In this document: positions 1 through 64,000 of the stretch, piece after piece
How the letters are laid out: every line of letters starts with the position of its first letter
Position numbering within the stretch: the stretch's first letter is position 1
NCBI GenBank assembly: GCA_963693365.1
Contig: CAVNZM010000017.1
Coordinates: 2,657,527-2,721,526, forward strand
Reading direction: 5' to 3'
DNA from: Amoebidium appalachense
Lineage: Eukaryota; Protista; Ichthyosporea
Length of the DNA stretch: 64,000 nucleotides
Notes under the pieces: model-generated
Database searches by the model: none
The model's input: the letters and a program-made list of their open reading frames with translations, nothing else
What the model was told of the DNA's origin: nothing
Made by a program: the position numbers and the translations under genes

Positions 1-15547
<15,547 letters not shown>

Positions 15548-15669
15548 GTGCATGTGGGGGAGGGGGGCGGGGGGAGGGAGGGGGAGGGGGGGGAGAGAGA
15601 GAGAGAGAGAGGGGGGGGGGGGGGGGGGACTTGCTGTGGATATGCTTGCAAACGTGATTGAGTTTTATC

Positions 15670-15706
<37 letters not shown>

Positions 15707-16525
15707 CTTTTCCTGTTTTGCTTTTGCCCCTCTAATAATAGATAGAACGAGGTTGAATTTCAGGCTCAATTAATTTGTTGGTGTTCCCCTTCCGCATGAT
15801 TTCACAACGCGCTTGAAGTTTTTAAAATTTACCAGTAAGGTACCTCAGACTGGGATGTATGTCTGTCGGCACCGCGGGTCTCGACAACGTGATTTTACGA
15901 AAGGGGGCCCTACGTATTCTCCTTCAGATTGAGAGATGACACGAGTAGCAGAACCGTATTTTCGCACATCTTTAGTTTCAATCGTGCAATGTTTAGAAGG
16001 AGCACACATGGGGGAGGAGGAGCAGGAAGGGAGAAGAGGGGGAGGGGGGGGGGGGGGGGGGTGTTCATGTCCACATCTGGTAAGATATCAGATGTGTGTG
16101 TATGTTTGAATAAAAAACGAGACTGAGTTGATTTCATGATGTTTATCTTTAGGTCTGGGTGTTATCTTGTTTACGAGCGCTTAGGTAAACGTATATATAC
16201 CATCTTATATACCACCAGTTAAACTAGATACAAGCAAATAACCGCACAACACTGTATATCCAGTATATCACATTTGGTTCAAACCACCTACATAGTTCTC
16301 CAAACACATGTACATTCTTCACACATACCCCTACAACAGGATCCCGCAAACACCGATTTCAGCAACAGATAGATATATTTTCACTATCATGTGCACATGT
16401 TTTAAACTGTCTTCTCATCATATCATAGATTATCGTAGGAAACACTGCACCGATTTCAACGCACAACAATTAAAGAGCATGATTTAGTATAAGAATACTA
16501 ATAACAGCGGAGAAGCAGAGAGAAT

Positions 16526-16565
<40 letters not shown>

Positions 16566-16755
16566 AATTTTTCAGTCACATGTTCATACTTATTCGTCAT
16601 CATATTAATATAGGTGATCACACGACAAGCCTTCACCAATATCACCTTAAACAACACATACACAGATGTTTACACAGCAATAACTATGGTTCGTTATTAC
16701 ACAAACTCACTACCCATACAAATACTTAATCTGAGATAATCTGGCACATATGACT

Positions 16756-16786
<31 letters not shown>

Positions 16787-17147
16787 ATCCCCCGGGCCCG
16801 CACACACAGGAACTTGAACACAAACACGCATGACCACACAACGGAATTTCATGCCACACACAAGGCCTATTGGTTTGTTAACTCGCCCTGCCTGCCCCCC
16901 CCCCCCCCCCCCCCCCCCCCTGTCACCCGCATTTCGACCTTCACAATAACAGGAGGCCAAATCCCCCCCCCCCCCCCCCCCCCCCCCACCCCACCAACCC
17001 ACCCCTTGCAAACGTTATTAAAAAACAAATAAACTAGAGAGCTGGAATCAAGACAAATTAACACAATAATATACAACAGAATAATTAAGACATACTTCAA
17101 TAATATTTACTATTTATGATATGTAATAACACAACAATAAGGATAGC

Positions 17148-19016
17148 CTACATCTTGCCGTGGTTGACAGCCAGGGCCCTCTCAAGCGAATTTACATACC
17201 CTTTCATCTTGACTATCTCCATTCTTGCATCCATCAACTGTGTCTGAATTTTTTTCCTCATCACCCTCTCCTCCCCCAATTGCCGTTGTGTATCCGCCAG
17301 TCGCTCGAGCAAAATGGTGTGTAGGGAGAACATATCCTCCTCCCTTCTACGTATATCTCTTTCCAGCCTCGCAAATTCGGTATCTTTGAATTTATCTCGC
17401 GCCCCCGCAGTCCCGGTCATCTCAACGTCGCCGGCGCATATGCTCCTCCTACGTGCGAGAGCGCTCTCCGTAACTTTCGACAGTTCTATCTCGTCGATTT
17501 TATCCGCTCCCTCGTCATTTTCAGCCGACTTGGAGGAATTTTCGACCTCCCCCTGCCCCTCCTTGTCGCTGCCACCTGCGCTCGCATTTTCGGTTATCTC
17601 CCCACTATCTCCCTCCTCCTCGCCGTCGTCCTTTTCCTCCTTCTCCTTCTCCCCTTCGTGCTCGCTCTCCTCGTGGTGGCTATCCAACACAGGGGGGATA
17701 TACGGAAGCGTATTTTTCGGTGAACGCATTCTTCCGCCTGGGGCACCGGGGGAGGTGGGAGAAAGCTGCGTGGAGTGTCGTTTGTGCAAAACATATCCCT
17801 TCTGCTCGGGTTCAAACAATACGGGTCTATTCAAAACGCCGACGCCTGCCGATTTAACCCTTCTTAGCTGCGAACCACCCACCGCCCCGTTTTGCGTGTT
17901 TTCCGTTTGCGTATCTCCAAGCTGCCGCGATGAATCCGGGTCGGGAACAACGGGCTGCAGAGGACGCCTGCGTCCTAACTCGTCCATAGAGCGGGTATGT
18001 AAAAAAGTGTTTACTTCCCGTTTTGGCTTAAAATAATCGGTGTGTGTTTCAGCATCATCGTCGTGCACCAAGACGATGTCTGCGCTCGCCTTCTTAACTA
18101 GAGGGGCCGTTGTTGCGGATGCTTTTTTGGGTAGTTCGGGGTGGGAACTGGGCATAGAAAAGCGGTTGGACAACTCACTTTCCTTGTGATTTTCGGACGT
18201 GTTATCGGTTGTTTTTGTTGTCGATGATGATGGTATAATATCCGACAAGGGGAGCTGCAAAACGAATCCTGCGGGGGCCTGTTGTTGGTTGGTTGGAGGC
18301 AAGGCCTGGGGGTCTGTGAGTGCGGGTCTGGCGAGGGGGGGATTGTGCCTGGACATAATGATTTCCGATTTTTCGGGCCTTTCCGTGTACTCGTTCTGTC
18401 CTCCAATGGCCGTCGACGCAGAAAACTCAGCGTTTGAGCGTGGTGATGTGGTGTATGCATGTGGTGACCGGGTGGATGCATGTGGATTCTGTTTGTTGGA
18501 CTTAGAGGGAGGGAGGGGGGAAGCGTATTGCAAGGGTGATGGTTTGGGTTGCCCTTCGGGACCTCCCCCGGACAGGTATTTCTGCATCCAGCTGTCAAAC
18601 GTCATCGCCACCTGCTGTGGCCCCGAATCATCATGTTTCGGGTCCGTGTTTTGCGTTTGTGTGTGCGGGTACGTGCGATTTAACTCTGCCTGGCCATCTA
18701 CGCTGCCCGCTCCGACCGACTCTCTACGAAAAGCGGGTGAAGCACCATTAGTCCAGTTCGGCGGAGCTGCAGCCCTATCTGTCGAGTTTTCTCTTTCCTC
18801 AACTTGTCGTGGACTTGTCTCTCTTAAAGGAATTGAAGATAAGGTCATGTTCCTACCATTCCCATTTGAGCAGCCAAGCGGGGGAGAAACGGCATCATCA
18901 CGTGCAGGTGCCTGTCTCAGTGAGAGGGGTGGGGGTGTGGAGGTGGATGTGGGGGCGGGAGGGGGGAAGTCTCCCGCTGTCCACATTCCACTCTTACGCT
19001 CGTATACGTGATACAT
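17148..19016 (-). CDS. Hypothetical protein, 622 aa, intronless; S/P/T-rich disordered body, acidic tract and C-terminal coiled coil
   Basis: Long non-repetitive ORF with an ATG start; C-terminal heptad region FARLERDIRRREEDMFSLHTILLERLADTQRQL...VNSLERAL. Confidence 0.8.
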   Translation of the reverse strand: MYHVYERKSGMWTAGDFPPPAPTSTSTPPPLSLRQAPARDDAVSPPLGCSNGNGRNMTLSSIPLRETSPRQVEERENSTDRAAAPPNWTNGASPAFRRESVGAGSVDGQAELNRTYPHTQTQNTDPKHDDSGPQQVAMTFDSWMQKYLSGGGPEGQPKPSPLQYASPLPPSKSNKQNPHASTRSPHAYTTSPRSNAEFSASTAIGGQNEYTERPEKSEIIMSRHNPPLARPALTDPQALPPTNQQQAPAGFVLQLPLSDIIPSSSTTKTTDNTSENHKESELSNRFSMPSSHPELPKKASATTAPLVKKASADIVLVHDDDAETHTDYFKPKREVNTFLHTRSMDELGRRRPLQPVVPDPDSSRQLGDTQTENTQNGAVGGSQLRRVKSAGVGVLNRPVLFEPEQKGYVLHKRHSTQLSPTSPGAPGGRMRSPKNTLPYIPPVLDSHHEESEHEGEKEKEEKDDGEEEGDSGEITENASAGGSDKEGQGEVENSSKSAENDEGADKIDEIELSKVTESALARRRSICAGDVEMTGTAGARDKFKDTEFARLERDIRRREEDMFSLHTILLERLADTQRQLGEERVMRKKIQTQLMDARMEIVKMKGYVNSLERALAVNHGKM

Positions 19017-19885
19017 TTTGGCACACGTGTGTTCTTCTACGACACGCTAATCTCTAAACGAGCTCCCTACCTAACCTAAAAGTGCAGTTCTTAGCCCCAG
19101 AAACAACCAAATTTTTGTGAGTAGAGGGTGTGAGAGTTGATTTGTATGTCTTGTCTTATGAATTGGTATGACTAGTGCATGTTTCAAGGTTTCTGCACGA
19201 AAGTGGTCTCATTCCCAACTTGGAAGTCACCCAAAGAGCATAATAGACATGGCCATGAATTGGAAAGTAGAACTGTCGTCACCAAGTCCCGGCTTCAGGG
19301 GGAAAATTTGAAGCAATTTAGCGTGGCCCAGTGCAGCACCTTGCCTGTCTATTTATGTGTGCCTCCGTGAACACGTGTTGGTCTGCCCCTTTGTGCGTGC
19401 AGTGCGTGTGCGTGTGAGTGCGTGTGCTGTGTCAAGTTGTGTGTTTTATGTAGGCCACCGCATAGCCTAAATCATTTTATGAGCCACCGCATGAATCATT
19501 TTATTGCATGCATGGAATGTGTATGCATGACACTGGATACTCCCTGAAATTTCGAAAATCGCCAGTGTGCCACCGGGACAGGGACTTACCATATGTACAT
19601 AGGCCTACGTGGGAGCCACCAAGTTGATGATTCTTTTTTTTCATAATTCCCCTAACTATTCTTCTGAGTATGCAGCACAATAATTATCAAGTATTTTGTG
19701 GATAAACAAGAGTTCAAAGACATAGCCCTACCATTTTGAAATGCCACGAGTTATCCCCGGTTTATCTCTCTCCCTCGGCTCCCCTCCAGCCTGGATCGAA
19801 AGGCCCCTAGGGCCGAGCCCATGTTTGGCCCGGGGATGGGGCGCAGGGGCCTGGTGAGGGGGGAGAGGGGAGAAGGGTGGAAGGT

Positions 19886-19916
<31 letters not shown>

Positions 19917-20745
19917 GTTTATGTTTACTTCTACATATATATATTGTTTGGGGTGCATGTCCGCGTGCCCTTATATGTGACCGTGACGTGAGCTCCAATG
20001 CATGCTCAATTTCCGAATCGGTTTCTGCAGACTGCTTATGCGAATTTTAAAATCAAATTGCCACAACAGGCGTTTAAGTTTATGTCGTATCTACTGTAGT
20101 TATGAACTGCAGGCAACATGTGAATCTGTATGGGCACACCCGGGGGAGTTGGGAGACCTTGCAAATATTTCCACGTTGGCTGAGTCCAGACAAAGGTGGC
20201 ATTGTGTTGACATTTTGTGGTCCATTAACTGGCATATGTATTTGTCATGTCATGCACTGCAGACACTCTTTTATGCCAGAGTATGTACTACTTAGGAGTG
20301 AAACTTTCGAGTGAAACTTTCTATGATCTAGCAATGATGAACGGAACTACAGCATTGGTTCCGAAACGCGAAGCACTAATGGAAAGCAGTTGCCGCTATG
20401 TGCATCCGACCACTGAACAAAAAAGCAACCGTATCGGCAGCTGCCGTAAACCAGGCCAGAGAAAAAATAAACATACACTGCTCAAATAATGTCGCATATT
20501 TTGTTGGCGGACACCGAGGCAAAACACTCGATGCTAAAAAAGTGTGCATCTGCCAAAATAAAACAAGAACACTCACAAAAAACCCCTGCTGACTGACCCA
20601 CCAGCCCAAAAATCCATGTGAAGAAAAAGGAAAGAGAGCGCAAAAAAGTAACAGGACTTGAGAAGCAGCCGAGCCTACACAAAATTGGCTCTAGTAAAAA
20701 CTCCGCAAAACCACGCTAAATTCTAATGCAGCTAATAAGAAAAAC

Positions 20746-21255
20746 TTAATGCTGAAGTTGCTGAGGAGGACAGGTGATGTAGCGGTTGAGCATGTTTGCG
20801 AGTTTCTCCAACAGGTCGTTGCCTTTTACACACTCCTTGTCCTTGTTGATGATGTACCACCCGCGCGGCTCGCGGCGGAACAGGAAGTACCCATTAGGGC
20901 ACAGAGATTCGAAGCCTTCACCCTTTGGCTTGGTGACGTCAAACACTTCCGTTCCCTCGGCGATGAGATAGCGTTGCCTGTCACAGGCAATAGCAGCCTG
21001 ATACTTAAACTCGTAAGCAATATCCTTGAGCATGTAAGGCCCGCTCACTCTCCTCTCCTGTTTGGGTGCAACAGCGGCGGTGGCTGGGAAGGCGTATGTG
21101 CCGACGCCCGGAACATCTACGTTCTCTGCGTTGTTTGCTTGGTTCCAGTTGGTAAACCCTTGGCTGAGGTAGCTGTTGCTGGCCGGGGCAGCACAGGACA
21201 TGGCAAGCAGGGAAAGAACGAGCGCCGCAACGGGCGCAGGAAGAAAAGAAACCAT
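20746..21255 (-). CDS. Small secreted protein, ~169 aa, unknown function
   Basis: ATG at 21255 followed by a signal-peptide-like MVSFLPAPVAALVLSLLAMSCA; four Cys in the mature part; coding-like composition; no introns. Confidence 0.75.
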   Translation of the reverse strand: MVSFLPAPVAALVLSLLAMSCAAPASNSYLSQGFTNWNQANNAENVDVPGVGTYAFPATAAVAPKQERRVSGPYMLKDIAYEFKYQAAIACDRQRYLIAEGTEVFDVTKPKGEGFESLCPNGYFLFRREPRGWYIINKDKECVKGNDLLEKLANMLNRYITCPPQQLQH

Positions 21256-22607
21256 GTTGTCTGTGTGCTGAAGACCGAAACGGAGGGTCGAAGTCAAAAC
21301 AGGAAGAAGCGGAAAACTAAGTCTGGTGAATCTACTTCGGAAACAGGAAAACAAAGCCAAGACAAACTTTACAAAACTTGGCAAAGACGAACTTTGGAAA
21401 TATAGGCGAAAGCTTGTCGCTCATGGGCGAAGAACTTTTGAAGTCAACTGAAAACGAAAATGTGCGACAGCTGTTGGGCCGGCAATGGTGCGGCAGTATT
21501 TAGCTGTGACATAGCGTCCTGTGATTGGTTGCGGCGTTGGGGGTGTTTCAATAGCGCTGTTCGCATGCCAATTGTGCAATTACCACACTATGCCAAACTA
21601 TTTGCAGAATCATAACAGCTACATAATGACAAAATTATAGTAATATGATACGTATAAATGCACTTCCCCCCGTCTTTACAGTTTATTCTCATAGTTAATT
21701 CCTATGGATATAAAATACGTAGAGCACGGGGTTTTGGAGGTCACGCGCAAGAAACTGTTAAGCGATTGGGTTAGAATCACGAAAGCTCAATTAACATGCC
21801 AATCGGACCTTCAAAGTGTATGGAAAAAATCCGATTGGCGGGGAAGAGATGGGGGAGTTATGCACTTTGTATTGCTGCGGAGTCGGACTGTATTACACAG
21901 CGGACATGTGGCTGGGCCTCCAGCAGTGTCCACGCAATAAAAAGTGTGTAAACCCCAGCGGACATCGTCACGGGCCCAGCCTCACTTGACGGCCTACTGC
22001 GTTTTCCAGCACAGCCAATCAAATGCAGCTAGTGACTTTGGTACACTGTATGCAATAAAACAACCCGAGTATAATTCAATAAGCAGAAGCTAGCATTGGT
22101 AGCTCCGAGAGAAAGTTAAGACACCGTATCACAATATCATACTGTGCAGCATTAATAAGGTGATCTAACACGGTCATTTTATAACGGATATACTGGGGGG
22201 GAGAAGTAGAAAAGAGAATAAAGCCGCCCATAACCTCCGGTTCTACCACATTAGCTACAAAACAGGTTACACTTATTGATAGATATGCATCCGCGAGTAA
22301 ACCGCCCCCCACACATATTACACGCACGAGCAGGAGACACCAAAAACCGATTACAACGCCAAGACATAATCATCTTTGCATATGTATACGACACAACATC
22401 ATGCCGGAATAAACGAATCTATATAGGAGCGAGATTGTCTAACCGTATCCGCCATATAGGCTACTAGTAGTTGGTGTTTTTGCTGACCTAACACTGGGAG
22501 GGACTCGACACGTAAAGTAAAAAGGTATCTATCTATCAGCCATAGACTTATTTAAAACTATTCATAGTCACACTATGCCCTACCACCTACTGAGGCGGTG
22601 TCTCCTT

Positions 22608-22609
<2 letters not shown>

Positions 22610-22649
<40 letters not shown>

Positions 22650-23060
22650 AAAAGGGCCGCCTAAGTAGATGTAAAAACGTCGCACGTGCGGCAACACGTC
22701 AGTACGTGTTAGCACTATGCCGGGTCCAGCCGTACCTCCCGGAGTCCCGTGGAGTCGCCAGCCACTCCGCATATCGCTCGACAATGGGCAGAGACGATGT
22801 GGATGTGGAAGGGAAGTGGTGCGGGAGGGGCGAGTCCGGCGGGGATGCGTGTAGCCGGCGCCGGAAGTGTGGATGGGTCGGGGCAATGGCGGATAGGCGG
22901 GTGATGTGCTCGTGAAATTTAAGTGCTAATTCGTGTATGCGTTGTGATGGTGGTGTCACTGGTGTGAGTGCGTATAAAGAATCGAAAAGGCGTCTACAAG
23001 GAAAGGCCAGTAAGAAACGTACAACAAGTTGTGTTGATTGTATGCCAATAAAAAGCCACC
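22610..23060 (-). mobile_element. 5'-truncated non-LTR retrotransposon (LINE) 3' fragment with poly(A) tail
   Basis: T-run at 22610-22645 (poly-A on the - strand) lies ~50 bp after the stop of an ORF end (SLYALTPVTPPSQRIHELALKFHEHITRL) resembling the post-RT C-terminus of LINE ORF2. No TSD found. Confidence 0.5.
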
Positions 23061-23610
23061 ATGCAGCATTGTGTGGTGATTGGCCTCCGACACAGAATAT
23101 TTCTTTTTGTTATATCTACAATATATCCAAATTCAACGAAAACGGTTACTTCGGCGGCCCTCGGCAAAATGCAACGGGCTTTGGGTTAACAACTCTCGAG
23201 TGTTTTTTCCTTGGGCATTACATATCTAAACTAAAAAAAATAAACTTATATTGTCTAATAAATACAGGTAGTTTGGTTGCAATTACACCACACTACGCTA
23301 AAAACGGGAAAATGCATGCATAGGCCAAGGAAAAGGCATTTGTTTTGACAAAATCGAGATATATCTATTCATCACCGCTGCATTGGAGTGATCAGGATAT
23401 TTATGCATCTCTCGGCCATGTCCAAATGCATTGTTCATGAGTTCACGCTGCAGCACGCTATCGTTGGCAAACATTTTCATGTGCATGCCATATGGAAAAG
23501 TTCACAGATCTATATCTGCCAACGTACGTGTCGCCCGGACTCCGGACGACAGGTTTGCACAGCTATTTCTCACGTGCACCAGACAGACCTGCGCAGGTTT
23601 CGGACAGCCG

Positions 23611-23808
23611 ATCGCGACTCGCCGAGCCAGATCCGGAAGCGTGACATCATCGGATAGGTATACCAGTGTGTACGTGATGCGAGCCGAAGGAGCGCAACTA
23701 CCGTCTACACTCTACAATCGCGACTCGCCGAGTCTAGATCCGTAAGCGTGACATCATCGGATAGGTATACCGCGTGTGTTCGTGATGCGAGCCGAAGGAG
23801 CACAATTA
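23611..23808. repeat. ~106-bp tandem duplication (2 copies)
   Basis: atcgcgactcgccgag..agatccg.aagcgtgacatcatcggataggtatacc...gatgcgagccgaaggagc at ~23611 and ~23717. Confidence 0.85.
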
Positions 23809-24085
23809 CAATCGGATATGTTGTTGCTTTCGATTTGCTTATCGCATATTGGCTCGGCTCAGCCAAGTGCCCCCTGGGCACGATCATCAGAAACGTACAC
23901 ATACCATGGCATGCACTGCCTCTCCACGAACAAAATCCAAATAAACACACCGCACGAAGAAAACCCCTCTACGTATACCCTATCCTCCCCCTCCACTACC
24001 CTCAATGCGTGGGCGTGTGTTTGTGTACATGTGTGTGTGTGTGTGTGTGTACATGTGTTTGTGTTTGTGTGTGTGTGTGTCTGCC

Positions 24086-24201
<116 letters not shown>

Positions 24202-24733
24202 ATGTATGTGTACATGTGTGGGTGTGTGTCTGTGTGTGTGTGTGTGCCGTAGCCAATCAGCAAGAGACCGGGAAATGCAACACAGCTCGGGCGGGTGGGT
24301 GGGGCTAAGTAGGGGCCGACGGGGAAACAAAGCTATAGCTACAATAAGACGAGTAGAACGAGTCGCCGCCTACATACCATAGGCGGCTCCCTGGTGGCCA
24401 CAGACTGATAATCATTGTTGGAACACTATTCCAACCAATCAGTTGGCCTAAATACACCTCTAAATAGAGCTTGATGAATCAAGCGAGGTATTTAGATATG
24501 TTGTTGCTATCTGCGACCACATTCTTATTTTACAGAAATAATACACAAAGCTGGATAGCAGGAGTGGCCCGGCGAGTGATTTTCATCCAATCATTATTAA
24601 TAAAGGGGCGGGTGCTGTCCGTCCAATAGGAAGGCACGCATTCGCCAAGACCGGACACCGACCGGAAACACCACTTCTTCGGGGGCTAGGTCCGTGTGGG
24701 CCTGTGCCATCCCTTGCACCACCGGCCACATTA

Positions 24734-25140
24734 TTAAGGCGGTGTCCCACAGGCCGGGACCACTATTATTCCCTGCGCACGTTCCCGCGGAATCTTCGCC
24801 ACTGTCCGCAACGGAAACGATGGCGCCCACCAGCTGGGGGCCTGCCATTCGGTGGCAAGCCCAACCTGCCCACCGCTCACGGGGACCACCGCGGTCCATG
24901 TGTGAAACGTGGGTTTGACTGCTATCACGGGTGTAGCAAACTGATCCACCGTCGTGTGCAATCCGAGTGTCTGCTCGATACTAGTACGCTCGACCCCCGC
25001 AGGTGTAACCGACCACTCGTGGCGGGGATCAATCCGCGCTCCGCACGGTCGTTCACTTCGCCCGGAATGTATGACAGCTCTTGGGGCAAGGGGAGCCCCT
25101 TTACCAAACACAACTGCAGCAGCTGCCAGTACTCACTCGC
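24734..25140 (-). pseudogene. DIRS RNase H C-terminus plus DNA adenine methyltransferase-like domain (frameshifted)
   Basis: DxFA motif, degenerate NPP-equivalent region (WWAPSF) and IIVVP, as in DIRS MT domains. Confidence 0.7.
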
Positions 25141-25144
25141 TGCA

Positions 25145-25236
25145 TGTTGGAATACGTCACCATGTATGACAGCAAGAGCCTTGAAGTATGTATGTGTCCT
25201 AGCTTGTTTGTATTCGTGTCTGCTTTCCTCCTTTGT

Positions 25237-25331
<95 letters not shown>

Positions 25332-26084
25332 CCCCCCCCCCCCCCCCCCCCCCCGTATCTCTCTCTCCCTTGTTCCTGTGGGCACAGATATCTGTAGATC
25401 TGTGCACACCTGGCTCTCTTGCCTGATAAGAACTTATTGTGTTTTTATTTCTGTTTGCTCTCCTCTGTTTATCTGAGAGGTAGCGTGATTGGCTAGCCTC
25501 ACTCGTTGTCTTTCCTTTATTTCAAAATGGCCTAGTTTTGTTCTCAAAAGGATGGCTCGCCAACAGTCGCGAGCGAGTACATCTGTAGATTGTGTTGTGC
25601 ATTCCTGTCTGTTAATATATGTGTGTTGTGATTGGACAATAGATATATATGGAATTCGGTTTATTGCAAAGTGTCTTCACTTTGAGAGTGTCGACTGTTA
25701 GGAAATATATGTATTTAAATAAGTTTCTTTATAGAGACGAACATAAATATATATGTGAGTTAATAGTGACTAGATGTATAATTACTTAATTTATTTAAGT
25801 AAGAGTTTCTACACTTTAGTTTAATCGGAAGTTGGAATGCGTATGCTCTGTCGGAATGTGTTTTTCTATCTTCTGATAGAACCGATTGGTTCTCCCTCTT
25901 TAGTTGTGATAAGGTGATAAGTCGCAAGTACAAAAGGAACCGAGAGCACAATAAAGATTCAGTTGTTGTTTGAAATCTTTCAATGTCTCGTGAACAACTC
26001 CGATTGCCCTCTCATTAATGTGTTAGTCGTGTTTTACATGACACCTCTGTGCACTCTGCTCCCTTAGACCCGTAAAAAACAACA
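25145..26084. mobile_element. Solo LTR (940 bp) inserted in the DIRS RNase H
   Basis: Starts TGTTGG and ends CAACA; 5-bp TSD CTGCA at 25140-25144 and 26085-26089; removing it rejoins the two RNase H halves. Confidence 0.85.
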
Positions 26085-27292
26085 CTGCATGGCGGGGCTG
26101 CTGCTGCCCTTTTTGCGCACCGCGCCCAACGCGGCCTGGGCGTCTGACTGCCAGCGTACGCGCTGGCGTTGGATTTGGGCCTGCATTTCGGGCCTGCGGT
26201 AGGCCTTGAGTAGGCCCTTGCACTCCGCCACTGCAGCCGCCCGCGGTGCATCGCTATCCGCCCAACGACCGAAAGCCTCCACAACCTGCGTGGTTGGTAG
26301 GCCCAACTGTAGGACTGCCCCCGGGCCCCACCCGTGTGAGGTGGCAGCATCTGTGATGAGAGTGGCCGTGATAGGCTCAGGCCAGAATTCCGTGCGGGGA
26401 AGCCGACCTATAATAATACCCATGGTTTTACCGATAATGCGTAGCTGCCGACCCGTTAACCGCACAAAGCTACGCCAGTTCCCGCCGCGTAGAGCACCAT
26501 ACACCGGCCGGACAACCGTGAGTAGGTGAGGCACCGCCGCACGCAAACTAACAACCAACCCTAGCCATCTAGCCACCTGCTTCTTTTCCACCCACCGCCG
26601 TCCTTTGCGCGCCTTAGCCATTAAAGAACGTGTTTCCCCCGATAATTTTTCCAAAGACGCCACTGTGGGAGACAAATACCCTTCCTCCAAACTTATGTGG
26701 ATGCCCAAATGGTCGAGGACACTCACTGGGTCCCAATGACCCTTATTCGGATGCTTCTTAAGGCTGGTGACTTTCAATTTCTGCTCCACCACCCCGCATG
26801 TGTCGAGTGCCCGTGCCGCCTGTTCGAAGATGGCCCAGTCATCGAGGAAAACCAACGAACGGATGCCGCGTGCACGTAACCGACGCGTGAACTCGCGCAT
26901 AAGGCGCATGAAAAAGTAGGGACTGAGGGAGTCACCGAAGGGAAGCACCGTGTACTGGTAGAGTTGTCCCCCCACACGATTTTGGAAATACTTGCGGAAC
27001 CGGGGTTGAATGGCTAATGCAAAATAGTATCCGTCTTCGAGGTCGAAACTGAAAGCGTGGTCACCCGGCTGCGCGAGCGCCGCAAGTCGCTGAGGGTTTC
27101 GTACTTGACACCACGTTCGACGGCACGTATTCATTCACAGGACGCGTATCAATAATGAGCCGGACGTTTCTGTTGGGCTTCCGCAGCCCAAAAGACGTTG
27201 AAACACCATTTTGCGCTCTCAGGCACTGTCTCGAGGGCCCCCTTACTCACTAACCGTTCAACTTCCACCACCGCTTCTGCCTCTGAAACTTC
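26085..27292 (-). pseudogene. DIRS reverse transcriptase/RNase H (frameshifted, interrupted)
   Basis: ORF 26064-27134 with DLEDGYY, LPFG, FLDD and TDAA motifs; upstream frames give GLRKPNRNVRLIIDTRPVN. Confidence 0.85.
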
Positions 27293-30200
27293 TGTTGGAG
27301 TACACTGGTACTCCCGGCTAGCAATGTCTGTTAGAGAAAGTTTCTGAGCAATTGAATAACTGTTTCAACACTCACTCGAGTGCATAGAGCTTTTGTTTAC
27401 GGTCATATTCATATATGGTAGTTATATGTTTGAGCCAAAACTGTACCAATGACGAGCTTCACTAGCAACGTGCTAATTGTGCTCTCTTTTCGGCTATTCC
27501 CGGTTCAGATGATGTCATGTCTATATTTGCCACAGGATTCTATTCTTAGAGTGGTAGTGTGCTTTATTCCCGGATATTCTCAGAATATTTTTAGTTGTGT
27601 GAAGCAAGATTTACGTTTAACTGCAATTGGTGTGTTAAACACGTTTATTTGTGTGCTTTAGTGCAAGTTAACTAGCCACTCAACGTGCACAGTTAACCTT
27701 TATATCTTTAACGACTTGTTTTCATTGTGCTCTCTTTTCGGCCATGCTGTACATGGCCCACCACCAGGGTGCACACGAGGCCACCATGAGGTGGCCAACG
27801 ACTATATAAAGCAGTGCCTCCCATGTCACAAACATGGGAAGCAGAACGTTTGATTTACACTTTTCTACTGTCGTTTCCAGTGCACAAAACACATAGACTA
27901 GTTACCCATCATACACGACACTATGTCTGACAACTTACAGTTGCAGCAACTAGTCCAACTACTGGAGCAGAGGTTGGCCTCACAAGATGCAATCATTTCT
28001 GACTTACAGAAGGAACAACGTGCACTAGAACTAGCTTCTATGAACACAATGTCCAACAGGGTTATGGGCCCCTCACGTAATGATTCCATCAAGTTCAAGG
28101 TCGACATCCCTCTCTTCACTGGCATTGATAATGATTCAGGCACGGACTACCACACATGGGCCGAAACCATGTATGTCCAGCTTTCTGGTGCTGGTCTTCT
28201 CCACACCATCGCGCCCAGTACGGAGCACCCGGCTACCCGTGAACAGGTCGACACTGCCCGTTCCTACCTGTGGCAAGCACTCTCGGTTGACGTGCGTTGT
28301 ATCCTAGGGTTAACACGCACCACCACACCTGCGGAGATATGGTCGGCCCTATCTGCCCACTACCTGGAGCAATCTGAGGCCAATCAGTACGACCTTATCG
28401 GGCTGTACATGAATTCTACGCCTGAACCTACGGACACCGCGACGAAATACGCCATGAAACTCCGCGGCTACGTGCGGCGCCTGGCCGATTACGGCACACA
28501 AATTGGTGATGCTCAAGTGCTGACCAAGCTCACCAACGACCTCGGCAAGGTGCCTTACTACGAAATGCCTGTAATTGCCTACAAGATGACACCCAAGCCT
28601 ACCGTGATGGGCCTCCTCCAACAGCTACGGGCATATGAGACCAGCCACCCACGTGCACGTGTGACTACCAGCTCCGGGCCGGCCGCCTTCACCACACGGG
28701 CTCCTCAACCTGTCATCTGCCACGGCTGCGGCAAACCAGGCCACATCAAGTCTCAGTGCCCCAACGGCAACGGCCAACACAGCAACTCTGGCAACAACCG
28801 TGCCAGCACCTACCCCAAGGGTTCCTGCGTCAACCACCCACTGTCTACCAGTCACACTACCGCCATGTGCAAGGGGGGCAACCGTGCCAACGGCCGCAAA
28901 CCTAAGGGTGGTCCCCTCCCGCCTGGGTCCTGCATCAACCACCCTGCCTCTACTACCCACACTACGGCACAGTGCAAGGGGGGGCTGCCGCTCCCCGGGC
29001 TTTCCTCATGTCTAGCAACGACTGTGGCACCAACAAGGTGCTCCTCGACTCTGGAGCCACTGACCATGTGTGCCCCCGGCCCGATGTGTTCATCAACATG
29101 CGTGCGGCGCCTTACTCCACGGTCCAAGTAGCCGACAAGGGTGCATGTGCAGTGCTTGGGGTGGGCGACGTGTTCTTTTCCAGCACCATCGACGGCGTTA
29201 CTGCGGTGCATCAGCTGACGGATGTACTCTACGTGCCCTCCATCCCCGACACTCTCATCAGTGTGTTCACGGCAACTACCAACGGTGTTTTACCCCGCTT
29301 TGACACCCGCGGCGGCGTTAAGTTGTGCTACGGCGATCAAATTCTGGCCACCGGCTCGGCTGTCGGCACCAAGCTGTACCACATGGCGGTGTCTCTTCTG
29401 CGCGCGGACACAACCCCGGACGCCCAAACCACCACTGCTCCGCGTATCCTCAAGGTTACTGCCGACCTCAACACGTGGCACTACCGTCTGGGCCATGCTG
29501 GCATTGACGCTGTACGTCATCAAGTCTGCAGGCCTGTTGGTGGGTGGCGGTGCCAAGTCTCCGGGTGTGTGTGAGCCCTGTGCCCTCGGCAAAGCCCACC
29601 GTGTTGCCTTCTCCGAATCAACTAGCCAAGCTCCCCGGGTCCTAGCCAAGGTTCACAGCGACATCAGCGGCCCCTTCCCTCCCGCGATCGGTGGTGCTCA
29701 GTACTTGGCGACGTTCCACGACGAATTCACCGGCCACACCACGGCCGTGCCCCTCGTCAAGAAGTCGGACACACTGGCTGCATATGTGACGTACCACAAG
29801 GCGGCGGTTACCCAACACGGTGTTCCCATGCAGGTGTTTCAGTCCGACGGGGGGGCGAGTACATGGGCACGGCCTTCGGGGACTACAACCGTGAGCATGG
29901 CATTCGCCATCAGATCACTACCACCGGCTCTCCTCAACAGAATGGGACTGCCGAACGACTGAACCGGACCCTCCTCGACATGGTTCGGGCACTCCTGCAG
30001 CAGTCCGGCCTTCCGGTGGGATTCTGGGCCGAGGCAGCTGTGACCGCGGCTTTTATACGCAACATGCTCCCGTCGCGAGCCACCGGCAGCCAATCGTCTC
30101 CCGCCCTGCTGTGGACCGGCATTCCTCCCGACTACAGCCGGCTCCGTGTCTGGGGCTCTCCCTGCTACGTCCATCAACAGGATACACCGAAACTGGCGCC

Positions 30201-33167
30201 TCGTGCCGTCAAGGGCATCTTCGTGGGCTACCCTCCTAACATCAAGGGCTACAAGGTCTGGATTCCAGCAGCACACAAGATGACCGTCAGCCGTGACGTG
30301 CAGTTCGACGAGGCTGCTATTCTGCACCCCCTCCGTGATGTCCCATCTGATTGGTCGACCGCACCGGCAATTCATCATTTTTTGGAGTCATCTGATTCGT
30401 CAAATCAGCCAGCCAATCACATCGTCCGGAATGATCAGCAATCTGATTCGTCTCGTCTGTCAGCCAATGGGACAGCGCCGAGTGATCAATTGGACATTCC
30501 GATCCTGCCCGAGCCTGCACATCGGCTCCCCCGGACGACCCGTAGTGGCGCTGTGTACAACGACCAACGTCGAGGCCCGACTGCCAACGTGGCTGCTGCT
30601 ACGGCCCCCCTTGCCCCCCAGGCTACGGCTCCTGCATCAACACCCATCAAGGCTTCCACCATTGTTGTCCCCAAGACTGTCCGGGCTGCACTCAAGAGTC
30701 CCCAGCGTCTGAAATGGGAGGAGGCTGCACACCGTGAGCTCAAGGCCCTGGAAGACAACGGCACCTTCACCCTTGTGCCCCGTCCAGAGGATGGCTCCAC
30801 TGTCATTCCGGTCGGCTGGGTCTTTACGGTCAAGCAGGACAACGTCGGCAACGTCACTGCTTTCAAGGCCCGGCTTGTGGCCCGGGGCAACTACCAGCAG
30901 CCTGGCCAGGACTATTTCGTCACCGAGTCACCTGTGGCTGCGCTGGCTACCATCCGGCTGGTTTTGGCTACCTCCGTGGCCCAAGGTCTGCCTCTGCGCC
31001 ACATCGACGTCAACACAGCATTCCTCAACGGCACCGTCAACGAGACCATCTACATTGAGCAGCCCCCTGGCTTCGTCAACCCCTCGGCCCCCCATGCTGT
31101 CGGCTTGCTCCACAAGGCGCTCTACGGCCTAAAACAGGCACCGCGCCAGTGGTATGAGGCCCTCCGTGACCATCTCCTCGACCAAGGCTTCATTGTGAGT
31201 GCTGCTGACCCGTGCCTGTTCATCAAGAATGCCGGGACCCCAACGTTTATTGCCCTTGCTGCCTACGTGGATGACTTCACCGTGACGGCCGCCACTGATG
31301 CGCTCATCGACGATTTTTTCACCAAGCTGGATGCTCGTTTCTCTGCCAAGGACCTGGGTCGTCCTACCCTGCTCATCGGGCACACTCTTACCTGGCTGGA
31401 GGACGGGTCTCTGCGTCTGGGCCATCGTCAACACATCATCGACTTGGCTGCCCGTTTTCGTCTCACCCACATGTCCGGCACCAAGACCCCCATCGTCCCG
31501 GGCCAGGCCAGTGAAAGCAACAAGACCCCAGCCTACAGCAAGAAGGAGGACTATGCCAGCCTGGTCGGTGCCCTGCTGTGGATTGCGCGTACCACCCGCC
31601 CCGACATTTCCCAGGCTCTGGGAGTCCTTACTCGACACATTCATGCGCCCACCGTCACCCACTGGACTATGGCTACCAGAGTTGTAAGCTACCTGCTGGC
31701 CACCATCGACCTGGGTATTGTCTACCGTCCCGGCCCCCCCAACCTTGTTGGCTACTCCGACTCCGACTACGCCGAGGACCGCGACACCCGGCGATCCACC
31801 ACGGGCTATGTCTTCTTCATCAACTCCTCCCCTGTGTCCTGGGTGTCTCGGCTCCAGTCCATCACCACCCACAGCTCCACTGAGGCTGAATTTGTGGCCA
31901 TGTCTGCTGCTACGAACGAGGCCCTATGGCTCAACTATGTGATGGACGACCTGGGCCTTAATCCTATCAATGAGCCCACCCCGGTGCCCATCCATGGGGA
32001 CAATGAGTCTGCCCGGGCCCTGCTGGACACCCTGGGGGTTAAGCCCAAGACCAAGCACATCGACGTCCGCTACTGCTCCATCAAGGAACATCACCTGCTG
32101 GGCAACATCACTGTGGTCCCGGTGGCTTCTGCTGACAACAAGGCCGACATGTTCACCAAGGCCCTGTCTGCCTCTTTCTTCACCAAGGCCGTGGGGATGC
32201 TCAACATGTGCTGAGCACCCGTCATCAACCAACTGCGCCCTCATACTTCAGGGGGGGGGGAGAGAGTTGCATCCGACTGTGCAACTACGTGTACCATACT
32301 AAAATTGAGTGGGGGAATCTTTATTGTCTGTATTTTGTGCACCTGAAGCACTCGAGCTCAGTTGCATTAATTCATACCACAATTATCCAATTGAGTAGGG
32401 GTGTTGGAGTACACTGGTACTCCCGGCTAGCAATGTCTGTTAGAGAAAGTTTCTGAGCAATTGAATAACTGTTTCAACACTCACTCGAGTGCATAGAGCT
32501 TTTGTTTACGGTCATATTCATATATGGTAGTTATATGTTTGAGCCAAAACTGTACCAATGACGAGCTTCACTAGCAACGTGCTAATTGTGCTTTCTTTTC
32601 GGCTATTCCCGGTTCAGATGATGTCATGTCTATATTTGCCACAGGATTCTATTCTTAGAGTGGTAGTGTGCTTTATTCCCGGATATTCTCAGAATATTTT
32701 TAGTTGTGTGAAGCAAGATTTACGTTTAACTGCAATTGGTGTGTTAAACACGTTTATTTGTGTGCTTTAGTGCAAGTTAACTAGCCACTCAACGTGCACA
32801 GTTAACTTTTATATCTTTAACGACTTGTTTTCATTGTGCTCTCTTTTCGGCCATGCTGTACATGGCCCACCACCAGGGTGCACACGAGGCCACCATGAGG
32901 TGGCCAACGACTATATAAAGCAGTGCCTCCCATGTCACAAACATGGGAAGCAGAACGTTTGATTTACACTTTTCTACTGTCGTTTCCAGTGCACAAAACA
33001 CATAGACTAGTTACCCATCATACACGACACTATGTCTGACAACTTACAGTTGCAGCAACTAGTCCAACTACTGGAGCAGAGGTTGGCCTCACAAGATGCA
33101 ATCATTTCTGACTTACAGAAGGAACAACGTGCACTAGAACTAGCTTCTATGAACACAATGTCCAACA
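27293..33167 (+). mobile_element. Full-length Ty1/Copia LTR retrotransposon (Copia-1)
   Basis: 766-bp LTRs at 27293-28058 and 32402-33167 (TGTTGG...CCAACA, two differences seen by eye); copia-type PBS GGTTATGGGCCC after the 5' LTR; PPT GAGTAGGGG; domain order gag-PR-INT-RT-RH. Confidence 0.97.
27923..32214 (+). CDS. Copia gag-pol polyprotein with three frameshifts (~28980, ~29520, ~29850)
   Basis: CCHC knuckle CHGCGKPGHIKSQC; protease LLDSGATDH; WHYRLGH...CEPC; integrase VHSD/SDGG/QQNGTAER; RT KARLVARG, YGLKQAPR, YVDD; RNase H YSDSD, SSTEAE, KHIDVRY. Confidence 0.93.
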
Positions 33168-33170
33168 GGG

Positions 33171-34306
33171 TGTTGGAGTGCAGACTTACGCTCACTCCAC
33201 AATATGTGTATGTTAGCTTTACAATTGGTTCCGTGTACACAGACACACGCTGACACTCGATCACCACATGCACATCTGCATAGTTGAGGAATGTTGCCAA
33301 TTGTGTTTTGACTGCAAACGATTGGTTCACTGGTCCCAGAGATCTCTAAATGAAAGTAACCAATCCGATTAGCACCTGGCATCCGGATTACATTCCAGAC
33401 TGCTGCCCCACGGGTATATAAGCCACGTCTCTGCCAGGTGCAGACATGAAGTTCAGTCATGGAGTTCAGTCATGGAGTTCAGTCATGGAGTTCAGTCATG
33501 GAGTTAACACACTGAAAGCAGTAAAAAACGGGTCAGCGCCCAAGCGCGCCACGACGACCCTAGTCACAGCGGACTCTACTTCCAACAGGGTTATGGGCCC
33601 AGACACGACACCGCGGCCTCTAACTTCACGTCCCCTACGACGCCTTGAACGGAGGAGCCAGAAACCGACTTCTAGGCTGTACCCTACACCCGCGAGCGTA
33701 TTTCCGTGAAGTAGAGACTTTCGCTTCCACAAACTCCATCCGCAGCAGCCTGCGACATCAACGTCAAGTATTCCACTTCATTGGCGGGGCACGCACCACA
33801 GTGGAATGCACACCCCGGTCTACCCTGCAAGCAGCCACACTCACTCTCTCTTCTCTAGTGGTGTGTACACTTCTCCAATTGGGTAGGGGTGTTGGAGTGC
33901 AGACTTACGCTCACTCCACAATATGTGTATGTTAGCTTTACAATTGGTTCCGTGTACACAGACACACGCTGACACTCGATCACCACATGCACATCTGCAT
34001 AGTTGAGGAATGTTGCCAATTGTGTTTTGACTGCAAACGATTGGTTCACTGGTCCCAGAGATCTCTAAATGAAAGTAACCAATCCGATTAGCACCTGGCA
34101 TCCGGATTACATTCCAGACTGCTGCCCCACGGGTATATAAGCCACGTCTCTGCCAGGTGCAGACATGAAGTTCAGTCATGGAGTTCAGTCATGGAGTTCA
34201 GTCATGGAGTTCAGTCATGGAGTTAACACACTGAAAGCAGTAAAAAACGGGTCAGCGCCCAAGCGCGCCACGACGACCCTAGTCACAGCGGACTCTACTT
34301 CCAACA
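33171..34306 (+). mobile_element. TRIM (non-autonomous miniature LTR retrotransposon)
   Basis: Apparently identical 417-bp LTRs at 33171-33587 and 33890-34306; PBS GGTTATGGGCCCAG; PPT GGGTAGGGG; 302-bp internal region without retroelement genes. Confidence 0.95.
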
Positions 34307-34957
34307 ACTTCGCCGATATCCAGATAGCCACCTGCATCAAGAGGGGCAGGACGCGCACTCTTCCTTCTGGTGTGATGCCGTACTTAATCCAGAACAAAAC
34401 TTCTTTAGACGCACCCCCAAGCTCCCACTCATCTACACATGTGCACGAACTCTCTGATACAATGGCAGTTGGGATGCATCACTTGCATCTCCCATCCTGC
34501 CTTCGAAAAAATTGAGACACTACACCTAATAGCTGCAGCACTACGCGCGCTCGCAAACAGTTTACCTACAGCGCTACGCGCGCTCGTAGAACCTAACTAG
34601 AAAGGGCCGCAGCCCAGTTGCCCCCAGGCCGTGGGTGCAGCTCACCCCTACACAAATAGCTATCTATTTAGATTTACCCACCACTGCTAATTACGCTCCT
34701 GGACCACAACTGCTACCCGGGTGCCACGCCGCGCCAGCCGCCCTACCGAGCTAAGCCGAGCCTCCTGCCGTCTGTCGACCCTCTACAGCTAAGTAGGGGC
34801 TAACGGGGAAACAAAGCTAACCCACCTGTAGTCCGGATGATTCACATTCAAGAATCAATTTTGTGGCGCTTCTCAATTTTTATTCTGTGGTCAAAAAATA
34901 CATGTTACTTAAGCAAAAACTTAGTTTTGGTAGTCAAAAAAACGCCCATATAATTTT

Positions 34958-37900
34958 AAAGTGGTTGACTAAGCTATGAATCATACCTGACAAGCTAAAG
35001 TGTAACCTAAGTGTTTTTCTACCAATCAAAACATAACGAGTAATATAAATCTACTCAACGTATATTAGTGAGAGAGAAATATAATTATGTGAAAGGAAAC
35101 AAGAGAAGAAAGAAAGAGAAAAGAAAGAAGAAGAAAGAGGAAAATGAAAAGAAAGCAGGACAGAAAACACGAACATGAAAGCACAGTTATAACCGAAGAT
35201 ATTCATGTACACATAACATGTACACGTTTCTCCCTCACTGGGTAGACTCGTGTACCTATAATCAGTTGCTGTAATCGATATCTAAACACACGAATATAGC
35301 CGACACAACACGATTACAAGTACTCAAATACACTGGAGATCGATGTCATAATTTACGTACAAGGAGCACATCTCTTTCACTAAGTAAATGAATGAAAACA
35401 TAACACGAACTGAGAAGATCTTACAATATGTAAATACTACGTATTACAACATCCCCACTTAAGACTTTGAAGTTTGTGTTATCATATCCCCACTGAACTA
35501 GTGAAATCTCCCCACTTGAGAACAGAAACGGAAAAAAAAAAAAAAAATTAAAGTGTGGACTGTTCCCGGGGGGGGGGGGGGGGGGGGGGGGAGGGGAAGG
35601 GGGGGGGGAAGGGGGGGGGAAGGGGGGGGGGAGGGGGGGGGAAGGGGGGGGGAAGGAACCGGGGCAAAAACAACGAATATATATAACGTGTATAGTCGGG
35701 GTTTGATTAACTGGGTTTTAAACCAGTGAAAGATAGAGTAGAGTCATGGTACAGGTCAAACCTTATATATAAACCCTAAGTGGGCATACCCACAAAGGCA
35801 ATACATATGAAATAATGATTATGATAAAGTAAGTAGTAAACATGAGAAAATCACTCTTGAAGTAGGTCGGGTCAATCCACAATATCCGGTAAACAAAGTC
35901 GAGCACGATGGTGGACATGACTCGGGCCGGGGAGGGGTTTGGTGAGGATGTCAGCTAAGTTGTGGGCTGACTCAACGTAGTGGACAACCACGTCCCCACT
36001 TGCAATGTAGTCCTTGGTGTTGTGATACCGGACGGCAATGTGTTTGGTACGGTGCTTGATGCCGGTGGAGTTGACGATAGCAATGGTCGACTGGTTGTCA
36101 CAGTACACCGGAGTCGGAGCAAGCATGGGACAGCCGAGTTCCTTGAAGAGGTCACGGACCCAAGCAACTTCTTGGGTGCCAGCATTGAGAGCAATCAGCT
36201 CAGCTTCAGTGGTGCTGGTGGCCGTGATGGGCTGGAGCTTGGAGTACCAGATGATGGGCATACCAGCAAACTCGATAATGTAGCCGGTGGTAGACTTCTT
36301 GCTGTCGGCACAACCAGCAAAGTCAGCATCCGTGTAGCATTCGAGTATGGGGGACTGGGTGGCCGAGTACTTGTAGTCAATGCCAAGGTCAATGGTGCCG
36401 AGCAGGTACCGGGCCACACGACGGAGAAGGTCCCAGTGAGTCTTGCCGGGGTTGGTGCTGAACCGACCAAGGAAGCCGATGGCATAGGCAATGTCGGGAC
36501 GTGTGCACCGTGCCACCCAGAGGAGACGGCCGAGTAACTCACGGTAGGGCACGGTGAACGGTTGGGGGGGGCAGTCAGCCAGGGAGACGGTGGTGCCTGC
36601 AGGGATGGGGGTAGACTTGGACTTGGCATCGGTGAGGTTGAAGTCGTGGATGATATCCATGATGTAAGACCTCTGGTGCATGTGGAGGTGATGGGGATCA
36701 GAGTGATTAAAATCAACACCGAGCATACGGTCAAATGGACTCATACGACAGCTGGCCATCTTGCTGATGTGGGCAGCCAGGTCACTGGCAGCAGTAGAAC
36801 CCCGGGTGTTGGTGATGGTGGAGTCGTCGACGTAGTTACCAGCCCGAACCACATCGTTGTTGGGGAAGAACCGGAGGTAGATGCACGGGTCGGTCTTAGT
36901 ACGGGTCAGGCCATGGGCAAGAAGAATGCCGTCGAGGAAGTCGTACCAAGCCTTGGAGGCTTGCTTGAGGCCGTACAGGGCTTTCTTGAGTCTCCAGACC
37001 TTGCCAAGTGTGGCCATGGTGATGAATCCCGGGGGTTGTTTCATGTAGATGGTCTCGGTGAGTGGGCTGTTGAGAAAGGCCGTAGACACGTCGAGTTGAT
37101 GGATGTCATGACCTTCAACAACGGCCAGAGCGAGGATGGCACGGAGAGCAGCCGGACGGATGACAGGGCTCTCAATCAACTCATAGTCAACACCGTATTG
37201 CTGACTGAAGCCTTGAGCAACACCACGTGCCTTGATCTTGGTGTCACCAGCCGAGTTGAGAGTTTTCTCGGAGACAATCCACTTGAAGCCGACGATGTTA
37301 GCACCAGGGGGAGGGTCAACAAGTTCAAAGATGTCTTTGTCGACGAAGGCTTGATACTCAGCAGTCAGGGCTGACTTGACCTGGTCACCATTGGGTCCGG
37401 AACACAGTTGACGGACAAGTTTGGGTAGTTGGTCGATGTTGATGGGGGGACCGGGGGGGACTGGGAGGGTGGTGGTGGCTTGAAGTCCAACCTTGCCCTG
37501 TAGACGGGCAGAACGACGGGGTGCAGGAACCGGGGGAGGTGGAGACGGTGGGGGGGGAACTTGGAAGTTCGGAAGTGCAGGGGGGGGCAACCTCCGGGCT
37601 GGACGGGGCCGAGTGGAAGTTGTCGGGGGAGCCGGGTCGGATGGGTGTGACGTTGCCAGGGGCAGGATGAGGATCGGCAGGCTGGACGGGCACGGGGGCA
37701 GGGGGGGCCGGTGGGGGGGGGTGTCGGGGGAACTACGATGGCAGGAGGGGGGCCAGAGTACACCAGACAAACATCATCTTCAGTGTCAACTGTGGGGGGT
37801 GGTGTGGTCGAGGTAGCAGTGGTGTCGGGGGTCGGAAGTGGTGATGGAATGTCGGACGGGAGATAAGCTGATTCGTCGAAAATCACATCACGGAAGAGGC

Positions 37901-40900
37901 CGACACGATGGGTGGTGGGATTGAAGATCCGGTGGCAGTGTGATTGAAGATCATAGCCGATATACATGCCGAGTTTGACGGTGGGGGCCAGCTTGTTCCG
38001 TTTAGAGGCTGGCACGTGAGTGTAGGCAGGGCAACCGAACACTTTGAGCTCGGAGATGTCGGGCGTGACACCGTAGAAAACCTCGAATGGTGTACGACCA
38101 TTGGCAGTCGTGGACGGGGTGACGTTGATGATGTAGGCGGCATGTTGGAGGGCCTCAGCCCACAGTTTGAGGGACAGAGACTGATCTTGGACTTGATGGA
38201 GGAGGCAACGGACAATCTCTTGGAGGGACCGCATACGACGTTCAACATAGCCGTTCAGTTGAGGGCAGTCCGAGTCCACCGGAGCATAGCTGGCCTTGAT
38301 GCCCTGGGAGAGGCAAAAAGCACGGGTAGCCTTGGAGGTGAACTCAGAGCCGGAGTCGAAGTGGTAGACACCAACTTTGGAGGGGGCATGGGTGGCAACG
38401 AGGTTGGTGTGAGCTGTGAGAATGTCCAGGGTGGTGGTACGGTCGGCCATCGGGTAGATCTTGACGAGTCCAGAGGCACGGCAGACAGTGACGAGAGCAA
38501 CCTGGGAACCTCCGTACGATGTTGTGGTAGGCTCAAAAAAATCCCAATGCCATTCATGACCGGGGATGTTGGAGTGAGGACGGTCACCCTTGAACGGAGC
38601 CTTGGTGGTTTTACCCATAATGCAGCCATGACAATCAGGAACATCACAGTCGAGGACAGAGGAGGGGAGACCAATAACAAGGTCGTGTTTCACCATGTCC
38701 TTGATGCTGGTCATAGCACGGTGCCCCAGACGATGGTGCCAGATGGATGGGTTAACACTGGTAGTGGCAGCCAGAGCCACAGGACGAGTGGGTGGTTGAA
38801 TGGTGTAGTCCTTGAAGTAATACAGACCGTTGTGTAGACGGAGGTTGACGAGATGACGGCCGGTGAGTCGGTCGAAGAGGAATGACGGAGTGGAGGCATC
38901 GTTCAAATCACCCTTGATGTATTCGGCAGCAGCTTGGGATGTTGAAATGAGGAAGGCTTGGCCAGACGGGGTGTAGTAGGCTTCAATGGTAAGGGTGGCA
39001 GTGCCATGGTCGGTGGTGGTGTTGATGACGATATGGCCGGTGTGAGTGGCCAAGACGGGGGTGCCATTGAAGGCAGCAACGGGAGTCGGTGTCGGAAGGG
39101 GAGTGAGGTCATGGAAGAACTCACGGGTGGGGCAGACAGTCATGTTGCACCCGGAATCCCAGGCAGGGTCGGAGGACACGGGGACGGCTAGCATTGTATG
39201 CCGAGAAAGCAAAGGAGACAGATTTCTCACTGCCTTGACGGGAACGGTTGTGTCTGGACATACGGCATTTCGGCTCAGGGCAATCGATGATCGTGTGATC
39301 AGGCTCGTGGCAGTAGGAGCATTCTTTCACGGACGGGGTGTTAGAACGAGCCGGGGAATCAGAACGACGGGAACCCGAGAAACGGGAACGACTGGGGGAA
39401 CGAGACGTGGACCGGAAGGCAGGCCGGTGGGGGGAACGGGATCGGGTGTGCTGACGGGAGAGACGAGTTCGGAGGTCCGTACCAGGGGTACGGTCAAGTC
39501 TGTTGCGTAAGTCACGGCGAGGAAGATCACGGGGGGGAGCACTGGCATTTAATGCCATGCTGGACTTGGAGGCACGGTGGGCACGGTTGCTCCGGAGTTG
39601 CATCTTGAGGTCTTGACGTAACTCGATGCCCTTGACGTGGTTGTGGAGGGACTCGAAGTCGGGGAATAGCTTATCACCGAAGTGATAGTCTTCGATAAGA
39701 CGGTTGAACTCAGGGGTGAGGTCGTCTCTGGTGGTGAGTTCATTGAAGAACTTCTCAGCTAGACGAGTGAAGTGAATGGACTCATCTTGGAGAGACTGGA
39801 GCTGGTTTACGATGGTCTGCAGACGGCTCAGGTAGGTGGTGAATGATTCACCGGGCTGAAGGGCACAGGCATCCCACTGACGGTGAAGGATGCGGATCTG
39901 ATCGGGTTTGCCTTGGAGATAGTGTTGACGGAATTTCCACATGGCCCGTTCAGGGTCCATGCCAATACGGTACTGGGCAACGGTGGTGAGGACGGAAGGG
40001 TCGATGTTCTGTATCATATGGAGCAGGAGGCAATTGCGGGCCTCCTTGAGTTCCGCGGTGGTGCCGTAGCCATAGAAGGGGGGTTCACCGTCAACCGCGA
40101 CGGTGGTAGGGGGGACGTAGTTGTCAGCAAGTACAACATCCACGAGTCGGACACCTTTAGTGCCGGTCATCATGCCGAGAAAAATGATTTCCCATTGAAA
40201 ATAGGTGGTTTTGCTATCGGGACCAGTCTTCCCTTCACCTTTCCACATGGTGATTTTGTTTACGCCAGTTTTGTTTGGATCCATGATTGAAAAACGAGCG
40301 CTAGTTCTAGATGTGTGTAGGGAGCGTGCAAAAGGGCTGCATAACCTGTTAAATTGTATAAGTATTTGGGATGTAAGCAGAGACACAGTGGTGCAGTGTG
40401 AAAACACCACAGACACACACAACAACAAAACACGGAACGATCGGAGCAGTGTACACAACAGACATCAATGTTTAGACACGACTGAACTCAATTTATTTTG
40501 ATCTCGAATAAATACCTGAAATTCCCTTAAGTTAAATCCATACATGATTTCCGACCAGTCGGAAATCAGATCTATGTCTAAAATAACCAATCACAGTTAA
40601 CTGATTATTTCCCGGATAGATCCGGAGACACAGGAACGCACACCATAGGTCACAGCTATAAGAAAGAAATGAGGTGAAGAGTAACGAGGAAAGAGGTGAT
40701 GTTTCTAACCTATCATCGGCTACAAAGACTCAGACATTTTCTGACTAAGTCCACTGATTGGATATAGTACGGCAACACACAAAACAAAAGTGGTTGACTA
40801 AGCTATGAATCATACCTGACAAGCTAAAGTGTAACCTAAGTGTTTTTCTACCAATCAAAACATAACGAGTAATATAAATCTACTCAACGTATATTAGTGA

Positions 40901-41280
40901 GAGAGAAATATAATTATGTGAAAGGAAACAAGAGAAGAAAGAAAGAGAAAAGAAAGAAGAAGAAAGAGGAAAATGAAAAGAAAGCAGGACAGAAAACACG
41001 AACATGAAAGCACAGTTATAACCGAAGATATTCATGTACACATAACATGTACACGTTTCTCCCTCACTGGGTAGACTCGTGTACCTATAATCAGTTGCTG
41101 TAATCGATATCTAAACACACGAATATAGCCGACACAACACGATTACAAGTACTCAAATACACTGGAGATCGATGTCATAATTTACGTACAAGGAGCACAT
41201 CTCTTTCACTAAGTAAATGAATGAAAACATAACACGAACTGAGAAGATCTTACAATATGTAAATACTACGTATTACAACA
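34958..41280 (-). mobile_element. Ty1/Copia LTR retrotransposon (Copia-2) with truncated 3' LTR
   Basis: 5' LTR 41280-40347 (TGTTG...TTAACA) followed by PBS-like GGTTATGCAGCCC; PPT AAGTGGGGA next to 35451; only 35451-34958 of the 3' LTR remains (matches 41280-40787); no TSD. Confidence 0.92.
35872..40284 (-). CDS. Copia-2 gag-pol polyprotein with frameshifts at ~39180 and ~37720
   Basis: Gag MDPNKTG... with CSYCHEPDHTIIDC; PR WDSGC; WHHRLGH..CHGC; integrase FDSGSEF and QLNGYVER; RT KARGVAQG, YGLKQAS, YVDD; RH YTDAD, STTEAE, KHIAVRY. Confidence 0.93.
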
Positions 41281-42307
41281 TATATTTATATATAAGTCGT
41301 CCTTATCCTGGTGATATGAGATGCCATGACCTGAGAGATAATTCAGAATATTGTATTATTCTTATCAGTGCCAAGCTTCGTCATCTTCTTCTTAGAATAT
41401 TCCTGATTCTTCTTAGTGTAACTTTTAGTGTAACCTTCTTGCACGTTGGTGCGTACTCAATTTCTATTGGCTATCGTAATCTATGCCCCGAGTATATAAA
41501 TCGCCACATGCATTCAGTCATTCAGTCCAGTCCAGTCAACTTGATCAGTCAGTCCGAGTCACAGCCAGCCAAGTTCCTCTACCCCCATGGCCAAGTACAG
41601 CAGCTTCAAGACGTCACTGCAAGGCTTCAAGGAGAAGTGTCTTCAACATGCAACAGCGAGACTCTGGCTATGACTATAACACTGTGACTGTACACTTCTA
41701 CATGTTAGACTACAGTACTCTATTCTTTTCTTTCGTTCTCACAAGTTATAATTCGAATTTACATGCATAGATAAATCGAATATAAATAGATATACTCTCA
41801 CTTCTGGTCATGAAATACAGCTAAGGAAAAATGGGTATAAGAGTTCACACTCTTATCCAGCCACGTTGATAGAGTGTATTGCGCACACTCACGCGGCTAG
41901 CCTTTCCTAGATAGCTGAATAAACGTTCCAAGTAAGGCTAATAACTAACTAATAATTGCTCGCCCTTGCTTCTGCTTCTTTGCATATCTGCATGTTTACT
42001 AGGTGCCACACATAACACAAACACGTACATTTTAACCTCTTGACGCGCATGAGAACATACACAGCACACACAAATATGTGGTTATACTATGCCCAGCACT
42101 CTTATCACACGCTTCCACAAACACGCTTCCACACACCTCCCATAAACAGTAGCACAAAACATAACCACGTGCCAGTGTAGCCATGTGCGTGAGCAGTGGG
42201 CTCTAGCCATAAGACAGACAAAGGGCCCCGCCTTTAGGACGGCCGGGTGTGTGTGTGTGTACATGTATGTGTGTGTGTGTGCCTGTGTGTGTGTTTGCGT
42301 GCGTGTG

Positions 42308-42424
<117 letters not shown>

Positions 42425-43311
42425 CAGTGTGTGTGTGTACATGTGTGTGTGTGTAACAGTGTGTTGTCACACACAGTTAACAGTAACAGTGTGTGTGTGT
42501 GTGTTCGGTGGTTACTGCCAGTGTCACGGTTGGGTGATGGCAGTAGCGTGTGTGTGTGGTCAGGCGGATGTTGTTGTTATTAGAGAGAGGGAGGGAGGAG
42601 GAGGGGAGGGGAGGGGGGGGGGGGGGAGGGGGGGGGAGGGGGGGGAAAAACGTATGCACATACTCAGCCAGGCGAGCGGCATGTTTTGCTGTTTCTTTCC
42701 CATGTATTAAATGGTGAACAAGTGTCCAAATTTGTAGAATTTGCCATAATAAATGGTCGGACATGCAGGTTTGCGTACACTTGCAATCTCACGTTCAAAC
42801 GGAATTTTTATTCAATGATACGGTAACTCAGCTTGAAGCTCCTTCTAAATGTCTAAACAAAGTTTAACATAGTGTTCCGAAAAATAACTGTGATACTGGT
42901 ACACTCTGATCTTAGCACTCACAAGAATATATTTACAGTAGTAGAAGACCACGAAATTTGAACTATTAAGTGTCTTACACTTGAAATTACAACAGTCCCT
43001 CTAACGGTTAACTTGGGTATCATAGGCAATCCCCCCCCCCCCCCCCCTCCCGAGCCCTCCCCTCCATCAGCAATCTCCCCCCCCCCTCGTAACCCCACCG
43101 AAGACCTCGTCGATGGGTTGGCACTGGTTTAGGACTGTCTAATGGATGGGTTTACGCTATATGAAGGAAAAACCTCCAAACCCGTCGACGACGTCGTAGA
43201 CCGTCGGCGGAGTGGTTTACGACCCCTTTAGGGATGACCGACAGTATTGGGACAGCCCAATGTATAACCCTAACCACACCTATGGATGGGTTTACAGCAA
43301 CCACAACTTTC

Positions 43312-45292
43312 GTGGTACTCCTAACCCCATACATTGGATGTACACTGGATGTCGTGCACTCCTCCGGATTACGACATCATAAGATGGTCTTGCTGCACCC
43401 CCTCGAAAGACTGTCTTACGACGTCGGAAATAACTGTCGAATGGATGGGTTTACAATATCCATACGAATGTCCTCGACAACCATTAGTTGTCGTAAACCC
43501 CACCTGTGTACGACATCGTAACATGCTCTTACGACACCCCACGTGAGACTGTCGCTAGACGTCTGAAACCCCGCCGTATGGATTGGTTTACAGTATCCAT
43601 TTGAAGGTCCACGATACACTGTGTATGTCGTAAACACCTGCACATTACGACATCGTAAGATGATATTATGGTGGTACTCCTAACCCCATACATTGGATGT
43701 ACACTGGATGTCGTGCACACCTCCGGATTACGACATCATAAGATGGTCTTGCTGCACCCCTCTCGGAAGACAGTCCTACGACGTTGGAAATAACTGTCGT
43801 ATGGATGGGTTTAAAATATCCATATGAATGTCCTCGACAACCATTAGTTGTCGTAAACCCCACCTGAGTCAGACATCGTAACATGCTCTTACGACACCCC
43901 ACGTGAGACTGTCACTAGACGTCTGAAACCCCGCCGGATGGATTGGTTTACAGTATCCATTTGAAGGTCCACGACAGGCTGTGTATGTCGTAAACACCTG
44001 CACATTACGACATCGTAAGATGATATTATGGTGGTACTCCTAACCCCATACATTGGATGTACACTGGATGTCGTGCACTCCTCCGGATTACGACATCATA
44101 AGATGGTCTTGCTGCACCCCCTCGGAAGACTGTCTTACGACGTCGGAAATAACTGTCGAATGGATGGGTTTACAATATCCATATGAATGTCCTCGACAAC
44201 CATTAGTTGTCGTAAACCCCACCTGTGTACGACATCGTAACATGCTCTTACGACACCCCACGTGAGACTGTCACTAGACGTCTGAAACCCCGCCGGATGG
44301 ATTGGTTTACAGTATCCATATGAAGGCCCACGATACACTGTGTATGTCGTAAAGACCTGCACATTACGACATCGTAAGATGATATTATGGTGGTACTCCT
44401 AACCCCATACATTGGATGTACACTGGATGTCGTGCACACCTCCGGATTACGACATCATAAGATGGTCTTGCTGCACCCCCTCGAAAGACTGTCTTACGAC
44501 GTCGGAAATAACTGTCGAATGGATGGGTTTACAATATCCATATGAATGTCCTCGACAACCATTAGTTGTCGTAAACCCCACCTGTGTACGACATCGTAAC
44601 ATGCTCTTACGACACCCCACGTGAGACTGTCAATAGACGTCTGAAACCCCGCCGGATGGATTGGTTTACAGTATCCATATGAAGGCCCACGATACACTGT
44701 GTATGTCGTAAAGACCTGCACATTACGACATCGTAAGATGATATTATGGTGGTACTCCTAACCCCATACATTGGATGTACACTGGATGTCGTGCACACCT
44801 CCGGATTACGACATCATAAGATGGTCTTGCTGCACCCCCTCGAAAGACTGTCTTACGACGTCGGAAATAACTGTCGAATGGATGGGTTTACAATATCCAT
44901 ATGAATGTCCTCGACAACCATTAGTTGTCGTAAACCCCACCTGAGTACGACATCGTAACATGCTCTTACGACACCCCACGTGAGACTGTCAATAGACGTC
45001 TGAAACCCCGCCGGATGGATTGGTTTACAGTATCCATTTGAAGGTCCACGATACACTGTGTATGTCGTAAACACCTGCACATTACGACATCGTAAGATGA
45101 TATTATGGTGGTACTCCTAACCCCATACATTGGATGTACACTGTATGTCGTGCACACCTCCGGATTACGACATCATAAGATGGTCTTGCTGCACCCCCTC
45201 GGAAGACTGTCTTAAGACATCGGAAACAACTGTCGAATGGATGGGTTTACAATATCCATATGAGTGTCCTCGACAACCATTAGTTGTCGTAA
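43312..45292. repeat. 359-bp tandem repeat, ~5.5 copies
   Basis: Unit start GTGGTACTCCTAACCCCATAC at 43312, 43671, 44031, 44390, 44749 and 45108. Confidence 0.97.
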
Positions 45293-45899
45293 AGACGTCT
45301 GAAAACCCCGCCTGATGGATGGGTTTACCGTATCGATAGGAAGGTCATGGCAGGCCATGTTGAAATCATATAAATTAGCACTGGTAGTAAAAAACCAAGC
45401 TGTGTACATTTTAATTGAGCATCTGGAGGGGCTGCTGTATAGCTATATGATACCGGGCCACTATCATTAGGCAGGTATGTGTAATATAGATGTTAATAAT
45501 TTTCTTGTAAAATTGTAAATAATAACTGGTGGCACGGCCTTCTGGATACATATAACAATGGATGTTTTATGGGGGTTTCGTGGGAATGCTGGCATACTTG
45601 AGAGAGAATACATAAGAGAACGAATAGGATGCTGATTCGGAGGGGGTACAAGAACTAGCAGAGTTTGTGGGTGCCTGGAACGGCAGGGGATTATAGTAGT
45701 GGGATAATTATATTGCGGAAAGCTGAACAGTGTAGCGTATAGACGGCGGTGAACATGCCGGTATGAAGTCCATATGCGTGTACATGTATTAAAAGTAAAT
45801 CAAGAGCGGTGCCAAAAGAACTTATTTAATAAACAAAAAAAACAAAACTGAAGATAATCTGATAGAAAACACCTGACATTTACAAACCATGCACTCAAT

Positions 45900-46248
45900 T
45901 CAAGAGTTACGACCCATGTGCACGTATTTGTTAACGAGGAACTCCTTCCTCCCCCCTACAGGGACCTTCACCGGGATGCAGTGGAAAATCCCCAATATAG
46001 ACTCGACGTCAATAACGTCGTACCTCGGTCTTCGCTGCGCATTCGCACCAACCATCTCCCATGTCAGTCGGGGACAACGTGTGTGTTCGTCCAGATGTCT
46101 GCGCTCTGTGTAGTATCGAACGAAGGCACGATTCAGAAGCTTGTCCCCATGCTCTGAAGTGCAGGTGAAGAGAAGCACCACCTTTGCGTAGAAATGCACC
46201 TCATCGCCGTCCTCGTCTTCCCCCGCACCAATAATGACGTCATCGTAC
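45900..46248 (-). CDS. Terminal exon of a Plavaka/CMC-like transposase (C-terminal domain only)
   Basis: RYDDVII..YAKVVLLF..RAFVRYY..D..T.CPRL..YDVIDVESIL..HCIP..FLVNKY resembles the C-terminal pattern of Plavaka/EnSpm-type transposases; tag acceptor at 46249-46251; catalytic core not found. Confidence 0.65.
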
Positions 46249-46306
46249 CTATCCCGAGCACACAAACCCAAACCAAATATATATATATATAAATTCTCCA
46301 TGTTTC

Positions 46307-47461
46307 TAGCGCATTTTGCCTAATATGGACGTACAACGGTTAATGACTTTCCCCACAGAAATGGGGAGACAGTCCGACCGGTTTTGTTAGACCCCCCACA
46401 CAGAGACACTGCCTAATGCAAATTTTGGTTGTGCTCCCATCAATCCCCTGCACGTTATTAACTGTTGAATCCCCCCCTTTTCCCTATGTATTATAGCGCA
46501 TTTTGCCTAATATGGACGTACAACGGTTAGTAACTTTCCCCACAGAAATGGGGAGACAGTCCGACCGGTTTTGTTAGAACCCCCACACAGAGACACTGCC
46601 TAATGCAAAGTTTGGTTGTCCTCCCATCAATCCCCTGCACGTTATTAACTGTTGAATCCCTCCCTTTTCCCTATGTATTATAGCGCATTTTGCCTAATAT
46701 GGACGTACAACGGTTAATAACTTTCCCCACAGAAATGGGGAGACAGTCCGACCGGTTTTTTTAGACCCCCCACACAGAGACACTGCCTAATGCAAAGTTT
46801 GGTTGTCCTCCCATCAATCCCCTGCACGTTATTAACTGTTGAATCCCCCCCTTTTCCCTATGTATTATAGCGCATTTTGCCTAATATGGACGTACAACGG
46901 TTAATAACTTTCCCCACAGAAATGGGGAGACAGTCCGGCCGGTTTTGTTAGACCCCCCACACAGAGACACTGCCCTAAAATGCAAAGTTTGGTTGTGCTC
47001 CCATCAAACCCCTGCACGTTATTAATCGTCGAATCCCCCCCTTTTCCACACGTATTATAGCGCATTTTGCCTAATATGGACGTACAACGGTTAATAACTT
47101 TCCCCACAGAAATGGGGAGACAGTCCGACCGGTTTTGTTAGCCCCCCACACAGAGACACTGCCCTAAAATGCAAAGTTTGGCTGTGCTCCCATCAAACCC
47201 CTGCACGTTATTAATCGTTGAATCCCCCCCTTTTCCCCACGTATTATAGCGCATTTTGCCTAATATGGACGTACAACGGTTAATAACTTTCCCCACAGAA
47301 ATGGGGAGACAGTCCGACCGGTTTTGTTAGCCCCCCACACAGAGACACTGCCCTAAAATGCAAAGTTTGGTTGTGCTCCCATCAAACCCCTGCACGTTAT
47401 TAACTGTTGAACCCCCCCCTTTTCCCCACGTATTATAGCGCATTTTGCCTAATATGGACGT
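46307..47461. repeat. 187-190-bp tandem repeat, ~6 copies
   Basis: TAGCGCATTTTGCCTAATATGGACG at 46307, 46494, 46681, 46868, 47058, 47247 and 47436. Confidence 0.97.
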
Positions 47462-47511
47462 GCGGGGGGGGGGGGGGTCGTAGTGGGAAGGAGGGAAGAC
47501 AGGGGGGGGGT

Positions 47512-47557
<46 letters not shown>

Positions 47558-47701
47558 CGGCAGACACGTACGTTCTGTAACGCTCCTTCATCTCGTTGAG
47601 TGAGTCCTTTTTTATAATGTATTTCCGTTCATATATTTACACATAATCGCCACATGCATTTACCGGTGCGCCATGATAAACACATGGCCGGCTTATCATT
47701 G

Positions 47702-47741
<40 letters not shown>

Positions 47742-47867
47742 CACACACAGCATTCGATACCGTCCAACCTTGCTCTTCCCAAGGCATCCACATGCTCGCA
47801 CACAATGCAGAAACATGCACTCACACACACGCACGCACACTGGCACACCGGGACACACACACACACC

Positions 47868-47939
<72 letters not shown>

Positions 47940-48530
47940 ACACACACACAAACACACAACACACACACACACACATACAGAGAGACACACACACATATGC
48001 ACACACACGGTGCATTTCCTCCCCTCCCATTCCCTCTCCACAGAGCACACACACACACACACGTGCACACATGCACACACATGGTGCATCCCCCCTCTCC
48101 CCCCCTGCCCTTTCAACTGAGCACATACACACACACAGACATGCACACACACACAACATACACAGACATCCACACATCAGACACAGACACGCATACACAC
48201 ACACACACAGGCACACACACACACATGCACATATGCACACACAGACACACACACATGCACATGCACACTCACATATGCACACACACACACACACGCAAAC
48301 ACACACACACACACACACATACAGATATGCACACACACACACTGTCTCTCTCTCTTTTCTCCCTCCCTCCCACCCTCCCTCCCCCCTCCCCCCCTCCCTC
48401 CCTCCCTCCCAACCATCCCTCCCTCCCTCCCTCCGTCCCTCCCTCCGTCCCTCCCTCCCCCCTCCCTCCCTCCCTCCCAACCATCCCTCCCTCCCTCCCC
48501 CCGTCCCTCCCTCCCTCCGTCCCTCCCTCC

Positions 48531-48572
<42 letters not shown>

Positions 48573-48609
48573 CACACACACACATGCACATGCACATGCA
48601 CATGCACCC

Positions 48610-51090
48610 CTTGTAGCATAGAACCCCCCTTGTAGCATAGTATATGTACATATGTTACCTAGACATTATTGGGTTTTCAATAACTACCCACAGAACAGCC
48701 TCTAGCACGAGACATTTACCACAAAGTTTATGGGGGGGATGGTAAATGTGCCCCTGGAGTACGAGGGTCACACGAAAAAAACACAACGTTGTAGCTCGTA
48801 TAGAACCCCCCTTGTAGCATAGTATATGTCCATGTGTTACCTCAGTAGGCATTTTTGGTTTTTTCAATAACTACCAACAGAACAGCCTCTAGCACGAGAA
48901 ATTTACCACAACGTTTATGGGGGGGATGGGGAATGTGCCCCTGGAGTACGAGGGTCACACAAAAAAAAACACAACGTTGTAGCTCGTATAGAACCCCCCT
49001 TAAAGCATAGAATATGTACATATGTTACCTAGACATTATTGGTTTTTCAATAACTACCCACAGAATAGCCTCTAGCACGAGAAATTTACCACAAAGTTTG
49101 TGGGGGGGATGGTGAATGTGCCCCTGGAGTACGAGGGTCACACGAAAAAAACACAAAGTTGTAGCTCGTATAGAACCCCCCTTGTAGCATAGTATATGTC
49201 CATGTGTTACCTAGACATTTTTGGTTTTTTCAATAACTACCCACAGAACAGCTTCTAGCACGAGAAATTTACCACACAGTTTATGGGGGGGATGGGGAAT
49301 GTGCCCCCCTGGAGTACGAGGGTCACACGAAAAAAACACAACGTTGTAGCTCGAATAGAACCCCCCTTGTAGCATAGTATATGTACATGTGTTGCTTACA
49401 CATTATTGGTTTTTTCAATAACTACCCACAGAACAGCTTCTAGCACGAGAAATTTACCACACAGTTTATGGGGGGGATGGGGAATGTGCCCCTGGAGTAC
49501 GAGGGTCACACGAAAAAAACACAACGTTGTAGCTCGAATAGAACCCCCCTTGTAGCATAGTATATGTACATGCGTTGCTTACGCATTATTGGTTTTTTCA
49601 ATAACTACCCACAGAACAGCTTCTAGCACGAGAAAGTTACCACACAGTGTATGGGGGGGATGGGGAATGTGCCCCTGGAGTACGAGGGTCACACGAAAAA
49701 AACACAACGTTGTAGCTCGAATAGAACCCCCCTTGTAGCATAGTATATGTACATGCGTTGCTTACACATTATTGGTTTTTTCAATAACTACCCACAGAAC
49801 AGCTTCTAGCACGAGAAAGTTACCACACAGTTTATGGGGGGGATGGGGAATGTGCCCCTGGAGTGCGAGGGTCACACGAAAAAAACACAACGTTGTAGCT
49901 CGAATAGAACCCCCCTCGTAGCATAGTATATGTACATGTGTTGCTTACACATTAAGTTGGTTTTTTCAATAACTACCCACAGAACAGCTTCTAGCACGAG
50001 AAATTTACCACACAGTTTATGGGGGGGATGGGGAATGTGCCCCTGGAGTACGAGGGTCACACAAAAAAAAACACAACGTTGTAGCTCGTATAGAACCCCC
50101 CTTAAAGCATAGAATATGTACATATGTTACCTAGACATTATTGGTTTTTCAATAACTACCCACAGAATAGCCTCTAGCACGAGAAATTTACCACAAAGTT
50201 TGTGGGGGGGATGGTGAATGTGCCCCTGGAGTACGAGGGTCACACGAAAAAAAAAACAAAGTTGTAGCTCGTATAGAACCCCCCTTGTAGCATAGTATAT
50301 GTCCATGTGTTACCTAGACATTTTTGGTTTTTTCAATAACTACCCACAGAACAGCTTCTAGCACGAGAAATTTACCACACAGTTTATGGGGGGGATGGGG
50401 AATGTGCCCCCCTGGAGTACGAGGGTCACACGAAAAAAACACAACGTTGTAGCTCGAATAGAACCCCCCTTGTAGCATAGTATATGTACATGTGTTGCTT
50501 ACACATTATTGGTTTTTTCAATAACTACCCACAGAACAGCTTCTAGCACGAGAAATTTACCACACAGTTTATGGGGGGGATGGGGAATGTGCCCCTGGAG
50601 TACGAGGGTCACACGAAAAAAACACAACGTTGTAGCTCGAATAGAACCCCCCTTGTAGCATAGTATATGTACATGCGTTGCTTACACATTATTGGTTTTT
50701 TCAATAACTACCCACAGAACAGCTTCTAGCACGAGAAAGTTACCACACAGTTTATGGGGGGGATGGGGAATGTGCCCCTGGAGTGCGAGGGTCACACGAA
50801 AAAAACACAACGTTGTAGCTCGTATAGAACCCCCCTTGTAGCATAGTATATGTACATAATATGTTACTTGCACATTATTGGTTTTTTCAATAACTACCCA
50901 CAGAACAGCTTCTGGAACGAGAAATTTACCACAAAGTTTATGGGGGGGATGGTGAGTGTGCCTCTGGAGTACGAGGGTCACCCGAAAAAAACACAACATT
51001 GTAGCCCGGATTGAAACCCCCTTTGTACCATGTACATCATATATCATGCAGCATGTGTTACTTTCGCGTTATTGGTTTCCTAGCACGAGA
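48610..51090. repeat. ~183-bp tandem repeat, ~13 copies
   Basis: TAGAACCCCCCTTGTAGCATAG recurs about every 182-187 bp from 48619 to ~51010. Confidence 0.97.
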
Positions 51091-51170
51091 TATTCAGCAC
51101 ACAGTTGGGGTTGTGGGGGCAGTGTACACCTACAATATCAGGGGTACCTCGTGGCAAAAACACCCCCCCA

Positions 51171-51226
<56 letters not shown>

Positions 51227-51636
51227 GGGGGGGGGGGGTCACGCGTGCGATGGTGCACTAGTTATTACGTCAACTAGGCAGGGTATAGCATCAACGTTAT
51301 TATATGTGCTGCTGAGTTTCTTTGGTTGTACACCCGTCACCGTCAATTTATTGGTGTTGGCGCCCACCTATGACACCACCTCGGAAGACTGGGGTCACGT
51401 GGAGGACACGTAACTAAAGTCTGATAGTTGTGACTAAGGGCACCGCTAAGGGCACCAAGCTGATGCACGCGCGCGCGCGAGCCGAAATCTATTTTTATCT
51501 TTTCCCTAATCAGGCGCGGCGGTTACTAAACCGAACTATAGCAAATAGCAAATAGTGATTGGCTAAACCCAATCCGGTTTGCAATTTTTTGTCCGTTTAA
51601 GCCTGTACGCACGTTGTTTGCTCCATTTCTTTTCCC

Positions 51637-51725
51637 CCTTCCCGCAGGTCCGCAGTTCCGCAGGTCCCTTCCCGCAGGTCGCCTGGTCGCAGTTCCCTTC
51701 CCGCAGGTCGCCTGGTCACAGGTCC
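51637..51725. promoter_or_regulatory. Cluster of CCCTTCCCGCAGGTC direct repeats, candidate promoter or binding sites between divergent transposon genes
   Basis: The CGCAGGTC core occurs four times in 90 bp, upstream of the + strand exons. Function is inferred. Confidence 0.3.
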
Positions 51726-52364
51726 CCTGCGCAGCCACCGTGCTGCATGGTTTCGACCATGCTGCATGCTGAACACGGCCATCTGGTGTTTCTAGATGGC
51801 CGTGATGCTGAAGCATCTTCGCCTAACGGCTGAAAGGCCGTTTGAAGGTTAGTTTTGTGTTGCCTGCTTTTGTGCATATGGCGTTTGTCTGTCTGGTCTG
51901 TGTCCGTGCCTGTGATTATATCTGTGTCTGTGCCTGTGTCTGTGTGCGTGTGTGTTTATGTGTGTGTGTGTGCGTGCGTGTGCGTGTGTTCTGCTGGCTG
52001 CAGATGCACGTTGCCTTTTCACGTTCATGAACCAGCGACTGTGGGCACTACTTTTCCTGTTAGCACTATAGCTATCATCCCCTCCACCAGTCGTTCAATC
52101 TATTTTCTGCTTCTCTAGACTTCATAAGTTTGTGCTTTTGTCTTTCAGCACAACGTACGCGTGTTTCACATGTTAGCATTTAGTGTTATTCATTCATTCT
52201 AACCCCCCCCCCCCCCCCCCCAAACACACACACACACTCATTCACTCACTTCCCCACCCACACATACAAAAAAACACACACACCAAAAGCCCCTCCCATC
52301 CCCCCCCTCCCCCCTCCCCCCCCTTCCAAAAAACTGTCAAATGCCTCCATGCCCACCAACACAG

Positions 52365-52784
52365 ATGTTCCAGGTTGCCCCTGTCAATGCCGCCGACCCC
52401 GACAAGTTGGCAGACCAGGTTAGGTGCCGCAAGAAGACGTGGGAGGGGTGGTTGGTGGAGGTTCAAGTTGAGTGCAACAACCATCCCTGTGGCCACATGT
52501 ACAGCGTCGATTCGGTGAGGGGCAACCCATGGGGCAACTCCGCCCTTCACCGCATCATGTGCATGTCCCCCATCAACGGCTCCTACATCAAGAACCGCCT
52601 CAGCAGCTTCAAGACACTAAACGTTTGTGCCCATTCCCCCCCCCCCCCCCCCTCCCCCCCCACACACACACACACACCACACCCCAATCAAAGACGAAGT
52701 CTTCTCATGCTGCTTTTTTTAACATGCTTATTCATGTTTAATGTTGTTGTTCTTCCTTATTGGTTCATTCTTAATGCACTGTGA

Positions 52785-52817
<33 letters not shown>

Positions 52818-53268
52818 ACTCCCACTCCCTCCCTCCCACCTCCCCCTGTTGTCCCACGTACGAATCACCAACACATAACCACACAAGACATCAAATCCTT
52901 ATCACTCAGAGAAACGGTACATGCATGGTTATCCAGTATCCATTCAGCTTCCCACTTCCTCAAGTCATTTCAGATTTTTCATTGTCGAATTCGGTTTTAT
53001 TTGCTGCTAATGGAGAATACCCCCTTTCCTCATCACCACATACACACATGCTTACGTGTACGTACACGCAACACACACACCAACACCCACACAGGAGTTT
53101 CAAAAGGCGTTGCCCGAGCTCTTCAGCTTCATGCTCCACACATTTGAGTGCGGACTGCGGGATCCAATGGCCCACAAGTCTGCCACTCAGATTTCGTGGT
53201 CAGCTGTGAAGTATGGAGCTGACATGCCTGACTACGAGGGTGGTGCTCGGCCATCAGAGATCAGCAAG
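52365..53268 (+). CDS. Two spliced exons of an unknown protein inside the DNA transposon (accessory or captured gene, partial)
   Basis: cag|52365-52622|gt and cag|53095-53268|gt, both phase 0 and GC3-rich: MFQVAPVNAADPDKLADQVRC...FKTLN / EFQKALPELFSFML...SEISK. Confidence 0.65.
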
Positions 53269-53278
53269 GTAAACAACT

Positions 53279-53310
<32 letters not shown>

Positions 53311-54740
53311 TTGCGTCCTCCCTGAGGATGTGCTCTGCTTATGACGCATACTGTGCACATGGCTGATGTTGCGTGCTTGAATGTTTGCCTTTGCATGTGT
53401 CCTGCACCATGCTTCTCATCGTGTATGCGTATTTCGTACCGTATTCTGCATTCAACCCCCCCCCCCCCCCCCATCATTGTGTTTTAGCTCCCGTCCGAAA
53501 GACAACGTATGGATATCGAAATGATGATATTGATAAGTCGTATGTATGAACATGTTTATGGGTTACGTATCATCGTAGTGTTTTAGGATATCTCCTAAGC
53601 ATGGGCAAGTATCATCCTATCATGTCATCTTTAGGTTTGGTATGGTAACATTGTGATAGCATTTTTCCCAGGTACATACATGCTCAGGCTAGCCAGAAAA
53701 GTTAAAAACACTCACACAATCTCCTTCTGTCCCAACCCAGTATGCAAAGACCTGGGAAAAGATCTGCAAGGTCCGGGAGAAGGCAGTCCTCAGCCTGTCA
53801 GCAGAAAGGCGATGTGGGTGGGAGGGTTGAGGATGATTAGAATGAGGAGGAATAGGGAAAGACCCCCCCCCCCCCCCCCGGGAGGAAAAAAAAAAGAATT
53901 AATACTTAGTTTATGTCTCTTTTGGTGTAGTCCCGGCCTCTGCAGGGGGGAGATAGGGGGGAGATGTAGACTTCGTATTTTATTTGTGTGATGATGTTTG
54001 TTTTGTTTTGTTTGTTTGTTTGTTGGTTTGTTTAGTTTGTTCGGTGAAAGCTGGACTCCTGTGGAGTCTAACAGAGTGAAATTGTCTCTACTCCTGTGGA
54101 GTGAGACTTAGAAATTTTTAAACATGAACAACTTGTGCGGTCTCTGCTCCAGTGGAGCGAGACATAAAGGAACAACAGTCTTAATGGTATCTCGTGTACA
54201 AATTGTGAAAAAGTTAGAAAGGTAAGAAGGAAGGGGGGGGGGGGGAGGGAGGGAGGGGGGGGCACAACGGTGGTGGTTACTTTTCGTATTATGATATTAC
54301 GACAGCTCGTAATCGTATATTACGATATTCCGTAATATTGTATTTAGTTAGTCATGGTATACTCGTAACATATTATTTGGCTATGCATAGGATATCTTAT
54401 GGATGGGCAAAGAGCTGTCGTAATGATGTATACACGACATGCTATGTATATACATACGAGTGGTGTTCGGGCTCTTATGGAAATGTCTACGACGGTATTA
54501 TGGGGGTCGTAATGTACCCCAGGACCAGCCATATGTATATGGTTGGTAATTCGTAAAATACATCGATGTATATCATATGTCATGGGTTACGATGGTATTA
54601 AGCCGCTCCTAAACATATACTTAAGATATCCAACGGGATGGGTTTGGATACTCGGATGGTGAAGATTACGATGGGTTTCCGACCCCTCGTAACGCTCTCG
54701 TATGTATGTTCTATGTATAGTCGTATGTATATACATAGGT

Positions 54741-54905
54741 TATACATTGGATATACATAGGTTATCCTATGTATAGTGCAATGTATATACATTGGATATC
54801 TTATGTACAGTGCAATGTATATACATTGGATATCCTATGCATAGTGCAATGTATATACATTGGATATCCTATGTATAGTGCAATGTATATACATCGGATA
54901 TACAT
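54741..54905. repeat. 34-bp tandem repeat (~4 copies) in the right subterminal region
   Basis: Unit TATACATTGGATATCCTATGTATAGTGCAATGTA. Confidence 0.9.
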
Positions 54906-55259
54906 AGGATATACATATGACATACGCTTTACGACATCCATAAACCCTATGGATGTCGTAAAGAGGGTTGATGGATGTCGTAAAGCGTATATCCAATGCA
55001 TATACATAAGACGCTCCGTTAACCCCATGGAACTCTTTACACTATCGTAAAGAGGTCGTGCAACCACTCCATATGAACTCGCGGTGTGCTTTAGACACTT
55101 TACGATGGGTGACAGGTTTACGCCATCGGAGATGGCATTACGAGGGGTATACGATCCCCGGTGGAGATTGCTGATGTCTCCCCCCCCTCCCCCCACCACC
55201 ACCACCACCACCACCATCATACACCACCACCACACACACACACACACACACACACACAG

Positions 55260-55309
<50 letters not shown>

Positions 55310-55320
55310 ACACACACACA

Positions 55321-55355
<35 letters not shown>

Positions 55356-57233
55356 CCGAAAAAAAAAGGGGGGGGGGGGGGAGGGGGGGGGGGGGGGGGG
55401 GGGGGAGGTGAAGGAAAAAACACAAGAAGAACTCTTTGGCAACAGCAAAGCCTGCAAGTGACGTGACTCTAACTTAACCAATCATTTCACACTGCGACCA
55501 CCGTGTCTACTGAGGCTCGTAATCTGCCCAGTATTCAGGTGTTTTGATATCCTTGTTCGTGTGCCATATAACGAAGCAGGCGATTTGGCGTTTGGATTAC
55601 TGGACTTGCGCCTGAACGTGTCTAGGAGCCTGTTTTCAATATCGTCTGCTTTGAGTGTTATGTCTACTTGCTTGGGGTCAAAAATACGCCATTTCCCTGA
55701 GAGAGCGGTATCCTCTGTAGCCTCGCTGTCTTCTGTATCACTCTGTGTGCTATATCGTCGGAAAAAATATTGTCAAAGAAATCCGAGTCAAGTGCCCCTG
55801 CTTCGAACCCCGCACCACTGCCATCACCAAGTTCCATGCCCCCGTCCATTCTTTGTGTGCATTGTAAGAGACACCAACTACTGGTATATATCAAGTAGAA
55901 GTGACATTATAACGGTGCAATTCAATCACGGGTATGGGAAGATGGTCTACGTGCAGCTCTTTCCGAGGGGCCGCGGTGCGTTGCTTTGTTTACAAGAGCC
56001 AAAAAAGGCTACGTCTAAACACCATATATGGTTTTCCTTTGTGTAACAACCAATGGTTTTCAGTCTTCGAGGGGTGTAAAGCATTGAAACTGGTCGACCT
56101 TCATCTTTACTCAATAGATGAAACGCTGTTCAGAAGCTCATTATGAGGTAACATATTGATTTGCAAGGCAGCACACTTACATCAATCAGTCGATTGCAAG
56201 CATTGATCATTCTATGGGTTGTCGATATCCAACTTTGTGTGCCAGCACGCCCTCGCTGCGCCGCAAAGCCCATATACAACCCATACCCAGCCGCGGGGCT
56301 TTGAAAACTATATATGTTTACTTCGCTCTTGCAAAGTTTCGACCCCACCGGGTCATTTATACGGGAAAAAATTCTGTTGTTTGAAGGGGGGTTTGATTCA
56401 CATTCAATGTGAAACAACCCTAATTGACCGATTTTCCAAAATTCCCGGGATACAAGATTGATTCACATTGAATGTGAATCAAGTTACATTGGGGCTAAGA
56501 CGAGTAGAACGGGTCGCCGTCTCAGATCAGCGCGGTTTGCGCAAACACGATTTCTGCCGCTAAGCATATTCACATCACTCACTCGTGCTTGCCTCATGCC
56601 CCCCGTGTCCGTGGAGTGCAGGCCGTCGTGCCTGCACCCAAGGGGCTGGCCGAGGCGGGGGCCGCCAGGGGGGGTCCATGCCATGAGCCCCCCCGCACCA
56701 GCCGGGGCTGGGCCCCGCCTCGACATGCTTTATTGCCGCTGCAACCGGGCTGTGAGCCAGTCACAGTCGCATACGTACACCGTCATGTATACAGACTGAG
56801 AGGTGGGTGGGTGGGAGCCGCCGTGTGCTAGCCACCGAAAACGCAATCGTGCTAACAAAAACCGTACGTGCAGCACACGGCGAAAACGAAGGTGGCCTGC
56901 ATCTGCAGTGTGCTGCGCCGGAAATACCGGCGCTGGTGGCGCCTGACGTCAGGCGCTGCGCCAGACCGATGTCAGCCGCCGCTGCGGCTGCGCCTGGCGC
57001 CGCGGCCCGTGACGTCATGGGCCGCCCGGCTGCCTGCGCCCGAAGTGATCCGTGAAACATCTTTCATCTGCTGCGCATATGAAACGTACATTCACATCAC
57101 TCACTCGTGCTTGCCTCATGCCCCCCGTGTCCGTGGAGTGCAGGCCGTCGTGCCTGCACCCAAGGGGCTGGCCGAGGCGGGGGCCGCCAGGGGGGGTCCA
57201 TGCCATGAGCCCCCCCCGCACCACAAGGCCCCC

Positions 57234-58665
57234 CTACTGCGATGTAGGGGGTCCGCCCCAAGGTCCCGTGGCGAGGCCCTGGTGTGACCAGATGGTGGCA
57301 ATGGAGGCTTGCACGTCGCGGTGGGGCAGCCGGATGTAGACCATGAATGCGTCTGATGCCCAGCGGCCAAGGGCTTTGATGGTGGCGTCAGGTAGGCCCG
57401 CTCTCTCAGCTGCAGTGGCCCCCCCTATGCGCAGGCTGTGGCCGGCGTACCGGTCGGGGTCGTAGCCCGCATGGTGTAGAGCTGTGCGGAAACCGGCGAT
57501 GAAGGTGCTCTTGAGGTAAGGGCTGCCGTCGACGCTGAACAGGGGTGCATCTGGGTGGATGCCTGCCCTGGTTGACGAGACCCCCAGGAAGAGGGCTAGA
57601 TTGGCTGCTGGGCAGAAGGAAGGCTCCTCCGGGAAGGCGGGCACCCGGATGGTAACACCCTTGCCCGTGGGGTCGGTCTTAGATGTCGGCAGGAAGACTG
57701 TTGCCCCAATCAGGCGGCCATCCTGCCATAGGAGCTGGACGTCGCGACGCTTGGCGTGAAGGAGGGGGTTGAACTTGGCCGCAGATTTGGACGTGAACTC
57801 GCCCGAGCGCAGGAGGCACGAGCTGCCAAGCAGCAGGGCAGCCCACAGACGCAGGGCCTCCAATGAAGAGCCCGGTTGGATGACTGGGAGGAGGGCGCGG
57901 AGGTCGGCTGGGAGGAGGGGCTCGAGCACTCGTTTGGGCCGGTGGCTGCCTTCCAGCAGCAGGAAGCGGCCAGCCCCGCGGATAAACCACTGAAGGCTCT
58001 GCTGGCCGGAGCCCGCTGGTGGTGCCATGCCCAAGCTGCGGTGCAGGCTGTTGACGGCGGAGACGATGCTGGGCATGGTCCGGGCTTGCACCGCACGCAT
58101 GGCGCACCAGGCAAGGAACAGCTGCACTTGGGCTGGGCACTGCTGGCAGGTAGCCACCATCAGGATTGCGGCAGTCCATTGCGTAGATGAAGTCGATAAA
58201 CTGGCGCTGGTAGGACGAGTAGGGGGGACACGGGCCAAAACCTCGGGGGTGAACCACTGGGCAAGCCTACCATGGTCGCCACCAAAGGGGAGCAAGCCAC
58301 CTGCAGGGACAGAGCTGTGTGAGCATCATGCCTAGAGTCCCAGGGGGGGGGGGGGGGGGTAAAGGCAACGAGCGGGGTGGGCGGCAGGCAAGCGGGTGCA
58401 CAGGCAGGCAAACAAGGGGGGGGGGAGGGGGGGGGGGGGGGGGCGTAGCTAAAGGGCAGAGGATGCATGCAGCGCTGGCAGGGAGGGCGGGGGAAGGGGA
58501 GGGGGGGGTATGCGCGCACAAGCCGCGGTGTAGGCGTGCGTATGTGTGCGCTAGTGTGTGGGTGTGTATGAGCATGTGTGTGTAACACCGAGGTTAAGCA
58601 TGCACGATCGAAGGGGCGGGTGGAGGGGGTGGCAGGGTGGGGTTGGGGGGGTTGGGGGAGGGGAA

Positions 58666-58707
<42 letters not shown>

Positions 58708-58900
58708 GACACGCCACAAGCAGTTGGCACTGCGGGCCAGCACAGAACAAAGAGGCACACCGTGTGTACACCGTAAGACCGTAATGTATTGTCCCAAACA
58801 CTCCACCGGGTGAGTGAGGGAATCCGAGCGAATTCGTGTAGTGGGGGGGGGCCGGCCCCAGCCGCCACTGCAGAACATGACTCGTGCGATATACAAAGTG
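57234..58900 (-). CDS. Tyrosine recombinase, probably two exons (~58900-58772 and 58300-57234)
   Basis: Catalytic motifs LLRSGEF, SKTD, GHSLRIGGAT, LGRWASDAFMVYIR; the upstream exon gives a YR-like N-terminal SLTRWSVWDNTLRSY. Start codon uncertain. Confidence 0.88.
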
Positions 58901-58998
58901 GGAAGGGGGGAAGGGGGGGTGTCGGTGCCCCCCACAGCCCACACGCCAAGCCCAATACGAAGGCAAAGGAACAGGGGAGGGGGCTCGGCCCAGCCCCA

Positions 58999-60882
58999 TC
59001 ACGAGAGAGGGTCAGCAAACCACCCCGCTAGCCACTCAGGCACGGGTGTTGGGACTGGTGCGTGCCACGGGTGCAGCCGGTCGAAAGTGGCCCACTGTGC
59101 TCGCGAGATGGCATCCGCAATCGAGTTTTCCACGCCAGGGATGTGCTTGGCCGAGACCAGCACCGTGTAGCGCATTTCCATCAGCGTGATGAGACGCAGC
59201 ACCCGGGCAATGGCAGGGACGGGGGAGTGACGGGACGCGATCGTAGATACTGCACCGTCGTTATCGGTGAGCACGCGTATGTGGCTGTTGCGACAGCTGG
59301 GACCCCAACAGGCCAGGGCCACGGCAATGCCAGCCAGCTCAAACAGCACGGAAGCCCACACATCTCCGCCAGCAATGACCGTGCGCCAATGGTCCGTCCA
59401 TGCTAGGTGAAACCACGCTTGACCCCAGTAGCCACCGCATCCTATGCTGCCGGCCGCATCTGTGGTGAACATGTGATGCACGGGGGGGGGGGTAAGCACA
59501 CGTATGCCGTTCCACTCGGGGAGGAACTCCGACCACAGCACAACGTCGGCTCGTGCGTCGGCGCAGACACGGATGTGGTGGTGGGGCCCTAGGCCGGCCC
59601 TCTCAGCCTCCGCCAGCAGATGAAGCAAGCGTTGAAGAAAGGCACGGGCACGCCCCAGCGCCACAACCTGAGCACACCACATGAGCTTGCCGCACAGGGA
59701 CCGTAGGTCTCGAACAGTGGCCTTGGTGCGACCCCGCCAATCGGCTAGCAGGGCCCGGAGCTCGGTCAGCTTGACGGCAGGTAAGCGGGCCTCCATGCGC
59801 AGAGTGTCCCACTCGAGCCCAGAGTAGATGAGCGTGTGTGAGGGCAGCTGCACTTTGTCGTCGGCAAGCGTAACACCCACCTTCGAGCACACCCACCGAA
59901 ACCCCAGCATGTTGAAGGCGCACTCTTGCAGCGTACGGCCGCCGAAAAAGAAGTCGTCCACAAAATGCTGTGTCTCTGTGGCGTTGAGGGCGTGGGCGAA
60001 GTGCTGCAGGGCCTGAGCTATGCGTTCCCAGAACGCTGGGCTGGACCGCAAGCCAAACGGTAGGCGGGTCTCCACATAGAACGCGCCTAGCAGCTGGAAC
60101 GACAGCAGTGGCTGGTCGTCTGGGTGCACCGGGCCGTGACGAAAGGCACCCTTCACGTCGTATGCCCCGAGGAAGCAGCCCTGGCCGAGCCGAGCTACTG
60201 TTTGCATCACCGTGCGGATGGTGATGTACTCCAGCTGATCCGGGTAATCGACCCCATCGTTGATACTGGAGCCACGCGGGAAGGAAAGGTCGTGGATGCG
60301 GCGGACGCCCGTGCCGCCCTTTTTGGGAACTGCCCCGAGGGGCGAGGATACAAAATAAGGATAAAGGGCCACCATCTCGTCGCGGGTGAAGGGGCCCAGG
60401 ATGTGGCCGCATGCCACTTCCTTCGCAATGTCGGCTGCAAGCTGCTCACGGGCCGCCAGCGCGGACGGGTGGTTTCGGCCCACCCGGGTGACCCGCTCGC
60501 CGAAGTAACCGACCGAGAAGCCCAGCTCTAAGTCGCGGAGCAGAGCCTGCTGAAACGCACTGTCGGGGTGCGGAAACAACTCAAACAAACGGCGGAAGTT
60601 GGGGACAGATACGGTCTGTGGTGGTGCCGCTGGGGGGGGTGACCATGGGCCCCGCAGGGCAACGGAGAGGGCAGGCCCAGCGCTGACGTCAGCCCCTGCC
60701 CGAAAGGGGGCTGGGCCCCCTAAGCCGGGTTGGCCCCCCCTTCCCCCGCCCCGTTGGCTGGGTTGGGAGGGCAGGCGTGTGCGCCGTGCGCCGCTGAGCC
60801 GCACTTCAGGCAGGCGTGCTTGTAGCGGCAAGGGTTGGGTCCCTTCCTGGTGCAGCCCTTGGCCGTGTTGAAGCCCCGGCAT
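58999..60882 (-). CDS. Ngaro reverse transcriptase/RNase H
   Basis: SPLGAVPKK, RRIHDLSFP, YDVKGAFRH, RLPFGLRSSP, HFVDDFF; RNase H TDAA, FELAGI, TDN, NSIADAISR; overlaps ORF1 in another frame. Confidence 0.95.
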   Translation of the reverse strand: MPGLQHGQGLHQEGTQPLPLQARLPEVRLSGARRTRLPSQPSQRGGGRGGQPGLGGPAPFRAGADVSAGPALSVALRGPWSPPPAAPPQTVSVPNFRRLFELFPHPDSAFQQALLRDLELGFSVGYFGERVTRVGRNHPSALAAREQLAADIAKEVACGHILGPFTRDEMVALYPYFVSSPLGAVPKKGGTGVRRIHDLSFPRGSSINDGVDYPDQLEYITIRTVMQTVARLGQGCFLGAYDVKGAFRHGPVHPDDQPLLSFQLLGAFYVETRLPFGLRSSPAFWERIAQALQHFAHALNATETQHFVDDFFFGGRTLQECAFNMLGFRWVCSKVGVTLADDKVQLPSHTLIYSGLEWDTLRMEARLPAVKLTELRALLADWRGRTKATVRDLRSLCGKLMWCAQVVALGRARAFLQRLLHLLAEAERAGLGPHHHIRVCADARADVVLWSEFLPEWNGIRVLTPPPVHHMFTTDAAGSIGCGGYWGQAWFHLAWTDHWRTVIAGGDVWASVLFELAGIAVALACWGPSCRNSHIRVLTDNDGAVSTIASRHSPVPAIARVLRLITLMEMRYTVLVSAKHIPGVENSIADAISRAQWATFDRLHPWHAPVPTPVPEWLAGWFADPLS

Positions 60883-61784
60883 ATCTCATCCGCAGCAGGG
60901 GCCGGGCTGGCGCGAGGGCTGGCTGTGGCCCCCCCAGAGGCAGGCTGCCGGGGTGTGCGGGGAGCGGTGGGTGCCTGGTGCAGGCGGGCACCAGACAGGG
61001 ACACGGCCAGCTGCACAGCGTCGGGTGCGTCGAGTGGGCGGCCAGAGGCAGCGCACGACCGGCGGTGTGCATACTCCCAGCGCATGATGGCAGCCCACTG
61101 GTACTCGGGTGCCAACTCAGTGGCCACAAACTCGGCGTGGGCCAGCAGGGCCGTGACGGGGGCGTCGGCGTTGATGCGTAGGCGTAGCAGCTGCAAGATG
61201 CAGCGCAGGTAGGTCTGCAGGTCCGGGCACAGGGCGGGCTGGCGCTGGGTGCCAGGCGTCTGCAGCACAACCGTGCCAGCAGGCAGGCCAGGCAGGGAAA
61301 CCGGCTGGCGCTGCGTGTGGACAGAAGAGCCCGTGGGCGGCAGCAGGTCGAGTAAAGCGAAATGCTGCATAGGCTCGAAGATGGCAGCCCCCGGCCCGGA
61401 CCTCCGGGGACAGGTGGGGGCAGGGTGGGTTCGACTGGCTGCGCTGGCTGGCCCCCCAAACGGCCAGTTGCAGGGCATTGGGCGGCGGAGGCAGCTGGTG
61501 CATGTCGCCGCCCTGAGGGTCCTCCTCACGGGGGCGCTTGTTGGCATTGCCGGGGGGTTGCTCTACAGCATCCACGGCCCCCGCCGCAGCGGCAGGGGGC
61601 CCCGTGACAGGGGGGTTCCTACCGGTTCCGCCCCCGCCAAGGTTGACGAGGTGGGGGAAGGCGCGCAGGAGAAGATCTTGCTGGGAAGGGGGGGCCGGGC
61701 TGGCCTGCAGGGCCTGACGGGTCGCGTTGGCCACCTCAGAAGCAAACATGCGAATGGTCGCTGCCAGCTCAGGGGTCAGGGCAA

Positions 61785-61832
<48 letters not shown>

Positions 61833-61905
61833 CGTCCTGCACAGGAGGGCGCGCCTCCTGCCCTGCCTGTGCTGCAGGGCCATTGTCTGTTGGGTCTACT
61901 TCCAT
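60720..61905 (-). CDS. Ngaro ORF1 (gag-like) with poly-Q and a C-terminal Cys/His finger; one frameshift near 61390
   Basis: The MEVDPT... frame joins the frame with FALLDLLP, YQWAAIMRWEYAHR and CRGFN..C..C.YKH.C..C...H...C. Confidence 0.8.
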
Positions 61906-62379
61906 ACTTGAGCCGCCGTGTGCTAGCCACCGAAAACGCAATCGTGCTAACAAAAACCGTACGTGCAGCACACGGCGAAAACGAAGGTGGCCTGCATCTG
62001 CAGTGTGCTGCGCCGGAAATACCGGCGCTGGTGGCGCCTGACGTCAGGCGCTGCGCCAGACCGATGTCAGCCGCCGCTGCGGCTGCGCCTGGCGCCGCGG
62101 CCCGTGACGTCATGGGCCGCCCGGCTGCCTGCGCCCGAAGTGATCCGTGAAACATCTTTCATCTGCTGCGCATATGAAACGTACATATATATGCAATTTC
62201 GTGGTTTCGACGGCGGCAGAAAAACATAATACTTAGAGTTGGTGGTGCGGCTGTGTGAAAAGTGGACACTTAGTAATTAACAACAAATAAACACGTACAC
62301 GCGTCCTATGTTATGTGTTTTACACCTCCTATGCTTTTTGTACGCATCTGTATAGTAATCGTGGTAGATAGTTTTCAAG

Positions 62380-62856
62380 ATGCCTGCCTGTGTAGCTGAG
62401 TGGTGTGGAAACCCCAAGGAAAAAGATCCACACGTTCCATGGTTTCATAGGCTCATCTAGAAATGAAGAGACAATATTGCAATTGAAGAGTGTAAACTAA
62501 CTTGAGCGTTTGGCTGCGTTTGGGTAAACTAAAAAGTACATAGACGAAGAAAGACACGCTCTGGATTACCTCAGAGATCCACGCTCACATCCTGCCCCAC
62601 CTCCACGGTCACCCACTCCAAAAAAGTAAGAAGAAGGGATCTGGAAAGGAACACAGCTCTAAAAAACGCGAAAGTAACGCAGGGCGCAAGAATTCATCTC
62701 TATGGCACCTTAAGAAACTTTCCTTATGCTCAACCACTTTCATCTAGAACACATCGGAAAGATGGCAAGCTTTAGCAGATCGTCTGCCCTTGGAACATGC
62801 CAAAGAGCCCGTTCTTGCACACCCTTCGCGGGTTCGCCTGTGTAATAAAAATTAAG
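62380..62856 (+). pseudogene. Possible decayed THAP-domain (transposase-related) gene
   Basis: MPACVAEWCGNPKEKDPHVPWFHRL resembles a THAP N-terminus; RWQAL...RVRLCNK lies downstream; several stop codons. Confidence 0.3.
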
Positions 62857-63321
62857 GCGGAAGCTCATACGGAAATACGAGAATAGCTTAGTGAGCGGGG
62901 TGATCACGAGATGATGAGGAAGGGGTTAAAGAGAGAGACCTACTGGTGAAAAAGCGACGCAACATGCAAGTTGCGAACGAGCTGCCTAGCGGTGATGCGG
63001 AAGATGAGTCTTTGAAAGCCGAAAACAAAAGAACAAGACGTTGGAAGGGGGAGGGGGGTGGGGGAAGGCAAGGGATGGGGGGGGGGGGGGGGAGGGGGGG
63101 GGGGGGAAGGGTGGGAGATAAAGAGAGAGAGAGAGCGAGAGAGAGAGAGAGCGGGGGGGGGGGGGGAGGAGAGAGAGAGAGAGAGAGAGAGAAAGGGAGA
63201 GAGTGAGAGAGAGAGCTTGGGGGAGAGGGGAGGGGTAGGGAGGGGGGGGGGGGGGGGTGGCACAGATTGTCCTCCTGACATTCTCATTATTTCATGATTT
63301 TAGAACTTAAAAACTTCGTTT

Positions 63322-63370
<49 letters not shown>

Positions 63371-63612
63371 GGAGGAGGGAGAGAACATGTAGGAAGGGGG
63401 AGGGGGGGGGGGGGGGGGGGGGGGGGATGCTGAGGAAGGTCGAGAACGAACAGGAAGGGAAGGCATGGGTGTGTGAAGGCGAGAGAGGGGGGGGAGGAAG
63501 GGGGGGGGGGGATATGAGCGCGCGTGGCGAAAGGGTAAGGAGGTGGGGGGGGGGGGGAGGGGCTCGGGGGAGGGTCAGAGAGTAAGGAGGGGGGAAGGTC
63601 TTGGTGTCACGT

Positions 63613-63643
<31 letters not shown>

Positions 63644-63692
63644 GGGGGGGGGATATAGGGGTTGCTGAGGGCCGAGGCGGCAGAAAGGGTAC

Positions 63693-63775
63693 CGACACAG
63701 GGAAGGGTAGGGGATTCCGTGGACCGTGGGCCACTCCGATCCCTCGCGGCTCGACTCATTCTCAATGAGATAACC
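63693..63775 (-). CDS. Probable internal exon of a - strand gene entering from the right edge
   Basis: cag|GTTATCTC...GTGTCG|gtaccc encodes YLIENESSREGSEWPTVHGIPYPSLC; followed by intron-type poly-C/(CT)n on the - strand. Confidence 0.4.
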
Positions 63776-64000
63776 TGTTTGCAAGTGCAAAGTGGGAAAG
63801 CTTTTATAAATGGCTTCCCGTGACAATATGACATCCGTTCTTGCAATAATGAATCATGCATTTATGTGCCATTCTTCGAGCTCGAAATAGCCCAGGTTGA
63901 GCTCGAGGACGTGGCCCCCACTGACATATGCACATGACGGCGAGATCTCTGCGCTGCCTTTGCAACTGAATTTGGCTAAGCTGGCCCAAGAAGTGCATGC

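Follow-up and report, generated by a model that had tools for sequence, protein, structure and literature searches.

A Copia element and a TRIM-like element joined head-to-tail within one target-site duplication in Amoebidium appalachense

The window, a stretch of 64,000 nucleotides of Amoebidium appalachense DNA, carries a 7014-bp composite in which a Copia retrotransposon is followed head-to-tail by a TRIM-like element. The composite is one insertion, because other sequencing runs carry an empty site that lacks exactly 7014+5 bases. Known tandem LTR elements either share an LTR or retain the target site between the units; the Copia-TRIM dimer does neither. The explanation we favor, and consider reasonably probable, is that finished cDNAs of the two elements were end-joined and that the outer ends were integrated by the Copia integrase.

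Structure of the composite and its host

Read base by base, the layout is ACTTC, Copia (27293-33167), GGG, TRIM-like element (33171-34306), ACTTC. Four LTRs are present, all complete, and the insert is flanked by a 5-bp target-site duplication (TSD). Copia is bordered by ACTTC and GGGTG and thus has no 5-bp TSD of its own; the TRIM-like element, bordered by CAGGG and ACTTC, has none either, and the outer TSD is that of the composite. The computed chance of a 5-bp repeat is about 1 in 1024. At the inner joint there is no duplication, and both inner termini (CA and TG) are intact. This structure, with a single outer TSD around two elements without TSDs of their own, had been described in a first-pass annotation and was borne out base by base.

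Table 1. Features of the composite insertion and of the host element (window coordinates)
Feature	Position	Strand	Basis or remark
Host element, downstream part (RT-RNase H; decayed, multi-copy)	26064..27287	-	Pfam RVT_1 3.6e-12, translation
Left target-site copy ACTTC	27288..27292	+	Sequence comparison; empty site in X6, X18
Copia 5' LTR, 766 bp, TGTTGG...CCAACA	27293..28058	+	Repeat comparison; gag start codon inside (27923)
Copia coding region, gag-protease-integrase-RT-RNase H	27923..32214	+	Pfam, translations
Copia PBS GGGTTATGGGCCC	28059..28071	+	Antisense to initiator tRNA-Met anticodon arm, half-tRNA type
Copia polypurine-tract (PPT) region, ending GAGTAGGGG	32386..32401	+	Sequence comparison
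Copia 3' LTR, 766 bp	32402..33167	+	2 differences from its 5' LTR
Spacer GGG between LTRs (CA-GGG-TG)	33168..33170	+	Window sequence; exact form absent from the four runs compared
TRIM-like 5' LTR, 417 bp	33171..33587	+	Repeat comparison
TRIM-like internal region, 302 bp	33588..33889	+	PBS and PPT comparison with Copia
TRIM-like 3' LTR, 417 bp	33890..34306	+	Identical to its 5' LTR
Right target-site copy ACTTC	34307..34311	+	Sequence comparison
Host element, upstream part (start of RT region)	34312..34820	-	Comparison, translation

The left element has the TG...CA LTRs, PBS, PPT, domain order and RT type of Ty1/Copia. Its coding region, split over several frames as assembled, matches Retrotran_gag_2, Pol_BBD, SH3_retrovirus and RVT_2 (1.4e-53) in Pfam, and rve_3 weakly, below the cut-off (3e-05). 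The first 12 letters of the PBS coincide with the end of the tRNAiMet Northern probe printed in PMC5238962. An anticodon-arm PBS right after the CA of the LTR is also described for half-tRNAiMet-primed Ty1/Copia elements (Drosophila copia, yeast Ty5) in passages of PMC5371799; the likeness to these elements lies in the PBS, and the closest database protein to the Copia RT is 44% identical.

The right element presents terminal direct repeats, a PBS, a PPT and a short internal region, as TRIMs do. At 1136 bp it is above 1 kb and was hence named 'TRIM-like': TRIMs are defined as smaller than 1 kb in PMC13570524, and elements of 1172-1449 bp are counted as TRIMs in PMC4717578. Its longest ATG-started frame spans 112 amino acids and, judged from the sequence, it is devoid of coding capacity. 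Its PBS equals that of Copia over 13 bases, and 20 of 23 bases are identical in the PPT regions; GGGTTATGGGCCC lies directly after both 5' LTRs and GTAGGGG directly before both 3' LTRs. At their 5' tips the LTRs have 9 bases in common, at their 3' tips 7 (16 and 14, respectively, of the terminal 25), and the LTR bodies align locally with scores no higher than 26. The sequence common to both elements is restricted to the termini, the half-tRNAiMet-type PBS and the PPT; internally, likeness is limited to PBS and PPT. The small element thus likely depends on Copia. Homologous recombination between LTRs was ruled out as the origin of the dimer by the unrelated LTR bodies. A degenerate pattern covering both LTR starts had no match in metagenome contigs or in viral contigs.

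The composite lies in a retroelement whose RT and RNase H motifs we take to be of the DIRS type. Likeness to other copies of this host element ends near 34820 (loose ends at 34818-34820). No tyrosine recombinase was detected in its flanks with Pfam or with tblastn using the window's other YR-like frame, this copy being decayed or truncated. In run X6, a contig of depth 398 with 28 letters on its short side joins 27286 to 34306, skipping 7019 (7014+5) bases. The deep run X18 contains loose ends whose empty-site continuation is identical to that of X6. These empty sites are probably paralogous copies of the host element. The proposal that removal of the composite restores an open DIRS RT frame holds locally (24 codons before the site and 47 after), but a stop follows, and the RT-like text continues in another frame. 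In a Pfam scan, 149 of 150 further frames (from about 250 candidates) gave no match, and a search with two frames that resemble genes of the host organism found no homologue. The sole Pfam match among the 150 was to low-complexity Atrophin-1, below the cut-off.

LTR-LTR joints in independent sequencing runs

The joint (33142-33197) was compared with contigs of four runs. Matching contigs numbered 157 in X18, eight of them among the matches listed, and 4, 8 and 4 in X6, X11 and X1, all of them listed. The run contigs are simplified, with rare forms dropped; the runs may come from strains other than that of the window, and contig depth does not equal copy number. Joints of the flush TRIM-TRIM, TRIM-to-Copia or inverted kind have too little sequence in common with 33142-33197 to fall within reach of this comparison.

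Ordinary PPT-LTR and LTR-PBS forms predominate in all four runs. The exact CA-GGG-TG joint was found in none of these simplified contig sets (for X18, among 8 of the 157 matches). However, a 51-letter contig of X18 (record 13, depth 47.4) passes from the Copia end to the TRIM start without any mismatch, lacks 3 letters, and is the sole contig among the matches listed that links these two ends. Its joint is probably flush, with CA directly followed by TG, and a CA-G-GTTGG form may also fit the 3-letter gap; its sides of 28 and 23 letters are below the 31-letter bridging threshold. The point at which record 13 ends suggests a flush TRIM-TRIM joint in X18 as well. Two further contigs of this run connect a TRIM end to a TRIM start, one through GTG (56 letters, depth 117.7) and the other through C (depth 59.8). 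In X18, scattered joints have depths of 6-14 and pieces resembling lone copies 35-62; the LTR-LTR joints lie above the former and near the latter. Hence, head-to-tail LTR-LTR joints with intact tips recur with short, variable spacers: GGG in the window, and a form 3 letters shorter, C and GTG in X18. The TRIM-TRIM joints may belong to free 2-LTR circles and not to integrated dimers.

Because X18 also carries 116 bp that match the host copy exactly (27095-27210, at a distance of 82 bases from the composite; depth 48.8), its Copia-TRIM joint may represent the window's own locus and not a second event. The spacer GGG itself is somewhat doubtful, because the X18 joints vary and the exact form is absent from the four runs. 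In one alternative, the dimer is real and its joint truly flush, with GGG introduced into the assembly consensus by the far more abundant LTR-PBS and PPT-LTR reads and record 13 derived from the window's locus. If so, the mechanism would be blunt ligation, and the first-pass reading of the G's would fall. Besides the absence of the GGG form from the simplified contigs, this alternative draws on the similar depths of the shorter joint and of the host piece, and on short G-run indels, typical of a noisy long-read consensus, that separate the window from all four runs of a further comparison. However, X18 contigs do not show the letter of the window at some dozen listed places in the flanks and at two more in Copia, as expected of another strain, an argument weakened by the loss of rare alleles from contigs. 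Furthermore, three other repeat pairs of the window show no difference over 417, 495 and 277 bases, so noise is not a general feature of the assembly, and a 3-letter spacer, GTG, exists in X18. A flush joint miscalled as GGG at this locus is, in our opinion, rather unlikely.

The same contigs bear on misassembly, that is, fusion of two unrelated repeats by the assembler. Support for the joint comes here from the assembly and from contigs of other runs, not from reads of the window strain, and both families are high-copy. Yet the sequences on either side of the composite fit together as the empty site of other runs, and the 5-bp duplication is present; an overlap of 4 bases would not be long enough to cause a mis-join; and an independent short-read contig links the same two ends. 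We regard misassembly as scarcely credible.

Other joint-like contigs were set aside. An X6 contig with a loose end at 33182 seemed to unite the Copia end with a third LTR family; its 4 mismatches fall at places where a PBS would differ, and it was read as an LTR-PBS variant. Joints that go back from 32592 to 27495 in X13 and X17 stem from LTR collapse in the contig graph and did not count as circles. We took at least eight scattered X18 joints (depth 6-14) for library chimeras.

Origin of the dimer

End-joining is favored over a template switch at GGGT because LTR-LTR joints recur with variable spacers. According to the end-joining explanation, the small element would be reverse-transcribed in Copia particles, given its identical primer site, PPT and tips, and the Copia U5 end would be joined to the TRIM U3 end as in a 2-LTR circle. 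The G's of the spacer would be leftovers of unprocessed ends, from the PBS side (GGG after every 5' LTR), from the PPT side (GGGG before every 3' LTR) or from both, and trimmed ends would yield flush or mis-repaired joints. The ends used by integrase would be U3 of Copia and U5 of TRIM, which are nearly alike at their tips. The joining enzyme would probably be host NHEJ or alt-EJ, with an end-to-end jump of RT as an alternative. Joining may have come before integration, giving a linear dimer, or, with a nearly equal and likewise modest probability, just after it, from an integrase complex holding one end of each cDNA, with the two inner ends repaired by the host; both courses would yield an identical sequence. 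Passages of PMC9324142 describe short indels at LTR-LTR joints as a mark of NHEJ on linear cDNA, and passages of PMC2939329 report that Ty1 integrase inserts foreign DNA ending in TG...CA with a 5-bp TSD.

The first-pass annotation had proposed that two cDNAs were joined by ligation or by a template switch and inserted as one molecule. One event and two complete cDNAs stand, and end-ligation is the likelier route, with X18 spacers of approximately 0, 1 and 3 letters; the template switch is weakened, as it accounts for the GGG form alone. In a specific version of it, the Copia plus-strand 3' end, CA-GGGT, anneals to the TRIM minus strand where PPT meets U3 and primes the TRIM plus strand; through normal strong-stop synthesis and second strand transfer, TRIM is then completed behind Copia, both templates being in one particle. 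GGGT does correspond to the first four bases past the 5' LTR and also to the PPT/LTR border, where the PPT ends in GGG and the LTR begins with T. Passages of PMC2939329 attribute yeast composites of foreign DNA and Ty1 to erroneous priming and strand switching, and template switching has been proposed for complex insertions with a single TSD (PMC1950507). However, mis-priming predicts GGG specifically, while X18 has a joint 3 letters shorter and the spacers C and GTG, and it requires a putative halt of the plus strand once 4 bases of the primer have been copied. We consider it improbable.

A sequential origin would start with a three-LTR TRIM tandem, followed by insertion of Copia into its PPT/LTR border (target GGGTG) and by a deletion between the 9-base common tips TGTTGGAGT that took out the leading TRIM unit together with the target copy on the left. 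The right flank of Copia, GGGTG, is the exact PPT/LTR border, the tips share those 9 bases, and plants commonly carry three-LTR TRIM arrays (PMC4717578). Nevertheless, three events are needed, one of them base-exact, yet the LTR pairs show only 0 and 2 differences, and the flush, C and GTG joints are left unexplained. This course appears highly improbable.

Co-packaging of helper and parasite is presumed. The dimer is predicted to be a one-off product because its outer LTRs lack a common R region; likewise, under the standard mechanism, reverse transcription as a unit would not be expected because the outer LTRs resemble each other at their tips only. Piggy-back mobilization of the TRIM, also suggested initially, finds little room, since the outer LTRs differ in this manner and ordinary PPT-LTR and LTR-PBS forms predominate. 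A broader view is that particles routinely carry Copia and TRIM cDNAs and that integrase pairs one end of each, as in hybrid element insertion. We hold this to be unlikely; if true, four-LTR dimers with variable spacers would form repeatedly, and their families, orientation and spacers would be a genomic read-out of co-packaging and of unprocessed half-tRNA-primed cDNA ends.

Relationship to known systems

Shared-LTR tandems (Sabot and Schulman 2007, PMC1950507; Morales-Diaz 2025, PMC11899658; TA-TRIMs L3I2, PMC4717578) resemble the composite in containing sequence of two elements within one 5-bp TSD as a single insertion. They have, however, three LTRs of one family, the middle one shared and the outer ones similar, whereas the window has four LTRs of two unrelated families joined tip to tip; one flanking TSD is found, and neither a shared internal LTR nor similar outer LTRs. 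In a known inverted TRIM pair, as far as its partial description goes, two TRIMs lie in one TSD, apparently from two cDNAs per insertion, but they are inverted, of a single family and without an autonomous partner, while the window pair is head-to-tail and includes Copia. In the Drosophila double insertion tandems (McGurk and Barbash 2018, PMC5932611), complete elements are also head-to-tail, and some LTR-to-LTR junctions are not explained by unequal exchange; a double insertion retains the target site in the joint, and the window joint is GGG, not ACTTC.

The 2-LTR circle junctions formed by NHEJ (carrot Alex1/Alex3, in passages of PMC9324142, and retroviral ones) likewise show intact CA/TG tips and a short variable spacer. 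They close one cDNA on itself and are extrachromosomal, in contrast with the window joint, which is chromosomal and links two cDNAs. Ty1 composites in yeast (Kiechle 2000, as related in part of PMC2939329) combine non-self DNA with retrotransposon sequence through Ty-dependent insertion, but they are experimental, arise mostly in yku70 mutants and contain partial Ty1 plus plasmid DNA, while the window composite is natural and made of two complete elements. The portion of PMC12312487 covered contains nothing on LTR dimers.

The autonomous mover of a TRIM, and the meeting of both in one particle, are usually guessed from sequence likeness, and larger related elements are reported for only 11 of 289 TRIM subfamilies (PMC4717578). 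The dimer under one TSD physically ties Copia and TRIM to one integration event in spite of their unrelated LTR bodies, and an end-joined dimer would leave a rare record of helper and parasite meeting during transposition. If such joints recur, counts of Copia-TRIM, TRIM-Copia, TRIM-TRIM and Copia-Copia joints, with their orientation and spacers, within a single long-read genome would test co-packaging; they would also bear on ligation before integration versus two-donor integration, and on the half-tRNA primer and PPT cut sites. Tandem finders that look for arrays with a shared LTR, or for repeats of a single family, would likely report a locus of this kind as two TSD-less elements.

Structure and entry of the composite

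Base-level reading of the window bears out the order reported by the first-pass annotation, ACTTC-Copia-GGG-TRIM-ACTTC, with a single target-site duplication (TSD); Copia and the TRIM-like element, each taken singly, have no TSD of their own. The Copia LTRs differ at two positions, each adjoining a T run, and the TRIM-like LTRs are identical. The Copia coding order is gag, protease, integrase, RT and RNase H (Pfam), in a coding region that is, as assembled, broken across several frames. Contigs from other sequencing runs differ from the window here by short indels in all four runs compared; hence, the frame breaks are either private to the window copy or consensus errors. The gag frame starts inside the LTR, 136 bases upstream of its end, and continues through the primer-binding site (PBS; 27923-28071). 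The longest ATG-started frame in the TRIM-like element has 112 aa. A 13-base unit is repeated about four times in its LTR (33447-33506), and a shorter form of the element minus 83 internal bases (33628-33712) occurs in 4/4 runs compared.

Components of the composite and other repeats in the window
Feature	Position	Strand	Details
TSD, left copy			ACTTC, directly before Copia
Copia	27293-33167		LTRs 766 bp
Spacer			GGG, between Copia and TRIM-like element
TRIM-like element	33171-34306		LTRs 417 bp, 302 internal bases
TSD, right copy			ACTTC, directly after TRIM-like element
Second Copia, unrelated to that of the composite	34958-41281	-	LTR-size repeats identical over 495 bases
Satellite array	43312-45293		Period near 360 bases
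Satellite array	46294-47461		Period near 187 bases
Satellite array	48611-51078		Period near 183 bases
Retroelement with split direct repeats	56568-62186	-	56568-56700/57090-57223 and 56815-57091/61910-62186

The composite is surrounded by a decayed minus-strand RT-RNase H element (RVT_1 match), which may, to judge from its motifs, be of the DIRS type. Removal of the insert had been said to restore an open RT frame; with the flanks rejoined, the frame is indeed open locally, over 24 codons leading up to the site and 47 beyond it, but a stop follows. A 5-bp repeat arises by chance about once in 1024. Greater weight is carried by a contig of run X6 in which 7019 bases are missing, equal to the composite together with a single ACTTC, thus indicating that the composite entered as one insertion. 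Run X18 contains loose ends that continue as the X6 contig does. These empty sites probably belong to paralogous copies of the host element, which is multi-copy; even so, they establish what the target sequence was. The host element is flanked on both sides by a 32-base repeat with 94% likeness (24304-24335 and 34788-34819), and a 27-base motif near it is also found beside the retroelement at 56.5 kb.

The composite is a real structure, and misassembly of the whole is highly improbable. It is also a new form of complex LTR insertion, known from one locus. In the available portions of PMC1950507, PMC11899658, PMC4717578 and PMC13570524, tandem LTR structures have an internal LTR in common, whereas the composite has four LTRs, none shared. 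The nearest cases, as described in excerpts, are an inverted maize TRIM pair under one TSD (PMC4717578, figure legend), rare LTR-LTR tandem junctions in Drosophila (PMC5932611) and sugar-beet TRIMs carrying an extra LTR of another family. A dimer with four LTRs that pairs an autonomous element with its non-autonomous partner was not found in the full-text literature searched, which leaves subscription papers mostly outside and is weak evidence of absence.

LTR-LTR joints in other runs

Part of the stretch is present in 20 of the 24 listed runs, all available as contigs and none containing more than 0.78 of its words. In contigs compared over 33142-33197, the exact CA-GGG-TG joint was not found in X6 (4/4 contigs), X11 (8/8) or X1 (4/4), nor in X18 among the 8 longest contigs listed of 157. 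One X18 contig, record 13 (51 letters, depth 47.4), runs unbroken from Copia end to TRIM start with 0 mismatches and three letters fewer than the window, its sides (28 and 23 letters) falling below the 31-letter bridging rule. The simplest fit is a flush CA/TG joint. This requires that no other flank start with the same three letters, the chance of which falls from 0.46 with 50 flanks to 0.07 with 170; the left end of the contig also agrees with a CA-G-GTTGG form, which is free of that condition.

Two TRIM-TRIM joints were also detected in X18, one with GTG between TRIM end and TRIM start (depth 117.7) and one with C (depth 59.8). Scattered joints there have depths of 6-14 and lone-copy-like pieces about 35-62, depth not being a copy number. 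The two TRIM-TRIM joints may come either from circles or from dimers that have integrated.

X18 carries an exact 116-bp piece of the window's host copy (depth 48.8), but at about a dozen other positions listed in the flanks the letter of the window is absent from it. Record 13 therefore represents either a second event, in a different strain, or the window locus itself. The latter, with GGG misassembled in the window, agrees with the shared host piece but is at odds with the missing letters, and seems rather unlikely.

Formation of the joint

Copia and the TRIM-like element have 13 bases of the PBS and 20/23 bases of the polypurine tract (PPT) region in common, and their LTR tips are alike at 16/25 first and 14/25 last bases. 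Elsewhere local alignment scores between the LTRs are 26 or less; as the LTR bodies are unrelated, recombination between them is ruled out. Double insertion, as defined in the accessible part of PMC5932611, is likewise excluded because the inner joint lacks ACTTC. Nested insertion into a three-LTR TRIM, followed by deletion between the shared 9-base tips, would require three events and is very unlikely.

The two cDNAs had been proposed to join by ligation or by a template switch at GGGT. Mis-priming at GGGT, in which the Copia plus strand would serve as primer for that of the TRIM, is a coherent route, and the Ty1 composite elements of yeast offer a parallel (PMC2939329, in part); however, it accounts for the GGG form only, and we consider it unlikely. 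End-joining of two finished cDNAs is the probable route, since intact tips and spacers of about 0, 1 and 3 letters match the products of linear cDNA end-joining, namely intact tips with short variable spacers (PMC9324142, excerpt). Both cDNAs would have been completed and then joined end to end, and the spacer G's would remain from PBS or PPT ends that had not been processed. From its first G onward, the PBS agrees with the end of a probe for tRNAiMet given in PMC5238962 (section available), and is thus of the anticodon-arm, half-tRNA kind described for copia and Ty5 in part of PMC5371799. The three G's that follow the LTR are all able to pair with tRNAiMet; the number left on the cDNA would depend on the tRNA cut position.

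Mixed outer ends, one per element, are plausible at integration, as Ty1 integrase takes foreign DNA ending TG...CA and produces a 5-bp TSD (PMC2939329, same portion). Joining may have occurred by ligation before integration, or by repair after an integrase complex gripped one end of each cDNA; the sequence is compatible alike with both. Two-donor concerted integration and hybrid element insertion are the models behind such a complex.

The two partners and neighbouring elements

Copia and the TRIM-like element co-occur in 6/6 runs compared, and are likely helper and parasite, which may have been packaged together. The idea of a piggy-back mode of TRIM mobilisation fared less well: as no R region is common to the outer LTRs, copying of the whole composite in one piece is not expected, which argues against a standing mode of this kind.

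In X6, depth on the Copia LTR exceeds that on the internal region many times over, and 28075 is joined to 30202 in a deletion form; both suggest that the Copia LTR is used by further non-autonomous derivatives. In X18, contig depths summed over Copia and TRIM exceed the host element's by a factor of 20 to 200. Although depth does not equal copy number, this hints that the sample had undergone a large burst or contained much free cDNA.

The second Copia has gag, protease, integrase and RT matches (Pfam), while neither a 5-bp TSD nor a tRNA-type PBS was clearly visible at its ends. The retroelement near 56.5 kb encodes an RT-RNase H frame of 628 aa (RVT_1) and another of 363 aa without Pfam match, which presumably carries a tyrosine-recombinase-like motif; we take its layout to be Ngaro/PAT-like.
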